DNA of 64,000 nt, from the IMG/VR virus record IMGVR_UViG_3300031555_007195, positions 1-64,000 of that record. One strand, written 5' to 3'. Shown here in pieces: positions 1-64,000 of this stretch (positions are counted from its first letter, which is position 1; the number at the start of each line of letters is the position of its first letter). The position numbers and the translations under genes are program-made. The DNA is from a virus. Taxonomy: Duplodnaviria > Caudoviricetes. The notes below the pieces were generated by a model. That model did not search any database. It was given only the letters and a program-made list of their open reading frames with translations, and was not told where the DNA came from.

Positions 1-1
1 G

Positions 2-298
2 CCAATATTCCCTGGATGCATCAAGTCTTTTTACTGTTAATGGTTTATCAAGTAATCGTTTGAATACACACTCTCTAACCATCATATCGCCATCAGATTT
101 TACACAAACAAAATCAGATGTATATTCACCTATAGATAACCCATCCATAAGCACGTTGCATCTAAATTCTTTGATTAAATTGTCGTTTTGCAATTTGACC
201 GCATAAGCACATTGGATAGCATCGTAAGTTCTGCATACATCTTTACATTTTGTCAGCACTCTTTTTTCGCATCTTCCTTTGTAGTTTTTGTTTCTCAT
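2..298 (-). CDS. TnsA-like (Tn7-family) endonuclease N-terminal-domain protein, partial (runs off the window start)
   Basis: Not in the ORF track; translated by hand from ATG at 298 (RBS TGGAGG upstream): MRNKNYKGRCEKRVLTKCKDVCRTYDAIQCAYAVKLQNDNLIKEFRCNVLMDGLSIGEYTSDFVCVKSDGDMMVRECVFKRLLDKPLTVKRLDASREYW. The YTSDF...VREC segment fits the PD-(D/E)xK-like pattern of clostridial TnsA-like proteins. Confidence 0.6.
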   Translation of the reverse strand, partial: MRNKNYKGRCEKRVLTKCKDVCRTYDAIQCAYAVKLQNDNLIKEFRCNVLMDGLSIGEYTSDFVCVKSDGDMMVRECVFKRLLDKPLTVKRLDASREYW

Positions 299-326
299 TT
301 TTAACCTCCATTCTGCATTTTTGATA

Positions 327-689
327 ATCCCAAAAACTTCCCAAAAATATAAATTAATTTCCCAAAAACAAATTATTTTCCCAAAAAGCAGTTTTTGATA
401 AAATCCAATCTTCAAAAAACAGCATAACTAAGCCATTTTCAGATATTTTGAATTTTCCCAAAAACATATTTTCAAAAAAACTCTATGTCATGAGGCAAAC
501 CACAATATAACTTTTGGGGCAAATTTCATTATAGTTTAAAAATGTCAATAAAATAGGTTTTTTATCATCAAAAATGCCGCCATTTCAAGGTTTACGGGCA
601 AAAAAATAACCTCATGATGCGAACATCACAAGGTTTATTTTTATATTTAATTTTGCCTTTTTATTTGTATTTGGTTTTGCCCAAAAACA
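327..689. mobile_element. Putative Tn7-like transposon end with multiple transposase-binding-like repeats
   Basis: TTCCCAAAAA at 338, 359, 378 and 455; variants at 327, 512-523 (inverted), 592-604 (inverted) and 675-689 (TTTTGCCCAAAAACA, ending in CA, i.e. TG on the minus strand); adjacent to the TnsA-like gene. Confidence 0.5.
602..642 (-). terminator. Hairpin with A/T tails downstream of guaA
   Basis: Imperfect inverted repeat AAATAACCTcaTGATG-cgaa-CATCAcaAGGTTTATTT. Confidence 0.5.
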
Positions 690-696
690 AATGAAA

Positions 697-1986
697 TTAT
701 TCCCACTCGATTGTGCCGGTTGGCTTTGGAGTAAGGTCGAATAGGACTCTGTTTACGCCCTTAACTTCGCTTGTGATACGGTTTGTGATATGCTGCAAAA
801 GATCGAATGGTACATTTTCAACAGATGCTGTCATAGCGTCTATTGTGTTAACTGCGCGGATGATTACGCACCATTCATCAGCACGCTTATTATCTCTTAC
901 GCCAACGCTCTTTATATCCGGAATAGCTGTAAAATACTGCCAAACCTTACCCTCAAGACCGTTTTTCGCAAATTCTTCTCTCAAAATAGCATCCGATTCG
1001 CGAACTGCTTCAAGTCTGTCCCTTGTGATAGCTCCAAGGCATCTTACGCCAAGACCCGGGCCCGGAAATGGCTGACGATAAACCATTGCATCAGGAAGAC
1101 CAAGCGCCACACCGCAAGCACGAACTTCGTCCTTAAACAGCATTTTAAGCGGTTCAACAAGCTCAAATTGAAGATCCTCCGGAAGTCCGCCTACGTTATG
1201 ATGAGATTTAACCGCCTTAACCGTCTTTGTGCCGGATTCAATAATATCAGGGTAAATTGTACCCTGTGCAAGGAACTCTATTCCCTCAAGCTTGCGAGCC
1301 TCTTCCTCAAATACTCGGATGAACTCCGCACCAATAATTTTTCGCTTACTCTCAGGGTCTGCCACTCCTGCAAGCTTATCTAAAAATCTATCCACCGCAT
1401 CAACGTAAACAAGATTTGCATCCATTTCATCACGGAAAACTCTGACAACTTCCTCAGGCTCGCCTTTTCTCAAAAGTCCATGGTTAACGTGAACGCAGGT
1501 AAGCTGTTTGCCGATAGCCTTAATCAACAGTGCCGCAACAACAGATGAGTCAACACCACCTGAAAGAGCCAAAAGAACCTTTTTATCTCCTACCTGTCGG
1601 CGAATAAGCTCAACCTGATCGGCAATGAAATTCTCCATATTCCAGTTTGTATCGCATCCGCAAACGTCGAAGATATAGCTTTTAAGTGCGGATTTTCTGT
1701 CTTCTACTGCCTCCGGCAAAGGTTCACTTCCCTTATGATTTGCACAAATCACCGGAATTCCGGAGTTGTACACAGCATCACTTGCATCAATTTCCACACC
1801 GTCTATAATATGATTAGGTCCTCCGTTTAGTATAATACCCTTTACATTTGGCAAGGCAGAAAGCTCTTCCACTGTAATATCGTGCGGGTAAATCTCGCTG
1901 TAAACACCAAGCCCACGAATTTCACGGGCAAGCTGAGCATTTTCCTCGCTGCCAAGGTCCAAAATCAAAATCATATCCTGCTTCAT
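697..1986 (-). CDS. guaA: GMP synthase with a shortened, degenerate glutamine amidotransferase domain
   Basis: ATP-PPase motif LALSGGVDSSV, VHVNHGLLR, KSHHNVGGLP, RQPFPGPGLGVR and C-terminal KPTGTIEWE; N-terminal ILILDLGS...GIILNGGP. Confidence 0.95.
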   Translation of the reverse strand: MKQDMILILDLGSEENAQLAREIRGLGVYSEIYPHDITVEELSALPNVKGIILNGGPNHIIDGVEIDASDAVYNSGIPVICANHKGSEPLPEAVEDRKSALKSYIFDVCGCDTNWNMENFIADQVELIRRQVGDKKVLLALSGGVDSSVVAALLIKAIGKQLTCVHVNHGLLRKGEPEEVVRVFRDEMDANLVYVDAVDRFLDKLAGVADPESKRKIIGAEFIRVFEEEARKLEGIEFLAQGTIYPDIIESGTKTVKAVKSHHNVGGLPEDLQFELVEPLKMLFKDEVRACGVALGLPDAMVYRQPFPGPGLGVRCLGAITRDRLEAVRESDAILREEFAKNGLEGKVWQYFTAIPDIKSVGVRDNKRADEWCVIIRAVNTIDAMTASVENVPFDLLQHITNRITSEVKGVNRVLFDLTPKPTGTIEWE

Positions 1987-2052
1987 AAAACCATCTCCTA
2001 ATTAAGTTTACATCTTGCGTAAATCACAATTATGTTTAACACTATTTCGTGT

Positions 2053-2081
2053 ATTATACCATTTTTCTATGATAATTTCAA
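2053..2081 (-). promoter_or_regulatory. SigA promoter of guaA
   Basis: Minus strand TTGAAA-17 bp-TATAAT with an extended -10 TG. Confidence 0.75.
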
Positions 2082-2376
2082 TAGAATTGGAAGATTTTTT
2101 TGAAAATACATGCTAGGTTTTATTACATGGCAAAATCATATTTGTTTTATGGCTAAGGTCAGAAATTTTCTCTCTTACCTATGCGAAATATCAGCCTCGC
2201 TGATGTAAAACAAAAAGCTAACATTTTCAAAAATAATTTAAATACTCCTTTTTTCGCCACAGGCGATTTCATATACATAAACAGATTTCATCTACTTTAG
2301 TGAATTTATTCCGTATGGTAAGACGGATTTAATCACAAAGAAAACCGCCACTTTTGTGACGGCACAGAGGTTAATG

Positions 2377-2733
2377 TTATTTTGATTTTTCGCTATTTGC
2401 TTTAGCGGTGTTGATTGAAGAAATTAGCATTTTGCGAATTGTTCCGCATTCGTTATATATGTCTTTTGCAGTGTCTCTGTCTAACAGTTCAGACTTTACG
2501 AACAATTCTAACCAGTATTCTGTTTCATAACATTCTTTCAACGCTATTTGTAATTTAGAAATAAAATCATTTTTACTGTGAGCGTAATTAGCTTCATGAA
2601 TGTTTGCACCTATTGACGTTCCGCTACGTTCAAGCTGATTTGTAAGAGAATAATGTCCTTTTATGCTTTCGCATAATTTAATTATTTTAACAGAAAACTC
2701 TACTGATAAATTTCGTAATTTTGATTCAGCCAT
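2377..2733 (-). CDS. Four-helix-bundle protein (23S rRNA-IVP / TIGR02436-like family)
   Basis: Signature LTNQLERSGTSIGANIHEANYAHSKNDFISKLQIALKECYETEYWLEL. Confidence 0.9.
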   Translation of the reverse strand: MAESKLRNLSVEFSVKIIKLCESIKGHYSLTNQLERSGTSIGANIHEANYAHSKNDFISKLQIALKECYETEYWLELFVKSELLDRDTAKDIYNECGTIRKMLISSINTAKANSEKSK

Positions 2734-2755
2734 ATCACATCAACTCCTCAAAATC

Positions 2756-2784
2756 ATTATAGCACATATATTTGCTCCTGTCCA
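2756..2784 (-). promoter_or_regulatory. SigA-like promoter of the four-helix-bundle gene
   Basis: Minus strand TGGACA-17 bp-TATAAT with an extended -10 TG. Confidence 0.6.
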
Positions 2785-2787
2785 TAA

Positions 2788-3215
2788 GTGAAATATCAAG
2801 CAACGCTTGATGTGAAATAATTTCTGTGAAATTGTGAAATAGAAAGCTTACGCTTTTCTGTGAAATGAAATAAATCCACACGCCGCAAGGCGTATTTCAC
2901 ATTGCAAAGCAATATTTCACGCACGAAGTACATTTCACAAATCCTGAAAGGATTTATTTCGTTGAAAAGAGCCGAACGGTTTAGATGCAACTTTGTTTTA
3001 GTGAAATATCTCACTTCGTTCGATATGAAATAATTCACTTCGTAAATCGTGAAATTTGATGCGTTGCATCAAGTGAAATGAAATAAATCCACACACCGCA
3101 AGGCGTATTTCACATTGCAAAGCAATATTTCACGCACGAAGTGCATTTCACAAATCCTGAAAGGATTTATTTCATTGAAAAGACGGTATATTCTATACAG
3201 AATATACCGTCTTTT
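2788..3215. repeat. Structured GTGAAAT/ATTTCAC hairpin array with a 111-bp direct repeat
   Basis: 2860-2970 and 3073-3183 are identical except for 3 substitutions. Units are GTGAAAT or ATTTCAC plus a short hairpin (18-24 bp). The array ends in a perfect 17-bp inverted repeat at 3178-3215. Confidence 0.9.
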
Positions 3216-3510
3216 CTGGCACTAACGGTCAATTTTAATACAATCATTATAAGCGGTTCACTTTTTATTTGAGATTATTTCACTGTGAAATAATCTATTG
3301 CATCACCATTTTTTAAATTTATTTGATTAAAATTGGCTAATCTTGCTTATGCTCAAATGAAAGATGGTTTAAAATACCTTATACTGTGTGTATAGAAACT
3401 ACAAAGTTTCATACACACATTTTTTATTTAGGAGGTACATATACGATGATATTTCATGTATGTATATTAAAAAAACCGTTTTTTTGTAGCACAAAGGAGA
3501 GTGAATAATT

Positions 3511-3978
3511 ATGGCAATACAGTATTACATAGCGTATGGCTCAAACCTTCACACAAAACAAATGAAGGCTCGATGTCCTGATTCAAAGCTTATAACCACA
3601 GGACTTCTTAAGAACTATCAATTACTTTTCAAAGGTACGTATACTGGATATGCCACTGTGGTTCCTAAAGAAGGATATGACCTTCCGGTGGCAATTTATA
3701 CAGTATCAGATGATGATTTAAATCGTCTGGATAGATATGAAGGTGTGGCAAAGCGTGTATATTCAAGAGATGAGATTGACTTATCTGAAATTGAGTTTAA
3801 TGATACCCCTCTTAAGGGAAAAGCATTTATATACACAATGATTGACAAACCTGCTGTTGAGTTTTTGGCTCCGTCAATGCAGTATATGCACATACTTTGG
3901 TACGCCTACCGTGAGGAGCATGGGTTCAATATTGATTATCTCTACAACGCATTAAAAGACAGTGTATACAACAAATAG
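3511..3978 (+). CDS. Gamma-glutamylcyclotransferase (GGCT/AIG2-like) family protein, copy 1
   Basis: YIAYGSNL...QMKARCP...LDRYEG signature; RBS AAAGGAG. Confidence 0.88.
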   Translation: MAIQYYIAYGSNLHTKQMKARCPDSKLITTGLLKNYQLLFKGTYTGYATVVPKEGYDLPVAIYTVSDDDLNRLDRYEGVAKRVYSRDEIDLSEIEFNDTPLKGKAFIYTMIDKPAVEFLAPSMQYMHILWYAYREEHGFNIDYLYNALKDSVYNK

Positions 3979-3993
3979 AAAGGTGGTATTGTA

Positions 3994-4347
3994 ATGAAGG
4001 ACATTTTAATAAAACAAAATCAAGAAGTGGCTGATTTTCAGCATGTAGAATTATCAGGGTTTAGATTAAGTAATAAACTTGGTTCTGTATCTTTGTATGG
4101 GAAACTCAAAGCCTTTCCGGAAACCTATACATACCCTAAGTCACCGATTCGTATTCAGGCTGATTTTCTCGATGCCAATGGTAAAATTGAGAAAATTACG
4201 CATAGCTTATTCACATATGCATTAAACCATACCAACTACTTTGGTTTTTATATTCCATGTGGAAATATAAACATAGACGAGATTACATCCGTCGAGGTAT
4301 ATCCTGTCTTTCTTACATTTATAGATGATGCAGATGAAATGGAATGA
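3994..4347 (+). CDS. Hypothetical protein (possibly beta-sandwich, FxLYD-like)
   Basis: RBS GAAAGGTGG; operonic spacing; beta-strand pattern IRIQADFLDANG. The fold call is a weak guess. Confidence 0.6.
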   Translation: MKDILIKQNQEVADFQHVELSGFRLSNKLGSVSLYGKLKAFPETYTYPKSPIRIQADFLDANGKIEKITHSLFTYALNHTNYFGFYIPCGNINIDEITSVEVYPVFLTFIDDADEME

Positions 4348-4358
4348 GGTGAAAATTT

Positions 4359-5012
4359 ATGATTTATGCGATATCAGATATCCACGGAAACTATGCTCTT
4401 TTCAAAAAAGCAGTTAATTTTTTGAAAGAAGATGATGAGCTTATTGTTCTTGGTGACGCAATTGACCGAGGGTCTGACGGGTTCAAAATACTTCGAGAAA
4501 TTGCAAATAACCCACAAATTCAATTTACCCTTGGCAATCATGAGGATATGTTTATGAAATTTATCAAGGATGAAAACGATGCAGAGTTGAGAAAACTCTA
4601 TTTTGGAAACGGAGGTTTTCAAACCTTTGTTTCCTATAAAGAAGCGCCTTATGAAGAAAGAGTTTGTGTGGACAAACTTCTTATGTCTTCCTTGTATGGC
4701 TTGGGGTTGAAACTTGGTGGAATACAATTCTTCCTTTCCCATGCAGGGTGTTATGAGAACTTTCAGTTCCCGATTGAGAGTAGAAACTTCTTGTGGAATC
4801 GGGAATATTACAACCCTACGCACAAGAAAATCCCCAGCAATGTAATTGTAGTTCACGGCCATACACCAATGTCAGAAATATACCCTGCGGACGAGTTGGG
4901 TGTATACAATAATGGCAGAACGATATGTCTTGATACAGGTTTTAATTCCGGAAAACTACACTTGTTTTGTTTGGATACTCTTGAAATAACAGTAATTAAG
5001 GAGGATGAATGA
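4359..5012 (+). CDS. PPP/ApaH-type metallophosphoesterase, copy 1
   Basis: SDIHG, GDAIDRG, GNHE, SHAG, HGHT and DTG motifs. Confidence 0.9.
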   Translation: MIYAISDIHGNYALFKKAVNFLKEDDELIVLGDAIDRGSDGFKILREIANNPQIQFTLGNHEDMFMKFIKDENDAELRKLYFGNGGFQTFVSYKEAPYEERVCVDKLLMSSLYGLGLKLGGIQFFLSHAGCYENFQFPIESRNFLWNREYYNPTHKKIPSNVIVVHGHTPMSEIYPADELGVYNNGRTICLDTGFNSGKLHLFCLDTLEITVIKEDE

Positions 5013-5749
5013 TTATGATTGTTGAGAAGATTACTTCCGAGCTGAAATGCGGAAGGTCTGTTATTGTAAATGTTATAGACAAATATTCACTTGAAGAAAT
5101 AGCCAAAAGGCTTAAAAAACAAGGAATTGAACTTTCGGATGAAAATCCGAACATTCAATTCAAGTTAAGTTATACTCTACCATATCATGAATTTAATGGG
5201 ATAAAAGAACTTCAACTGGCTTTTAAAGAAGCAAAGCGTTTTAAAAAGTATTATAAAGGAATTGTCGCTATAGATTTAAGCGAATATGTTGGAAACGAAA
5301 ACGATGAGTACCTTGAAGTATTCTTAATGTTTTTGTATGATCATCGGCAGTGTTGCAAATATATTTTTTACGGACATTTGTCAAATGAACTGAAAGCAAC
5401 CATAAGCAAATATCTGCGTTGTGTTTTGGTTGAGTCATCTGCTAATGTACAGAAGCGGCAGTATTTAAAAAATCTTCTCGGAGAGAAAGAATATGAATAC
5501 GGTGTGAAATTTACGACAGGGGCAATAAATTTCTTATCAGGACTCTTTGCAAAAAATGAGCATTCATTCGAAAATCTTGTTGAGGATTTAATTGAAACAA
5601 GATGCTCAAAAACAAGCACAATCTCACCAACTGACATCACCACATATTTTGCAGATGTAAACTGTATCTATAAAGAAATCTACGATAAGGAGGAACTTTC
5701 AATTGAATACGAAATACGAGACAATTTGGCGAAAATACGCATTTCCTAA
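5009..5749 (+). CDS. Hypothetical protein, possibly a degenerate (Walker-A-less) AAA-like domain
   Basis: Overlaps the upstream stop (ATGA); Walker-B-like GIVAIDLSE; no GxxxxGKT. Confidence 0.5.
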   Translation: MIMIVEKITSELKCGRSVIVNVIDKYSLEEIAKRLKKQGIELSDENPNIQFKLSYTLPYHEFNGIKELQLAFKEAKRFKKYYKGIVAIDLSEYVGNENDEYLEVFLMFLYDHRQCCKYIFYGHLSNELKATISKYLRCVLVESSANVQKRQYLKNLLGEKEYEYGVKFTTGAINFLSGLFAKNEHSFENLVEDLIETRCSKTSTISPTDITTYFADVNCIYKEIYDKEELSIEYEIRDNLAKIRIS

Positions 5750-7247
5750 AAACGAAGCAGAGTTTGCCAATGAAGAGGATATAAAGCAGTACTATCCAAG
5801 GTTTAAACCAAACATCAAAGGAAATATCGCCGGAGGGTTACCTGTGTTTGTTTGCAATGATGGTACTTCATATGTAAATACCGAAACTGAACATTCTATC
5901 ATTTTTGGCGGAACGGGAAGCGGAAAAAGTCGCAGATTGATTGCTCCTCTTATATGCCAATTGGCGGAAGCCGGCGACGGTGGAAGTATGATAATCACAG
6001 ATGTTAAAGGTGAGTTCTCAACTGGAAGTTTATCAGGAAAAGTAAACGGTTGCCTTGATAAAAACGGATATACTAGGTATTTTCTTGACTTTCGAAATAT
6101 GCAAAGTGACTCTATTAATATCCTCGATTATCCATACCAGTTATACAGAGCCGGAAAAGAAGATTTGGCCGGTATGGAAATTGATAGTATTATTTCCACG
6201 TTAGCAAGCGGATATTCGGATGCCAGAGATCCCTTTTGGCATGAATCCGCCAGTTCCTTTATCAAGGGTCTGATTTTGCTCGCTTTCCGTCTTTGTCCTG
6301 CGGATGCGATTAATATGTCAACCATATTAAGCTTCTGCACATATAAGGGTTCTGAAGCTTTAGAAACTGCATTATCACATTTATCGAATATCAAAGGTAA
6401 TTCCACTTTGACTATGCTTGAGTCTGTACTAAGCAACCCTGAAAATACCAGAAGATGCGTTTTAAGCTCATCGGGTCAGCTTATACGATCTTTCACTAAT
6501 AACAATAAGTTATGTCAAATGTTAAGTCAGTCAAGCTTCAATCTAGAAGACTTATTAAAACCCAAAGTGGCATTATTTATAATTTTACCGGACGAAACGT
6601 CAAGTTATGATAATATTGCCGGCTTATTAATAAAACAGATAACTTCTTTTCTTGTAGAATCCGCTTATAAAACAAAAAACGGAATGCTTGAACATCGTAT
6701 AAATTTTATTTTAGATGAATTTTGCAACCTACTTGAACCCGGAAATAATACGGCGCAATTTGGGAGAGCATTATCAGCCTTTAGGTCTCGAAATATACGC
6801 TATTTTTTAGTGGCGCAAGGGCTTAATCAGCTCAAACATGTATATGGTAGTGATGCTGATATTATATTAGCTAATACTAAAAATCTATATTATCTTCAAA
6901 GCACAGATTTTACCTTATTAAACCATTTATCAGATACGTCTGGATTAACATTTGACAACATAAAAGAAGTTCCTAAACCACTTTTATCAGTCAATGATTT
7001 GCAAGGTTTACGCAAAACGCGGGATGCTACCGAAGTATACATAAAAACAGGTGATCTTCAAATTGTCACAAATTTTCCTGATATTGATTCAATCGAATGG
7101 TTACAACAGTACAGCAAAGCAAGAAACGACTTACCTGTTTATCGTCAAAAACCTGTCAATACATGGGGACCGGCAGACCTATTAAAACTACTAAAAAAAC
7201 GTACAGACAAAGAATTATCAAATCTTTTAAATGAGTACTTTGGATGA
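5703..7247 (+). CDS. VirD4/TraG-like coupling-protein ATPase lacking an N-terminal membrane anchor
   Basis: HSIIFGGTGSGKS (Walker A), IITDVKGE, DPFWHESA, FILDEFCN (Walker B), RSRNIRYFLVAQGLNQL..YG; TTG start with RBS AAGGAGG; no hydrophobic helix before the P-loop. Confidence 0.85.
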   Translation: MNTKYETIWRKYAFPKNEAEFANEEDIKQYYPRFKPNIKGNIAGGLPVFVCNDGTSYVNTETEHSIIFGGTGSGKSRRLIAPLICQLAEAGDGGSMIITDVKGEFSTGSLSGKVNGCLDKNGYTRYFLDFRNMQSDSINILDYPYQLYRAGKEDLAGMEIDSIISTLASGYSDARDPFWHESASSFIKGLILLAFRLCPADAINMSTILSFCTYKGSEALETALSHLSNIKGNSTLTMLESVLSNPENTRRCVLSSSGQLIRSFTNNNKLCQMLSQSSFNLEDLLKPKVALFIILPDETSSYDNIAGLLIKQITSFLVESAYKTKNGMLEHRINFILDEFCNLLEPGNNTAQFGRALSAFRSRNIRYFLVAQGLNQLKHVYGSDADIILANTKNLYYLQSTDFTLLNHLSDTSGLTFDNIKEVPKPLLSVNDLQGLRKTRDATEVYIKTGDLQIVTNFPDIDSIEWLQQYSKARNDLPVYRQKPVNTWGPADLLKLLKKRTDKELSNLLNEYFG

Positions 7248-7267
7248 TAATTGAAAGGAGAATTTTT

Positions 7268-7828
7268 ATGGAAACATTAACTATTGGAAAAAACGGTTCA
7301 TCTTTGAGGAGTATAGCCTCGCTTGAGTTCGAAAATAAACGAGTTGTGAGATTAACCGGAGAAATAAATGCAGAGCTTGCGGAGCGTGTTATTATAGAAC
7401 TTGAACATCTCGATTCAAGAGGTTCAGATGAAATCACATTGTATATCAATAGTCCCGGAGGCAGTGTGAGTTCCGGGTTTGCAATATATGATTGTTTAAG
7501 ACATATTAAATCACCCGTGAAACTCGTCGCAATTGGCGAATGTATGTCTATGGCTGCGATTTTGCTGGCGTCTGGAAAACAAGGTAAACGATTTGCCACT
7601 AGCAACTGCGAAATTATGATACACGAACCGTTAACGGCAACCTCCGGTAGCGCCTCGCATTTAAAAGTCCAGGTCTATAGAATCACAAGAATGAAAACTA
7701 AAATAGTCGCATTACTTTCTGAATGGACTAATCAAGATAAGGAGTATTTATCTCATCTTCTTGAAAAGGATACATTTATGACCAGTGAAGAAGCTCTTGA
7801 GTTTGGATTAATTGACGGAATCGTTTGA
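7268..7828 (+). CDS. clpP: ClpP-family peptidase (S14)
   Basis: YINSPGGSV, CMSMAA (catalytic Ser), MIHEP (His), EKDTFMTSEEALEFGLID (Asp); start reassigned to ATG 7268 after RBS GAAAGGAG. Confidence 0.9.
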   Translation: METLTIGKNGSSLRSIASLEFENKRVVRLTGEINAELAERVIIELEHLDSRGSDEITLYINSPGGSVSSGFAIYDCLRHIKSPVKLVAIGECMSMAAILLASGKQGKRFATSNCEIMIHEPLTATSGSASHLKVQVYRITRMKTKIVALLSEWTNQDKEYLSHLLEKDTFMTSEEALEFGLIDGIV

Positions 7829-7836
7829 TATAAAGC

Positions 7837-7867
7837 AAAGGGTGTCACCATTCGAGTGGCATCCTTT
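7837..7867 (+). terminator. Hairpin after clpP
   Basis: AAAGGGTGTCAC-cattcga-GTGGCATCCTTT (includes G-U pairs). Confidence 0.55.
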
Positions 7868-8187
7868 AGTTTATTCAAAACTTTATTTTTACAGCCATTC
7901 GCTATATTTAATTACTCATCCGAAAAAACATTTATAAATAAATACAAAAACATTTCGAAATATACTCCTTGTCCAAATGAAAAATTTGATAATCACATTA
8001 TAATAATATATATAAGCTATCCAATTGGGAAAAAGAATAAAAATTAAAAAAAGTTATTAAAAATGTTTTTTTCTCAAATGAACAACTTTTTAAAATAATT
8101 TATAATTAAGGCATACAAAACAAACAGCGTATAATAAAGCGATTAGCTTTCATTATAAATAAAAAACACAAAAAAGGAGTAATTATT

Positions 8188-9675
8188 ATGACAAACAAAT
8201 TTTACACAAAAGAGGAAATCGCAAACAACTTAAATGAAAGAAATGTATATGAAGCAGAGATTTTGGAAGTAAGACCTTCAACTATTCTTTTTAAAGTTGT
8301 TGATTCAGATGCCAAAGCACTGGCACATATCAAAGACATATCCGTTGTAAGGTTATCAGATCTTAGAGAAGTATTTCAACCAGGTGAAATCTGGCCTATA
8401 GTCATTAAAGATTGTACAGCGGAAGAAATGGACGGATATACAAGAATTCGCATGACTGCTGCTATGAATCCTATTTTTGGAAATAGAGAGCATGTTATGA
8501 AACAGATGGGGAGCTTACCAATGCAATTACCTATCTGCGAGAACAAAGTTGATTATAATCTCTGCATAGCATTATCGCCCAACTATACAGCTTTGATTGA
8601 AGATAATAAGAGGTTTAATAACAAGGAAAGTGTGCTTGCTTCTATTGCGTTCATTTCGGAACGAGGTAAATTCAGATTGAATATTCATGAAGAAGCAGTA
8701 GAATGTTGTAAAACAAAAAATGAATTGATGAAAGAACTTTTTAATTTGTATAAGATTGATATTTCTAATCTACCTACATACATAGATATTCAAGCTTTTA
8801 GAAATCAGCAGATTGGATTACTTCCAGGGAATGATAATCATACACCATGCGTAAAACCAGATCCTGAATTATCGATTTTAGAACCGGAAAACTGTCGTGT
8901 GTATCCGCAGCACTCCATGTTAAGAGCAACAGAATTTGATACATTTATCAGAGAAATTGCATGCAATGCAAAAATACTGAAAATTCTTGATGTTGCGGAC
9001 AAGCTTTTCTATTACTTCACAGCGGAGCAACTTTTTAATATTTGCAACGATAAAGCAATTAATCATATTTTCATGAATAAGATGAAGTCATTTGAACTAT
9101 TTTCGCACACAAAAATTACATCAGCGAATGGCAAAGCTAATGTATATACAACAGCTAAAAATGCTCGTCATCTTTCAATGCGAGTTATGCCTTTGCGAGA
9201 TCAGGTAACTACAGACGCTAATTGGTTATTGCGTCATTTGTCAATTAACAAAATTCTCTTAAAACTCTATAAAACAGATAATACCATTATTAACACTGTA
9301 GCAAGAAACCATTTTTTTGTAAGTGGAAATGAGAAGTTTCGTGCATTAGCGCTTATTGAAAAAGATAAACTTATTGTCGATTCAATAAGAAGTGAAAATG
9401 ATATAGAAACAATGTTAAGCAAGTTAATCAGAATGGACGCTGTGTTTAATGCTTTAAATGATAAATACACCGTATACATAACAGCACGAACAGAATTCAT
9501 TGAAAATGCTCTTCGTTCCCACTTGGAAAATATTGTTTTTTCGAATATCATAATTAAAACAACAAATGATATATCGTTTGAAAATGATATGGTTATTAAT
9601 GAAGTAGAAACTAAAATCTCCCCAAAGAAAGCGTCTTTTTGGGGTAAAGTAAACTCTTTGATTGCAACATTTTAA
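8188..9675 (+). CDS. S1 RNA-binding-domain protein fused to a wHTH / replication-relaxation-like C-terminal domain
   Basis: N-terminal S1 pattern VYEAEILEV...ALAHIKDIS...LREVFQPGE; C-terminal FTAEQL...VYT...LRHLSINKILLKL resembles the Replic_Relax family; RBS AAAGGAG. Confidence 0.55.
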   Translation: MTNKFYTKEEIANNLNERNVYEAEILEVRPSTILFKVVDSDAKALAHIKDISVVRLSDLREVFQPGEIWPIVIKDCTAEEMDGYTRIRMTAAMNPIFGNREHVMKQMGSLPMQLPICENKVDYNLCIALSPNYTALIEDNKRFNNKESVLASIAFISERGKFRLNIHEEAVECCKTKNELMKELFNLYKIDISNLPTYIDIQAFRNQQIGLLPGNDNHTPCVKPDPELSILEPENCRVYPQHSMLRATEFDTFIREIACNAKILKILDVADKLFYYFTAEQLFNICNDKAINHIFMNKMKSFELFSHTKITSANGKANVYTTAKNARHLSMRVMPLRDQVTTDANWLLRHLSINKILLKLYKTDNTIINTVARNHFFVSGNEKFRALALIEKDKLIVDSIRSENDIETMLSKLIRMDAVFNALNDKYTVYITARTEFIENALRSHLENIVFSNIIIKTTNDISFENDMVINEVETKISPKKASFWGKVNSLIATF

Positions 9676-9757
9676 ATCAAAAAGGAACCGTAACTTCCCG
9701 GAAGACATACCAATCTAAACTTTCGGGAAGTGAGGGTACGTAATGGAGGTGTGTTAT

Positions 9758-10189
9758 TTGTCAAATTATTATATTGCATATGGAATAAATATGAATCAAG
9801 AACATTTTAAATCATTGTGTAAAAATAGCACTTTTATTTCATCTGGGTATTTGTGCGACTATAGACTTGAGTTTAAGACCTTTGCCAACATCGTACATGA
9901 TAAAAACGCTCAAGTTCCCATTGTTGTATGGAAAATCAGTGATGAGGAATTAAAGAAAATCGATTTATATGAAGGTAGTTTATATGAGCGAATTATGATA
10001 CCACTTAATTTAGTTGAGTGTAAAAGTAACTTGACAGGAAATGCTTATGTGTACACAATGACACAAAATGAAAAAAATGTTATATTACCTACCCCACAAA
10101 AATATATTGATACAATTGCAGAAGCATATAAAGTTCTGGATTTCGAACTATTGGCTTTGTATGCTGCGATATATTCTGCTGAAGAATGA
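9758..10189 (+). CDS. Gamma-glutamylcyclotransferase family protein, copy 2
   Basis: YIAYGINM...IDLYEG...AYVYTM; likely TTG start at 9758 after GGAGGTG. Confidence 0.85.
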   Translation: MSNYYIAYGINMNQEHFKSLCKNSTFISSGYLCDYRLEFKTFANIVHDKNAQVPIVVWKISDEELKKIDLYEGSLYERIMIPLNLVECKSNLTGNAYVYTMTQNEKNVILPTPQKYIDTIAEAYKVLDFELLALYAAIYSAEE

Positions 10190-10198
10190 GGTGAGTAG

Positions 10199-10870
10199 GT
10201 GATGATATACGCAATTTCTGATATACATGGGAATAAACAATTATTCGATAAAGTTGTAGAGACAATTAAAACAGATAAAGACTATTATCTATATATTTTG
10301 GGTGATTGTATTGACAGATGCGATAAAGGATTAGAAATTTTAGAAAGCATTTCGAACAATAACGAACGTATGAAACTTATAATTGGCAATCATGAAAAAT
10401 TTCTATTAAACTATATCATCAATGTTAATGATATCGAAAATCGAAACCAATGGGTTTATAATGGAGGATATAAAACATTAAAACAATATGATTCCTGCAA
10501 TTGCGAAAAACAAAAAAACATATTAGAACTTTTACAATCAGCCCCATCAATGATTACTGTTAACGCTAACAAAGAAAAAAACTTTATACTATCTCACTCC
10601 GGAGCTAATTGGAGTGACCTTGTAAATCCAAACTTTGAAGCAAAAAACTGTATTTCGAATCGTATCCATTTTTTAGCATACGAGGACATTCCTGATGGTT
10701 GGTATATGGTCCATGGCCATACTCCAGATAGCAATATTCCTCTCCCGATAATCGGTAACGGTTTTTACAATAACAATCATAAAATTAACCTCGATTGTTC
10801 AACATATATTAGCAACACTGTAAGGTTACTCAACCTGGATACATTAGAAATTCAATTAATAACAGAATAA
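10199..10870 (+). CDS. PPP/ApaH-type metallophosphoesterase, copy 2
   Basis: SDIHG, GDCIDR, GNHE, SHSG, HGHT and NLDC motifs. Confidence 0.88.
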   Translation: MMIYAISDIHGNKQLFDKVVETIKTDKDYYLYILGDCIDRCDKGLEILESISNNNERMKLIIGNHEKFLLNYIINVNDIENRNQWVYNGGYKTLKQYDSCNCEKQKNILELLQSAPSMITVNANKEKNFILSHSGANWSDLVNPNFEAKNCISNRIHFLAYEDIPDGWYMVHGHTPDSNIPLPIIGNGFYNNNHKINLDCSTYISNTVRLLNLDTLEIQLITE

Positions 10871-11029
10871 ATCAAAAAATATCTGTAATATGTCTTTTCG
10901 TCAAATGATTGTTTATAGAGTATGTGATATGATTTATAATGTCAGGAGGAGATAGCGGTAAAAGCACTAATAAGCCGTGTGCGTAACAAGTAGTATTTAT
11001 TAAAATTTAATTTAAAAGGAGATTTTATT

Positions 11030-11353
11030 ATGAAAAAGATTACGAAAACTATAGTAGCGGTGGCAATTTTAGCAACAATGGCAACACAATCGGCTTTTGC
11101 ATATTCACCTATTGAGCAGGCAAAACAATACCTGTGGAAAAATCAAGCTACAACTACTATTTGTGGATGGAGTTGCATGTTTTCTGGAGGTATGCGTTTG
11201 CACCGAAATGCTTGTCCAAATTGCGACAGCCATAGTTACAAGGTGTTATCAGTTGAGAATTGTCAAACAGATCTGCTCTTCGGAAATCATTTGAGATATG
11301 AATTCAGGGAGTGTTCATCTTGCCGAACAAAGTATAAAGGACCTCAATATTAA
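11030..11353 (+). CDS. Secreted cysteine-rich small protein
   Basis: Signal peptide MKKITKTIVAVAILATMATQSAFA; CPNC and CSSC pairs; RBS AAAGGAG; TATAAT upstream near 10935. Confidence 0.7.
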   Translation: MKKITKTIVAVAILATMATQSAFAYSPIEQAKQYLWKNQATTTICGWSCMFSGGMRLHRNACPNCDSHSYKVLSVENCQTDLLFGNHLRYEFRECSSCRTKYKGPQY

Positions 11354-11395
11354 CGTTTCTTGAATAGCCTGTATTTTCAGTTGAAGTAAATAAAT

Positions 11396-11435
11396 GTGTT
11401 ATTTGAATGAGTATACAAACTCATTCAAATAACAC
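11396..11435. repeat. Perfect 17-bp inverted repeat (terminator or operator)
   Basis: GTGTTATTTGAATGAGT-atacaa-ACTCATTCAAATAACAC. Confidence 0.75.
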
Positions 11436-11496
11436 CGTGAAATTGTAAGATTTCAAACATACAAACATTTTTAATTTGAAAGGATATGAATTAATT

Positions 11497-11955
11497 ATGA
11501 AAAGAAAGATTATCGCAGTATTAACAATGACAGTTATGTTGGTTAGTTGTTTATGCATTGGAGCAAACGCAGCCGACTACAGATTAGATTTTGGTCAGGT
11601 ATCAGGTGAAACACGATACTTTTCTGAAGGTCAGAGGGTTCGGATAACAATCAGCCAGAACACCCCGCTTAATTATACCAAGAATTCTGCTGTAGATATT
11701 GCAGCGAGAGGTATATGGAATTTATTCGATTGCAACAAAGATACAAAAGTTGGTATTTCTATAAACGACGAAAGAAACAAATGTCATTTTTATGACGAAG
11801 AAAAAATGAATTGTGACAAGACAAAAACATACGATTTAACGGTGACGGACAGTGGATATTATACATTTGCACTGCGTAACATTACAAGCAGAAAAAGGGA
11901 TAATTCCTATTGGGCTACTATACCCGAATATACAATGACTATAGGTGTTTATTGA
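11497..11955 (+). CDS. Secreted hypothetical protein
   Basis: Signal peptide MKRKIIAVLTMTVMLVSCLCIGANA; beta-rich mature part. Confidence 0.7.
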   Translation: MKRKIIAVLTMTVMLVSCLCIGANAADYRLDFGQVSGETRYFSEGQRVRITISQNTPLNYTKNSAVDIAARGIWNLFDCNKDTKVGISINDERNKCHFYDEEKMNCDKTKTYDLTVTDSGYYTFALRNITSRKRDNSYWATIPEYTMTIGVY

Positions 11956-11969
11956 TTTTAAGTTTACAT

Positions 11970-11997
11970 ACGGAGCGGGGGTTATTAACCGCTCCGT
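11970..11997 (+). terminator. GC-rich hairpin between genes
   Basis: ACGGAGCGG-10 nt-CCGCTCCGT. Confidence 0.55.
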
Positions 11998-12017
11998 AAT
12001 TGCAAAGGAGGATTCTA

Positions 12018-13361
12018 ATGTTAAAAACTATTTTGAAAGAAAACTGGATAAAAGCCATGGTATTTGTTACATTACTTGCTTTATCTTTGACTACAATATA
12101 TTTCGCTGAAATTATTCCTCAGAAAAATTTTTTTGATAAATTATTTAGCGTGGCATTAAGCATTGTGTTTTTATCGGGTGCTCTCATTGGACGATATTTC
12201 GAAGATGATGACCCCAAAGATGCGGACTGTTTGCGTAAATGTACTTCTATATCTGCACTAGTATTCTCTTTACTTCTTTTAGCAGTTCGTTATTTGCACC
12301 AAGTTACCGGGATATCATGGCCTGTACATGTTTTTGTATATGATAAAAATCTGTTTTGTACAGGGTATGTGTTTACCGGTTTATCGTTGCAATATCCTTT
12401 AGCTGCATTGATTTTTGTTGAGATATATTCAGCATTAAAAGATAGGATGAAATTGAGAGAAATTATTTTCTCTGCTTTAGAACTTGTTTGTCTCGGTCTG
12501 ATTGATGGAAAGCTAATGTTCGTGACCGCTACGGTTTTGAGTGTTCTTATTTTCATTAGAAGAGTCAAACTTGAAAAACAAAACGTCATTTTCCTTATTG
12601 CTACTAATGTTTTATCATTTCTAGCTTTGGCTTGGGGACTATATCGACAGGAATACATTGTGAGAACTGACTTCACAACATTGCAAACAATTATAATGAT
12701 GAGCATAATTGTGCTGAACGGTTTGATTTTGACAGTATTAGGATGTCGGAAAAATAAAAGCAACATTAAACTTTTAACTCTTGGAATATTTATGCTTTGG
12801 GGTGTTCTTGTTATCCCCCACATGTGTCTCCTTTTTAATAGTCTACTATGGTTTGTTGTTTTAATTCTTGTTCTTTTGCCAAACGAGGAATATGACAATA
12901 CAATTGATAAATATATTGAAAACTTAATCACCTCTAGATCAAAAAGTATCGATCAAAGAATTTATGAGGCTAATCCTCATGTGACAATCACCGCACGTAC
13001 ATTAGGAGAACTCATCCGTGCGTCGTTAATAGGTTCAAATCACAAATATTCAACTGTAAAAACAGCTTTCAAAGAGTTGGAGTTCAGTAAGTCGGAATCC
13101 AAAATCAATTTTGAGTTGGCAATGATTCGTGCTATACTAGAAGAGGTAGAAGGTAGCCAACGTGCCTCTTCATTTTTTGAAACTGCCCGAAAGCTTTCGA
13201 GAGGCAATGCGGAATTGTATACAGAAGCTTTCTTTAATCGTTCTAATGAAGTTATACAAGAAATCCACGAGGATCTTGATTTGGAGGAAATCGAGGATAC
13301 CGAAAGAATGATTGATGAATACAATTCAATCAGAACAAAACTCAGTAAATTAAAGAGTTAA
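12018..13361 (+). CDS. Polytopic membrane protein with a cytoplasmic helical C-terminal domain
   Basis: Roughly 9-10 hydrophobic segments in the first ~290 aa, then a charged helical tail; RBS AAAGGAGG before ATG 12018. Confidence 0.75.
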   Translation: MLKTILKENWIKAMVFVTLLALSLTTIYFAEIIPQKNFFDKLFSVALSIVFLSGALIGRYFEDDDPKDADCLRKCTSISALVFSLLLLAVRYLHQVTGISWPVHVFVYDKNLFCTGYVFTGLSLQYPLAALIFVEIYSALKDRMKLREIIFSALELVCLGLIDGKLMFVTATVLSVLIFIRRVKLEKQNVIFLIATNVLSFLALAWGLYRQEYIVRTDFTTLQTIIMMSIIVLNGLILTVLGCRKNKSNIKLLTLGIFMLWGVLVIPHMCLLFNSLLWFVVLILVLLPNEEYDNTIDKYIENLITSRSKSIDQRIYEANPHVTITARTLGELIRASLIGSNHKYSTVKTAFKELEFSKSESKINFELAMIRAILEEVEGSQRASSFFETARKLSRGNAELYTEAFFNRSNEVIQEIHEDLDLEEIEDTERMIDEYNSIRTKLSKLKS

Positions 13362-13417
13362 TCGATACAGGGGGTGTTTCTCTAATAAAAAACACACCCT
13401 ATATACAAACAGAAAGG

Positions 13418-14170
13418 ATGAAAATGATGTTAATTGATTTTTTAAACGACTGCAAAGTTTGTATTCCTGAAGAAAAACACGACTTTGATACTGTGAAGCG
13501 TGCGTTGAAAGATAAAGCCTATATAAATTATCTGCCTGCGGTTTGGGATGACCTATATCCTGTACATATCATGGATATGATGGCAGGAAAACACAATTTT
13601 ACAAATGCGTATTTGTGTCCGGTGGGAGCATCTGATTTTTTCGGACTACATCATTTTAATGAAATCTTGAACGATTTCTATGAAAATGATATAATCAAAC
13701 CATCACCATTGTATTATGGCGCAGAGCTAGAAGAAGCCATTCTATTAAAATCAACCACTATACATGTGGAAAGAGAATTTAAAATTGCCGGTTTTTCTCC
13801 AAATGTAATTTATATTAGAATTGCTACTCATAGAGGAAATAAAGCTCACTTGTTTTTAATTGCAGATACTCCCGAGAATAGTTTCAAAGAAATAATAGAA
13901 GATTTTGAAGTTAAAATTCATGTAACCGTCGAGAATCATAAGGGTCTCGGCTCACACTTTGATGGTTTTGAGCTTTATAGGCTATTCGCCGAAAGCAACA
14001 AACATTATCTATTGCCAAAGTACTGGTTTTTCGGAAAATATGCATGGCCAATCAATATGCCCCTTAATAGTGTGTATAAAGCATCTAAGTGTGAAATATA
14101 TGAAGTCCCAAATTGGAGCGAATATACAAAGAAAAAATCAAGGAGAAAGGATAATAATGAAAATGAATAA
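13418..14170 (+). CDS. Hypothetical protein
   Basis: 250-aa ORF with RBS GAAAGG; its 3' end overlaps the pyrH start. Confidence 0.65.
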   Translation: MKMMLIDFLNDCKVCIPEEKHDFDTVKRALKDKAYINYLPAVWDDLYPVHIMDMMAGKHNFTNAYLCPVGASDFFGLHHFNEILNDFYENDIIKPSPLYYGAELEEAILLKSTTIHVEREFKIAGFSPNVIYIRIATHRGNKAHLFLIADTPENSFKEIIEDFEVKIHVTVENHKGLGSHFDGFELYRLFAESNKHYLLPKYWFFGKYAWPINMPLNSVYKASKCEIYEVPNWSEYTKKKSRRKDNNENE

Positions 14171-14861
14171 AAGAATTGTTTTAAAGTTGAGTGGCGAGGC
14201 TCTTGCGGGTAAAACCAAAACTGGCTTGGACAATGAAATGCTAACAAACATTGCCACCGAAATAAAAAAGCTTGTTGATAACAACGTGCAAGTGGCTATT
14301 GTAGTTGGAGGCGGAAACTTCTGGAGAGGAAGAAATGGAGAAGACATGGACAAAACCAAATCTGACCATATAGGTATGCTTGCAACTACAATTAACGGAA
14401 TTGCTCTTGCAAATGCAATGGAAAGGACAGGTTTAGAGGCTGTAGTTCAAAGTAGTATCGATATTCCGATTGCAAAAGTATTCATTAAAGACGATGCTCT
14501 TAAAGCTTTAGAACGCGGAGCAGTAGTAATCCTTACCGGTGGGACAGGAAATGCTTTTTTTACCACTGACACGGCAACTATACTCCGTGCCTTGGAATTG
14601 GAAGCAGATACTGTTTTGCTGGCGAAGAATATAGACGCGGTATATTCCGCTGACCCAAATCAAGATAAAAACGCAATAAGATATACCAATATATCTTATA
14701 AAGAACTCATTGAACAAAAGCTTAAGGTTATAGATACCACAGCTGTTGCTTTAGCACAGGAAAACAAAGTGGTATGTCATCTGTTTTCTCTCAGAAATCC
14801 CGGTAATATTAGTAAAGCTGTTTTCGATAAAGAAGCAATTGGTACTATTATCAGCGAATAA
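14157..14861 (+). CDS. pyrH: UMP kinase
   Basis: RIVLKLSGEALAG, VVGGGNFWRG, DHIGMLAT, GGTGNAFFTTDT, YSADP; start reassigned to ATG 14157. Confidence 0.93.
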   Translation: MKMNKRIVLKLSGEALAGKTKTGLDNEMLTNIATEIKKLVDNNVQVAIVVGGGNFWRGRNGEDMDKTKSDHIGMLATTINGIALANAMERTGLEAVVQSSIDIPIAKVFIKDDALKALERGAVVILTGGTGNAFFTTDTATILRALELEADTVLLAKNIDAVYSADPNQDKNAIRYTNISYKELIEQKLKVIDTTAVALAQENKVVCHLFSLRNPGNISKAVFDKEAIGTIISE

Positions 14862-14871
14862 TAAGACAAGG

Positions 14872-14908
14872 AAGAGATGGAGCGTTGATAAACATTACTC
14901 CATCTCTT
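14872..14908. terminator. Bidirectional terminator-like hairpin between convergent pyrH and the recombinase
   Basis: AAGAGATGGAG ... CTCCATCTCTT inverted repeat. Confidence 0.65.
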
Positions 14909-14913
14909 GTTAT

Positions 14914-16491
14914 TTATAATATTATTTTCTGACCGTTTTTAAATAAAACTGTATATTTTTTGCAGTGTGAAACCTCAACCCTTTCAACAAGTGTTAACCA
15001 GAGTTCCTCATCAAATGAAGTTATAGATTCCGGCTTGTTTCGTAGTGCTTCGATAAAAGTTTGCATTTCACGCTCTTTGTTGATGCGTTCGTTTCTTTCA
15101 GCTGTAGCTATACTCAGCCTTTTCTCGGCTTTTTCATATCTGCGGACAAGACTGTTATATTTCTTTGTGTATGTATCCTGCGACTGTTTTTTTCGTGCGT
15201 TTTCATTTACGCATTGACTTACAAGTTCAGAAACAACCTTTAGCTCTTCGTTGAGACTTTCAATCTCTGCATCAAGTTCGGTGCGGTCACATATCGTTTT
15301 AATCATAAGTTGGCAATCTTCAATTACCTTTGTTTTATTTGCCATTACAATATTGTATGCCTCAACAAAGATTTGATGAATTTCCTCAGTGGTGAGATGC
15401 GGTGTTTTACACTTTTTCTCGTTTTTGAATTTACCGTTGCATTGGTAAATTGTAGCTTTGTATTTATCCTTTGAATGCCAAAGTTTGGCACCATAGAAAC
15501 CACCGCAATCAGCACACACTATTTTTGATGCATATATATTATTTCCGCTGTAAGATTTTCCAAGTTTTTCTCGTCTTGACATTTCTGTCTGAACAATATC
15601 AAACTCTAATTTCGGAATAATAGCCGGATGACTATCTTCTACATAGTACTGTGGAACTTCACCCTCATTAACCTTCATTTTCTTTGTAAGGAAATCAACC
15701 GTGAACTTCTTCTGCAGAAGCGCATCACCTTTATATTTTTCGTTTGTGAGAATACTATGAACCGTAGATTGACTCCACTTTGGTTTCCCGGAAACTGTAG
15801 GAATGCCCAATTTTTCAAGTTCTCGGCAAATGCCACTCGGTGTTTTTCCACCCATAAAGAGCTTGTATATTAGGCGGACGATTTTTGCCTCAGCTTCGTT
15901 TATGACAGGTTTGCCATCTTCACCTTTATCATAACCAAGGAAACGTTTGTAGTTCATTTTAACTTTACCATCGGAGAACCTTTTTCGTTGACCCCAGGTC
16001 ACATTTTCAGAAAGGCTTCGGCTTTCTTCCTGGGCAAGGCTCGACATAATAGTTATGAGAAGTTCGCCTTTAGAATCGAATGTGTATATATTTTCCTTTT
16101 CAAAGAAAACCTCGGTTCCGTTTTCCTTGAGCATACGAACTGTTACAAGGCTATCGACCGTGTTTCTTGCGAAACGGCTGACTGATTTTGTAACAATAAG
16201 GTCTATTTTCCCTGCAAGTGCATCTGCAACCATTTCATTGAAGCCATCGCGGTGTTTTGTGTTAGTACCCGAAATACCCTCATCAGTATAAATCTTTACA
16301 AAAATCCAATCTTCTCTTTGGCTAATGAATTTGGTATAGTAATCAATCTGTGCTTCGTAACTTGTAAACTGTTCGTCACTGTCTGTTGATACACGCGCAT
16401 AAGCGGCGACCTTCCTTTTTGCAACAGATGTTGTGGCAATTGAAGTAAACTTATTTTTTGTTGCCGGTATAACTCTTACAGCTTTACTCAT
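14914..16491 (-). CDS. Large serine recombinase A
   Basis: VAAYARVST, TKSVSRFARN, recombinase domain NEKYKGD, zinc ribbon CADCG...YQCNGK, coiled coil. Confidence 0.92.
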   Translation of the reverse strand: MSKAVRVIPATKNKFTSIATTSVAKRKVAAYARVSTDSDEQFTSYEAQIDYYTKFISQREDWIFVKIYTDEGISGTNTKHRDGFNEMVADALAGKIDLIVTKSVSRFARNTVDSLVTVRMLKENGTEVFFEKENIYTFDSKGELLITIMSSLAQEESRSLSENVTWGQRKRFSDGKVKMNYKRFLGYDKGEDGKPVINEAEAKIVRLIYKLFMGGKTPSGICRELEKLGIPTVSGKPKWSQSTVHSILTNEKYKGDALLQKKFTVDFLTKKMKVNEGEVPQYYVEDSHPAIIPKLEFDIVQTEMSRREKLGKSYSGNNIYASKIVCADCGGFYGAKLWHSKDKYKATIYQCNGKFKNEKKCKTPHLTTEEIHQIFVEAYNIVMANKTKVIEDCQLMIKTICDRTELDAEIESLNEELKVVSELVSQCVNENARKKQSQDTYTKKYNSLVRRYEKAEKRLSIATAERNERINKEREMQTFIEALRNKPESITSFDEELWLTLVERVEVSHCKKYTVLFKNGQKIIL

Positions 16492-17785
16492 GTGTTTTTC
16501 TCCTTTCCAATGTTTTCAGACGAGCCTCTTCCTTCATTTCAGGTGTCCAACTTTCTCTACGTGAACGGTCTTGCCATTCTCTTTCAACAATATGCCCATC
16601 TTTAAAAACAAACTGTAAATGATTTGCTTTCGGAACAATAATTTTTTCAATCAATGTTTCAAACAGCTCTGCGTCAAATTCCGGCAAACCAAGAACTTCC
16701 GCCGATACCGCACACAAAGTTTCATCAGGAATCTGCTTCGATGCACACTCTTTTTTGCCAAGCTTATCGAATGTTGAACATATCCAAACTACTCTGGCTG
16801 TTGTCACTTTCCGTCTGAAATTCTTATTGCAGTTTCCGCATACAATTTTACCTGTAAACGCATATTTCTGAAGTTCTGTTTTCTTTAAATATTTTCTTTT
16901 TCGTCGTTCAAATTCCGTTTGAACTTGGTTGAACATTTCCCTCGAAATAATAGGTTCGTGGTTGTTCTCCACATAATACTGCGGTTTTTCACCATTGTTT
17001 TTCCTTGTCTTTTTTGTTAAATGGTCGGTTCTAAATGATTTTTGCAAAAGTAGATCTCCGATATATTTTTCATTTGATAAAATATATCGAACTTTCTTTT
17101 CTGTCCACCTGCTATTTGTGTTGCTTTTAATGCCGTGCTCATTTAGTTCAGTGGCTATCTTCAATATACCAAAGCCGTCTAAAAATAATCTGTATATCTG
17201 CTTTACAATTTCTGCCTCGTATGGCACAATTTCTAAACCACCATCTGCTGTTCTTTTATATCCGTAAATATTTTGAACTGACATAGGAAGAATACCTTGT
17301 TCAAAGTCGTTATGAATGCGCCACTTTACGTTTTCACTCACCGACAAACTTTCTTCCTGTGCATATGATGCCAAAATTGTGAGCATAAGTTCACCGTCCG
17401 CACTTAATGTGTTAATGTTCTGTTCCTCGAAGAAAATTCCGATACCGAAATTTTTAAGTTCTCTCACAGTTTCAAGTAATGTGACGGTGTTTCGAGCAAA
17501 CCTTGATATGCTCTTGGTAATTACCATATCAATTTTCCCTGCACGGCAATCTGCTATAAGTCGTTGAAAGTCTGCACGATTATCCTTTGTACCGGTAAGA
17601 GCTTCATCAGCATATACACCAACATACTCCCAATCATCGTGGGATTGTATGTAGTCGCTATAGTAACTCACCTGTGCCGACAAAGAATGTAGCATCGCAT
17701 CCTTTCCGTTTGAAACACGGGTATATGCTGCAACATTTTTCTTTTTGTCTAAGCTTGGAATAGCCTTTATTTCGGTAATTCTCAT
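16484..17785 (-). CDS. Large serine recombinase B
   Basis: VAAYTRVS, TKSISRFARN, NEKYIGD, CGNC...WICST; start reassigned to MRITEIK after GGAGGTG. Confidence 0.92.
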   Translation of the reverse strand: MRITEIKAIPSLDKKKNVAAYTRVSNGKDAMLHSLSAQVSYYSDYIQSHDDWEYVGVYADEALTGTKDNRADFQRLIADCRAGKIDMVITKSISRFARNTVTLLETVRELKNFGIGIFFEEQNINTLSADGELMLTILASYAQEESLSVSENVKWRIHNDFEQGILPMSVQNIYGYKRTADGGLEIVPYEAEIVKQIYRLFLDGFGILKIATELNEHGIKSNTNSRWTEKKVRYILSNEKYIGDLLLQKSFRTDHLTKKTRKNNGEKPQYYVENNHEPIISREMFNQVQTEFERRKRKYLKKTELQKYAFTGKIVCGNCNKNFRRKVTTARVVWICSTFDKLGKKECASKQIPDETLCAVSAEVLGLPEFDAELFETLIEKIIVPKANHLQFVFKDGHIVEREWQDRSRRESWTPEMKEEARLKTLERRKTHE

Positions 17786-17792
17786 TGATATA

Positions 17793-18011
17793 TTACACCT
17801 CCTTGTGTGGTATATTACCGTCATTTTGACTATATATCAACCCATTATCGAAAAATATACTACACGATTCTACGCCGTACTTTTGTGCAATTCTTGTATT
17901 AATTTTAGAGTAATCTTCAGCGGATATTAACCCAATTTCAAGCATTGTTTTTGCTTGTTTCATAGAGGCTTTGTAAGATGCTACATTTTTATAAAGCTCA
18001 ATACTATCCAT
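17793..18011 (-). CDS. Small SHOCT-like protein preceding the recombinase pair
   Basis: MDSIELYKNVASYKASMKQAKTMLEIGLISAEDYSKIN; RBS AAAGGAGG; typical position before paired recombinases. Confidence 0.7.
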   Translation of the reverse strand: MDSIELYKNVASYKASMKQAKTMLEIGLISAEDYSKINTRIAQKYGVESCSIFFDNGLIYSQNDGNIPHKEV

Positions 18012-18393
18012 TACAATTCCTCCTTTGATAACAGTTCTGTGAACAATATTTTCTGTTAGCACTTTTATAAGCGGTAAATTTTGTCCCACAAGTAGGACAA
18101 GTAAGTTCTTGAACAAAAGTACTACTGTAGCTGGCTTTATGTTTTTTCCACCAGGTAACTTTGCATACGTCATCACAAAAAACACGCGGTTTTGTCTTTG
18201 ATTTGGATAAAATGGGTTTCCCGCAATATTTACATCTTTTTGCTTCTTTTGTAAGTGCATCCGTATTCAATTTGTTTCTGTAACAGTATGATTTAACTGA
18301 ACTAGTTGATATTCCTAACACATTACTTATTTCAGTATAGCTACAGAGTTTTTCTCGCATTTTCTTTATTGTGTTTTTCTGCTCATTGGTCAT
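18004..18393 (-). CDS. HTH + zinc-ribbon small regulator (sigma region 4-like HTH)
   Basis: SYTEISNVLGISTSSVKSYC HTH; CKYCG, FCDDVC, CPTCG and YCSQNC motifs; start MTNEQK after GGAGG. Confidence 0.75.
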   Translation of the reverse strand: MTNEQKNTIKKMREKLCSYTEISNVLGISTSSVKSYCYRNKLNTDALTKEAKRCKYCGKPILSKSKTKPRVFCDDVCKVTWWKKHKASYSSTFVQELTCPTCGTKFTAYKSANRKYCSQNCYQRRNCNG

Positions 18394-18422
18394 AGTGATT
18401 CCTCCAATCCGAGGGGTTTCCT

Positions 18423-18461
18423 CACTGACCACTGGAAACAAAAACAGCGTTTGGGAAAAAA
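18423..18461 (-). promoter_or_regulatory. Copy 1 of a bipartite 39-bp motif, putative phage-sigma-dependent promoter
   Basis: CACTGACCACTGGAAA-N9-CGTTTGGGAAAAAA; both blocks are identical at 53968-54006. Confidence 0.7.
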
Positions 18462-18512
18462 TAGGCAAAAAAATTAAGCCTGCAAGGAAATAAATCCTCA
18501 CAGGCTCAAATA

Positions 18513-19247
18513 TCATACATTTTTATTTCTTAAGTAGTTAGCTGTTTTTCGTGCAAGCCAGTAGCTGTTTGTGTCCTCTTCGAGTTTCTTAAGCCACAAC
18601 GCACTGTCCGAGATGATTCCACGGTGGGCAAGTTCCCAAACGATGTCATTAACCGAAGTGAGTTCAGTTACGGTATCAGTTGTTGTATTGCCGGACAAGA
18701 GCTTCTTTACATCAGATCTAAAAGTATCCATGCTCTTGCCATGTTTCGGAAACCAATGCATAACATCGCCGTGGTTTGATGCGATACCTTTTTTATAACC
18801 TTCCGAATGGCAAATGATATCTTTTTCGGTCAATCCGTATTCCTTGCAAAGGTAAGCACAAAGTTCAACCGCTTCTTTATAAACTGCATTGAAATATGTG
18901 CTATCGGACAAACCATCCTCACAAATTTCAAAACCGATGTGAGTGTTGTTTGCCGAACCGCCTGCGTGCCAACCTCTGTGATTCCACGGCAAGGTTTGAT
19001 ACGTAGCAACAGACCCATCGGCAAGCTTACCGATGAATCCGTGAACACACACCTGAATACCACCGGGACGAGCTGTGTCCCAATGGTTACCATACTGATT
19101 CTTACCGATTTTTCCGTCATCGGGAAGATAACGCTTGAGCCACGGATTGTTAGCTCCTGTGGAGTGAACCATGATACCTTTTACAGTAATCTTCTTTCCT
19201 GCCTTGTAGCAATCATTGTTTGTTAAAATAAGCTTATTTAGTTTCAT
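18513..19247 (-). CDS. Endolysin, N-acetylmuramoyl-L-alanine amidase (Amidase_2-like)
   Basis: GIMVHSTG, CVHGFIG, GWHAGG, IGFEICED, HGD; adjacent to the holin. Confidence 0.9.
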   Translation of the reverse strand: MKLNKLILTNNDCYKAGKKITVKGIMVHSTGANNPWLKRYLPDDGKIGKNQYGNHWDTARPGGIQVCVHGFIGKLADGSVATYQTLPWNHRGWHAGGSANNTHIGFEICEDGLSDSTYFNAVYKEAVELCAYLCKEYGLTEKDIICHSEGYKKGIASNHGDVMHWFPKHGKSMDTFRSDVKKLLSGNTTTDTVTELTSVNDIVWELAHRGIISDSALWLKKLEEDTNSYWLARKTANYLRNKNV

Positions 19248-19638
19248 TATTTTTACCATCCTTTCTTAATCTTGCAAGGGCATTCTTTATAGGTTCAGGA
19301 AGTGGAAGTCCCATCTGCCCCCAATTTTCAAGTATAGAAAATCCCTCGTTTGCTATGTAGTATGAAACTGTAACCGTGCGGAGTGCTGCACCATCAATCG
19401 CAATTAACATATCAAGCTGTGTGGAAACTGCGACAATCAGCAGAATTCCGATTTTCTTGACTCCTCCAATATAGAACTTGTGAGAGTCAAACTCTTTCAA
19501 AACCCATGCCTTTATAAATCCGCTTATGAAATCGATGATAATAAAAGCAATCAGAATTGAGAGCATAGTGTCCATACCTCCAAAAATGTATGCAAGAGAT
19601 GTGCATACTGCTGTGTAGAAAATTTTAAGTTTTTCCAT
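19234..19638 (-). CDS. Phage holin (family 4 / toxin-secretion type)
   Basis: Three TM segments, IDFISG, YYIANEGFSILEN...GLPLPE. Confidence 0.9.
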   Translation of the reverse strand: MEKLKIFYTAVCTSLAYIFGGMDTMLSILIAFIIIDFISGFIKAWVLKEFDSHKFYIGGVKKIGILLIVAVSTQLDMLIAIDGAALRTVTVSYYIANEGFSILENWGQMGLPLPEPIKNALARLRKDGKNNETK

Positions 19639-19641
19639 AAG

Positions 19642-20496
19642 TCATTCCTCCTTAAAAATCTGCAGATAGCTTTCGCTTTTTTCTGCACCGTAATAATGTA
19701 GAACTAATATATAATAAGTAGTTCCGGCAGTGAGGTCGAAACTACGGTCATAAAAATATCCGTCATACAACTCTGTAAAATCAGAACTGTAAAAACGGAG
19801 TTCATGGTCACCCGATATTCTTTTTTCTTTAATCCGATATTTCCAGCTTGTATCAGGCGTAAATGTGTATAGCCAACTTGACTCGGATTCGGAAGTGTAG
19901 TAGTCGGAATAGACAGGGGCAATAGGTTTTAGAGTATCACCGACATTTGCGAATATCCCGGAGGCCTTAACAAGTTGACCATCAATATTTACATAAACTT
20001 CTGTAGGTTCCTGTTCAATTCCATAGTAGTTAGGAAATATGCCATAGTGGAAATTGCCTTGTGCCGGTGTTTTTACTTCAAAAGTTTCTGTAAGCATAAT
20101 TTCTTCAACGCTAAACCAGGATGACCATGTTCTTGATGAACCGGGATCGGATGAAGGTATCACAGCAAACATTGTGATATCGTAACCATTAATATCACAA
20201 TCCAATGTATATAACCCGGTGTCAGGCATGGTAAATGTTTCAATATCAACCCATGAGCCATTTGATTTGCAAACCATAAAATCCCAACTTCGGTTATATA
20301 TAGTTCCTGAACCTGTGTTTTCAACTTCGACATTGATTTTTAAATGTCTGCAAGCCGGTATCGTGTTATTAAACACCATTGGATATGTGTAACATCCATT
20401 CAGTTTCTTCTGCGAAGTTGCCCATTGATTTCCGAATCTTTTGTTTTCGTCATAACCGATATAGGGATAATTGTATGTAAAATTAACTGTAGCCAT
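19642..20496 (-). CDS. Hypothetical tail-associated protein
   Basis: Position between fibre genes and holin; aromatic, beta-rich; start MATVNF after GAGGTG. Confidence 0.6.
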   Translation of the reverse strand: MATVNFTYNYPYIGYDENKRFGNQWATSQKKLNGCYTYPMVFNNTIPACRHLKINVEVENTGSGTIYNRSWDFMVCKSNGSWVDIETFTMPDTGLYTLDCDINGYDITMFAVIPSSDPGSSRTWSSWFSVEEIMLTETFEVKTPAQGNFHYGIFPNYYGIEQEPTEVYVNIDGQLVKASGIFANVGDTLKPIAPVYSDYYTSESESSWLYTFTPDTSWKYRIKEKRISGDHELRFYSSDFTELYDGYFYDRSFDLTAGTTYYILVLHYYGAEKSESYLQIFKEE

Positions 20497-20504
20497 ATCG
20501 CACC

Positions 20505-21122
20505 TCAAAAAACTTTTATTAAGATATCACCATAACTTGTGGTAGGTGGAGTATCACCGCTTGTCCATAGCACTATATTCCTTACTTGTTTCGTTGTATA
20601 TGAAGTGTTTGAATATGCTGTGAGCTGTGCTGTCATTGTTGTGGCAGAGTTCTTTTTTACAAAGTTTGAATCAACATAGGTTTTGTTGGCTATATCATAG
20701 GAGTTTGATGGATTTTGAACTCTTGCTCGACCGCTCGAATCACGCATCATTAGTGTACTTGCGGTGTATTCATTTGTGGCATTATTCATTTTTGTTTTAT
20801 CGGTTGAGCTCATAAATCCATTAGCTGAGGCTGTTGCATTTGCATGAGACCCGTTATTGATGTGGGCGGCACATTGCTCAAGATTAACCGGAGGGTCAGA
20901 CTGCCAAGAAGACTGTCCTGTTATTATCTTTATTCTGTTTGCAATCCATCCAAGAACAGTTTGAAGTTTACCTTTGGATGAGCTTCCGGGTGATTCGGTT
21001 GCAGAGATTGACGGAGTCAAAGCTCCATCAATCTCGTCAAAGTTTTCATTCAAAACTGCAATATCAGCAGTGTCAGAATAAAGCGGTTTTTTGAGTAAAT
21101 AATTAGTTGTTTCCTTTGGCAT
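20505..21122 (-). CDS. Tail fibre / fibre-associated protein
   Basis: N-terminal TTNYLLKKP...DIAVLNENFDEID fibre attachment motif. Confidence 0.65.
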   Translation of the reverse strand: MPKETTNYLLKKPLYSDTADIAVLNENFDEIDGALTPSISATESPGSSSKGKLQTVLGWIANRIKIITGQSSWQSDPPVNLEQCAAHINNGSHANATASANGFMSSTDKTKMNNATNEYTASTLMMRDSSGRARVQNPSNSYDIANKTYVDSNFVKKNSATTMTAQLTAYSNTSYTTKQVRNIVLWTSGDTPPTTSYGDILIKVF

Positions 21123-21128
21123 AATTCA

Positions 21129-23093
21129 TCACTCCTTGAACCAAACAAGCACCTTGTCCTCTGAAACTCTCTTGAGAACAGGGTACCCGTTTTCAATTGA
21201 TTTAACTGCAATTCCGTTTGGCCCCGGTCTGCAAATATCTCCACTTTGAAGTGTTCCATCATCATACACAACAAGTTTTCCGAGCACACCAACAGGAGAC
21301 CATTCGGGTCTGTCTTTTCTGGGGATATATTCTTCCGAACTATCCCAAGCAGGATTAAGGATAGGTTGTCTTTCAATGTGTTCTTCGGAAATCAAGTTCA
21401 TCTCCTCGTCATACTCTGCAGGAACAACTACATCGTGATACTGAATTCTTCCAAAGTCGTCCGTTACATATTTACCTTTCCAGTGCATCTCACCGCTGTC
21501 ACCGATAATTGCAGGCATTGCAGAAATGATACCAAGCGGTTTATCAAACTCACTGCATTTTACGATTTTTTCACCATCAAGTTTTACGAAATATCCGACA
21601 CGGTCCTCGGCATTGAGGTTTCCGTCCGCCCATTCAAAATATTCTGCATAGTCGGCACAAGGAGATGTGTATTCAGCATCAGCGTGAACACTACCATCGG
21701 ATAAAACTTTGAATGCAAGACCGGGAGTTTTATGTCCGGTACCGTTTGCAAGTGCGAGTGAATATGGTTCTGTTGTCATTCCGTATTTCCCCCAAATGTT
21801 AGAACCTTCAGCGCCGGCGATAGTGTAGTATCCGTTTGCGTTAGTATATTTACCGCTTGCAATAGAATAATATCCTCCAGCACAAGAAGCGTTGGCATAT
21901 GAGGTAGATGTGTCAACAACAAAAATTATTCCGTCTGGAAATAATTGATATGCATAGTTACCACTGCTACCAAGATATGCTTCACTATCAAGGTATATAG
22001 TGTTTCCGCTAACGGAACTTATGTTAAGTTCGGCATATATTATAGTATTGTTTGTGTTGAAGCAACGGAGAATTATTTTATGTGACGATGTTATTCCCGA
22101 TAAAGAATATGTGGGGTCTATGGTCAAAGTTTTTGCAGTTCTGTTTATTCCTGTGCATTTAAGAGGTCTACCGTATGTTTTTGCATAATATCCCATTGCA
22201 AAAGAATATGGAGTATACGCATAAGCGTAGTTAAATGCAGCTCCGTATTCAGCCTCGCTTTTGGCATAGTTTGCAGAAAAAGCATTATGCTTTGAGGCGG
22301 TTGAATATCCAAATGCAGATGAGTAACTTCCGCTTGCAGATGCTGAATTTGCTGCAAAAGAATATCCACCTTTTGCATTACCGGAATTTACACTTATGCT
22401 ATTAGTTCCAAATGCTGCTCCGCCCAAACACAAGCCGCCGTCAGTGTTGTCTAAAAGATAATGCTCGTTCAACGGAATGCAGGTGTGAAGATATGTATAA
22501 TCCTCGACGGTGTGATTATTATCAGGCGGTTCGGATGAAATTTCAACTCCTGAAATTTTCATACATTCGCTGCTCTCATCGATTTCGGTTATTTCTCCGA
22601 TAGTTAATCCGGAATATACGGAAACATAATCATCCCAGTTGTCGTTAGCCCACATTTTGCATAAATTTATGACTATTTTATCGCCAACCTTGAACGGCAA
22701 CGAAAAATCAGTCGGCTCTTCATCATAAAAATAGTAGTAATAATACAGGATATTGTTAGATGTATCAAAGTACGGAAAATACAATTCAAAATCAAGAGTT
22801 TTGCTTTTTGAAATATTGTCCGTTATTATAGCCAGGTTGCTACCTACAATACAATTATCTGAGCCTATGATAAGATTGTTATTACCATACACAACATTAT
22901 TTTCGCCAATAATTACATTGTCCGAACCATCAACATACATTTGTTTCCCCATAATATTTTGGATAGAACCACCATTTTGGTAAAGCTCGTTAATTGCTGT
23001 TACAATTGTTTTTGCGGTAGTTCTTAATTTTGCAACATCACCGACTTCATCATAGGTTGCAAGACCTATGTCGTTAGGATGTATTTCTGCCAT
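21129..23093 (-). CDS. Tail spike/fibre with YadA-like head repeats and a C-terminal peptidase G2-type intramolecular chaperone
   Basis: Repeats VIIGENN/LIIGSDN and SxAxGxxSxA; C-terminal ADYAEYFEW...EDRVGYFV...W.GKY..DDFGR...WSPVGVLGKL. Confidence 0.75.
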   Translation of the reverse strand: MAEIHPNDIGLATYDEVGDVAKLRTTAKTIVTAINELYQNGGSIQNIMGKQMYVDGSDNVIIGENNVVYGNNNLIIGSDNCIVGSNLAIITDNISKSKTLDFELYFPYFDTSNNILYYYYYFYDEEPTDFSLPFKVGDKIVINLCKMWANDNWDDYVSVYSGLTIGEITEIDESSECMKISGVEISSEPPDNNHTVEDYTYLHTCIPLNEHYLLDNTDGGLCLGGAAFGTNSISVNSGNAKGGYSFAANSASASGSYSSAFGYSTASKHNAFSANYAKSEAEYGAAFNYAYAYTPYSFAMGYYAKTYGRPLKCTGINRTAKTLTIDPTYSLSGITSSHKIILRCFNTNNTIIYAELNISSVSGNTIYLDSEAYLGSSGNYAYQLFPDGIIFVVDTSTSYANASCAGGYYSIASGKYTNANGYYTIAGAEGSNIWGKYGMTTEPYSLALANGTGHKTPGLAFKVLSDGSVHADAEYTSPCADYAEYFEWADGNLNAEDRVGYFVKLDGEKIVKCSEFDKPLGIISAMPAIIGDSGEMHWKGKYVTDDFGRIQYHDVVVPAEYDEEMNLISEEHIERQPILNPAWDSSEEYIPRKDRPEWSPVGVLGKLVVYDDGTLQSGDICRPGPNGIAVKSIENGYPVLKRVSEDKVLVWFKE

Positions 23094-23737
23094 TATTCAT
23101 TCCTCCTTGCATAAGCATTTGTTCCGTCCCACACAACTCTGCCGTTACCATCATTACTGCTTGCATAATAAACTTGACCTTCATCGGTGATGTTCAGTAC
23201 CTTTTTGTGTTCAAACACCAATACTTCATCCCAAGTATAATTTTTTACTGTTGTCCAATTTTGGAGAGTATCTATGACATCTTCCCAAAGTCTGTAAGTG
23301 AAGATATATTCAACAGCCAAGTGTGCAGGTTTTATTTCCTCAATCATTGCTTGAATGTCGGCGATGTTATACGGAATACCTGTTCTTGATGTGAATTTAA
23401 CAGCAAAGCAATATTCAGACGGATATTCAATTATTTCTATATCTCCGTTTATAAAGGATGCAGCTACATTTTTAACCATCTTTTTTGTAACTGTACCCGT
23501 ACCACGAAGTTTTGATAAAACTCGACCTCGGCGTGTATCAAGGTCAGCTGATGGGTCCGGGGCAAGACCAACATCCTGTTCGTGTTTTTGGATGTTTTCA
23601 TCAGAAAGAACAACAAAGAACTGATTTTCTGTAAGGCTTACTTGGGCTTTCAACCTTTCCATTTCAAGTTCAATGCTGTTCAATAATTCATTCATTACTT
23701 TTGATTTTCTATAATATGATGGCATTTTCTTAAGCAA
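23093..23737 (-). CDS. XkdU/YmfQ (DUF2313)-like baseplate protein
   Basis: RRGRVLSKLRGTGT, IEEIKPAHL. Confidence 0.8.
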   Translation of the reverse strand: MLKKMPSYYRKSKVMNELLNSIELEMERLKAQVSLTENQFFVVLSDENIQKHEQDVGLAPDPSADLDTRRGRVLSKLRGTGTVTKKMVKNVAASFINGDIEIIEYPSEYCFAVKFTSRTGIPYNIADIQAMIEEIKPAHLAVEYIFTYRLWEDVIDTLQNWTTVKNYTWDEVLVFEHKKVLNITDEGQVYYASSNDGNGRVVWDGTNAYARRNE

Positions 23738-24764
23738 TGGAAATCACCCCCAAAACAGGAACTTCGGTTTCACCGATATCAATGTTGTCAATACCACCAT
23801 TTAAAGTAAGGTCACTATAGTCATTGATTTCAGCACAACTTAAGATACAGCCACCGATTTGTGCATAGGATATGTAAGTACCTGTGAATGCATTTTTTTG
23901 CAGATATCTTGTGATACTTTCCGAAATCTTTGTTCTTGCGGTTTCGATATCAACACCATTTGCAAGGACAAGAGAAACATCGATATCAAGAACAAGCGGA
24001 GTTGCACTTTCAACTGTAACCTCGGCTCCGATAGGTCTGTTTTCTTCAATGTGATTTTTAACCTCGGTGATAAGTTCCTCACTTGCTGCACCCTTATCGG
24101 AGTTTATTATGATAACCTTAACAGTACCATTGCCGTTCCATAACGGTAGACACTTCGCATCACCAACACCGCTGATTTCTTTTGCCCACATAATGTAGTG
24201 ATATTTACTGCCGGATGTTGCCGGAAGTGATACTTTTTCAAAGTAACGCTCACGGAGTTCATCGTCAGTTTCTTCATCAAAGCCATCCTCGGCAGCGGTT
24301 TCATTTATAACTGACACCAATCCTGACAAAGTTACCGGGAATCGATTTATTGCACCAATTGGAACATTACCGATTTTGCCCGGTGTATCACATTGTGCAG
24401 TAACAGTTGCTGTGCCCGTTTCTTCAAGGGTAGCATTTTGGGTCACAGTAAAAACAAGGGTATCAGATGCAACCTTATCACCGCTTGAAATCTTGCTTCC
24501 CGGTGTTCCCATGACAGTAATACTTACAATTGCATTTGTTGCAGGTTTTCTCACAATACCTTGTTCGGCAACTTTGGTATCAAGGTATGTACCTTTTGCA
24601 GTAAGAGCAAAACCATTCTTAAGAATTTCTTCAACTCTTACATAAATCTCTGCAAGTTGTTCAGAGAGAGGTCTGTCAACATCATAAAAAAATGAGCCGA
24701 CAGTCTTGTCGAACTCATCACTAATCTGTGACAGTAAGCGTGATAGAATTTGCTCCTGATTCAC
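23730..24764 (-). CDS. Baseplate J-like protein (XkdT)
   Basis: GFDEETDDELRERY, PLWNGNGTVKVII. Confidence 0.88.
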   Translation of the reverse strand: MNQEQILSRLLSQISDEFDKTVGSFFYDVDRPLSEQLAEIYVRVEEILKNGFALTAKGTYLDTKVAEQGIVRKPATNAIVSITVMGTPGSKISSGDKVASDTLVFTVTQNATLEETGTATVTAQCDTPGKIGNVPIGAINRFPVTLSGLVSVINETAAEDGFDEETDDELRERYFEKVSLPATSGSKYHYIMWAKEISGVGDAKCLPLWNGNGTVKVIIINSDKGAASEELITEVKNHIEENRPIGAEVTVESATPLVLDIDVSLVLANGVDIETARTKISESITRYLQKNAFTGTYISYAQIGGCILSCAEINDYSDLTLNGGIDNIDIGETEVPVLGVISIA

Positions 24765-25161
24765 CTAAATACACCTCCAATGTAACTGTGATTGAATTGG
24801 CATCCCTTGTAAGTTGAAAGCCACTTACATTTGAAATTTGAGGATTTTGAAGTAGAGCTTCTTCGATTTCTCTTTTCAGCTCGGCTTCAATGAATTCTAC
24901 GGTATAATTGTTGCCGATGATTAAATCCTCTAAATGACATCCATATTCGGTGTCATCATATATTGGGTATCTGCTTTTTTCTGTTCGGATTATTTTTTCA
25001 ATCCATACACGGATTGCTTCAACTCCATCACACACAACGAGCTTACCATCACGAACAACAAAGTCACCCTTTTCAAAATCGAAAAGGTATGTCTTTGTGC
25101 CGTTGGAAACAACTGTATCATTATTGGGGACAGTTGAATCTTGCGTTTCCGGGAACATCAT
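24721..25161 (-). CDS. XkdS / DUF2634-like baseplate wedge protein
   Basis: FDFEKGDF, WIEKIIRTE..RY.IY, EIEEAL; gene order. Confidence 0.8.
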   Translation of the reverse strand: MMFPETQDSTVPNNDTVVSNGTKTYLFDFEKGDFVVRDGKLVVCDGVEAIRVWIEKIIRTEKSRYPIYDDTEYGCHLEDLIIGNNYTVEFIEAELKREIEEALLQNPQISNVSGFQLTRDANSITVTLEVYLGESGANSITLTVTD

Positions 25162-25433
25162 CGCACCACTCCAATCACTATAAATTTTTGATAGTTTGAG
25201 AAAGGAAGTAAAACAACTTCTTTTCCTAAATGTATATAATCGCCTTCATAGTTTTGCTCCTTAAGATTAAAGAGACAATCCAAATGGCTGTCGTTTAATA
25301 TAACCTTTTCATTAATGCGGATTTTGGTTTGAGGTAGCTCAATTATTCTGCCGAACATAGGTGAGTACCCAGCTTCATTATTTCGTTCTTTGAACAGTTT
25401 AGCAAGTTCTGTTATACCATTCATGCTGACCAC
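25158..25433 (-). CDS. XkdR / DUF2577-like baseplate protein
   Basis: Size and position between the XkdQ- and XkdS-like genes. Confidence 0.7.
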   Translation of the reverse strand: MVSMNGITELAKLFKERNNEAGYSPMFGRIIELPQTKIRINEKVILNDSHLDCLFNLKEQNYEGDYIHLGKEVVLLPFSNYQKFIVIGVVR

Positions 25434-26377
25434 CGCCTTAAATCAAGTTTTACATAATGGATGCCTTTTTTAATACTGTGTCCGCTGCCTTCAATGAGAT
25501 AATTTTTATCCTCAATAGTGATTATCATTCCGGCTCTTGTGTAGCTGTTTATTGCTTCTATGATTTCACAAGAGAATGATTCTTTCTTTTTATTGAGTTC
25601 GACAAGCTGCGTATCTGCCACAGTATTGGCATTTTCTTTTTCAGGGTCTATTTTCACAACCTTCTGTAGTAGACCATACTTTGTAATATTTGTCTCATCC
25701 CTCTTGGTTGCAAGCAAGGAATATACATTGTCTTTTTCGGATACAACCTTTATACTGTTTTTCATTTCATCAATACTTGTAGAATGAGAAACACCGCCTC
25801 GTAGAAGCGGTGAGAAAATAAGATGTGTATTAGGTGTAATCCGAAATTCAGGGTAAGCATAAAACTCACCATATTTATAAATCCTTACACCCTTTGGGGT
25901 GACATCAAGGTTATAACCGCCACCACAAAGGTCAAGGATATCTTTGATTATATCTGAAAGCACCTTGTCAAGATAAAGCTGTGTAATTTCAGTATTCAGA
26001 TCGGGAATGCTCTCTATTGGAATGCCATAGTCCTCACATATTTTTGTGATGGCTTTTTTTGCAGTCATTTTATTGAACTGATATGTCTCGGATGACTTAT
26101 TAAGATACCATCCGAAATCGCATGAGGTATATTTGTTTACTATATCAGAACCATCGTCAACAGAAATAATAATCCCTTTATAGATTTCCCCTCCTGTTAC
26201 TATGCTTACAATGCTGCCCTCAACAGGGGCATAGAAATTTAAATATTTTGTATCGGTTTTTGCCACTTCAAAAGAAAGTGATGTAGCAAGTTCATCAAGA
26301 GTATTTTGCCATGATACATTTCCGGCATATGCTGTTATATCAATGCCGTCTGCAATTATCTGAAATTCACTCACCAA
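25421..26377 (-). CDS. XkdQ-like baseplate hub protein
   Basis: DFGWYLNKS, YGLLQKV; gene order. Confidence 0.8.
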   Translation of the reverse strand: MVSEFQIIADGIDITAYAGNVSWQNTLDELATSLSFEVAKTDTKYLNFYAPVEGSIVSIVTGGEIYKGIIISVDDGSDIVNKYTSCDFGWYLNKSSETYQFNKMTAKKAITKICEDYGIPIESIPDLNTEITQLYLDKVLSDIIKDILDLCGGGYNLDVTPKGVRIYKYGEFYAYPEFRITPNTHLIFSPLLRGGVSHSTSIDEMKNSIKVVSEKDNVYSLLATKRDETNITKYGLLQKVVKIDPEKENANTVADTQLVELNKKKESFSCEIIEAINSYTRAGMIITIEDKNYLIEGSGHSIKKGIHYVKLDLRRWSA

Positions 26378-26385
26378 ACCACCTC

Positions 26386-26781
26386 CTATAAAAGCGGAAC
26401 TTCACCAAGCGTAATACTATAATTCATATCACCGTCTTTTTTTATACTGTATGAAAAGTCATCTATGCAGCAAGCCATATTGATTGGTGTGTCGGTGATA
26501 ATCAGCCTGATGGGAAGTTTTTGTTTGACCCATGTGTCTATGGTATAGAGGTAACCGAAAGCCGTGTCACTTCTGTCACGAAGAAACGGGTAATCACGAA
26601 CCGGGAAGAAACTGCTCCACGATATACTCTTTAGAGCAGGTTTCCCGATAAGTTTTAATTGTCCTTGAGTTACAGTTTCAAAAGTTTCATTTGATTGTGG
26701 TTTTGAAACTGTAAATTCAGGAGGAAGAACAGGCAAACGGAGTACCTGTTCTCGGTTATTAACACTCAAATAAATATCCAT
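26386..26781 (-). CDS. XkdP-like tail tube initiator (no LysM domain)
   Basis: LPVLPPEF, SWSSFFP, LPIRLIIT, DMNYSITL. Confidence 0.75.
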   Translation of the reverse strand: MDIYLSVNNREQVLRLPVLPPEFTVSKPQSNETFETVTQGQLKLIGKPALKSISWSSFFPVRDYPFLRDRSDTAFGYLYTIDTWVKQKLPIRLIITDTPINMACCIDDFSYSIKKDGDMNYSITLGEVPLL

Positions 26782-26793
26782 TTGTCTGCCTCC

Positions 26794-28824
26794 TTATAGA
26801 TTTGATAGTGCAAATTTCAACTTTGGCATTAGCTCATCAATAATATCTTCCACAGCCTTGCCATCTGCATAGATATTGATGTTGAAATGATTCTCTGCCT
26901 TTTGCGGTGCTTTCTGTGCAAGAGGTGTAACCTGTGCTCCTCTTGGTAAGGTCAACATTTCGGGGCCTTTTTCACCGACAATAACGGTACCGTCTGTTCG
27001 GATTGTACCACCTTTTGCAAGGAGTGGAATCTGCGGAGCGGTGAAGGTAGGAATAGCCGGAATGCCGACAGCACCCGTTACCTTGTTGATTCCGTTAATA
27101 AGTCCGTTGACACCTGAAACAGCACCACGAATCATAGAATTGATGGCTGAAATGATACCGTTAATAGCACCTTTTATAGCACCAACAATTCCGTTCCATA
27201 CATTTTTGATTGCGTTTCCGATGCCCGTGAATACGGAAGTGCAAGCAGATGAAATTGTGTTCCAAGCTCCACTTAAGAAGCCTGTGATTCCGTTCCAAAC
27301 TGACATCACAGTATTTTTGATTCCTTCCCACAAGCCGGAGAAGAATGAACCGATTGCCGAGCCGACAGAAACGAAGAAATCACCAACCGCTTGAAATGCG
27401 TTTTTACACCAAGCACAGATTGAGTCCCAATTCATCCACATCGCAACACCAATGGCGATAAGGGCACCGATAGCAACAATGATAATACCGATTGGATTCG
27501 CAGTAAGCGCCACATTTAATGCCCACTGTGCCGCAGTACAAATGCCCTGACAAATTGCCCAAGCATTCTGAACAAGGTTAATAGCAAGAACGGCCCCTTT
27601 ATATACAAGGATTGCTCCGGCTATACCTGCGATGATTGGAGCTATCAAACCCCAATTATTAACAAAGAACTCAAACACAGCCGTAGCTCCTGCAACAACC
27701 CCTGCAAGGGCATCTACAATAAACGGCAGTCCTACATCCTTAACCCAATTAAGTGCGGGTTTACAAAACTCAAATGCAGAAAAAAGAGCATTCTTCAGTA
27801 TTCCAAGAATCGTAAGAATACCGCTGAATGCACCCGAATTCGCCACTACTGCGTTTTTTATATTTGTAAATGCTGATACACCAAAATTCCATACCGCTTG
27901 AAATGCTGTAGCAAGAGGCGGCAGAACATTGTCTTTAATCCATACAAGTGGAACTTTTACGGCATTTACTGCGTTTGTCATAAACTGTTGAGCTTGAGGA
28001 ATTTTTGATGCCATGAATGTAACAACACTTGTTACTGCAGGTAGTACCGCATAACCAACAATGTCTTTTACCGAACCCCACGCATTTTTTAACTGTATAA
28101 CCTTTCCTTCAGGAGTGTTTGCCATGTTTTCTGCCAAGCCTCCGAAGTTCTGATTTAACACTTCAATAAGGGTTGCTGTTCGTTCTGACTCTGTCCCTGT
28201 TTTAAGGATTTGTCCTTGTGCTTCTGTAAAAGAAACACCTACACGGGAAAGAGCACCAACTTGACCTTGCATAACCTTACCAACGAGGTTTGCGGTTTGA
28301 ATCATCTGCTCTTGAGATACATTCACACCATATGTACCAACAGCGAGGTTCTGAATAGAAGGAAGTAAGTCCTTTATTGATGATGATTGGAGCTGAAATG
28401 TTGCAAGCTGTGATGCACCTGCAACTGTAGCATCACCTTCTATGGTTGTTACGAGTTCAAGTGCATCACCATAAGCAATAATTTCATCAACTTGTGCTTG
28501 GGTTGTTCCTTGCACATTCATCATAAGCGTTCCAAGACGCTCATTAGCTCGTTCAAGCTCCATAACCCCGGTTACACAGTCAGTTACAAAGTCTTTAGCT
28601 TGGCTGAATCCGGCATAAGCCGCAACAACCCCGGTTACTTTTTTAGCGAGACCTGCGAGGGTATCCCCGGTGGTCTTGCTTTGAGTACCCATTTTCTTAA
28701 GACTTCCTGTAGCATTTGTGGTGTTGTTTTTTAGGTTTTTCAAGCCGTTAATGGCATTCTTTATCCCGGTAGTAAAGTTACCGTCCTTGATGGACAAGGT
28801 TGCACCGATATTTTTCTTTGCCAT
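26794..28824 (-). CDS. Tape measure protein
   Basis: A/G-rich helical sequence with W/F periodic repeats, ANPIGIII and AKGG...GEKGPE. Confidence 0.9.
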   Translation of the reverse strand: MAKKNIGATLSIKDGNFTTGIKNAINGLKNLKNNTTNATGSLKKMGTQSKTTGDTLAGLAKKVTGVVAAYAGFSQAKDFVTDCVTGVMELERANERLGTLMMNVQGTTQAQVDEIIAYGDALELVTTIEGDATVAGASQLATFQLQSSSIKDLLPSIQNLAVGTYGVNVSQEQMIQTANLVGKVMQGQVGALSRVGVSFTEAQGQILKTGTESERTATLIEVLNQNFGGLAENMANTPEGKVIQLKNAWGSVKDIVGYAVLPAVTSVVTFMASKIPQAQQFMTNAVNAVKVPLVWIKDNVLPPLATAFQAVWNFGVSAFTNIKNAVVANSGAFSGILTILGILKNALFSAFEFCKPALNWVKDVGLPFIVDALAGVVAGATAVFEFFVNNWGLIAPIIAGIAGAILVYKGAVLAINLVQNAWAICQGICTAAQWALNVALTANPIGIIIVAIGALIAIGVAMWMNWDSICAWCKNAFQAVGDFFVSVGSAIGSFFSGLWEGIKNTVMSVWNGITGFLSGAWNTISSACTSVFTGIGNAIKNVWNGIVGAIKGAINGIISAINSMIRGAVSGVNGLINGINKVTGAVGIPAIPTFTAPQIPLLAKGGTIRTDGTVIVGEKGPEMLTLPRGAQVTPLAQKAPQKAENHFNINIYADGKAVEDIIDELMPKLKFALSNL

Positions 28825-28973
28825 TAGCTCTCACCACCTGTCAATGCCTTATATTTTTCAAGCTCGTCCTCCATAAAGATTTCATAACAACCTTTATAAA
28901 ACAGCTTTTCAGCAAATGGTAAGTTTATAATCTTTTCAGGGACGATTCCTCGATTAAGGAAGTGACAGAGCAT
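28824..28973 (-). CDS. Tail assembly chaperone C-terminal (gpT-like) segment
   Basis: Not in the ORF track; MLCHFLNRGIVPEKIINLPFAEKLFYKGCYEIFMEDELEKYKALTGGES; TAATG overlap with the tape measure start; reachable by -1 frameshift. Confidence 0.75.
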   Translation of the reverse strand: MLCHFLNRGIVPEKIINLPFAEKLFYKGCYEIFMEDELEKYKALTGGES

Positions 28974-28993
28974 GGCAAGCTCTCCGTCACCTC

Positions 28994-29374
28994 TTATGAG
29001 TTTTTTATGTCATTTACCACTTTTACACCGTCAACATATCCTGCGAGTTTCAAGCACTCAACAGCAATCTGCGGAATTTCTCCTGTTTCAAAAACCTTCT
29101 CGACAATTTCCATTGGGTCAACACAGCCGAACTCTGTCTGCAATTCTTTTGACTTAAGACAGGGTTCAACCACGCATGAGTAAACCATATAAGCATCACC
29201 GTTGTCCATTTCTTGTGCATCACGGGCGAGTGCTGCTGTCGGACTTTCGATTGTGATAGTTCCGTCAAGAGACTTTACATACAGCTCGGCTGTTTTAGGT
29301 TTCTTCTTGCTTTCAAGCATCTGTTCTTTTCTGCGGATAAGTTCCTGCAGAGTGATTTTTGTATTCTTATTCAT
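28994..29374 (-). CDS. Tail assembly chaperone (XkdN-like)
   Basis: YSCVVEPCLKSKEL...GEI; position between tube and tape measure genes. Confidence 0.82.
   Translation of the reverse strand: MNKNTKITLQELIRRKEQMLESKKKPKTAELYVKSLDGTITIESPTAALARDAQEMDNGDAYMVYSCVVEPCLKSKELQTEFGCVDPMEIVEKVFETGEIPQIAVECLKLAGYVDGVKVVNDIKNS
29000..29006 (-). other. -1 programmed ribosomal frameshift heptamer A_AAA_AAC
   Basis: Minus strand ATA AAA AAC TCA TAA; the -1 frame reads ...K L I R G D G E L A M L C H F into the downstream ORF. Confidence 0.75.
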
Positions 29375-29380
29375 GAAAAA

Positions 29381-29821
29381 TTACCTCACTTTCACTAAAT
29401 CCGGGAAGTAGTAATCGGTGAAGCCACCGCTGTATTCCTCGTCAATCATCTTTGCGTTTTCAAACTTCTGAAGAGTAAGCTCGTTAAACCAAGCATTCTC
29501 AATTACAAGTCTTTCGCTGCCGTATGCATCAGGGTCATCAATTTTTGAAATGATCTGAATACGGACATCCTGACCTTGTTTTATTTTTTCGGAAAGGAGC
29601 TGTGCTCCACGAGAGAACACTTTCTTAACCTTCATGCTCCATTCACCCGTGAGACCTGTCATTTTGGAGTCCTTTGCCATCTGCATAACAAAGTCAACAT
29701 CCTCACGCTCAATTTTCACCTTTGCTTCGTATGAATCAGTTTCGTAAACAGGCTCTCCATCAATGTAAACCATGCCCCATTTACCATTCATAACTCTTGG
29801 TGCTGTAGGTTTTACTGCCAT
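29381..29821 (-). CDS. Tail tube protein (XkdM-like)
   Basis: MNGKWGMVYIDGE, SKIDDPDAYGSER. Confidence 0.88.
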   Translation of the reverse strand: MAVKPTAPRVMNGKWGMVYIDGEPVYETDSYEAKVKIEREDVDFVMQMAKDSKMTGLTGEWSMKVKKVFSRGAQLLSEKIKQGQDVRIQIISKIDDPDAYGSERLVIENAWFNELTLQKFENAKMIDEEYSGGFTDYYFPDLVKVR

Positions 29822-29835
29822 GTTCGGATACCTCC

Positions 29836-30891
29836 TTATTCAATGTAAATTCTGAAGTTCAAATCTTCGATAGCATCTTGGATTTGAATGTTTGCTTTTA
29901 CAAACACATTTGTGCCTGTATTTGCGGTCTTGATTTTTTCATCATCCCAACTTGATACATCCTTTGTTTGGCTAAGCCATTCACGGGTTGCATCAATATC
30001 GATTTCAGCCTTGTTGTCGAACTGGTCATAAAGAACACCACGGCTTGCAAGGTCTTTGAAATACTTATTGACCGCAGCTATAAATACGATTTTGTTATCG
30101 TATGAGTTTTCAACCTTACCGACAAACTCATCCTCGAATGTGTTTCTGATATCATCACGAATCATATCCACAGCTTCGACAATCTTAATCTTTGCAAAGT
30201 CGGAACTCTTATTTTCTGTAAACTCCGTAAGAGAGTTAACACCTCTTGCAATCTTGATTTTTGTACCATCATTAATGAGGATAAGTTTTCCGTTGTCGAT
30301 GTCTGCATCGGGAGTAATGCTTTCGGTAATACTCTCAACTTCGGGAAGTGCATAGTATGTGGCACTTCTGTTAAGAGGAAGTCCTGCAAGGATACCTGCT
30401 ATTCTCGGTGCAAATTCAGCGGTTGTATATGTTTTTGAACCAACCTTGATGTTGTCGGTTTCAAAATTAATAATGCCTTCAAATCCGGCAGAACAATGCG
30501 GAAGAATGGCTTTGAATGTCTTATGGTTCTGATTACGCATTTCGGTAATGAAACCGACAACAGAATCAATTTCATCATCTGTGATTTGCGGAACCGTTAA
30601 GTAATACCATTGCTTGTTTACCAATCTTTCAAGAGCTACATTGACATCATCATCGGTTCTTACTCTCTCAACGATAACCTTTGAAGGACTGCCCATAAAA
30701 ATGAGCTGTAAAAAAGCGAGATTCGTTGCCGTAAAATGGCTTTTTATAATCTCGCTCTCTTTTGTGTAGGTATATGTTTCTGTAGTGTTGCTGTTGTCCT
30801 TTAAGATGACAGCAACAATGCCTCGTTCACTTCTTGAAATGATAGTTTCTGCGAGGGTCTTAAATTCAATTAAAATTTTAGGAAGTCCCAT
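29836..30891 (-). CDS. Tail sheath protein (XkdK-like)
   Basis: MGLPKILIEF, RIAGILAG, IARGVNSL, KIKIVEAVD, DAIEDL. Confidence 0.9.
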   Translation of the reverse strand: MGLPKILIEFKTLAETIISRSERGIVAVILKDNSNTTETYTYTKESEIIKSHFTATNLAFLQLIFMGSPSKVIVERVRTDDDVNVALERLVNKQWYYLTVPQITDDEIDSVVGFITEMRNQNHKTFKAILPHCSAGFEGIINFETDNIKVGSKTYTTAEFAPRIAGILAGLPLNRSATYYALPEVESITESITPDADIDNGKLILINDGTKIKIARGVNSLTEFTENKSSDFAKIKIVEAVDMIRDDIRNTFEDEFVGKVENSYDNKIVFIAAVNKYFKDLASRGVLYDQFDNKAEIDIDATREWLSQTKDVSSWDDEKIKTANTGTNVFVKANIQIQDAIEDLNFRIYIE

Positions 30892-31321
30892 GACTACCTG
30901 TCACCACACTTTCATTTAATGATTTCATTTTAGGAGTTTTTGTTGTTTTCCTATTTGTTTCCTGTAGGAACTCAAGCTCAAAGTATGCAAGCAGAGTTGA
31001 TTTGTCAGCATCGAATGTTATTTCATTGATTGACAAATATCTGTCATCAACTTTGAGAGGAGTGGTAAGAAATATCTTCTTGAAATCTTCAGCGGTTTTT
31101 ATAAGTTCCTCTTTGGTTTCGATTGCCGGGAAGTATGCGATTTCTACGCTGTCCGTTACAAGTTCAGAAAACTGATTCTGTACTTCTACATTGACGGGCA
31201 TAACCTCAATAAAACAAGCAGGCTTTGAAAAACCTTCTTTGACCTCCGAAGCAATGACAGAGTAATCATTTTTCTTTAGGAGCTTTGCAACCGCTGTTTG
31301 TATATCTTTTAAGTCAATCAT
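30878..31321 (-). CDS. Tail terminator-like protein
   Basis: EGFSKPACFI; position before the sheath gene. Confidence 0.65.
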   Translation of the reverse strand: MIDLKDIQTAVAKLLKKNDYSVIASEVKEGFSKPACFIEVMPVNVEVQNQFSELVTDSVEIAYFPAIETKEELIKTAEDFKKIFLTTPLKVDDRYLSINEITFDADKSTLLAYFELEFLQETNRKTTKTPKMKSLNESVVTGSHGTS

Positions 31322-31800
31322 AATTCAACCTCTTTCACGAGGTCGGCAAGGAGCTTCTCTGCCGACTTATCGAATGTATTTTCGATGTCAGATAAAGCAG
31401 AAGAAATCATATGTTTACCTTCAACTCGACCGCCGGACTTAACACCTCGAACAGCTCTTTGCAAGACATTCAGTTTTCGTCCGTTTTTACTGCCTTTGCC
31501 ACCCGTTACAACCTCATGTCCATCTTCAACAAGATGGGCATATCTGTGTGCGGATTGCATACGGGCGACTCGTGCTTTGCCATAAACTTTCGGCTTTTTA
31601 GCTCTCCATGTGGATTTGAGCTTTTTGGTTTTACCTATAGGAGTTTTGCTTTTGGTTCGGTTGGCTGCAACACGAGTCATTGCCATAAGCATTGCATCGG
31701 TTTTGTTTGGGTATTTTTGCTCTATACGATTAAAGGCTTTCTGCAAATCTTCAAAACCGAAAGTACCATCATCTTTAGCCATCGTATTCCTCGGTATCAA
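31318..31800 (-). CDS. HK97 gp10-like neck protein
   Basis: TPIGKTKKLKSTW, YAHLVEDGH, VEGKHM. Confidence 0.8.
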   Translation of the reverse strand: MIPRNTMAKDDGTFGFEDLQKAFNRIEQKYPNKTDAMLMAMTRVAANRTKSKTPIGKTKKLKSTWRAKKPKVYGKARVARMQSAHRYAHLVEDGHEVVTGGKGSKNGRKLNVLQRAVRGVKSGGRVEGKHMISSALSDIENTFDKSAEKLLADLVKEVEL

Positions 31801-32266
31801 AATTCTGTGCTGTTGTTTTATCCTTTTCGGTAGCCACTATTTGAAGCTCCTCATGTCTACCATTAAGGTCGAGAATTGATACGATTTCAAACTCCCTGTT
31901 GTCATACAAAATATGCATATCCTGTGTAATCCTCGGAAAGAAACGGGTTGATATTTTGTATGTGGTTTCGGTACGGAGTTTTTGGCTTTCTTCGTACTCT
32001 CTGCCACTCATGGGAACAACAAGTCCTGCAACAGAGAAGTTTTTAAGTGCCAACTTATGAGCATAAGGTTTGCCGTTATTGTATTCTAATATGGCATTGC
32101 CGTCATTGTCATAAGTCAAATAAACCTTATCTGCATCTACCTGAAGAGGCAAAGGAAGAAAAGGCTTGAATGGTTTGTATCTCGGTACAGTTTCACCCAT
32201 AGAATTTGTTTTCATATCTGTAGGATGAAGGAATATAATTCTGTGCCTTAATTTTGAAAAGTTCAT
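31775..32266 (-). CDS. Head closure / head-tail adaptor
   Basis: KLRHRI, SGREY, ITQDMHILYDNREFEI. Confidence 0.8.
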   Translation of the reverse strand: MNFSKLRHRIIFLHPTDMKTNSMGETVPRYKPFKPFLPLPLQVDADKVYLTYDNDGNAILEYNNGKPYAHKLALKNFSVAGLVVPMSGREYEESQKLRTETTYKISTRFFPRITQDMHILYDNREFEIVSILDLNGRHEELQIVATEKDKTTAQNFDTEEYDG

Positions 32267-32523
32267 CAGAACACCTCGTTTCTATAATCATCCAAAAGAC
32301 GGTACACCGCTTTTGGGAGAGGTGTGCCATCTCTGTGTTCAAAGTAGTGAGAAATTACCAAGAGCTGTGCAAGTCTTATACTTTCAATCTGCTCGGTCGG
32401 GAGCTCCTTCCGAAGATAGTTCTCGCATAATTCCTTTGCAAGAAGCAGAAGGACGGAAATATATCCGTCCTCCGCATCTGTATCAAGTCTTAAAAATTCC
32501 TTTACTTCATCAATCGTCAGCAT
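32266..32523 (-). CDS. Head-tail connector (gp6-like)
   Basis: LTIDEVKEFLRLD...AKELCENYL...SHYFEHR. Confidence 0.85.
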   Translation of the reverse strand: MLTIDEVKEFLRLDTDAEDGYISVLLLLAKELCENYLRKELPTEQIESIRLAQLLVISHYFEHRDGTPLPKAVYRLLDDYRNEVF

Positions 32524-32686
32524 TGGCTTTTGCACCTGCCTTCGGCTTTGATGCAGTTATCTTAATCTCTTCCGCAAGGTTGCCTTCAACGAGGTCTTTT
32601 CCGACCTCGTTGGTTACATCGACAACATCGCCTTTTTTGTATGAGAACTTAAGTCCGCTGCATCCCTTAAGAATTTTTATCTTCAT
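32510..32686 (-). CDS. Small head-associated hypothetical protein
   Basis: Not in the ORF track; MKIKILKGCSGLKFSYKKGDVVDVTNEVGKDLVEGNLAEEI...; RBS GAGGTG. Confidence 0.65.
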   Translation of the reverse strand: MKIKILKGCSGLKFSYKKGDVVDVTNEVGKDLVEGNLAEEIKITASKPKAGAKANADD

Positions 32687-32697
32687 AAGGCATCACC

Positions 32698-33900
32698 TCA
32701 CGCATTCTTCATTTTGAGAACCTTCATTGCTTCGGGAAGGATGAGTTTACCATCAAGTCTCTTTGTAGCAAGGAATCCTACCTGACCGCTGTCAGCAAAT
32801 CTTTCATTGAGTCTCTTGAAAGTAATACCTTCACGGTCACCAATCCAATAGTAAGTGAAGTCACCGAAAATAACGGGCTTCTGTCCAGCTTTGAGTTCAG
32901 GCATGAAAGGTGAAGTGTATACTTTCTTACCGAGAATGGTTTCATAATCTCCGGCATGAAGTGCAGGCTGCCACAAATACTGTCCGTTTTCGTCCTTGAG
33001 CTTTCTGATAGCCGCAACCGTAGCATCGTTAAGAACCCAAACTGCATTCTTACGATAAGGCGCTTTAAGGCTATAGAAAAGGTCTACAATATCATCGGCG
33101 GTAATAGCTGTAGCGGATGCGGTTGTAATACCGATTTCTGCACCGCCATCATCGGCAAGTACACCGAGAGGCTTCTTAACACCGTTACCTGTGAAGAAGG
33201 ATTCTTCTTCCTTGTCACCGATTCTTCTTGTGAACTCTGCAGAGAAATATGACTCAAGGTCGAAAGCAGAATCGTTAAGAAGTTCTTCCGAAACCTTAAT
33301 AATTGTACCAACCTTGTGTGCATCAATCTGCTGCTGACCGAATGTATCATCACCATCGGGAATAATACCTTCTTCTTCAACCCAAGAAGCGGTGCCTTTT
33401 TCAGTTACAATCGGAATCTTGTGACTACCGCTGTTCGTGGTGATAACGGTTGCGTGCTTACGAACAATAGTCTCGTTTTCAAGAGACTGCACAAGAGTTT
33501 TTTCAAACTCGTCCGGCACAAGGTAACCACCTTCAGAATCGACACCTTCCTGAAGTGCGTTTCTTACTTCATAGGAAACAGAGCCGTTTTTAGCTCTTGC
33601 CTGATTCCAAAACGCATCCTTATAACTGTCGGAAGCACGACCTGTCTTTTTATCTTCCTTTGCAGTTACAGGCTTTTCGGTAATAGGTGTGGATACAGGC
33701 TTTGAAAGCTGGGCATCCATAGCTTCGAGTCTTTCCATTCTGCCGATTGCTTCATCGTACTTTTTGATGCTCTTTTCCATGTCATCGTATGTAGCACTAT
33801 CTTCAGCAGAAAGGATTCCGTCAGTAGCGTGTGCTTCCAAGAATGCTTTAGCTGCTTCAAATGCCTTTGCTCTTTTGTTACGCATTTCAATAATATTCAT
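32698..33900 (-). CDS. Major capsid protein (HK97 fold)
   Basis: SEGGYLVPDEF, AWVEEEG-like segment, SEELLND, FGDF..Y, RLDG. Confidence 0.93.
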   Translation of the reverse strand: MNIIEMRNKRAKAFEAAKAFLEAHATDGILSAEDSATYDDMEKSIKKYDEAIGRMERLEAMDAQLSKPVSTPITEKPVTAKEDKKTGRASDSYKDAFWNQARAKNGSVSYEVRNALQEGVDSEGGYLVPDEFEKTLVQSLENETIVRKHATVITTNSGSHKIPIVTEKGTASWVEEEGIIPDGDDTFGQQQIDAHKVGTIIKVSEELLNDSAFDLESYFSAEFTRRIGDKEEESFFTGNGVKKPLGVLADDGGAEIGITTASATAITADDIVDLFYSLKAPYRKNAVWVLNDATVAAIRKLKDENGQYLWQPALHAGDYETILGKKVYTSPFMPELKAGQKPVIFGDFTYYWIGDREGITFKRLNERFADSGQVGFLATKRLDGKLILPEAMKVLKMKNA

Positions 33901-33919
33901 AATTAAAATCCTCCTTAAA

Positions 33920-34783
33920 TTATCTCTTCATAAGATTTAATCGTTCCATAAGTTCACTTACAGAGCGACCGCTTTGGGGATTAGCGGTGTTGGTTGTTTT
34001 GGGTGAGTTATAATGCTGTGAAAGTTTTGTCATCAATGCATTGTCCGATGCTCTTCTTGAGAACATCATTGCACTAACTGTGTTTTCCGAAGGTGCCGGA
34101 GGAGTAGACTTTTTCTTTTCCTCCTCATCATCGGTTTCTTCTTCGGGAGTTTCAGCCGGAGGAGTATCCTCGGTCTGTTCAGGTGTTGCTTCTTCAGTTC
34201 CGAGTTCGATTTCTTCTTCGTCCTCGTCATCCTCATCGTTGTTTCTGAAAAGAATGTCATCCGCAAAACCAAGCTCCACAGCTTTGTAAGCATTCATCCA
34301 TGTTTCGGAATCCATAAGGTGTGATATCTTTGCTCTCGACATTCCTGTCTTGAGATGATAAGCATTGATGATGGATTCCTTGACCTCATCAAGCATCTCG
34401 ATTGCTTTCTGCATATCCCCGGCATTGCCCATTGCAACTGTCATAGGGTTATGAATCATAAGCATTGAGACGGGCGACATTAAAACTGTATTGCCTGCCA
34501 TAGCAATAACAGATGCTGCCGATGCAGCGATGCCATCAATTTTGATGGTTACATTGCCGTTGTAATCCTTCAGCATATTGTAAATCTGTGCGGCAGCTAC
34601 ACAGTCACCACCGGGAGAGTTAATCCAAACAGTTACATCACCGTCCCCGGAGAACAATTCATCTTTAAAAAGCTGTGGTGTGACATCATCATCAAACCAG
34701 CTCTCTTCGGCGATTGTTCCGTTGAGGTGAAGAATCCTTGCTTGGGTCTCCTCGTTGTTCGTCCAGTTCCAGAACTTCTTCAT
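33920..34783 (-). CDS. ClpP-type head maturation protease
   Basis: WINSPGGD, IDGIAASAAS, MIHNP, ETWMNA; acidic linker and C-terminal scaffold-like tail. Confidence 0.9.
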   Translation of the reverse strand: MKKFWNWTNNEETQARILHLNGTIAEESWFDDDVTPQLFKDELFSGDGDVTVWINSPGGDCVAAAQIYNMLKDYNGNVTIKIDGIAASAASVIAMAGNTVLMSPVSMLMIHNPMTVAMGNAGDMQKAIEMLDEVKESIINAYHLKTGMSRAKISHLMDSETWMNAYKAVELGFADDILFRNNDEDDEDEEEIELGTEEATPEQTEDTPPAETPEEETDDEEEKKKSTPPAPSENTVSAMMFSRRASDNALMTKLSQHYNSPKTTNTANPQSGRSVSELMERLNLMKR

Positions 34784-36041
34784 TTTCTTCGCTTACCTCC
34801 TTATCGGTATTTATATTTGCAAAAGCTCCGGCATTACCAAGCGGAAGCATATTGCCGTTAATTAAGTAAAGGTCACCACCAAGTTCAACAGGGATGCGGT
34901 CGAGATTTTCAAGCTCACGGATATCGTTTGCACTCATCCAACCGTTCTGTCTTGCGATGGAGTAACCATTCATTCTGCTCTGATAATCACCACGGAGCAG
35001 ACCTTCAAGATTGAATTTGATAAAATACTCCTTTTTCTCATCGATGGTAAACAAGGCACGAGCCATTGATTGTTCCCAACGAAGCACCCACGGGTCAAGG
35101 GTGTATTTTACGAACTCAAGAGACTGTTGCTCTATATTAGAAAAGCTCGACTTCTCAAGGTCACCAACCATATGCGGTGGCACTCTGAAAATACGAGCTA
35201 TTTCATTGATTTGAAACTTTCTTGTTTCCAAGAATTGTGCTTGTTCCGGGGAAATTGAAATAGTTGTATATTTCATTCCTTCCTCTAAAACAGCAACCTT
35301 GCCGGAGTTTGACGAACCACCAAATTGGCTCTGCCAAGCATCACGGACTTTTGAGGGGTCTTTTATTGTTCCGGGGTGTTCAAGTACACCACTCGGTGCA
35401 GCACCATTAGCAAAGAACTTGGCCCCAAATTCCTCGCAGGCAATTGCCATACCGATTGCATTTTTCGCCATAGCTATAGGCGAATAACCTACAAGACCGT
35501 CAAAACCAAGACCGGGGATGTGAAGTACATCGTAAGGTTTCAGAATAACAGACGAGCCTTCCATTGTATGAGCTTCTTCATTTGCTCTTTGATAGGTGTA
35601 ATACAGCTGTCCGTTTTCATCTCTGTCAACAGTCATCTTATTCGGCATCAAAGGATACAGAGCGATGACTTCACCTTTGCCGTTTCGGATAATTTGTGCA
35701 TAAGCATTACCCCAAAGCAAGAGGTGTGTCATAAGGGTTTCCCTAAATACAAAAGAGCTCATTTCCGGGTTTGGTTCATCATGTAAAAGCAAATACAACG
35801 GATGGTCGATAGCTTTTTCTTTGCCACCGTCCTCGTTATATTTGTAAATGTGAAGTGGCAGACCTGCAATTGCTTCAGCAAGTATCCTTACACAAGAATA
35901 CACCGCTGTCATCTGCATAGCTGACCTTTCGTTTACAGGCTTACCTGATGTTGAGCCACCCATAAAGAAAGTGAAGTTACTGCCAACAGTTCTGTTTTGA
36001 GGCTTATCCCTTGAACGGAATATTCCTTTTAAGATTCCCAT
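34692..36041 (-). CDS. Portal protein (HK97 family)
   Basis: AVYSCV, GNAY, G.SPI, IARIFRVPPH, NGWMSAN. Confidence 0.93.
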   Translation of the reverse strand: MGILKGIFRSRDKPQNRTVGSNFTFFMGGSTSGKPVNERSAMQMTAVYSCVRILAEAIAGLPLHIYKYNEDGGKEKAIDHPLYLLLHDEPNPEMSSFVFRETLMTHLLLWGNAYAQIIRNGKGEVIALYPLMPNKMTVDRDENGQLYYTYQRANEEAHTMEGSSVILKPYDVLHIPGLGFDGLVGYSPIAMAKNAIGMAIACEEFGAKFFANGAAPSGVLEHPGTIKDPSKVRDAWQSQFGGSSNSGKVAVLEEGMKYTTISISPEQAQFLETRKFQINEIARIFRVPPHMVGDLEKSSFSNIEQQSLEFVKYTLDPWVLRWEQSMARALFTIDEKKEYFIKFNLEGLLRGDYQSRMNGYSIARQNGWMSANDIRELENLDRIPVELGGDLYLINGNMLPLGNAGAFANINTDKEVSEENEEVLELDEQRGDPSKDSSPQRNNRRRELV

Positions 36042-36055
36042 ATCGTATCAACCTC

Positions 36056-37660
36056 CTAAATAAACAAAATACCACGCTCGTCATAGACACTTTCGGTTGT
36101 GTCATTGCCGCAGCGGATTGCTCGGTCAAGTGCCATAATGGTAGCAACCGCACCGTCAATCTTTTCTGTAGATTTTGCTTTGTCTGCTTTTATATTTCCT
36201 GCAGGGTCAGTTTTGATATAAATGTTATCCATCATCCAACGAAGAACAGGATGTCCGCCGTGAGCAAGTTTCTTTTCCATTGCAAGTTTCATCAGTTCTT
36301 TGGTGGGCGGTGACATATCTTTGTAACCCTGTCCGAATGGAACCACAGTAAATCCCATACCTTCAAGGTTCTGAACCATCTGCACAGCACCCCAACGGTC
36401 ATATGCTATTTCACGGATGTTATATTTTTCACCCAAGGATTCAATGAATTTTTCTATGTATCCGTAATGTACAACATTGCCTTCTGTAGTCATAAGCAAG
36501 TCTTGTCGTTCCCAAGTATCATACGGAACATGGTCACGGCGAACACGAAGGTCTACATTGTCTTCAGGAATCCAAAAGTATGGAAGGATAATATATTTAT
36601 CGTCCTCATCTTCGGGTGGGAATACTAATACAAAAGCCGTGATATCCGTTGTGCTTGAAAGGTCAAGCCCACCGTAGCATACACGACCTTCAAGTTCGGA
36701 TTTGTCTACAGGAAATGCACAACCATCCCACACAGTCATTGGCATCCAACGAACTGCCTGTTTAACCCATTGGTTAAGTCGAAGCTGACGGAAGGCATTC
36801 TCTTCACCGGGATTTTGTTTTGCCTGTTCACAGGCTTGCTGAACTTTGTCTATGCCAACTGTAACACCAAGAGAGGGATTGGCTTTCTGCCAAACCTTCG
36901 GGTCAGTCCAATCATCGTCATCATCAGCACCATAAATCACGGGGTAGAAAGTTGGGTCAACCTTTCGACCTTCAATAATATCTTTTGCTTTTTGATGTGT
37001 TTCATAGCAAATGGATTGTGTATCATTTCCGGCTGTGGTAATAAGAAAATACAAAGGTTGCATTCTTGCGTCACCCGAACCTTTGGTCATAACATCAAAG
37101 AGCTTCCTGTTAGGCTGGGTATGAAGTTCATCGAAAATAACACCGTGGGTATTAAAGCCGTGCTTGTTTGCAACGTCCGCCGACAGAGCCTTGTACTTAC
37201 TTCCCGTAGGATTATAAGTCATTGTCTTTTGACTTGCCTGGATTGTCATTTTATTCTTAAGCAATGGACTTCGTCTTACCATTTCCAAAGCAACATCGAA
37301 AACGATACGAGCCTGATCTTTATCTGCAGCACAACCATAAACTTCTGCACCGGGTTCAAAGTCTGCACAAAGAAGATACAGAGCAACGGCAGCCGCAAGT
37401 TCTGACTTGCCTTGTTTTTTGGGTATCTCAATGTATGCGGTATTGAACTGTCGGTATCCGTTTGGTTTAAGAACCCCAAAAATATCACGAATAATTTGTT
37501 CCTGCCAATCTATAAGTTCAAAGGGTTTTCCGTCCCATGTACCTTTTGTATGACAGCAGAATTTTTCTATAAAGCATACTGCGTGGTCGGCGGCATCTTT
37601 GTCATAGTAGCTATCCTTTGCCATAAATCTTGTCGGCTTATAGTTTTTCAGTTTTCGCAA
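36056..37660 (-). CDS. Terminase large subunit
   Basis: PKKQGKS, FDELH, ITTAG, GGLDLS, KIDGAVA. Confidence 0.94.
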   Translation of the reverse strand: MRKLKNYKPTRFMAKDSYYDKDAADHAVCFIEKFCCHTKGTWDGKPFELIDWQEQIIRDIFGVLKPNGYRQFNTAYIEIPKKQGKSELAAAVALYLLCADFEPGAEVYGCAADKDQARIVFDVALEMVRRSPLLKNKMTIQASQKTMTYNPTGSKYKALSADVANKHGFNTHGVIFDELHTQPNRKLFDVMTKGSGDARMQPLYFLITTAGNDTQSICYETHQKAKDIIEGRKVDPTFYPVIYGADDDDDWTDPKVWQKANPSLGVTVGIDKVQQACEQAKQNPGEENAFRQLRLNQWVKQAVRWMPMTVWDGCAFPVDKSELEGRVCYGGLDLSSTTDITAFVLVFPPEDEDDKYIILPYFWIPEDNVDLRVRRDHVPYDTWERQDLLMTTEGNVVHYGYIEKFIESLGEKYNIREIAYDRWGAVQMVQNLEGMGFTVVPFGQGYKDMSPPTKELMKLAMEKKLAHGGHPVLRWMMDNIYIKTDPAGNIKADKAKSTEKIDGAVATIMALDRAIRCGNDTTESVYDERGILFI

Positions 37661-37757
37661 ATGCTGTCACCTCCTAAAAATGGGTATATAAATAAGACCA
37701 TTTCAGGTCTTTGGTGTAACGAGGAACAGAGCCTTTCAGCTCCGTTCGGTTTTTATT

Positions 37758-37994
37758 TTAGAAATTTTCTGTATGAACAAGGATTTCGTAAGCAAGTTGC
37801 GTTTCTTCATCGACAGGCTTAACATCCCAACCTCTGTCATAGTTGCAAACTGTCTTGCCATCTCGTTTCAACATCAGCTTTGAAATTTTACCGCCTTCGA
37901 TGCCGTATTGAGAACCCACTTCATAAACCTTTATCCAATAATGGAAGATGCTGTTGTAAACCTTCAAAGAACCTTCTTTCCACATTTCGAGCAC
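37758..37994 (-). CDS. Conserved phage hypothetical protein
   Basis: MWKEG...GGKISKL...NYDRGWD. Confidence 0.7.
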   Translation of the reverse strand: MLEMWKEGSLKVYNSIFHYWIKVYEVGSQYGIEGGKISKLMLKRDGKTVCNYDRGWDVKPVDEETQLAYEILVHTENF

Positions 37995-37998
37995 CTCC

Positions 37999-38376
37999 TT
38001 ATATGCAAAGCATTTTGATTGCGGGAATGCGTTTCTTGCTGTTTGAGCCGGCCTCTGTGTATCTTGCGTTCACTTCCGTAAGTCCTGCCATTTGAAAGCC
38101 GTGTTTCTGAAACTCTGCAAGGGTTTCTATAAGGCTTGAGAATGTGCTTGAAATTGTGAATTCGTAAATGCCGTTTGCCTTGAGGCAGGTTGCAATGTCC
38201 TCAATTTCGTGTTCCCAAATGACCTCGTTGAAATCAATTTTATCGTTCTCGGTTTCTTCAAGGTTACGGTATGCCCAAAAAAGTGTAGGGTTAATTCCAA
38301 CCTCTCGAAGGTTAGGAACTTTGTTTTCGATTGCCTTTTCAAATACTTCAATTTTCTTCATTTCTGAATCCTCCAA
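37999..38376 (-). CDS. Conserved phage hypothetical protein
   Basis: FTISSTFSSLIE pattern; RBS GGAGG. Confidence 0.7.
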   Translation of the reverse strand: MEDSEMKKIEVFEKAIENKVPNLREVGINPTLFWAYRNLEETENDKIDFNEVIWEHEIEDIATCLKANGIYEFTISSTFSSLIETLAEFQKHGFQMAGLTEVNARYTEAGSNSKKRIPAIKMLCI

Positions 38377-38407
38377 ATAATGTGTTTTTATCCTTTTCGG
38401 TAGTACA

Positions 38408-38437
38408 CATATTACCTCTAAATGTACATATTATCAA
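38408..38437 (-). promoter_or_regulatory. SigA-like promoter motif TTGAT-N-GGTAATAT (further copies at 17811-17840 and 39758-39787)
   Basis: Three similar sequences precede small transcription units inside the prophage. Confidence 0.6.
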
Positions 38438-38489
38438 GTCATTTAGAGGTAATAAACTACACAAATATTCGTGGCTTAAATTGTGGATT

Positions 38490-38672
38490 TTACTCTTCGG
38501 ATTCGCCTGTTAAAATGAACTTTACATACTCTGCTCGATTGTATTCCAAGAATAACACGAGGTCAAAATATCCCATGTTCTTGGCAAGCTGATAGACTCT
38601 CTGAACATCAAACATATTTGTAAGACCTGTTGCTCTAATACTAAGAATCTGCTCTTTAACTTTCTCATTCAT
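38490..38672 (-). CDS. DUF5049-like protein
   Basis: EQILSIRATGLTNMFD. Confidence 0.8.
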   Translation of the reverse strand: MNEKVKEQILSIRATGLTNMFDVQRVYQLAKNMGYFDLVLFLEYNRAEYVKFILTGESEE

Positions 38673-39066
38673 AATCGATGTCCTCGATTTCTGTACATCC
38701 CTTTATGAGTTGAAGATAAATGTTGGTGTAGCGGTCTTTTTCTGCTCCTTCGCAACAAGACATTCCCTCAAGGAATTCCTTGATTGCTTCTTGTCGGTCA
38801 TCCCATACTTTGGTTTCACCATAGCATGTGATTTTTACCGCATCAAGCTTTCTGCAAGAGTCTTCACCGTAAACAACTCCGAGGGAAGAACCACAATCCC
38901 AACTTACATGGATTGTTCCCATATCATCGACAGCTTTAACTGTGCCTCTGCAACCCGGATGAAGTTTTCTATTGTATGGGTCATCCATATGAACAAGTTC
39001 AACTCTTGTTCCTGCAGGAAACCTATCTCTTAAAGCTTGCAGTGTCTCTTTTGAAATGGTAAACAT
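38665..39066 (-). CDS. DUF4314-like protein
   Basis: GTRVELVHMDDPY...GTV..VDD.GTIHVSWDCGSSLG. Confidence 0.82.
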   Translation of the reverse strand: MFTISKETLQALRDRFPAGTRVELVHMDDPYNRKLHPGCRGTVKAVDDMGTIHVSWDCGSSLGVVYGEDSCRKLDAVKITCYGETKVWDDRQEAIKEFLEGMSCCEGAEKDRYTNIYLQLIKGCTEIEDIDYE

Positions 39067-39758
39067 TATTCTGCCTCCTTTGTTTTGAATGCTGAATTGC
39101 CTTCAAGATTTTTAAGAAGAATTTTTCTCAACTCCTTAAACTCTGCTCCAATAAAACCAAGTCTTAAAAGGAAACATCTGAATGCATACTTTTCATTATC
39201 AACTTGTTTTTCAGTAGCGGTTACTCGCTTTTGTGTTCTTGCCATTTCGCAAAGCTTACAAATGAAATGGTCGTATGCCTTTATTTCTTCGGGTGTTTTG
39301 CCATTGAACCAAGGGAAACAAATCTTGCCGTCTTCTTCAAGGACAGTAAGGTCATCAATGTCAAAAGCTTTCTTTAAAAGCGTAGCCTTTGAGTCGATGA
39401 TGTTTTTAAGGTTTGCTAATGCTGTTTCCGTGAAAAGGGTTCTTGGCATTGAAATGCAAAGGCCTATGGTTTCAGGTTCTTTGTATGCCTCCGGCAATCC
39501 TTCGGATTCAAAGCCGTTATCATAAAGCATTTCAAGAAGTCTTTCGATAACTTCACTATCGGCTCTGTCGTCAAATGAAAGAGCACCGTTTTTGTCAATA
39601 TGAAAGTAATCAACTTCATAAGCAAAAGACGGTGCTCCAAGATATTTAACTTCGCTGCCGAGCCATTTGGCAATTGTCAAAACGAGTTCTTTTCGTTTTG
39701 CGCCTGGTACATTGTACTTAACTGTCATATGTATGACCTCCTTTAATTTGGTAGTCAC
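39066..39758 (-). CDS. Conserved phage/ICE hypothetical protein
   Basis: YLGAPSFAY, FPWF, NEKYAFRCFLLRLGFIG. Confidence 0.75.
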   Translation of the reverse strand: MTTKLKEVIHMTVKYNVPGAKRKELVLTIAKWLGSEVKYLGAPSFAYEVDYFHIDKNGALSFDDRADSEVIERLLEMLYDNGFESEGLPEAYKEPETIGLCISMPRTLFTETALANLKNIIDSKATLLKKAFDIDDLTVLEEDGKICFPWFNGKTPEEIKAYDHFICKLCEMARTQKRVTATEKQVDNEKYAFRCFLLRLGFIGAEFKELRKILLKNLEGNSAFKTKEAE

Positions 39759-39818
39759 ATATTACCTCTAAACCTCTGATATATCAAGCATTTTACTACA
39801 TAATTATGTGTTAAATAA

Positions 39819-42032
39819 TTAGCCTTCGTTTTGTGTAAACCACACAATTCCCGAAAGTACAAAATAAACGCAAGGTAAAGCAACTCCGTTGCCCCACATT
39901 TTATATTCCGCTGAATCGGAATGCGGAGACTTGAGCCATCTTACAATTTGCTTTAGTGTTTTCGGTTTGCCTGATTTTCCTATGACCTTTCGGTAAGTTT
40001 CAAAGATATCATACCAACATCGGATATCGTCCATTGTAGGCTCGGCTGTTTCAAGATTTGAACACCACCAATCGGGGAAACCTTGAAGTCTTGCACATTC
40101 AATCGGTGTTAATCTTCTTACTGTATAGCTCGTTTCTATAACTCCATTCTGAAAACCGGGATTTGTCCCATTAACAAGTGTGTTCGATAAATCATATCGA
40201 GGTGATTGACATTCAGCTTTCATTTGTGGATAGAATGATACAGGATGAGCTAAAGCACCGGGGCCTTTTGCCACAATGGTAGGTTGTACTTCTTCATCAA
40301 TGCAAGGCATAAACTGTGCGTTCTTACCTTGATTGAAAGCATCCCTTCCAATACCATAGCTTGGCTGTGTAACAATTGCAGCATCTTTATAATCTCTTGA
40401 AAGAAGGGTCGGTGCTTTTTCTTCCGTTACTTGTGCGTAGTATCCTGTGGTCATCGCATATACTGCGTGACGGTCGACGGTGTTAAGAGTAAAACTAACA
40501 TCTTCGTTGATGCCGTCGCCTTGGGGTCCATTCTTTTCATCTCTTCCAATCATAGAACCTTGAATACAAACCGCAGGTTCGCCACCATGCGTACAAGCAA
40601 GTGTGGGTGCAAGTTCTTCTGTGACATTACAAGCACTTTTTCCACCACCTTGGTCTACACAAACCACGGCAATCCCACCTTGATTGCAACTGGGGTTTCC
40701 GCCGTTTGCATCAAGTGTTCTTGAAGTATCCGCTTCATAAATTCCGCTGTTCGGATTATCAGATTTCATTGAATTGCTATCTTTTGAGCAAATGCCGAAT
40801 GCCTGGAGAACACAATTGAAATGGTTTTTGTCGAGCATCCGCTGATTGCCTCTGGCATTATGCACGGTAAGTGTCGGAGCGGTTTGCTTACCATCCCAAC
40901 TGCAAGGTTCAAACAAGGTCTGGTCATTATTACACGAGAGTGTTGCAGATTTATCTTCTTGTATCAAAGCACCTTTTCCGCCACCTTCACAGCCAGAGCG
41001 TATTTTTAATACAAGCGGTACATTGTTTCCGCCAGTGCCCATACGGGAAGTAAGAGTTTGTACCTTACCATCATCGGAAACTTTTATACGGCTGTCGGTA
41101 GGATGATTTTCCAAAGCCACCGTAGCAGGAACAATACCTGCACGGAGTGTCGGAGCTGTTTCTTCTTCGTATCCGATGCTTCTGCTTTTAGCTGAGTGTT
41201 CGGTACAAAAACCTGCCGATTCCAAAACGCACGGAGGGTGATGTGCTTCGGCACGGAGTGTTGCTGTCATATCTTCAGTAACATCCATGCGGTTACCACC
41301 TTGGTCATTTAAGCAGATGCTTGTCTCTCCAGAGCAATTCTCAATACTTCCGGCAGTTCTTTGCCACGCACGGAAGCTCTCCGCAGAATACCCTGACAAG
41401 CCTTCTGACTTAAAAAGTATGTCGAAGGCACCCCGACCTGCAAAATCTGCGACAAGGTAGATTCGTTTTCTTCTTTGGGGGACTCCCCAAAATTGAGCGT
41501 CGAGAGTTCTATAAGCAACGCTCCATCCGTCTCCCATATAGCAGTCGGCATAGGGCCACTTTGCTTTTTCAGGCATAGGCACTTCGGCATTCGGTTCTGT
41601 AACACCGATGACCGCTTCGAGGACTGCTTTGAAGTCTTCACCTTTGTTTGAAGAGAAGGCTCCGGGGACATTTTCCCATACGATGTATCTTGGGTATTTG
41701 CCATTTGTGGCACACCTCATTTCTTTTATAATTCGGATGGCTTCATAAAACAAAACGGATTGATGTCCGTCAAGTCCGGCTCGTTTCCCGGCAACCGACA
41801 TATCGGTGCATGGTGAGCCGAAAGTTATAATGTCTACGGGTTCAATCTTGCCACCATCCATAGCAGAGATATCACCGTAGTGTTTCATAAACGGCATTCG
41901 CTTGGTTGTTACCCTAATAGGAAACGGCTCGATTTCCGATGCCCATACAGGAACAATGCCGGAAAGCAAGCCACCTAAAGGAAACCCACCAGAGCCATCA
42001 AACAAGCTACCGAGGGTTAAATTCTTATTCAT
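39819..42032 (-). CDS. DNA (cytosine-5) methyltransferase with a very long modular variable region
   Basis: LFDGSGG (I), FGSPC (IV), ENV (VI), QRRKR (VIII), RRLTPIECARLQGFP (IX), WGNGV (X). Confidence 0.93.
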   Translation of the reverse strand: MNKNLTLGSLFDGSGGFPLGGLLSGIVPVWASEIEPFPIRVTTKRMPFMKHYGDISAMDGGKIEPVDIITFGSPCTDMSVAGKRAGLDGHQSVLFYEAIRIIKEMRCATNGKYPRYIVWENVPGAFSSNKGEDFKAVLEAVIGVTEPNAEVPMPEKAKWPYADCYMGDGWSVAYRTLDAQFWGVPQRRKRIYLVADFAGRGAFDILFKSEGLSGYSAESFRAWQRTAGSIENCSGETSICLNDQGGNRMDVTEDMTATLRAEAHHPPCVLESAGFCTEHSAKSRSIGYEEETAPTLRAGIVPATVALENHPTDSRIKVSDDGKVQTLTSRMGTGGNNVPLVLKIRSGCEGGGKGALIQEDKSATLSCNNDQTLFEPCSWDGKQTAPTLTVHNARGNQRMLDKNHFNCVLQAFGICSKDSNSMKSDNPNSGIYEADTSRTLDANGGNPSCNQGGIAVVCVDQGGGKSACNVTEELAPTLACTHGGEPAVCIQGSMIGRDEKNGPQGDGINEDVSFTLNTVDRHAVYAMTTGYYAQVTEEKAPTLLSRDYKDAAIVTQPSYGIGRDAFNQGKNAQFMPCIDEEVQPTIVAKGPGALAHPVSFYPQMKAECQSPRYDLSNTLVNGTNPGFQNGVIETSYTVRRLTPIECARLQGFPDWWCSNLETAEPTMDDIRCWYDIFETYRKVIGKSGKPKTLKQIVRWLKSPHSDSAEYKMWGNGVALPCVYFVLSGIVWFTQNEG
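41309..41704 (-). CDS. Overlapping +1-frame ORF inside the C5 methyltransferase gene (candidate beta polypeptide)
   Basis: SD GAGGTG about 8 nt before ATG 41704; encodes LSQILQVGVPSTYFLSQKACQGILRRA...GKELP. Confidence 0.55.
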   Translation of the reverse strand: MANTQDTSYGKMSPEPSLQTKVKTSKQSSKRSSVLQNRMPKCLCLKKQSGPMPTAIWETDGALLIELSTLNFGESPKEENESTLSQILQVGVPSTYFLSQKACQGILRRASVRGKELPEVLRIALERQASA

Positions 42033-43272
42033 TAAAATTCGTGACCTCCTTGTATGTAAAAGTCACACCATCTCTTTCAACCGAAACTCCGTCTGCAGAG
42101 CCAACAAGCTCGATGTATCTGTTTATAATTACATCACAGAATTTTTCATCAAGTTCAATGGTGTAGCAGATGCGGTCGGATTGTTCACAAGCAATAAGGG
42201 TTGAACCGCTACCACCGAATGGGTCAAGCACTACGGAATTTGTCATACTTGAATTCATAATCGGATACGCAAGAAGAGGAATAGGTTTCATCGTAGGATG
42301 TTCGCCGTTTTTCTTTGGTTTATCAAATTCCCAAATTGTAGATTCCTTTCTTCCTGTGTACCATTGATGTTTACCTTTTTTCTTCCAACCGAAGAGGCAA
42401 GGTTCGTGCTGCCATTGATAAGGTGAACGACCAAGAACAATGGATTGCTTTTTCCAAATGCAAGTTCCTGAAAGATAGAAGCCTGCATCATAAAAAGCCT
42501 TTCTGAAATTAAGACCTTCTGTATCCGCGTGGAATACATAAATTGAAGCATCATCTGCTATCGCAGATTCCGTATTAACGAAAGCATCAAGGAGGAAGCT
42601 ATAGAACTTATCATTATCCATGTTATCGTTCTTGATTTTTCCTGCAGAGCCTTCGTAGTTTACATTATACGGAGGGTCGGTAATGACAAGGTTAGCCTTT
42701 ACACCTTTCATCAAAGTTTCAAAAGTATCTGCCTTTGTACTATCACCGCAGATAAGTCTGTGCTTACCAAGTGTCCACATATCACCGCTTTTTGAAAAAG
42801 TCGGTTTTTCAAGTTCGGCATTAACATCAAAGGCATCTTCTTTGATACCTTCCTTGAGTGTATCTTTGAAAAGGTCATCAATTTCAGCGGGGTCAAATCC
42901 TGTAAGAGAAACATCGAAGTCTGCACCTTGCAGATCTGAAATAAGAAGAGCAAGTTTATCTTTGTCCCAATCACCGCTTATTTTATTAAGTGCAACATTG
43001 AGAGCTTTTTCCTTTTCTTCTGTTAGTTCAACAACCACACAATCAACTTCGGTGTGACCCATATCAATTAAGACCTTGAGTCTTTGGTGTCCACCAACAA
43101 CTCTGCCTGTTGTCTTATTCCAAATAACGGGTTCTACATATCCGAACTGTTCAATGGAGCGTTTCAGTTTTTCATATTCAAGGTCACCCGGTTTCAAGTC
43201 CTTACGAGGGTTATAGTCCGCAGGAAGAAGGTCTGCTGTGTTTTTCTTTTCAATTAACATACGAGACCCCAC
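42025..43272 (-). CDS. ParB-domain + beta-class N6A/N4C DNA methyltransferase
   Basis: YNPRK...VVGGHQR (ParB); TDPPY before DPFGGSGST; HPTMKP. Confidence 0.92.
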   Translation of the reverse strand: MGSRMLIEKKNTADLLPADYNPRKDLKPGDLEYEKLKRSIEQFGYVEPVIWNKTTGRVVGGHQRLKVLIDMGHTEVDCVVVELTEEKEKALNVALNKISGDWDKDKLALLISDLQGADFDVSLTGFDPAEIDDLFKDTLKEGIKEDAFDVNAELEKPTFSKSGDMWTLGKHRLICGDSTKADTFETLMKGVKANLVITDPPYNVNYEGSAGKIKNDNMDNDKFYSFLLDAFVNTESAIADDASIYVFHADTEGLNFRKAFYDAGFYLSGTCIWKKQSIVLGRSPYQWQHEPCLFGWKKKGKHQWYTGRKESTIWEFDKPKKNGEHPTMKPIPLLAYPIMNSSMTNSVVLDPFGGSGSTLIACEQSDRICYTIELDEKFCDVIINRYIELVGSADGVSVERDGVTFTYKEVTNFNE

Positions 43273-44042
43273 TCGGCAAATGCCTCAAAACCACCAACGG
43301 ATTTGATATATGTTCTTGCCGTTTCTACGATTTCATCGTAAGGAATCCCATCAACACTTTCATCACCGATTGCACAGCAAAGTTCTACTGTTTTGCCTGT
43401 TTCCTGTGCTTTCAGAAAAGCATAGATGTTAACAGACACATCGGCTTTTGATAAATCTTTACCATGAAGACCTCCGCCTGTTACGCTATCAGCCATGTCA
43501 CTGCCGAGTTTTCTGTTTGTGGCCCCGGAGTCAACATCCGTTCCACCTGTCCAGTCACCGATAGGATTGATTTCGGCACCGTCATATCTTTTGCGAAGAA
43601 CATCTGCTTTGGCATTGCTTTGGCAAATGATAAGCCTTGCACCATCAATGATGTATTTGCCATCGCAAGGATACTCACTATATATGTCCTTTGCGATTTC
43701 AACAAGTGCTTTCTGTTCTGCTGTCATAGGCACACCTTTAAAGATGCCGTTGTCGCCACAACGAACAATGCCTTCTTGGTTCTTTGCAAGATGTACATCC
43801 TGCGGAGTAATTGCAATGTTGCACATAAGATTTGTACCACTGATTCTGTTGATTGCTTTTGCAACATCGGTTTTGTCAATCGGTGCAGATGTTTCTATAA
43901 TCGCATGGCAAACGCCGTGTCCAATTAATACCTCAACCGCAACCTTTGGTTTTTCCTGAACCTGGTATGCAAGGTCTACAATCGCCCCTGCAATTCTGTC
44001 TGCCACCTTGTCCGGGTGACTCGGATTTACTTTTTCAAACAT
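43254..44042 (-). CDS. metK: Phage-type (shortened) S-adenosylmethionine synthetase
   Basis: SHPDK, GDNG, GGTDVDSGATNRKL, GGGLHGKDLSKAD; start MFEKVNP. Confidence 0.82.
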   Translation of the reverse strand: MFEKVNPSHPDKVADRIAGAIVDLAYQVQEKPKVAVEVLIGHGVCHAIIETSAPIDKTDVAKAINRISGTNLMCNIAITPQDVHLAKNQEGIVRCGDNGIFKGVPMTAEQKALVEIAKDIYSEYPCDGKYIIDGARLIICQSNAKADVLRKRYDGAEINPIGDWTGGTDVDSGATNRKLGSDMADSVTGGGLHGKDLSKADVSVNIYAFLKAQETGKTVELCCAIGDESVDGIPYDEIVETARTYIKSVGGFEAFAEWGLVC

Positions 44043-44043
44043 A

Positions 44044-44592
44044 TTAAAACCCCTTTCGTTGATGTAGTAGTCGTTCCAAATCATCATTCGGATTAGCACC
44101 CGAAAAATCTACGGAACAGTTTTCTTTTACAATTTGCATTATGTTGTCCCATTGTCTGCTGGCTTGGTTCATATAGTTGATGCCAATGTTTATGAACGGT
44201 GAAGTGATTGGTTTTCCCGTTGTCGGATGCTTCGACAAAAAACCGAGTTCGTTTGTCATTTCCTCACACTGCAACCATCTGGCTACACACATGGCATAAC
44301 GCTCAATTGTTTGTGGTGATACGAAACTTGCACAGCCTATCGAATTTAGCCAGTTCCATGTGTCTTCATAAATCTGTTTGGCTTTGAGTTCCGTTCCGTC
44401 TCTTTGCTTTGCTCCAAGCAGTTCGTTTGGTTTTGGCATTTGCATTCCTTCAACTTCAGGTATATCCAACATTGTCAGTTTGCGACCACCGGGGTTGCCG
44501 TTTTGTGCCTTTTCAAGATTTGATTTTGGCTTCCGACCTGCGCCCGGACGCTTACCACCACGTCCACCTGTGTTGTTTGATTTTGTAGCCAC
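44044..44592 (-). CDS. Terminase small subunit (P27 family)
   Basis: RGGKRPGAGRK, NPGGR, RWLQCEE...GFL.KHPTTG. Confidence 0.82.
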   Translation of the reverse strand: MATKSNNTGGRGGKRPGAGRKPKSNLEKAQNGNPGGRKLTMLDIPEVEGMQMPKPNELLGAKQRDGTELKAKQIYEDTWNWLNSIGCASFVSPQTIERYAMCVARWLQCEEMTNELGFLSKHPTTGKPITSPFINIGINYMNQASRQWDNIMQIVKENCSVDFSGANPNDDLERLLHQRKGF

Positions 44593-44624
44593 TTTTTCAC
44601 CGCCTTTCTGTTTCGCGCCTATTA

Positions 44625-44715
44625 CCCTTTTGATTTCGCATTTTTTTTACACGAAGGGGGGCGCCCGTTGTTTATCGCCTCTGCCACAGAGATTGCGATG
44701 TCCCTACCGGGTAGC
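44625..44715. other. Probable cos region
   Basis: Non-coding GC-rich tract (minus strand CCCGGTAGGG...GGGCGCCCCCC...GCGAAAT) between HNH and small terminase, the usual cos position in HK97-like phages. Confidence 0.5.
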
Positions 44716-44748
44716 GAAAAAAATAATAATTTTCTAAAAAATCATTAT

Positions 44749-45111
44749 TTATGACCGCCTATGCCATCTGTCACCATCACGAGCAGTAATCTCCGAGTGA
44801 CAAGACTTACATAAGGACATAAGGTTATCCGCTGCGTGTGTACCACCACGGGAGAGAGGGACTATGTGATGTACTTCCTCTGTTGGAGTTACCTTTCCGT
44901 TTTTCAAACACATCTCGCAAAGCGGATGCTGAGCTGCGTGTCTGTCACGGATTCGTTTCCAAGCTCTGCCATACCTTCGTTTGGCTTCAGGGTCACGCCC
45001 ATACTTTTCATAGCGTTGGTTCTCAAGCCGTTCGTGTTCTTCACAGAACCTTCCGTCTGTCAGTTTGGGACAACCGGGATGAGAACACGGTCGCTTTGGT
45101 TTCCTTGGCAT
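44749..45111 (-). CDS. Packaging-associated HNH endonuclease
   Basis: PLCEMC...EVHHIVPL..GG..A.NLMSLCKSCH. Confidence 0.9.
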   Translation of the reverse strand: MPRKPKRPCSHPGCPKLTDGRFCEEHERLENQRYEKYGRDPEAKRRYGRAWKRIRDRHAAQHPLCEMCLKNGKVTPTEEVHHIVPLSRGGTHAADNLMSLCKSCHSEITARDGDRWHRRS

Positions 45112-45230
45112 TCTTTCACCTCACTTTCGTGCATAAGAAAAGCCCTCGCAGGATTGCTCTCACGAAGGCTTTCTGTATTCTCTTTGTCCATTATAATAAT
45201 ACCATAAGATGTAGGTATCATTCTATGTCT

Positions 45231-45683
45231 TTAGGTATCCGATTTAAGAAAATCATCACAAAAATCAAGAGCTTGGTTATGGAGCTTATATAAGTGGTGT
45301 ATGGTGTGATACATATCCACTGCAATCTGCTCCCAAGATTGGAAACACAGATATCGTTTCTCAAGCAGTGTCTGCAACTCGTGATTTGGCACAGATTTTA
45401 TAACAGTTGAAATACGCTGTTTAAGATTTACTAAGTCTTGCACATCTCTGCCAAGTTCTTCTTGCAGGTCTACAATCTTGCAAACTGCATCTGCCATAAG
45501 AGAGGTGCTCGGTGAAGGGTTGTGTGGCATCCCGGTTAAAGTCGAGGTGCATTTTGTTGCAAGAGCGTTTAATGAGTCGATTTGTTCGACTTTACTGTTG
45601 ATTCGCATATCAAGGTAGCGAGCTTGTGAAAGGAATTCTTTTGCATTCATTTCCAATACCTCCGAAAAATTAAGATTTTTCAT
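45231..45683 (-). CDS. ArpU/RinA-like late transcription activator (DUF1492)
   Basis: AKEFLSQ...LLEKRYL...SWEQIAVDM. Confidence 0.8.
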   Translation of the reverse strand: MKNLNFSEVLEMNAKEFLSQARYLDMRINSKVEQIDSLNALATKCTSTLTGMPHNPSPSTSLMADAVCKIVDLQEELGRDVQDLVNLKQRISTVIKSVPNHELQTLLEKRYLCFQSWEQIAVDMYHTIHHLYKLHNQALDFCDDFLKSDT

Positions 45684-45710
45684 TGAGGCGTTGTTTCGTT
45701 GTAAGTATTG

Positions 45711-45989
45711 TTAAGCATTGTGTAAGATGGCTTTTACCTCATCTACGGAGCGGACGACGCAGGCATAGCCACCACAGTTTTTAATTTTCTTTATAGTCGC
45801 ATCCTGCAGAGCGGTTGTCTTGCCAATATCGGTTTTTACCTCAAAAGCATAAAACTTGCCGTTGACACAAGCAATAATATCGGGAATCCCGGCTGTGCCG
45901 TACATACCGCCGTGTTCTTTCCAAGCAAAGCAGTTCGGTACGGTTTTTAAGTATTTCAAAACGGCTTTTACAATATCGTTTTCTTTCAT
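45711..45989 (-). CDS. VRR-NUC nuclease
   Basis: GIPDII...FEVK...TALQ. Confidence 0.88.
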   Translation of the reverse strand: MKENDIVKAVLKYLKTVPNCFAWKEHGGMYGTAGIPDIIACVNGKFYAFEVKTDIGKTTALQDATIKKIKNCGGYACVVRSVDEVKAILHNA

Positions 45990-46199
45990 CTGTCAATCAA
46001 ACTCCTTTATTTAAGAGGTTTCTTACACTATTGACACATAAAAAAGCATTTTCACAGAAATTTATTTTTTGTTTTTTCAATATATGGGAGAGTGAAAAAA
46101 TACAATATATAAATATATAAAAATAGGATTTTTACTGTCAAATGTGTCTGTTAGCATTATGGAGAGTCTCTATTTTATGCAATAAAGACTCATCCAGTC

Positions 46200-48683
46200 T
46201 TAATTAAATGGGTCTGTCAGCTTTATTCCGTTGAGAATTCTTCGTTTGCCCAAAGTGTCAACGCCTCTGGTTACTTCGGAGAAGGTTGATGTTAGCTGTT
46301 GCACAAACATCCTCTGTGAATACGGCTTAAGACCGCATTCTTCACAGTAGCCTTTGTAAGCATTGAAGATTTCGGTACTTCCAACATAAGAATTACGTTC
46401 AAACTCGCAGTTTTCCTTAACAAAGGAAAGCACAGAGTCGCTGTCTTCACGGTACTGCTGAAGTTCCGCTTTATTGACACTTGTTTCGGAAAATACGAAT
46501 TGCTTCTTCATCAAGCGTTTAAGTCCCTCAAGAGCAAAGAGGAATATGCCGTCAGCTTCCGTACGGAATTTTTCAACAAGATCGGGGTCACGCTTTTCAA
46601 CGGGAACAGGCTTGTTAAAACGCATAATGATAAGTCTACGGTAGAAACCTTCGGAGCGGTCACCGTAGTTTTTAGGGATGCTGTTGCAGGAGAATAGCAG
46701 TCTTGCACAGGACTGAAAAGAAAACGGATTCTTGTTTTTCTTTTCAACCGTAAGATAGTCTTCACCGACCAATGCCTTGAAGATGCCGTTGTCATCAATG
46801 TACTTTGTAGGAAGGTCAGCAAAGATATTAGCAAGTTTGCCGAAAAGCTCTGCCGTCTTAAAACGCTCATTGAGTGCCTGCCACGATACATTTGACACAT
46901 TCTGTTTGCCAAGCAAGATGTCGTTAAGAACACGGAGCAATACTGATTTTCCCGCTCCGCCGACACCAACAATGACAAAGCATTTCTGTGCCGAATTTAC
47001 AGGGATAAGGAAGTAGCCGAGCATTTCCTGTATAAGAGCAACTTGCTCCATATCACCATCCATAGATTCCTCAAGGAATTTTAAGAACCGAGGACACTTT
47101 GCGTCCTTGTCATATGTAACACCGAGCTGTACCGTAGAATAGTAGTCGGGGTTATGTTCGACAATGGTATCTTCAAGAATGTTGTAAAGTCCGTTTTTGA
47201 CATTGATGATATAAGGGTTCGGGTTAAGTTCACGAATGTCTTTCTGAACACGGAGTTTCCACTGCTGTGTCGTATCCACAATTTGATTCATCTTCATTTC
47301 ACGGGGAAGCATCTTTTCCTGAACAAGACGCTGTGCTTCCATTTCAGAGATTTCTTTAAACACACCGCCTTGATAAAGATAGAACTGTTCCGCCGCATAA
47401 AAGACCTTCTGTGTTTCCGCCATATGTTCGGCAAGAACACCGGGAAGGAATTTAAGTCCCTGCGAACCCACGGTATACCATGCAGGAAGTTCAAGGACAC
47501 TTTGATTTGCCTTTGTTTTTGCGTTTGCCTGAAACTCACGGCTTGTTTCCTTGTAAATCTGCGACAACGGACGAAGAAAGGTGTTCTTCAACTTGAATCG
47601 TTCCTTAAGTTCAAAGTTTATAACAGCCTCTGCGGTTACGATGTCCTGATTATAGAGGTATGTGACAATAAAGTTTTTAGCTGTTTGCATATCACGCATT
47701 GCATCCCCGGTAACCTCAAGAGAAGAGATGATATCACGAAGCCCGTCAATATTCATAGGCTGATAGCACATTGCAGCGGGAGCTTTGCAAGAACATTCAC
47801 CGCTTTCCATTTTCGGACACTTGAAACCTTTCTCTGCAATTGTTTTACAGGTGATAGGTTTGGTACCGCTCTCAAGAAAGTGATTGATTTTCTTCTGTGT
47901 GCCTTTTTCTGAATAACCGGGATAAGGTGCGGAAAGTTCGTGAATCAGCTTGACCCCACCTTCGAAGGGGGCAAGGTTTGTAATCATTGCATACCAGTCG
48001 TGTTCGGAAAGAGCCTTCGCATCAGTACGGCAATGCTTAATGAAGTCGCATCCGTGAAGCAGAAGTTCTATGCCTTTTTCGTTTCCTGTCTTTGTTTCCA
48101 CAACCTGTTCTTCGCACTCGGGAAGAACTTCAATAAGCTGTTCCTGTGTATATTTGCGTTCGGGGTGAAAAGAAATACACTCAACCATAATAGGGTCTTT
48201 CTTGCAATGATTGAAACCGGGAAGTCGCATTACACGGCTTTCGTTTACGCACATAGGGTCGCCGTGAAAATGTGCAACGAGCTGTTTCTGAATAGGACGG
48301 AACATTTCGATCTTTGCATTTTTCACAAGCCAATAGACGTGCAGAGACTTGCGTGTTTTAATAACCATAGACGGAGGGAGCGGAAATTCACCGACTGCTT
48401 TCTGCTGTTCTTCAAAAGACAAATCATCCATTTCAACGAACTGTGCGTTAATTCTGGTAATACTGCCATCGTCTTGGCCACCGTGATTTACAACAAAGAA
48501 AATACCGCGATTCTGTTCGTTGTGGGATTTCAGCGTCGGTTCTATCGAGGCATATTTTCCTGCTTCCATTTCAAGCTTTGCCCCGGAGAACACTCCGCCT
48601 TTCTTGTCATCGAAAATACGAAAACAAACTGTGTCTTCGGGGTTGAAGAAAGTGAGAATAAAATCCTGTACAGAGATTGTCAT
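46200..48683 (-). CDS. Primase-helicase (RepB-like primase N-term, P4/D5 SF3 helicase C-term)
   Basis: AQFVEMD...SLHVYW; Cys cluster; GVGGAGKS; RRLIIMRF. Confidence 0.88.
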   Translation of the reverse strand: MTISVQDFILTFFNPEDTVCFRIFDDKKGGVFSGAKLEMEAGKYASIEPTLKSHNEQNRGIFFVVNHGGQDDGSITRINAQFVEMDDLSFEEQQKAVGEFPLPPSMVIKTRKSLHVYWLVKNAKIEMFRPIQKQLVAHFHGDPMCVNESRVMRLPGFNHCKKDPIMVECISFHPERKYTQEQLIEVLPECEEQVVETKTGNEKGIELLLHGCDFIKHCRTDAKALSEHDWYAMITNLAPFEGGVKLIHELSAPYPGYSEKGTQKKINHFLESGTKPITCKTIAEKGFKCPKMESGECSCKAPAAMCYQPMNIDGLRDIISSLEVTGDAMRDMQTAKNFIVTYLYNQDIVTAEAVINFELKERFKLKNTFLRPLSQIYKETSREFQANAKTKANQSVLELPAWYTVGSQGLKFLPGVLAEHMAETQKVFYAAEQFYLYQGGVFKEISEMEAQRLVQEKMLPREMKMNQIVDTTQQWKLRVQKDIRELNPNPYIINVKNGLYNILEDTIVEHNPDYYSTVQLGVTYDKDAKCPRFLKFLEESMDGDMEQVALIQEMLGYFLIPVNSAQKCFVIVGVGGAGKSVLLRVLNDILLGKQNVSNVSWQALNERFKTAELFGKLANIFADLPTKYIDDNGIFKALVGEDYLTVEKKNKNPFSFQSCARLLFSCNSIPKNYGDRSEGFYRRLIIMRFNKPVPVEKRDPDLVEKFRTEADGIFLFALEGLKRLMKKQFVFSETSVNKAELQQYREDSDSVLSFVKENCEFERNSYVGSTEIFNAYKGYCEECGLKPYSQRMFVQQLTSTFSEVTRGVDTLGKRRILNGIKLTDPFN

Positions 48684-49117
48684 AATACCGCCTCCTCGCT
48701 AAAGTATTTAATGGGTTTTCCCAGACGTTTCGCTTCTTTGATTTCCTGTTCCATGCCGGAAGAGAGGTTTTCACCGAAGCACCACACCTCATCGCATAAA
48801 GCAAGAAGTGCCAAACCATACATTGTGCCGATTTCTCTTTCATCCGGGTTATTGTCGTCTACAATCTGCGGATACAAAAGGTGTGCCGCAATAGGCATTT
48901 TCTTTTTATCAATTGCGAAACGGCAATAACGGATAGCATTTCTTACATTGTTTTCAACATCACCGGCATAACGTGACACAATATACACCTTTGAGCGTTC
49001 CTTAATTTCGGTCTGCCTGCGCCAAATTTCACGGCGCTCTTTTTTGTATTCTTTCATTACTCGACCCAATGCAACACCTGCAGTTGGGTCGGTGTAACCT
49101 TCACTATTTTTATACAT
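48680..49117 (-). CDS. Nucleoside-deoxyribosyltransferase-fold protein (DUF4406-like)
   Basis: KVYIVSRYAG, CDEVWCFG, SSGM..EI. Confidence 0.72.
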   Translation of the reverse strand: MYKNSEGYTDPTAGVALGRVMKEYKKERREIWRRQTEIKERSKVYIVSRYAGDVENNVRNAIRYCRFAIDKKKMPIAAHLLYPQIVDDNNPDEREIGTMYGLALLALCDEVWCFGENLSSGMEQEIKEAKRLGKPIKYFSEEAVL

Positions 49118-51045
49118 TACACATCCTCCAGTTCTTCCATCGAGCCGAAGGTCTCACCGGCGGAGGCTTCTGCTACAAGTGGTAAATCAAATTCAAGGAA
49201 AGGCTGTTCTTCCATACAACCTTTTATAAAATGCACAGCTTCCGAGAGCTTGTCTTTAGGGATAATAAAGGTCAACTCATCGTGAATCTGCAGGATAGGC
49301 TTGAGCCACGGTTTTTTTGGTAAACCCACCAGGATTCGAGTTACGGCAAGTTTCAAAATGTCTGCAGCTGTGCCTTGAATCGGTGTGTTCAAAGCACAGC
49401 GTTCAGCAAAGGACTTAACCCCCCAATCTTCACTGCGAACACCGGGAAGGTATCTGCGTCTGCCACTCCAAGTTTCCGAGTACATCTTGCGAACGGCATC
49501 TGCTTTGGTTTCTTCTTGCCAAGAGGTTAGGCCTTTGTAACCATTTTTTAAGTTGCTGATAATGTCGGCACATTCAGCTTCGGATTTTTCTACTCCGGCT
49601 TTGAATTTCAAAGTCCGCTGAAGTCCTCTTGGAAAGAGACCGTAAAAGGTGCCGAAATTGACGTTCTTTGCAATGGTGCGGTGTTCCTTATAATCTGCGG
49701 AATGTTTATCCTGTGCTTCGTCATAAGTAACACCGAAAATAACCGATGTTGTTGCTGCATGAATATCTCCACCGCGTTTGTAAGTGTCCATCATAACTTC
49801 ATCACGGCAATAAAATGCACCGACACGAAGTTCAATCTGTGAAAAGTCAAGGGATAGAATAAGTTTATTGTCATTTGCTTTTATAAAACTGCGAACACCG
49901 ACGGGGTCATTAGTTTTTCTTGGCATATTCTGTGCGTTAGGATTACGGCAGTTCATACGCCCTGTGTCTGTAGACAGCGAAAAAAGGTCCGGGTGAATAT
50001 TTCCTGTTGCAGTGTTGCGATATTTAAGGTAACCGTCAATATAGGTGGATTTGATTTTCCCCCATTTGCGGTATTCTTGAACCAAAGTGAAAAGGTTCGA
50101 AAGTTCAGGCTTGTTTTTGTCACACCACTCCTTGAGAAGAATCATAGTCATATCGTTTGCTGCTTCTTTATCCGAAGCGGTTGTTTTGAGTATGGGAAGT
50201 CCCAGGTCTTTGAAAAGATAATCCTTGAATGCTTTTGTGCTACAGTTTGCACCGATAGGAACATCACCGATAATGAATGAAATCTCATTTTTGATGCGTT
50301 CCATTTCCATCTCGGCTTCTTCCTTACGCTTGAGCATAAGCGGATAGTCTATGGGAACTCCGTTATATTTCATAATGCCGAGATAAACAGCTGTCGGTGA
50401 TTCAATCTCCTCAATGACAAAGCGATGCTTCGGCAAATAACGGTCAAACCATTTATTAAAGAGGTTGTATAAACGAAGTGAGAAATCCGAGTCTGCTGCA
50501 CCGTAACGCACAGTTTCTTCATCTTGTGCATCAAGCTCATCAAAGTGTTTACCGTCGGTAACATCGGTAAAAGAAGGTAACGGCTCACCACAAAGTTCAC
50601 TTGCGAGCTTTTTTAAACCGCTGTCGGATAGATTTCTGAACTCGGTGTTACTCTTAAGGGAAAGCTGTGAAGCCGCGATGGTATCATACACGGGAGGCAT
50701 AATCACGATGCCGAGTGCGTAAGACATCTGCGACTCAAATGCGATGTTATGAGCAACCTTTGTAATTGACGTATCGGTGAGGAACGCACGAAGAAAAGAG
50801 AAGAATTCTTCTGCGTTGATGTTTGTGCCGATGCGGTGTGCAATTGGAACATAAATACCTGTGCCTTCTGCGACAGAAAAGGAGCAACCTACAATGTTGG
50901 ATTTGTGAGCATCAAGGGCTGCTTTGTCCTCATCACGATAGGCATAAATGGGAGCAGTTTCAAAGTCAAATGCGACAACCTTACAGTTGCCTATATATTT
51001 TCGGATACCTTCAATCGAGGTAACACATTCATAGTTAGTTTTCAT
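49117..51045 (-). CDS. Family A DNA polymerase with 3'-5' exonuclease
   Basis: FDFET (ExoI), DFSQIELR (A), RTIAKNVNFGTFYG (B), QIHDE (C). Confidence 0.92.
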   Translation of the reverse strand: MKTNYECVTSIEGIRKYIGNCKVVAFDFETAPIYAYRDEDKAALDAHKSNIVGCSFSVAEGTGIYVPIAHRIGTNINAEEFFSFLRAFLTDTSITKVAHNIAFESQMSYALGIVIMPPVYDTIAASQLSLKSNTEFRNLSDSGLKKLASELCGEPLPSFTDVTDGKHFDELDAQDEETVRYGAADSDFSLRLYNLFNKWFDRYLPKHRFVIEEIESPTAVYLGIMKYNGVPIDYPLMLKRKEEAEMEMERIKNEISFIIGDVPIGANCSTKAFKDYLFKDLGLPILKTTASDKEAANDMTMILLKEWCDKNKPELSNLFTLVQEYRKWGKIKSTYIDGYLKYRNTATGNIHPDLFSLSTDTGRMNCRNPNAQNMPRKTNDPVGVRSFIKANDNKLILSLDFSQIELRVGAFYCRDEVMMDTYKRGGDIHAATTSVIFGVTYDEAQDKHSADYKEHRTIAKNVNFGTFYGLFPRGLQRTLKFKAGVEKSEAECADIISNLKNGYKGLTSWQEETKADAVRKMYSETWSGRRRYLPGVRSEDWGVKSFAERCALNTPIQGTAADILKLAVTRILVGLPKKPWLKPILQIHDELTFIIPKDKLSEAVHFIKGCMEEQPFLEFDLPLVAEASAGETFGSMEELEDV

Positions 51046-51105
51046 AGCGTTGTCTCCTTATCTGTGTGTCCGGGGAGGGCGAACCCTCCCCAAACAACAT
51101 CATTC

Positions 51106-51870
51106 TTATTTCAGAGGTTCGATAACTTCACCTGTGTCTGCGTCTACAAACGAAGTTTCTTCATCTGCGACGAGATCTGTGGTTGTAAGGTTTGCAGCAT
51201 ATGTTTTCATCTGGTCAACAAGAGGTGCGAGAGAATTAACTTCATCCTCGGTAAGCTGACGCACAAGCTTAAATACTGCCTGGGAGTATGCGATGTTACT
51301 GTCGGACATAGCCTTCTTGAGGCTGATTGTGGTAACAACACGACTTAATGAACTTCTCTGTGTGAGAAGGTGCTTCACATAGTTCTTGTATGCGCCGGAC
51401 GAACCGACAGGCAGATTGAGGATAACCGGGAAAAGCTGACCTTCACGAAGGATGTAAAGGATACGGCGGTTTTTACAAGCCTTGCTTTTACCGTCACCGC
51501 TTCCGAACTTGTTATAAGGGCAAGTTTTACAATTGCCACCGGGAGTTCCTGTTCCGTGAATACCATCAAAGGAAGAACAATCGGGAGGATTGCTTCCGCC
51601 GGTGTACTTGTCCTTGTAATAGGAATTTGCAGGATGGTTAAAGAGAATAACACCTGTGATTTCCTTTACCATTTCAGGCTCATCGCTGTCCCCGGTAGGA
51701 ATCTCAAATGCAGTCGAACCACCGGCAGGGATTTTGATACGGTCAAGCTGAAGCTCGATGCCTGCACAGTCTTCGCTCATTGCTTCGTTAAGCCACTGCA
51801 TATCTGCAGGAGTTGCAAAGCCGGAGTTTGTAATTTCGTTGTTTTCTTTCTTCATGATTTCGTTTGACAT
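51106..51870 (-). CDS. Putative single-stranded DNA-binding protein
   Basis: IKIPAGG, PDCSSFDG, CKTCPYN.FGS...KACK, acidic tail; position next to the polymerase. Confidence 0.65.
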   Translation of the reverse strand: MSNEIMKKENNEITNSGFATPADMQWLNEAMSEDCAGIELQLDRIKIPAGGSTAFEIPTGDSDEPEMVKEITGVILFNHPANSYYKDKYTGGSNPPDCSSFDGIHGTGTPGGNCKTCPYNKFGSGDGKSKACKNRRILYILREGQLFPVILNLPVGSSGAYKNYVKHLLTQRSSLSRVVTTISLKKAMSDSNIAYSQAVFKLVRQLTEDEVNSLAPLVDQMKTYAANLTTTDLVADEETSFVDADTGEVIEPLK

Positions 51871-51939
51871 ATTAGTGTCCTCCTATAAATTTAAGATAAT
51901 TTTTGTTGTTGCATTGCTTCATTGAGCGTTGTTTCTATA

Positions 51940-52347
51940 TCAGCCCTTGCGGATGCCGACAGATACTTTTTCGTGAATATTCACCACATCTGCCAACCAC
52001 GCAGGGACTTCATCGGCGTTAAGAGATTTTTGTTCCTTAACGAATGATGCGAGGGTGTTTGCGTTGACGCTTTCGGTAACGATGTCACCGTAGCCATTGT
52101 CTTTAAGAGCAAAAATCATATCGTCCTTTCGACCTGCCACAGGAGATGCGAAGAGTCGTGTGTTAAGGTAGAAGGTATTACCGTTGCGAGAGAATCTTTC
52201 GCATTCGGCTTCCGCCATAGCATCCGAAAGTTCGAGATCGAGGCGGTCAATTTCCGCTGTAATTGATTTAACCTCTGTTTCAAGTTCTTTTTTGCGGTCT
52301 TTCAGTTCTTTGAGCTGGTCCGCAAGTGAAAAAATATAGCTGTCCAT
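51940..52347 (-). CDS. Phage hypothetical coiled-coil protein
   Basis: Start MDSYIFSLADQL; VNANTLASFVKE. Confidence 0.7.
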   Translation of the reverse strand: MDSYIFSLADQLKELKDRKKELETEVKSITAEIDRLDLELSDAMAEAECERFSRNGNTFYLNTRLFASPVAGRKDDMIFALKDNGYGDIVTESVNANTLASFVKEQKSLNADEVPAWLADVVNIHEKVSVGIRKG

Positions 52348-52363
52348 AGTCAAAATCTCCTTT

Positions 52364-53785
52364 TCATTTAAATGGGTTGATACCTTTTCGGTAATCGTCA
52401 ACGAGTGTTTTTGCCAAGTCCACCTTGTGCCGTAATGCACGGAGAACTTTGACATCAACTGTGCCTTTAGCAACGAGATATATGTAAAGGCAGTTTTCGG
52501 TTTGTGATACTCTGTGAATACGGGCCTTTGCCTGCTCGAAGTTACTCATACTGTAATCAAGCGAATAGAACACCATCGTAGATGCAGCGGTTAAAGTAAT
52601 ACCGAGACCGGCGGCTGCTATCTGTCCTACAAAAACACGGCAGTCAGAGTCTTCTTGGAATCTGCGTATTTCTTCCTCACGGTTCTTCACTCCGCCACGG
52701 ACAACAGCGTAGCCGATGCCTTTCTCTTCAAGTAGCTTCTGAATATCATTCAGTTCCGGTACGAACCTCGCCATAACAACGATTTTCTTTTCTTCTGCCA
52801 TAGCCGAATCGATAACATCGGACAGAGCTTTCAGCTTTGCTGTGCTTACAGGATTTGAATCGCCTTCGTCATCGGTAAGGTGTCCTCCTGTCAACTGCGA
52901 TAAACGGAGCAGTTTTGTTAAAACATTAACCGCAGAAACCTCTGAATCGGCAAGCTCGATGTAACTTTCTTTTTCGAGTTGCTGATAGATTTTCTTTGCT
53001 TTATCCTCAAGTTCAACGGTGCGAACTTCCTCGGTAATGTCGGGAAGGTCAAGGCACTCTGCTTTGGTTACTCGGTATGCAATGGAATGCATTTTCTCAA
53101 GAAACTCATCAAGCATATAGTTGCGGAAACGAGGAATGTGATTTCCGTAGCCAACCATGTCAAAGTAACGATTGCGGAAAACATAGAAGCTGTCACCGAA
53201 TATCTTTCTGTTGAGGTATCTGTACTGCGAAAACACATCAAGCTCTTTGTTTGTAATTACTGTGCCTGTGAGCAGAAGTTTGTATCTTGCTTTGTCACCG
53301 AAGTGATGCATAGCTTTGGATTGGGCCGTTCTTGCTTCCTTGATTTTGTGAGCTTCATCGGCGATGATGAGGTCTGCATCAAATGCAAGGAGTTCTTTTT
53401 CGATTCGCCAGGCACTTTCGTAATTCACAACTACGATTTGAAGCTCGTAGTTGCCGAGAGCCTTGAGAGTTTCTCCTTTTTCTTTGCTTGAGCCTTTAAG
53501 AACAGTTACTGTGTGCGGGAAGTCTGCAAACTGCTCAAATTCCTGTTCCCATACACCTAAAATAGAAAGCGGTGCGGTTACGAGAATCTTTTTGACCTTG
53601 CCGAACTGATAAAGTGCTCCTGCAATTGCGATGCTTGTAAGCGTTTTGCCGGTACCCATCTCCATCAGCAAAGCCACGCCGTTACTGCGTGAAGCTGAAT
53701 GCAACAGTCCGAACTTCTCACAAGCAAAATCAAATGCTTTGTACTGATGTGCATAGGGTCTTGCTTTTACGGGCATTGGAATCAT
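52364..53785 (-). CDS. SNF2-family helicase
   Basis: EMGTGKT, DEAH, LTGT, GLGITL, QAKARIHR. Confidence 0.92.
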   Translation of the reverse strand: MIPMPVKARPYAHQYKAFDFACEKFGLLHSASRSNGVALLMEMGTGKTLTSIAIAGALYQFGKVKKILVTAPLSILGVWEQEFEQFADFPHTVTVLKGSSKEKGETLKALGNYELQIVVVNYESAWRIEKELLAFDADLIIADEAHKIKEARTAQSKAMHHFGDKARYKLLLTGTVITNKELDVFSQYRYLNRKIFGDSFYVFRNRYFDMVGYGNHIPRFRNYMLDEFLEKMHSIAYRVTKAECLDLPDITEEVRTVELEDKAKKIYQQLEKESYIELADSEVSAVNVLTKLLRLSQLTGGHLTDDEGDSNPVSTAKLKALSDVIDSAMAEEKKIVVMARFVPELNDIQKLLEEKGIGYAVVRGGVKNREEEIRRFQEDSDCRVFVGQIAAAGLGITLTAASTMVFYSLDYSMSNFEQAKARIHRVSQTENCLYIYLVAKGTVDVKVLRALRHKVDLAKTLVDDYRKGINPFK

Positions 53786-53789
53786 CGGT

Positions 53790-53924
53790 TTAATTTCCTC
53801 CTTCTTTAAGTTTCATTGCTTTGGTGACCTTTTTTGCCAAGTTTGCGGATACGATGATAAAGTCAAGAAGAAGGTCAACCAATTCTTCTGCCGGAGTCAT
53901 CGTGCTGTTTTCGTGTTCTTTCAT
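53790..53924 (-). CDS. Small hypothetical protein
   Basis: MKEHENSTMTPAEELVDLLLDFIIVSANLAKK; RBS GAAGGG. Confidence 0.6.
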   Translation of the reverse strand: MKEHENSTMTPAEELVDLLLDFIIVSANLAKKVTKAMKLKEGGN

Positions 53925-53967
53925 CTGTTTCACCCTTCCGTAAGAAGTAGGTATTGTTTGCTTCTTA

Positions 53968-54006
53968 CACTGACCACTGGAAAGCAAAAGGCCGTTTGGG
54001 AAAAAA
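53968..54006 (-). promoter_or_regulatory. Copy 2 of the bipartite 39-bp motif upstream of the replication operon
   Basis: CACTGACCACTGGAAA-N9-CGTTTGGGAAAAAA directly after the sigma-like gene stop. Confidence 0.7.
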
Positions 54007-54009
54007 TTC

Positions 54010-54519
54010 TCAAAAATAATCAGGAAATTCTTTTTTTACTGTCTCAAAGAGCTTTTTTATACGGTAGGCATATGTTTTTCTGCCTACACCGATTTTCTCT
54101 TCAATGGCTCTCTCACTCATGCCTCGTTGCCGTAATGTGCCGATTTCTATAGCCTCCGGCATTATTTCACCGATTCTTGCAAGAATCCGTTTCAGTTCGA
54201 TTTCATCCGCTACAATCTCTTCGATAAGCGGAGTGTCATCGGTCAAGTCTTCAAGCCAGGACTTTTCGTTTCCATCCTCATCGGTAATTGTGTAATTTAA
54301 GGAAAGAGAATCTCCGGCTCGGCGGAAAGGACAGGTTTCGCAGTCCATATCACAGTCAAGCCATTTTGCCTTCGGGCAGACACACTTGCCGTGGTTTTGT
54401 TTTGTCCTTCTGTAGGCGTTAATGTCTCGGTAGTAATCGTTGAATTCCTGCTCGGATACAGGCACTCTTTCTTTTGTAGAGCGAAGATAAATGTAGCGTT
54501 GTTTGTTGTTGTTAATCAT
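54010..54519 (-). CDS. Sigma-70 region 4-like transcription factor
   Basis: CVCPKAKWLDCDMDCETCPF; C-terminal HTH GMSERAIEEKIGVGRKTYAYR; start MINNNK after GGAGG. Confidence 0.78.
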   Translation of the reverse strand: MINNNKQRYIYLRSTKERVPVSEQEFNDYYRDINAYRRTKQNHGKCVCPKAKWLDCDMDCETCPFRRAGDSLSLNYTITDEDGNEKSWLEDLTDDTPLIEEIVADEIELKRILARIGEIMPEAIEIGTLRQRGMSERAIEEKIGVGRKTYAYRIKKLFETVKKEFPDYF

Positions 54520-54524
54520 TGAAA

Positions 54525-54632
54525 AAATCCTCCGTGTTCGATGTTCTCGAAACGGAGGATTTAAGTTCAGCTGCAAAATGGGCGCAAAAAACAACTGCAG
54601 TCCTAACGAGAATTCTCCGTTTCGGATTGCAG
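54525..54632 (-). promoter_or_regulatory. Two-hairpin leader with mutually exclusive pairing (attenuator-like)
   Basis: Hairpin 54525-54562 sequesters the GGAGG RBS and is followed by a U-run; CGAAACGGAG (hairpin 1) is complementary to CTCCGTTTCG (hairpin 2). Confidence 0.6.
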
Positions 54633-54749
54633 CAACCCGCTCAAAAGGTAGCTGTTATATTTAGTTGTATATTACATACCGTTGAGCTATCGGTGATCAG
54701 GCGATACAGTATGCAATGTTCAAAGACTTTCTGCGTCTTTGATACTTTT

Positions 54750-54778
54750 ATTGTAACGCTTAATTTCTGATATGTAAA
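54750..54778 (-). promoter_or_regulatory. SigA-like early leftward promoter
   Basis: Minus strand TTTACA-17 bp-TACAAT. Confidence 0.6.
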
Positions 54779-54963
54779 AACTCGTGAAGTTACTAAAAAG
54801 AATAAAAAAACCTCAACTTTTGAGCTGATTTAATACAAAAATCAGTCTAAGTTAAGGTTTTTTGTGTTTGCAACATTAGTTTTTGTAACTCAGTCAGTTA
54901 CTAAAATTTTTATTTTTGTGCAAGTAATATAAATTATACAACCAAAAATTTATATAATAGTCA

Positions 54964-54992
54964 TTGTAAAAGTAATTACTTTGTGTTATAAT
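54964..54992 (+). promoter_or_regulatory. SigA promoter of the R-M operon with a palindromic operator in the spacer
   Basis: TTGTAA-17 bp-TATAAT; perfect palindrome AAAGTAATTACTTT at 54969-54982. Confidence 0.72.
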
Positions 54993-55025
54993 ATAAATAT
55001 ACCTTTAATTTTTAGGAGGATAATT

Positions 55026-55235
55026 ATGACTGAGTCCAGAAAAAGCATCGTTCCAATGGAACACTATAATATGTCTGACTTCCTTCGCGGACAGGCGTCA
55101 AAAATCATTACCACAATTTCTGAAGAAGATAAGGCTGGATTTATTTTGAAAAACGGAAAACCTATGGCTGTTGTTATATCCAATGAAAGATATAAGAGAC
55201 TGTTACAGGCTGGAATAGATCTTAATGAGTATTAA
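55026..55235 (+). CDS. Phd/YefM-family antitoxin-like protein (no toxin adjacent)
   Basis: MSDFLRGQASKII...FILKNGKPMAVVIS.ERY; RBS AGGAGG. Confidence 0.75.
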   Translation: MTESRKSIVPMEHYNMSDFLRGQASKIITTISEEDKAGFILKNGKPMAVVISNERYKRLLQAGIDLNEY

Positions 55236-55247
55236 TTAAGGAGGAAT

Positions 55248-57416
55248 ATGACAATGGCAAAAACAAAAATTACCGAAGTTATGATGGATGATAAAACCAT
55301 AGATGCATCTAAAGAAATTGCAATGGTTTTTTCAATCGCCAATACATTGAGAGGCCCATACAAGCCTGATAAATATAAAGATGTCATTATTCCAATGATT
55401 ATTCTTCGTCGTTTAGAATGTGCTCTCGAACCAACAAAAGATGCTGTTGTTAAAATGACGAAAAACAATCCAGAGACACCTGCGCAATTGCTGTGCAAAG
55501 AATCCGGTTATCCTTTTTATAATACTTGTGAGTTCACATTGAAGAAACTTTTAACAGAAGCTCCTGCAATTGTAGAAAACCTCACATTTTACATTGAGTC
55601 CTTTTCCTCTAATGTACAATCAATTTTTGAGGAATTAAAATTCAAAGCAGAAATTAAAAATCTTGATAAAAATAATCGTTTGCTTGGTGTTGTTAAAAAG
55701 TTTTCTGAACTTGATTTGAACCCCGAAACTGTAGACGGTTTAAAAATGGGATATATGTTTGAGGAAATCATCAGACGCTTTTCTGAAAATGCCGAAGCTG
55801 GTGACCACTATACTCCAAGAGAAGTTATTCGTCTTTTAACGAGCATCCTTTTGGCAGAAGGATGCAGCGATGTCTTTAAAGAAGGACGAGAAGTTACTGT
55901 TTTGGATATGGCTTGCGGTACAGGCGGTATGCTTTCAACAGCACACGATTTTATTGTTCGTATGAACCCGGATGCTAAAGTTCGTTTATTTGGTCAAGAA
56001 AATAACGATGAATCCCATGCTATTTGTCTTGCAGATATGTTGATAAAAAATCAAGCAGCAGAAAATATTCGCTTTGCTGATACCATGAAGGAAGATTGCT
56101 TTGAAGATACCTCTATGCGTTTTGTTATCGCAAATCCTCCATTCGGTCAGCCGTGGGGCGGCAAGGATGCCGGAGATGGCGTTGAGGCTGCAGTAAGAAA
56201 AGAGCACAAAAAAGGAACAGATGGCAGATTCCCGGCAGGTCTTCCTGCTACAGGAGATATGCAGTTATTGTTCATGCAACACGCAATAGCTAAAATGCAG
56301 AAGAAAGTAGGACGAGCTGCAATTATTACAAACGGCTCTCCGCTATTTTCAGGAAACACAACAAGTGGTGAGAGTCAGATAAGAAGATATCTTTTAGAAA
56401 ATGACCTCGTAGAAGCAATAATCGGACTGCCTTCTCAACTGTTTTATAATACAGATATTGCTATTTATGCGTTTATCTTATCAAAGGGTAAAAGAAAAGA
56501 ACGCGAGGGCAAAGTTCAATTTATAGATGCAACAGATATGTGGACTCCCTTGAAACGTTCACTTGGTAAAAAGAGAAGAGAAATTGTCAAAGAGCAAATC
56601 ACTCTTATAACAGAAATGTATGCCGATTTTGTTGAAGGCAAAAAAACTTTGTGGTCTGAAAAACGCAAACATGACTGTGTTATCGAAAGTAAAATTTTTG
56701 ATCGAGAAGAATTTTTATATAAAGAATGGTCTGTTTATCAACCTTTACAACGTCGCGGAGTTATTAATGATGAAGCAATAGAAGCACTTAGTACAAGTGC
56801 GTTCTTTACAGCAAATACAAATGTATTTAACGAGGCAAAATTTGAAGAATTAGAACAGACAGATCCTCGTAGTGATTCCGATGAGAAAGCATATCAAAAA
56901 CAAATTAAGGGTCGTGAATTTACTAAAGCTGTTATCCAAGCGTTGAAAGAGCACAAGTCTGAAACTGTATATACAGATTTTGCCAAATTTGAAACGGCTC
57001 TCAAAAAGGCTCTTGCAGATGTGGAAGGATTGTCTCCGGCACGTTTACAAGCGATAGGTATGGAAATGTCTGTTATTGATAAAACTGCGGTCATTCAGAA
57101 AGATAAAAAAGGTCGCATCATGATTGACACTACCACAAAAGATACCGAAATTATAAGATTGAATCAAGATGTTAAAGCATACATGGACGCTGAAGTGTTT
57201 CCTCACATCCCTGATGCTCTTTACTTCTACGAATATGATGAAAAGAAGGCAGAAAGTGCCACAAACAAGGAGAAATTAGGAGCTGAATTCCCATTTACAA
57301 GATATTTTTATGAATATCATGAACCCGAGAAAGCTGATGAACTTTTAGCTCAGTTTATGGAATTGGAAAAATCTCTTTCTCAAAAAATCTCCGCTTTGCA
57401 GAAAGGAGCGGAATGA
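55248..57416 (+). CDS. hsdM: Type I R-M methyltransferase subunit
   Basis: HYTPREV, DMACGTGGM, FGQE, ANPPF, LFYNTDI. Confidence 0.93.
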   Translation: MTMAKTKITEVMMDDKTIDASKEIAMVFSIANTLRGPYKPDKYKDVIIPMIILRRLECALEPTKDAVVKMTKNNPETPAQLLCKESGYPFYNTCEFTLKKLLTEAPAIVENLTFYIESFSSNVQSIFEELKFKAEIKNLDKNNRLLGVVKKFSELDLNPETVDGLKMGYMFEEIIRRFSENAEAGDHYTPREVIRLLTSILLAEGCSDVFKEGREVTVLDMACGTGGMLSTAHDFIVRMNPDAKVRLFGQENNDESHAICLADMLIKNQAAENIRFADTMKEDCFEDTSMRFVIANPPFGQPWGGKDAGDGVEAAVRKEHKKGTDGRFPAGLPATGDMQLLFMQHAIAKMQKKVGRAAIITNGSPLFSGNTTSGESQIRRYLLENDLVEAIIGLPSQLFYNTDIAIYAFILSKGKRKEREGKVQFIDATDMWTPLKRSLGKKRREIVKEQITLITEMYADFVEGKKTLWSEKRKHDCVIESKIFDREEFLYKEWSVYQPLQRRGVINDEAIEALSTSAFFTANTNVFNEAKFEELEQTDPRSDSDEKAYQKQIKGREFTKAVIQALKEHKSETVYTDFAKFETALKKALADVEGLSPARLQAIGMEMSVIDKTAVIQKDKKGRIMIDTTTKDTEIIRLNQDVKAYMDAEVFPHIPDALYFYEYDEKKAESATNKEKLGAEFPFTRYFYEYHEPEKADELLAQFMELEKSLSQKISALQKGAE

Positions 57417-58765
57417 TGGAAAAGATGAAAGACAGCGGTATTAAATGGATTGGCGAAATACCATCTTCATGGAATACCAAACGAATCAAATATATGGCTA
57501 ACCTCAAAGGTCGTATCGGTTGGCAAGGCTTGACTTCTGAAGAATATCAAGATGAAGGTGCATATCTTATTACCGGCGTTGACTTTGCAAACGGAGGAAT
57601 TGATTGGGAAAACTGCGTTCATGTTCCCATGAAACGTTGGGAAGAAGCCAAAGATATACAAATAGAAAACGAAGACCTCCTAATAACCAAAGATGGAACA
57701 ATAGGTAAAGTTGCTATTGTTTCTGATATGCCCGGGGAAACTTCTCTTAATAGTGGCGTTCTTCGTATTATGCCTATTGAAGGATATAGCCGTAGATTCT
57801 TGTACTGGGTGTTAAAATCCGAAGTGTTTTGGAATTGGTTTAATTATAAGAATGCCGGAAATAGCACCATTGTTCATTTGTATCAGGGTGATTTTGATGA
57901 GTTTATTTATGCATTTCCCGACTATGATGAGCAAGAAACTATCGCAGATTTTCTTGATTTACAATGCAGAAAATTGGATGACATTATTAACGGATTGGTA
58001 AACCAAATCGAAAAGTTAAAAAATTACAAAAAGGCTTTGCTATATGAGGCTGTTACAAAAGGTCTGGATAAAAATGCTCCATTAAAGGATAGTGGTGTTA
58101 GATGTGTAGGACCGATACCAAGGCACTGGAAAATAAGTAAAGTTAAATATATAGCTGATGAATCACATCCTTACCCGATTGGAGACGGCGATCATGGAAT
58201 GATTAAGGCTGATGATTATCTTACAGAAGGAATTCCGTATATTAGAGTTCTTAATTTGACCTATGGCAATGGCTTGAATATGGAAAATCTTGTGTTTATT
58301 TCAGATTCTATGAATGCTCTGATAAAAAATAGCACATTGCACCCAAATGATATTTTAATTGCCAAAACAGGGGCAACAATTGGTAAAACTGCAATCGTAC
58401 CCGAGTCACTTCCTATAAGCAATACAACGTCTCATGTAGGGAAAATAACATTGCCCAAAACACAAAATGCCAAATATTTTTATTATGTCATGACATCTTT
58501 AGTTGTCCAAAATCAAATAGAAGACCTGTCTGCTATGCAAAGCACAAGACCAGAGTTAGGGATTGACGGACTTAAAAATTTAACCGTTATAGTTCCTTCG
58601 ATAGAAGAACAAAATGAAATAGTACAGTATTTGGACAAACACTGTCAACAAATTGACGAAGTTCTTTATATTAAAAACGAGCAATTATCATCAATAAAAA
58701 AACATAGAGACTCTATTGTTTTTGAGTATATCACCGGTAAAAAACGAGTAAAGGAGGTACAATAG
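57413..58765 (+). CDS. hsdS: Type I R-M specificity subunit
   Basis: Two TRD-conserved-region repeats (KDSG..W/C.G.IP..W; P...EQ..I..FLD). Confidence 0.92.
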   Translation: MMEKMKDSGIKWIGEIPSSWNTKRIKYMANLKGRIGWQGLTSEEYQDEGAYLITGVDFANGGIDWENCVHVPMKRWEEAKDIQIENEDLLITKDGTIGKVAIVSDMPGETSLNSGVLRIMPIEGYSRRFLYWVLKSEVFWNWFNYKNAGNSTIVHLYQGDFDEFIYAFPDYDEQETIADFLDLQCRKLDDIINGLVNQIEKLKNYKKALLYEAVTKGLDKNAPLKDSGVRCVGPIPRHWKISKVKYIADESHPYPIGDGDHGMIKADDYLTEGIPYIRVLNLTYGNGLNMENLVFISDSMNALIKNSTLHPNDILIAKTGATIGKTAIVPESLPISNTTSHVGKITLPKTQNAKYFYYVMTSLVVQNQIEDLSAMQSTRPELGIDGLKNLTVIVPSIEEQNEIVQYLDKHCQQIDEVLYIKNEQLSSIKKHRDSIVFEYITGKKRVKEVQ

Positions 58766-58766
58766 T

Positions 58767-61763
58767 ATGCCTATAAAAGCTGACCAATTAAAAGAAAAAG
58801 AAGATTTTCAAAAATTAATAATGGAGCGTTTAAATGAAGATAATGAATTCAGAATTCGTTCTAATACTGAGTATAAACCCGGTTTAGCTATGGATACTGA
58901 AATTCTTCTTGAGTTTTTGGAAGATACACAACACGAGACAATGGAAAAACTCCACCGTATGTATAAAGAGCGTACTAATGAAACTGTTATCAACTACATC
59001 AACTCTGAAATTAACAAAGAAAGCCGTGGGTTGATTGATGTTATTAAACATGGTGTTGAATTTGATAATGGTGCAACCCTCAAATTAATGTATCGTAAGC
59101 CGGATAGCACAATCAACACTCAAGCGGTAGAAAATTATAAAAAGAACATCTTCTCTGTTATGGAAGAAGTATATCACAAAGCAGATGAAAGAATAGACCT
59201 TGTTATATTCTTAAATGGACTTGCTGTTTTTGCAGTTGAGCTAAAATGCAATACTTCCGGTCAGAACTACGAAGATGCAATTAAGCAATATAAAGAACGA
59301 AGAGACGCTACTACTCGACTTTTCAAAAGCATGGTTGGTGTGTTTGCTGCGTTCGCCATGGATTTGAATGAGGTGTATTTCACAACAGGATTATGTGGAC
59401 TTGATACCTTCTTTAACCCTTTTAATATCGGCGAAAAATTCGGCAAAGGAAATCCACATAATCCCAACGGCCTAAATGTTTCGTATATGTGGGAAAACAT
59501 ATGGACTAAAGACAAAATTTTGTTCCTTATCGAAAGATTCATTTATATTAAGAAAAAAGAACGTAAGGATGCAGACACGGGTAAAATTAAAAAGTCAAAG
59601 TCGTTGATTTTCCCTCGTTTTCATCAAATGCGTGCAGTTGAGCGAGTGATGAACGATGTTATTGAGAACCACACATCGTGCAATTATCTTATTGAGCATT
59701 CTGCAGGAAGCGGTAAAACAGAAACCATTTCATGGCTTGCTCATATACTCGCAACAGTTCACGATAACAATAACGAGAATATTTTTGATACTGTTCTCAT
59801 TATTACAGACCGAATCATAGTTGACCGGCAATTACAGGAGGCTATTCTCGGAATTGAACATAAAAGCGGACAAGTAAAGGTTATGGATGATAAGTGTGAT
59901 TCGGAAGATTTGGCTTTAGCTCTTGGAGGAAACACAAAAATAGTTGTTACTACTATCCATAAGTTCTATTACATACTTAATAACAATCTGCTTGGAAACC
60001 TCAAAAGCAAAAAGTTCGCAGTTTTAATCGATGAGGCACATTCCTCTACCGAAGGCGTTTATATGCAGTCGGTTACTAACGTTCTTACCAACGAGGAAGA
60101 TGAAGAGGATAAAACCGAAGAAGATAAAATGCTTGAAGAAATCCAAAAGAGCGGAAAGCAAAGCAACGTTTCTATGATTGCATTTACTGCAACACCTAAG
60201 CCAGATACTTTACAGCTTTTTGGTACGCTTAATGCAGAAGGACAGAAGGAATCTTTTGACCTTTATTCCATGAAGCAAGCTATTGAAGAAAAGTATATCC
60301 TTAATGTTCTTGATAACTATGTAACATGGAAAACCTACTGTCATATTAATAAAGCTATTCAAGACGACCCTGAACTTCAGTCGATTACTGCCAAACGAAA
60401 AATGGCTCGATTTATCGATTTGCATGACACCAACATTGCTCAAAAAGTAGAAATTATTATTGAACATTTTAGAGCGAATGTTGCAGGCTGTCTTGATGGC
60501 AAAGCAAAAGCTATGGTAATTACATCATCAAGACCTGCTGCTGTAAAATATCGTCAAGAATTCGACCGTTATATTCAAGAACATGGATATACCGGCATAA
60601 AAGCACTTGTTGCTTTTTCAGGCAAAGTTCCTCTTGATGGTGAAGTATATACGGAATCCAGCGTTAATGGTTTTAAAGAAGAGGAACTCCGATATGAATT
60701 TGACCGTAGTTGTTATCAAGTACTTATTGTTGCAGATAAGTATCAAACAGGCTTTGACCAGCCAAAACTTGTAGCAATGTATGTTGACAAGCGTTTAAGA
60801 AAAGTAGCGGCAGTTCAAACACTTTCTCGTTTAAATCGAGTGTGTCCACCTTATGATAAAACAACTTTTGTTTTGGATTTCAAAAACAGCTATGATGATA
60901 TCAAGGCAGCATTTGAACCTTATTACAAGGAAACCATTCTATTTGAAACAATATCACCATCCGACATACGTGACCTTGATAGAGAAATAGATGCATATGA
61001 TTTTCTTGATGCCGATGAGGTTGAGGAATTCAACTCATACCTTTACAAAGATAATCGAACAGCAAAAGATAAGCAGCGTATGTGGGCATTGCTTGATAGT
61101 GCATTAAAGCGAATACAAAAATTGCCGGAACTTAAGCAAATGGAAATAAAAATAACAACTCGCCGTTTCTTGAAGGGGTATTGTTTCCTGATTCAATCAA
61201 CTGCATATGAGAATTTAGATTTCCATAAGAGATACAACTATCTATCTTACCTTGTAAAAGAACTAAATCCCGGTGGTGGCGGCAATAACTTCGACATTGC
61301 AGATAAAATTACTGTTAGCGACTTTAGACAAAAACAAATAGAAAAACACCAAGGTGAAGAAATCGAAGCTAAACCCGAAGTAAAAATTAAAAAACCAAAG
61401 CCTGCAAGTGTTGAAGAACAGCAGAAAAAACTTTTATCTCAAATTATTGATGAAGTAAATGCATTGTATGATAAAGATTATGAACCTGATTTTACAACCA
61501 AAGCGGCAATGCAGATTCGTGATTTGTTGTTAAAGAATGTGTCTATTAAAGACCGTCTTGAAAAAAGTGCAAAGAACAACACAATTAATGAATTTAAGTT
61601 TACTTATGATGATTGCGTTCAAGATGCACTTGTAGAAGGTTATGACCAAAATGCAGACTTTTACACTTTGTTGTTGAACAACGAAGAAATTCGTGCAAAG
61701 TTTGCGAATGTGTTCATGAATGAGATTTACAAAATCTTACGCGAAGAAACGCAGAACGACTAA
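58767..61763 (+). CDS. hsdR: Type I R-M restriction subunit
   Basis: IDLVIFLNGL..AVELK nuclease; HSAGSGKT; IDEAH; FTATP; QTGFDQP; QTLSRLNR. Confidence 0.93.
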   Translation: MPIKADQLKEKEDFQKLIMERLNEDNEFRIRSNTEYKPGLAMDTEILLEFLEDTQHETMEKLHRMYKERTNETVINYINSEINKESRGLIDVIKHGVEFDNGATLKLMYRKPDSTINTQAVENYKKNIFSVMEEVYHKADERIDLVIFLNGLAVFAVELKCNTSGQNYEDAIKQYKERRDATTRLFKSMVGVFAAFAMDLNEVYFTTGLCGLDTFFNPFNIGEKFGKGNPHNPNGLNVSYMWENIWTKDKILFLIERFIYIKKKERKDADTGKIKKSKSLIFPRFHQMRAVERVMNDVIENHTSCNYLIEHSAGSGKTETISWLAHILATVHDNNNENIFDTVLIITDRIIVDRQLQEAILGIEHKSGQVKVMDDKCDSEDLALALGGNTKIVVTTIHKFYYILNNNLLGNLKSKKFAVLIDEAHSSTEGVYMQSVTNVLTNEEDEEDKTEEDKMLEEIQKSGKQSNVSMIAFTATPKPDTLQLFGTLNAEGQKESFDLYSMKQAIEEKYILNVLDNYVTWKTYCHINKAIQDDPELQSITAKRKMARFIDLHDTNIAQKVEIIIEHFRANVAGCLDGKAKAMVITSSRPAAVKYRQEFDRYIQEHGYTGIKALVAFSGKVPLDGEVYTESSVNGFKEEELRYEFDRSCYQVLIVADKYQTGFDQPKLVAMYVDKRLRKVAAVQTLSRLNRVCPPYDKTTFVLDFKNSYDDIKAAFEPYYKETILFETISPSDIRDLDREIDAYDFLDADEVEEFNSYLYKDNRTAKDKQRMWALLDSALKRIQKLPELKQMEIKITTRRFLKGYCFLIQSTAYENLDFHKRYNYLSYLVKELNPGGGGNNFDIADKITVSDFRQKQIEKHQGEEIEAKPEVKIKKPKPASVEEQQKKLLSQIIDEVNALYDKDYEPDFTTKAAMQIRDLLLKNVSIKDRLEKSAKNNTINEFKFTYDDCVQDALVEGYDQNADFYTLLLNNEEIRAKFANVFMNEIYKILREETQND

Positions 61764-61781
61764 AATGTTAGGAGGTTATCT

Positions 61782-63269
61782 ATGGCTAAAAGAGAAAATC
61801 CATTTATGCATTATGTTGGTGACTATGAAAAAGAAGCCGAAGCGTTTTTAACAAAATACGAATGTTCTGAGGCCATAGATACCCCTATGCCAATTCCAAT
61901 TAGGGATATTGCCACACGATTGATGTCCTTGGATATTATTGAAACAGAATGTTTATCATTTGACGGCAGTGTTCATGGGGTTATAACTTTTTCTGGTGGC
62001 ATTATTGATGTGTATGATTGGAACAATGAAGAAACTGTTGGATACGAAGTGAGCAAACCCTCAATATTTATTGATGCGGATATTTCGAATGTTGGCAGAA
62101 TTAACAACACTCTTGCTCATGAATGTTTTCATTGGTGGAGGCATCGAAACTACTTCAATTTCAAACGAACACATGAAAACGGCACAGAATTTGCATTTCG
62201 TTGTAATAAATATCTTTCTACAACAGGAAGTTTAATCGGCGGACAGTGGTCAAATATTGACAAAATGGAATGGCAAGCTAAAACAATAGCCCCCAAAATA
62301 CTAATGCCTAAAAAAGCATTCAAAAAGAAGGTTGATGATACATATAAACGTTTTCTATCAAATTGTGATAAACAAACAGCAACACCTTTTGTTATAGATT
62401 CTATTGCGGATTTTTTTGAAGTATCAAAGCAATCTGCTGCAATTAGAATGTGTGAGTTGGGATACAGTGAGGCTCAAGCTTATTGTGATTTGGATATAAA
62501 ACGTAATTTGCAAAATCAACACCGTAATACATCTAAGGCTCAATATCATCGCAAACCTATTACAGCGGAAAAAGCTTTTGAATTATATTTAAATAACGAC
62601 CTGCTAAAAAGCACATTAGATACGGGTGCATTCGTTTTTGTTGATGGTTATTTTGTTCTAAATGATAGTAAATACGTTGTATATGATAATGGACAATCCA
62701 AACTATCGTCATATGCTAACAGCCATCTTGCAGAATGTACTTTAGACTTTTCGGTAAAACTAATACCCGATAGTTTTATGCATAGTTCATCACAAATGAT
62801 GTATCGTTCGGATAGTGTATTCAAGCAAGAACCTTCTTTTGATTCCAATACCCAAAATACCGAATTATATAACAAGGCAAAAGAGTTTGAGAAGAAACTT
62901 GCTAGAGCACAAGCGGATGCAATTACTCCGGCGGCATGGATGAAAAAACGAATGGCTGAAGAACACTGGAATGAGGTTATATTTGAAAGTAAAACCTTAT
63001 TAGATAAAATGAATTATTCACGAGTTACCAAAGGAACACACAAATTTTCTATGAGACCTTTAGTAGCGATGGGTGTTGGGTTAAACCTCGATTTAAGCGA
63101 AATGGAAGAGGTTTTGAAACACGGTGGCATGGCCTTTACAAAAGGAAATAAAGAGCAAGAAGCGTTCAAATTTTTGTTTACATCATTCCACAATTGTAGC
63201 ATTGAAGAGTGCAATGATTTCTTGAAAAAAATAGACATTGCACCCTTAGGGACCATACAAAAAAAGTAA
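61782..63269 (+). CDS. ImmA/IrrE (M78) metallopeptidase fused to a C-terminal XRE-like HTH
   Basis: TLAHECFH (HExxH), MEWQA...APKILMP, FEVSKQSAAIRM; C-terminal ..NYSRV...RPLVAMGVGLNL. Confidence 0.8.
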   Translation: MAKRENPFMHYVGDYEKEAEAFLTKYECSEAIDTPMPIPIRDIATRLMSLDIIETECLSFDGSVHGVITFSGGIIDVYDWNNEETVGYEVSKPSIFIDADISNVGRINNTLAHECFHWWRHRNYFNFKRTHENGTEFAFRCNKYLSTTGSLIGGQWSNIDKMEWQAKTIAPKILMPKKAFKKKVDDTYKRFLSNCDKQTATPFVIDSIADFFEVSKQSAAIRMCELGYSEAQAYCDLDIKRNLQNQHRNTSKAQYHRKPITAEKAFELYLNNDLLKSTLDTGAFVFVDGYFVLNDSKYVVYDNGQSKLSSYANSHLAECTLDFSVKLIPDSFMHSSSQMMYRSDSVFKQEPSFDSNTQNTELYNKAKEFEKKLARAQADAITPAAWMKKRMAEEHWNEVIFESKTLLDKMNYSRVTKGTHKFSMRPLVAMGVGLNLDLSEMEEVLKHGGMAFTKGNKEQEAFKFLFTSFHNCSIEECNDFLKKIDIAPLGTIQKK

Positions 63270-63321
63270 TTAGAATAACATATTTGCTCAAAACCAAAGA
63301 AAATTAATAGGAGGGATTATT

Positions 63322-64000
63322 TTGGAACAATTTGAATGGGTGGATTTTTATAAAGAATTTGCACGAACTCTATTACCATACAAAAACAACCGAAAAGTAA
63401 TTATTGATAAAATTATTTCTGTTTATCAAACGGCAGAGATTAATCTCCCAACACTTGAAAAAGACAATAACATTGTTGATATTGACCCTTTTACTGTGTT
63501 TGGACTTTTTAACAAAAGCAGCCTAAAAGATACAAATAGAGTAAAAATCATTAGTGGTCTTGCTAAAGAGTTTAGTGTTAGTATTGCAGCGCCGACAGCT
63601 TTTGGAAGTATACCAACATTAAATAATCAAAATGCTACATTTTATTATTTTGTTGGTGATCGTGATGAAGATGACATCGATAATCTTTGGAAATTGTTCG
63701 AGGCTGCTCTTAAATATGCTGACAATCCCTCTAGTGAAAACAGAACTGAAATAAGCAAATACTTTGATATTGTCATTAATAAAAAAGGCAACGGTAACAG
63801 CAAAGTTACAATGGGATTATATTGGATATCACCTGATGTGTTCCTTAATCTTGATAGTCGCAATGAGTGGTTTATTTATTCTTCGGGCAAAATTCCAGCA
63901 GATGTTGTTGCTTCTCTTCCCGAAATAGAAGCGAAAATTTCTGCAAAGAAATATTTTGATATTATTGAGGCATTGACTCGTTACATTAAGAACGAGAATT
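63322..64000 (+). CDS. McrB-like restriction protein, N-terminal part (partial)
   Basis: Not in the ORF track; TTG start after AGGAGGG; MEQFEWVDFYKEFA...DIDPFTVFGLFNK...KVTMGLYWISP..FLNLDSRN, an N-terminus I associate with McrB-like AAA proteins. The AAA domain lies beyond the window. Confidence 0.55.
   Translation, partial: MEQFEWVDFYKEFARTLLPYKNNRKVIIDKIISVYQTAEINLPTLEKDNNIVDIDPFTVFGLFNKSSLKDTNRVKIISGLAKEFSVSIAAPTAFGSIPTLNNQNATFYYFVGDRDEDDIDNLWKLFEAALKYADNPSSENRTEISKYFDIVINKKGNGNSKVTMGLYWISPDVFLNLDSRNEWFIYSSGKIPADVVASLPEIEAKISAKKYFDIIEALTRYIKNEN

What the first reader, a model, noticed from the sequence alone, without database searches (positions are those of the whole stretch)
3511..10870. 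Candidate undescribed system: GGCT + phosphatase + anchorless VirD4-like ATPase + ClpP + S1 fusion
Seen: nine co-oriented, tightly spaced genes in an AT-rich island: GGCT, unknown, PPP phosphoesterase, degenerate ATPase-like protein, VirD4-like ATPase, ClpP, S1 fusion, GGCT, PPP phosphoesterase. No VirB4, VirB6, pilin or cell-wall hydrolase is present. Known: GGCT folds cleave gamma-glutamyl/isopeptide links, PPP/ApaH enzymes remove phosphates or cleave dinucleoside polyphosphates, and ClpP needs an ATPase partner. Inference: a mobile modification-erasing and proteolysis module (counter-defence, defence or stress control) in which a T4CP-fold motor is repurposed, possibly feeding ClpP. I recognise no named system with this content.
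Basis: partly seen in the sequence, partly recalled or inferred. Interest (0 to 1): 0.82.

Follow-up and report, generated by a model that had tools for sequence, protein, structure and literature searches.

The report
Anchorless coupling-protein ATPase paired with ClpP
Three of the nine genes (an inactive AAA+-like protein, a membrane-less relative of conjugation "coupling" ATPases, and an extra ClpP protease) form a conserved, apparently undescribed module that recurs in gut and rumen Bacillota, often beside immune genes. The other six genes are local passengers.

Summary
The nine co-oriented genes are real, and eight of the nine labels hold. "S1 fusion" has only weak structural support. The nine genes are not one system. 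Only the middle three recur elsewhere: a ~250-aa AAA+-fold protein with no Walker A (no Pfam family), a ~500-aa VirD4/TrwB-fold ATPase with no membrane anchor, and a catalytically intact ClpP paralogue.

This trio appears in the same order, overlapping or tightly spaced, in 13 non-redundant loci from Lachnospiraceae, Oscillospiraceae, Acutalibacteraceae, Erysipelotrichaceae and others. The flanks differ each time and no type IV secretion genes are present. The trio ATPases form one well-supported clade, separate from 68 longer coupling proteins. Those checked have two N-terminal hydrophobic segments, and the one context I inspected (L010) is a conjugation cluster.

The GGCT, phosphatase and 495-aa genes do not travel with the trio. 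A terminator-like hairpin after clpP splits the window into two transcription units.

Neighbourhoods are rich in immune genes: type I RM and McrBC in this record; TIR, CARF/Cas10, STAND and kinase-nuclease proteins elsewhere.

Best reading: a conflict or defence module in which a coupling-protein-derived ring ATPase controls or feeds a dedicated ClpP. Physical coupling is inferred, not shown. I found no named system or paper describing it.

The parts
5009..5749 (+). CORE 1: 246-aa pseudo-AAA+ protein. It has an alpha/beta core plus a helical lid, no Walker A, and a conserved Walker-B-like 'VAID.SEW.GHE' motif.
   Evidence: AF2 pLDDT 83. AAA+ fold. No Pfam, NCBIfam, PADLOC or PHROG hit. The family has 463 representatives at E<=1e-3. 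It lies directly upstream of the T4CP-like gene in 17 loci.
5703..7247 (+). CORE 2: 514-aa anchorless VirD4/TrwB-fold ATPase. Walker A is GGTGSGKS at 69-76 and Walker B is LDEF at 337-340. It has an all-alpha domain and a conserved aromatic N-terminal tail (Y.YE.DW..YAFP type) where relatives have TM helices.
   Evidence: PF02534, PF10412 and PF12696. AF2 pLDDT 85, with top PDB matches Cagbeta, TrwBdeltaN70 and DotL. Clade support 100. Motifs. The TTG start overlaps the upstream gene by 47 nt.
7244..7828 (+). CORE 3: 194-aa ClpP paralogue. The Ser102-His127-Asp176 triad is kept; the N-terminal ~30 aa (axial loop region) diverge.
   Evidence: PF00574 E 4e-53. NCBIfam ClpP models score below their cut-offs. 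It aligns to S. aureus ClpP only from residue 31. The triad is conserved in 12-13 trio ClpPs. It is an extra copy beside the housekeeping ClpP in related genomes.
7837..7867 (+). Terminator-like hairpin (12-bp stem) just after the clpP stop. The 359-nt AT-rich spacer that follows holds promoter-like sites and an RBS before 8188.
3511..3978 (+). ACCESSORY: GGCT/AIG2-like protein 1, first gene of the trio operon in this window only.
   Evidence: PF06094 and phrog_2520 E 3e-29. It is not found at other trio loci.
3994..4347 (+). ACCESSORY: 117-aa protein of unknown function.
   Evidence: No family hit. No homologue in the fetched loci.
4359..5012 (+). ACCESSORY: lambda/NinI-like PPP phosphatase 1. 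Its stop overlaps the start of the pseudo-AAA+ gene by 4 nt.
   Evidence: PF00149 and phrog_246. It is not conserved with the trio.
8188..9675 (+). ACCESSORY, second unit: 495-aa orphan protein. The N-terminal part is weakly S1/OB-like and the C-terminal part weakly Replic_Relax-like, by structure only.
9743..10189 (+). ACCESSORY: GGCT/AIG2-like protein 2 (32% identical to copy 1).
10199..10870 (+). ACCESSORY: PPP phosphatase 2 (39% identical to copy 1).

Best explanation
The functional unit is the three-gene operon core at 5009-7828, not the nine genes. A soluble ring ATPase descended from conjugative type IV coupling proteins has lost its membrane anchor. In its place it carries a conserved aromatic N-terminal tail. 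It works with an ATP-blind AAA+-fold partner and a dedicated, catalytically competent ClpP paralogue.

Most likely mechanism (inferred): the pseudo-AAA+ protein assembles or gates the ATPase ring. The ring uses its all-alpha substrate-receptor domain to select proteins and hands them to ClpP for destruction. Coupling proteins normally recognise relaxases and other transferred proteins, so the targets may be proteins of incoming mobile DNA or phage. In that reading this is a ClpP protease with its usual AAA+ unfoldase replaced by an FtsK/HerA-superfamily motor, used as an immunity or conflict module carried in defence islands.

GGCT1, the 117-aa gene and PPP1 (co-transcribed here) and the 495-aa/GGCT2/PPP2 unit are window-specific cargo of phage/ICE type.

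Shown: the module is conserved, its ATPases form one clade, the folds are as stated, the catalytic motifs are intact, and the neighbourhoods hold immune genes. Inferred: physical ATPase-ClpP coupling, the substrates, and the defence role.
For: Recurrence:
- The trio occurs in the same order and strand in the window plus L001, L002, L003, L004, L005, L008, L012, L013, L014, L016, L020 and L025, with unrelated flanks.
- ClpP follows 13 of the 15 ATPases in the clade. One of the other two sits at a contig end (L015).
- Among the 68 long relatives, ClpP was detected within the fetched flanks of only one (L010). That copy is on the opposite strand beside whiA and looks like the housekeeping gene.

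Phylogeny:
- The trio ATPases form a clade with support 100, separate from the long T4CP clade, also at 100.
- ClpP subclades mirror the ATPase subclades. Trio ClpPs are extra copies beside a higher-scoring housekeeping ClpP.

Protein features:
- T4CP fold (Cagbeta, TrwB, DotL).
- Invariant Walker A Lys and Walker B Asp-Glu.
- ClpP triad kept but the axial N-terminus divergent.
- AAA+ fold without a P-loop in the upstream partner.
- Gene overlaps suggest translational coupling.

Variants: the same pseudo-AAA+/ATPase pair occurs with other downstream genes (DUF1963 with TPR, or TPR alone) in L017, L018, L037 and L066. A conserved core with swappable partners is typical of conflict systems.

Context:
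- Type I RM, McrBC and a kinase-TPR protein lie in the same low-GC island in this record.
- Near other trios: NADAR-DarT1, TIR-VWA, Pkinase-TIR, kinase-Card1-nuclease giants, and Cas10/Cas6/CARF and ThsB matches.
- The family is rare (4 of 401 Lachnospirales-order genomes). It was not found in 72,556 plasmids or 50,697 phage records.
Against: - There is no direct evidence that the ATPase touches ClpP.
- No IGF/LGF-type docking tripeptide is evident in either partner.
- T4CP and HerA-family rings are best known as DNA translocases, not unfoldases.
- The Walker A motif is non-canonical in part of the clade (TGSKKT, SGMKKS), so ATPase activity is not assured everywhere.
- One clade member (L011) lacks the adjacent ClpP, and its genome has only the housekeeping copy.
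- The defence role rests on neighbourhood alone, without a control for background enrichment.
- Some trio loci sit beside housekeeping genes (L001, L003, L004).
- The ClpP tree does not strongly support a single origin (45/90).
Confidence: 0.42

Rival explanations
1. HerA-style sensor/scaffold model. The ring ATPase loads on or translocates foreign DNA, as its ancestors do. On sensing it, the ring switches on the associated ClpP, which degrades host or invader proteins indiscriminately (abortive infection). The protease is an effector activated by the ATPase; substrates are not threaded through the ring.
For: After the T4CPs, the next structural matches are HerA hexamers from the SIR2-HerA, HerA-DUF and TdpAB defence complexes. 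There are weak PADLOC hits to mad8 and HerA models. The partner genes after the ATPase are swappable (ClpP, DUF1963, TPR), as in HerA-effector systems. The context is defence-island-like.
Against: ClpP is a gated chamber that normally needs substrate delivery. No nuclease or DNA-binding partner is conserved. The conserved all-alpha domain of T4CPs is also a protein-substrate receptor. I ran no test that separates this model from the best explanation.
Confidence: 0.25
2. A housekeeping-type regulated proteolysis or stress module. The trio is an alternative Clp protease for endogenous substrates and has no role in conflict with mobile elements.
For: Several trio loci sit among ordinary genes: SmpB, a Met ABC transporter and DUF1292 in L001; ArgS and SpoVG in L003 and L004. 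ClpP paralogues with specialised roles are known in other bacteria (established knowledge).
Against: The distribution is patchy and rare (4 of 401 genomes). Locations are variable, the islands are low in GC, branches are long, and immune genes are often adjacent. These features fit accessory, horizontally moving genes.
Confidence: 0.15
3. One reading: all nine genes form one mobile 'modification-erasing plus proteolysis' system, in which GGCT removes gamma-glutamyl or isopeptide marks and PPP removes phosphates for the ATPase-ClpP machine.
For: GGCT1, the 117-aa gene and PPP1 are packed against the trio, and PPP1 overlaps the pseudo-AAA+ start by 4 nt. A GGCT-PPP pair occurs twice in the island at only 32% and 39% identity, so this is not a recent duplication. 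One GGCT homologue lies about 2 kb from a variant pair in L032.
Against: None of GGCT, PPP, the 117-aa gene or the 495-aa gene accompanies the trio in the 12 other loci. Elsewhere GGCT homologues partner with Amidoligase_2 on ICE or phage DNA, or sit before terS. Only one phage record holds both genes, 40 kb apart. A terminator-like hairpin separates the second unit.
Confidence: 0.06
4. A remnant or minimal mobilisation module of an integrative mobilisable element. The soluble coupling protein and the 495-aa protein (possible Replic_Relax-like C-terminal half) recruit the island's DNA to a helper T4SS, and ClpP is incidental.
For: The ATPase is T4CP-derived and its best NCBIfam match is the 'CD1115 family VirD4-like conjugal transfer protein'. 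The 495-aa C-terminal half structurally resembles clusters that include Replic_Relax members (TM 0.42/0.63). Serine recombinases lie 4 kb to the right. L005 has an integrase and a second T4CP-like gene.
Against: A coupling protein without a membrane anchor cannot dock to a T4SS in the known way. No relaxase family was detected. The 495-aa protein is an orphan absent from all other trio loci. ClpP linkage is the conserved feature. The family is absent from 72,556 plasmids. The recombinases belong to the adjacent prophage.
Confidence: 0.07

Closest known systems
Type IV coupling proteins (VirD4, TrwB, Cagbeta, DotL; Pfam PF02534, PF10412, PF12696)
   Same: Same fold and domain set: nucleotide-binding domain, all-alpha domain and TraG-D_C, with Walker A and B motifs. 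The top structural matches are Cagbeta, TrwBdeltaN70 and DotL. It is 30-35% identical to T4CPs of Bacillota conjugative elements.
   Different: It has no N-terminal TM anchor and no C-terminal extension (about 500 aa against 675-1097 aa). No T4SS or relaxase genes lie nearby. It is always preceded by a pseudo-AAA+ gene and usually followed by clpP, and it forms a separate clade.
AAA+/ClpP proteases (ClpXP, ClpCP, ClpAP, ClpEP)
   Same: A bona fide ClpP with a Ser-His-Asp triad, 40-47% identical to housekeeping ClpPs, encoded next to a ring ATPase.
   Different: The active ATPase belongs to the FtsK/HerA/T4CP superfamily, not AAA+. The only AAA+-fold protein lacks a P-loop. No IGF-like loop is seen, and the ClpP axial N-terminus diverges.
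HerA-effector defence systems (SIR2-HerA, DUF4297-HerA, TdpAB; MADS Mad7/Mad8)
   Same: An FtsK/HerA-superfamily hexameric ATPase is paired with an effector in defence islands. It shows structural similarity to HerA defence complexes and weak PADLOC mad8 and HerA hits.
   Different: The ATPase is of the T4CP lineage, not HerA. The effector is a ClpP protease, not SIR2 or a nuclease. A third, pseudo-AAA+ component is conserved. No PADLOC model reaches a convincing score.
NCBIfam NF045973 'VirD4-like conjugal transfer protein, CD1115 family' (442-position model)
   Same: It is the best curated match (E 1e-62, 212 bits), covering residues 59-413.
   Different: The score is below the curated cut-off of 250 bits. 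A separate 441-443-aa paralogue, probably closer to that family, lies near the trio in L005 and L025.
Amidoligase_2 + GGCT/AIG2 pairs on phages and conjugative elements
   Same: The window's GGCT proteins belong to the same MGE-borne GGCT group: 38-43% identical to members next to Amidoligase_2 and to the GGCT of Heliusvirales gut phages.
   Different: No amidoligase is present in the window. Here each GGCT is followed by a NinI-like phosphatase, a pairing I did not find elsewhere.

Membership tests
Type IV coupling protein (functional T4CP of a conjugation/T4SS apparatus) | VirD4/TrwB nucleotide-binding plus all-alpha domain fold | tested here: met
   PF02534 E 1e-28, PF10412, PF12696. Foldseek matches Cagbeta at E 1e-14 and TrwB at E 3e-13.
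Type IV coupling protein (functional T4CP of a conjugation/T4SS apparatus) | N-terminal transmembrane anchor | tested here: not met
   No hydrophobic segment lies before the Walker A motif. In the alignment, an aromatic soluble tail occupies the position where L010 and L029 have two TM helices.
Type IV coupling protein (functional T4CP of a conjugation/T4SS apparatus) | Encoded with a relaxase and/or T4SS genes (VirB4-type ATPase, channel, hydrolase) | tested here: not met
   None is present in the island or the 73.8-kb record, nor at the other trio loci. The long relative in L010 does sit with TraC/VirB4-like and M23 genes.
ClpP (Pfam PF00574; ATP-dependent Clp protease proteolytic subunit) | ClpP fold with a Ser-His-Asp catalytic triad | tested here: met
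   PF00574 E 4e-53. It aligns to S. aureus ClpP with S, H and D conserved. S102 and H127 are invariant and D176 nearly so across trio ClpPs.
ClpP (Pfam PF00574; ATP-dependent Clp protease proteolytic subunit) | Equivalog-level identity with housekeeping ClpP (NCBIfam TIGR00493 / PRK00277 cut-offs) | tested here: not met
   It scores 157.5 against 308.6 bits, and 173.2 against 249 bits. Related genomes hold a separate, higher-scoring housekeeping ClpP.
Canonical AAA+/ClpP protease (ClpXP/ClpCP type) | Active AAA+ unfoldase partner with Walker A and an IGF/LGF-type ClpP-docking loop | tested here: not met
   The only AAA+-fold protein lacks a P-loop. No conserved h-G-h docking tripeptide is seen in A1 or A2. 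Whether either partner binds ClpP could not be settled with these tools.
HerA-effector defence systems (Gao_Her; PADLOC HerA models) | HerA-family ATPase that matches the system's profile | tested here: not met
   PADLOC HerA models match only at E 7e-5 to 8e-3, over the P-loop segment 63-117. By sequence and structure the protein is closer to T4CPs.
Any PADLOC v2 defence system | Component profiles hit at a significant level | tested here: not met
   Eight of the nine proteins give no hit. The ATPase hits mad8 weakly (E 8e-9, 33.5 bits).
Anti-phage or anti-MGE defence system (functional class) | Protects cells against phage or incoming DNA | not testable with these tools
   Only context is available: RM, McrBC, TIR, CARF, Cas10, STAND and kinase-nuclease neighbours.
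S1 RNA-binding domain protein (for the 495-aa ORF) | Match to the S1/OB profile | tested here: inconclusive
   No Pfam hit at E <= 0.1. Only an ESM-Atlas structural match with TM 0.33/0.50 over residues 3-218.

The most novel reading that the evidence does not exclude
The trio is the first ClpP protease driven by a non-AAA+ motor. A soluble hexamer descended from conjugative coupling proteins, helped by a pseudo-AAA+ adaptor, recognises the translocation signals of relaxases or other transferred proteins and threads them into a dedicated ClpP. This would give cells a protein-level immunity against incoming conjugative elements, and possibly phage.
Probability: 0.18. Interest if true: 0.92.

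Novelty: new variant of a known kind. Interest (0 to 1): 0.72.

Why it matters
Every characterised ClpP partner is an AAA+ unfoldase, and every characterised type IV coupling protein is a membrane-anchored gatekeeper of a secretion channel. A conserved operon joins a membrane-free coupling-protein ATPase to its own ClpP and to an uncharacterised pseudo-AAA+ family (about 460 sequence clusters, no Pfam entry).

This suggests one of two things: a new way of powering a chambered protease, or a new ATPase-effector immune module. If coupling proteins can pass polypeptides to a protease, that also bears on the open question of how T4CPs handle protein substrates.

The module is small (2.8 kb, three genes), so it can be tested directly by expression, pull-down and challenge assays.

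Tried and rejected
- Complex prediction with all three proteins (alignments A2, A1, A3; ClpP as partner) returned 'no answer', score 0.00. This is evidence neither way. Four earlier submissions failed because the machine was busy.
- The IQ-TREE search on 88 ATPases did not finish, so I used FastTree.
- The 495-aa protein has no homologue apart from itself, so I built no alignment-based model. The S1 and Replic_Relax likenesses rest on the Atlas model only.
- Close-relative scans of viral contigs for GGCT1 and PPP2 found nothing. The trio ATPase has only 5 distant relatives (28-30%) in IMG/VR.
- The pseudo-AAA+ protein has no tblastn match in the plasmid or phage collections.
- The region has no near-identical DNA in the phage collection.
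- Rejected: ClpP as this prophage's head protease. The prophage has its own at 33920-34783, and the trio ClpP scores higher on cellular ClpP models than on head-maturation models.
- Rejected: trio ATPase as a phage packaging ATPase. No capsid genes occur at the trio loci.
- Eight full-text literature searches found no description of a ClpP/T4CP module (six aimed at it; two on side topics: 69, 93). Subscription-only papers were not searched.
- One redundant repeat of the GGCT phage search.

Full report
**Setting.** The window is the first 64 kb of a 73.8-kb IMG/VR record.
- A siphovirus-type prophage occupies about 14.9-54.6 kb on the minus strand. It carries two tandem serine recombinases, an endolysin, a tape measure protein, a major capsid protein, its own ClpP-like prohead protease at 33920-34783, a portal, a large terminase, a methyltransferase, a primase, PolA and an SNF2 helicase.
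- On both sides lie plus-strand, low-GC stretches (0.31-0.37 against 0.39-0.44).
- The left stretch (about 3.5-14 kb) holds the finding.
- The right stretch holds type I RM (hsdM/S/R), an M78-peptidase protein, McrB/McrC and a kinase-TPR protein.
- The finding therefore sits in what looks like a defence island split by, or adjoining, a prophage. That the two halves were once contiguous is my inference.

**The observation.**
- All nine ORFs are present with the stated coordinates and orientation.
- Profile searches confirm two GGCT/AIG2 proteins, two lambda/NinI-type PPP phosphatases, a VirD4-like ATPase and a ClpP.
- The two GGCT copies are 32% identical and the two phosphatases 39%, so these are old paralogues or independent acquisitions.
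- The 246-aa protein has no family hit. It folds confidently (pLDDT 83) into an AAA+ alpha/beta core plus helical lid. VIA Z is 10-11 to ORC3, RFC, ClpX, Mpa and HslU, all tied, so I cannot assign an AAA+ clade. It lacks any P-loop and keeps a Walker-B-like 'VAID.SEW.GHE' motif.
- The ATPase has no hydrophobic segment before its Walker A motif.
- The 'S1 fusion' label for the 495-aa ORF is not supported by sequence. It has only weak structural support.
- A 12-bp-stem hairpin directly after the clpP stop is followed by an AT-rich 359-nt spacer with promoter-like sites and a strong RBS. This suggests two transcription units, 3511-7828 and 8188-10870.

**What recurs.** I seeded a search with the ATPase.
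- It found a small group of ~460-530-aa relatives at 33-48% identity, then more than a thousand 700-900-aa relatives at about 30%.
- Every short relative I looked up had the same arrangement: a ~230-260-aa gene, the ATPase overlapping or abutting it, then a ~186-195-aa ClpP.
- A long relative sat in a conjugation cluster with TraC/VirB4-like and M23-peptidase genes.
- I then scanned one genome per species (80 loci kept) and ran BLAST, HMM and clustering on all fetched loci.
- This gives 13 non-redundant trio loci: the window, L001-L005, L008, L012-L014, L016, L020 and L025.
- They come from Lachnospiraceae (including Blautia), Oscillospiraceae, Faecousia, Acutalibacteraceae, Erysipelotrichaceae and unclassified MAGs.
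- Only these three gene families are shared among the loci. No locus has the window's GGCT, PPP, 117-aa or 495-aa genes.
- In a FastTree phylogeny the ClpP-linked ATPases form one clade of 15. Thirteen have ClpP, L015 ends at the contig edge, and L011 lacks ClpP. Support is 100, and the clade is separate from the clade of 68 long proteins (100).
- The long proteins whose Walker A could be located have two N-terminal hydrophobic segments.
- Between the two clades lie ClpP-less variants. In the Izemoplasmatales loci L017 and L018, a pseudo-AAA+ gene and the ATPase are followed by DUF1963 and a TPR protein. In L037 and L066 the ATPase is followed by a TPR protein. L032 has a pseudo-AAA+ gene plus a 711-aa ATPase beside a DUF4062-STAND-TPR protein.
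- The pseudo-AAA+ family is sizeable: 463 cluster representatives at E <= 1e-3 and 329 at <= 1e-10.
- Distant members sampled from it are again immediately followed by a T4CP-like gene (L094, L102, L104).
- The family is rare: 4 of 401 sampled genomes of the order that contains Blautia. A single-sequence tblastn found it in neither 72,556 plasmids nor 50,697 phage records.

**The three proteins.**
- The ATPase model (pLDDT 85, pTM 0.85) best matches Cagbeta, TrwBdeltaN70 and DotL, and then HerA hexamers, including those of antiphage complexes.
- The Walker A lysine and the Walker B Asp-Glu are invariant in the clade. Part of the clade has unusual P-loops (TGSKKT, SGMKKS).
- Where long relatives have TM helices, the clade has a conserved aromatic tail of the type Y.YE.DW..YAFP, or KYEAAYAGYVYE in the second subclade. 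It is modelled with low confidence, as expected for a flexible docking peptide. A role in docking to ClpP or to the partner is my conjecture.
- The ClpP keeps Ser102, His127 and Asp176. It aligns to solved ClpPs only from residue 31, so the axial-loop region that contacts ClpX-type partners has diverged.
- The Tyr of the 'LYINSPGG' pocket motif varies in one subclade.
- Genomes with the trio also have a higher-scoring housekeeping ClpP (267-296 bits against 185-216). The genome of L011, which lacks the adjacent ClpP, has only the housekeeping copy.
- ClpP subclades mirror ATPase subclades. A single origin of trio ClpPs is compatible with the tree but not strongly supported.

**Mechanism.** Three things are shown:
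- A conserved, co-evolving, probably co-translated three-gene unit.
- Catalytic residues present for ATP hydrolysis and for proteolysis.
- Loss of every feature that ties a coupling protein to a secretion channel.

Three steps are inferred:
- The ATPase and ClpP act together physically.
- The pseudo-AAA+ protein is an assembly or regulatory subunit. There is precedent for small regulators of T4CPs: CagZ on Cagbeta, entry 8dol.
- The module serves in conflict with mobile elements.

The third step rests on patchy distribution, low GC, swappable downstream partners and immune-gene neighbours. Those neighbours are RM and McrBC here, and NADAR-DarT1, TIR-VWA, Pkinase-TIR, kinase-Card1 nuclease, Cas10/Cas6/CARF and ThsB-like genes elsewhere. 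I did not run a background control for that enrichment.

I favour substrate delivery to ClpP (0.42 for the overall reading) over a DNA-sensing HerA-like activator model (0.25). Nothing I could compute separates them. The one complex prediction gave no verdict.

**The other six genes.**
- GGCT homologues of this group are common cargo of gut Bacillota phages, where they sit next to terS in Heliusvirales.
- They also occur on conjugative or integrative elements, immediately after an Amidoligase_2 gene.
- NinI-like phosphatases are widespread phage genes.
- In the phage records I inspected (one neighbourhood; both genes in one record only, 40 kb apart) and in the two other GGCT contexts I fetched, the two are not adjacent.
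- In this window GGCT1, the 117-aa gene and PPP1 are fused into the trio operon, with PPP1 overlapping the next gene by 4 nt. A local functional link cannot be excluded, but it is not a property of the module.

**Comparison with known systems and novelty.**
- The ATPase has the T4CP fold but fails two defining features of a working coupling protein: the membrane anchor and the T4SS/relaxase context.
- The protease is a ClpP by fold and triad, but it is not the housekeeping equivalog.
- The assembly is not a ClpXP/ClpCP-type protease, because no active AAA+ partner is present.
- It matches no PADLOC system.
- The nearest analogies are HerA-effector defence pairs and AAA+/ClpP proteases.
- I rate it a new variant of those known themes, with a minority chance that it is a categorically new protease machine.
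- An earlier first-stage note of this scan (e1-5854764) flagged the same triad on this same stretch. That is not independent evidence.

Noticed in passing
window 2787-3183 (- strand motifs at 2889-2964 and 3102-3177): Two tandem copies of the Gut-1 RNA motif (Rfam RF01706, 69.4 and 72.9 bits, above the gathering score of 50). They lie inside a 213-bp tandem duplication (97% identity), upstream of a 23S-rRNA-IVP four-helix-bundle gene (2377-2733, -). As far as I know the function of Gut-1 is unknown.
   Followed up: partly
window 697-1986 (-): The guaA-like ORF is only 429 aa. The GATase domain matches HMM positions 1-76 of 190 only, then the ATP-PPase and C-terminal domains follow. This may be an internal deletion or a pseudogene at the island's left edge.
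   Followed up: no
window 55248-63269 and record 63322-73500 (L105): A defence island lies to the right of the prophage. It holds type I RM hsdM/S/R, an M78-peptidase protein, McrB (AAA_5) with McrC, two unknown proteins (511 and 623 aa) and a kinase-TPR protein of 1128 aa.
   Followed up: partly
window 14914-17824 (-): Two overlapping large serine recombinases in tandem (525 and 446 aa) at the prophage end, reminiscent of CcrA/CcrB-type pairs. Attachment sites were not identified.
   Followed up: no
L005 9523-10848 (-) and L025 3320-4651 (+): A second anchorless T4CP-like paralogue (441-443 aa) with a ~380-400-aa unknown partner lies within 5 kb of the trio in two unrelated loci. It may be a sister module, perhaps the true CD1115 family.
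   Followed up: no
L017 7060-13371; L018; L037 7935-10518; L066: ClpP-less variants: the pseudo-AAA+/anchorless ATPase pair followed by DUF1963 and a TPR protein (Izemoplasmatales), or the ATPase followed by a TPR protein. This suggests exchangeable downstream partners.
   Followed up: partly
L120 816-2334; L122 3984-5498: GGCT homologues (40-41% identical to the window's GGCT1) sit immediately after Amidoligase_2 (PF12224) genes, on DNA that carries serine recombinases or VirB4-like, NlpC/P60 and Fic genes.
   Followed up: partly
L008 3585-7088; L013 11974-16212: Giant proteins of 1167-1412 aa lie beside two trio loci. The L013 protein has a Pkinase match and both have a weak Card1-like endonuclease match. 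L008 also has a 1746-aa protein with a weak RdRP match.
   Followed up: no
window 11030-11353 (+): A 107-aa protein with a signal-peptide-like N-terminus and a Cys-rich zinc-ribbon-like C-terminus, just downstream of PPP2. It has no confident family.
   Followed up: no
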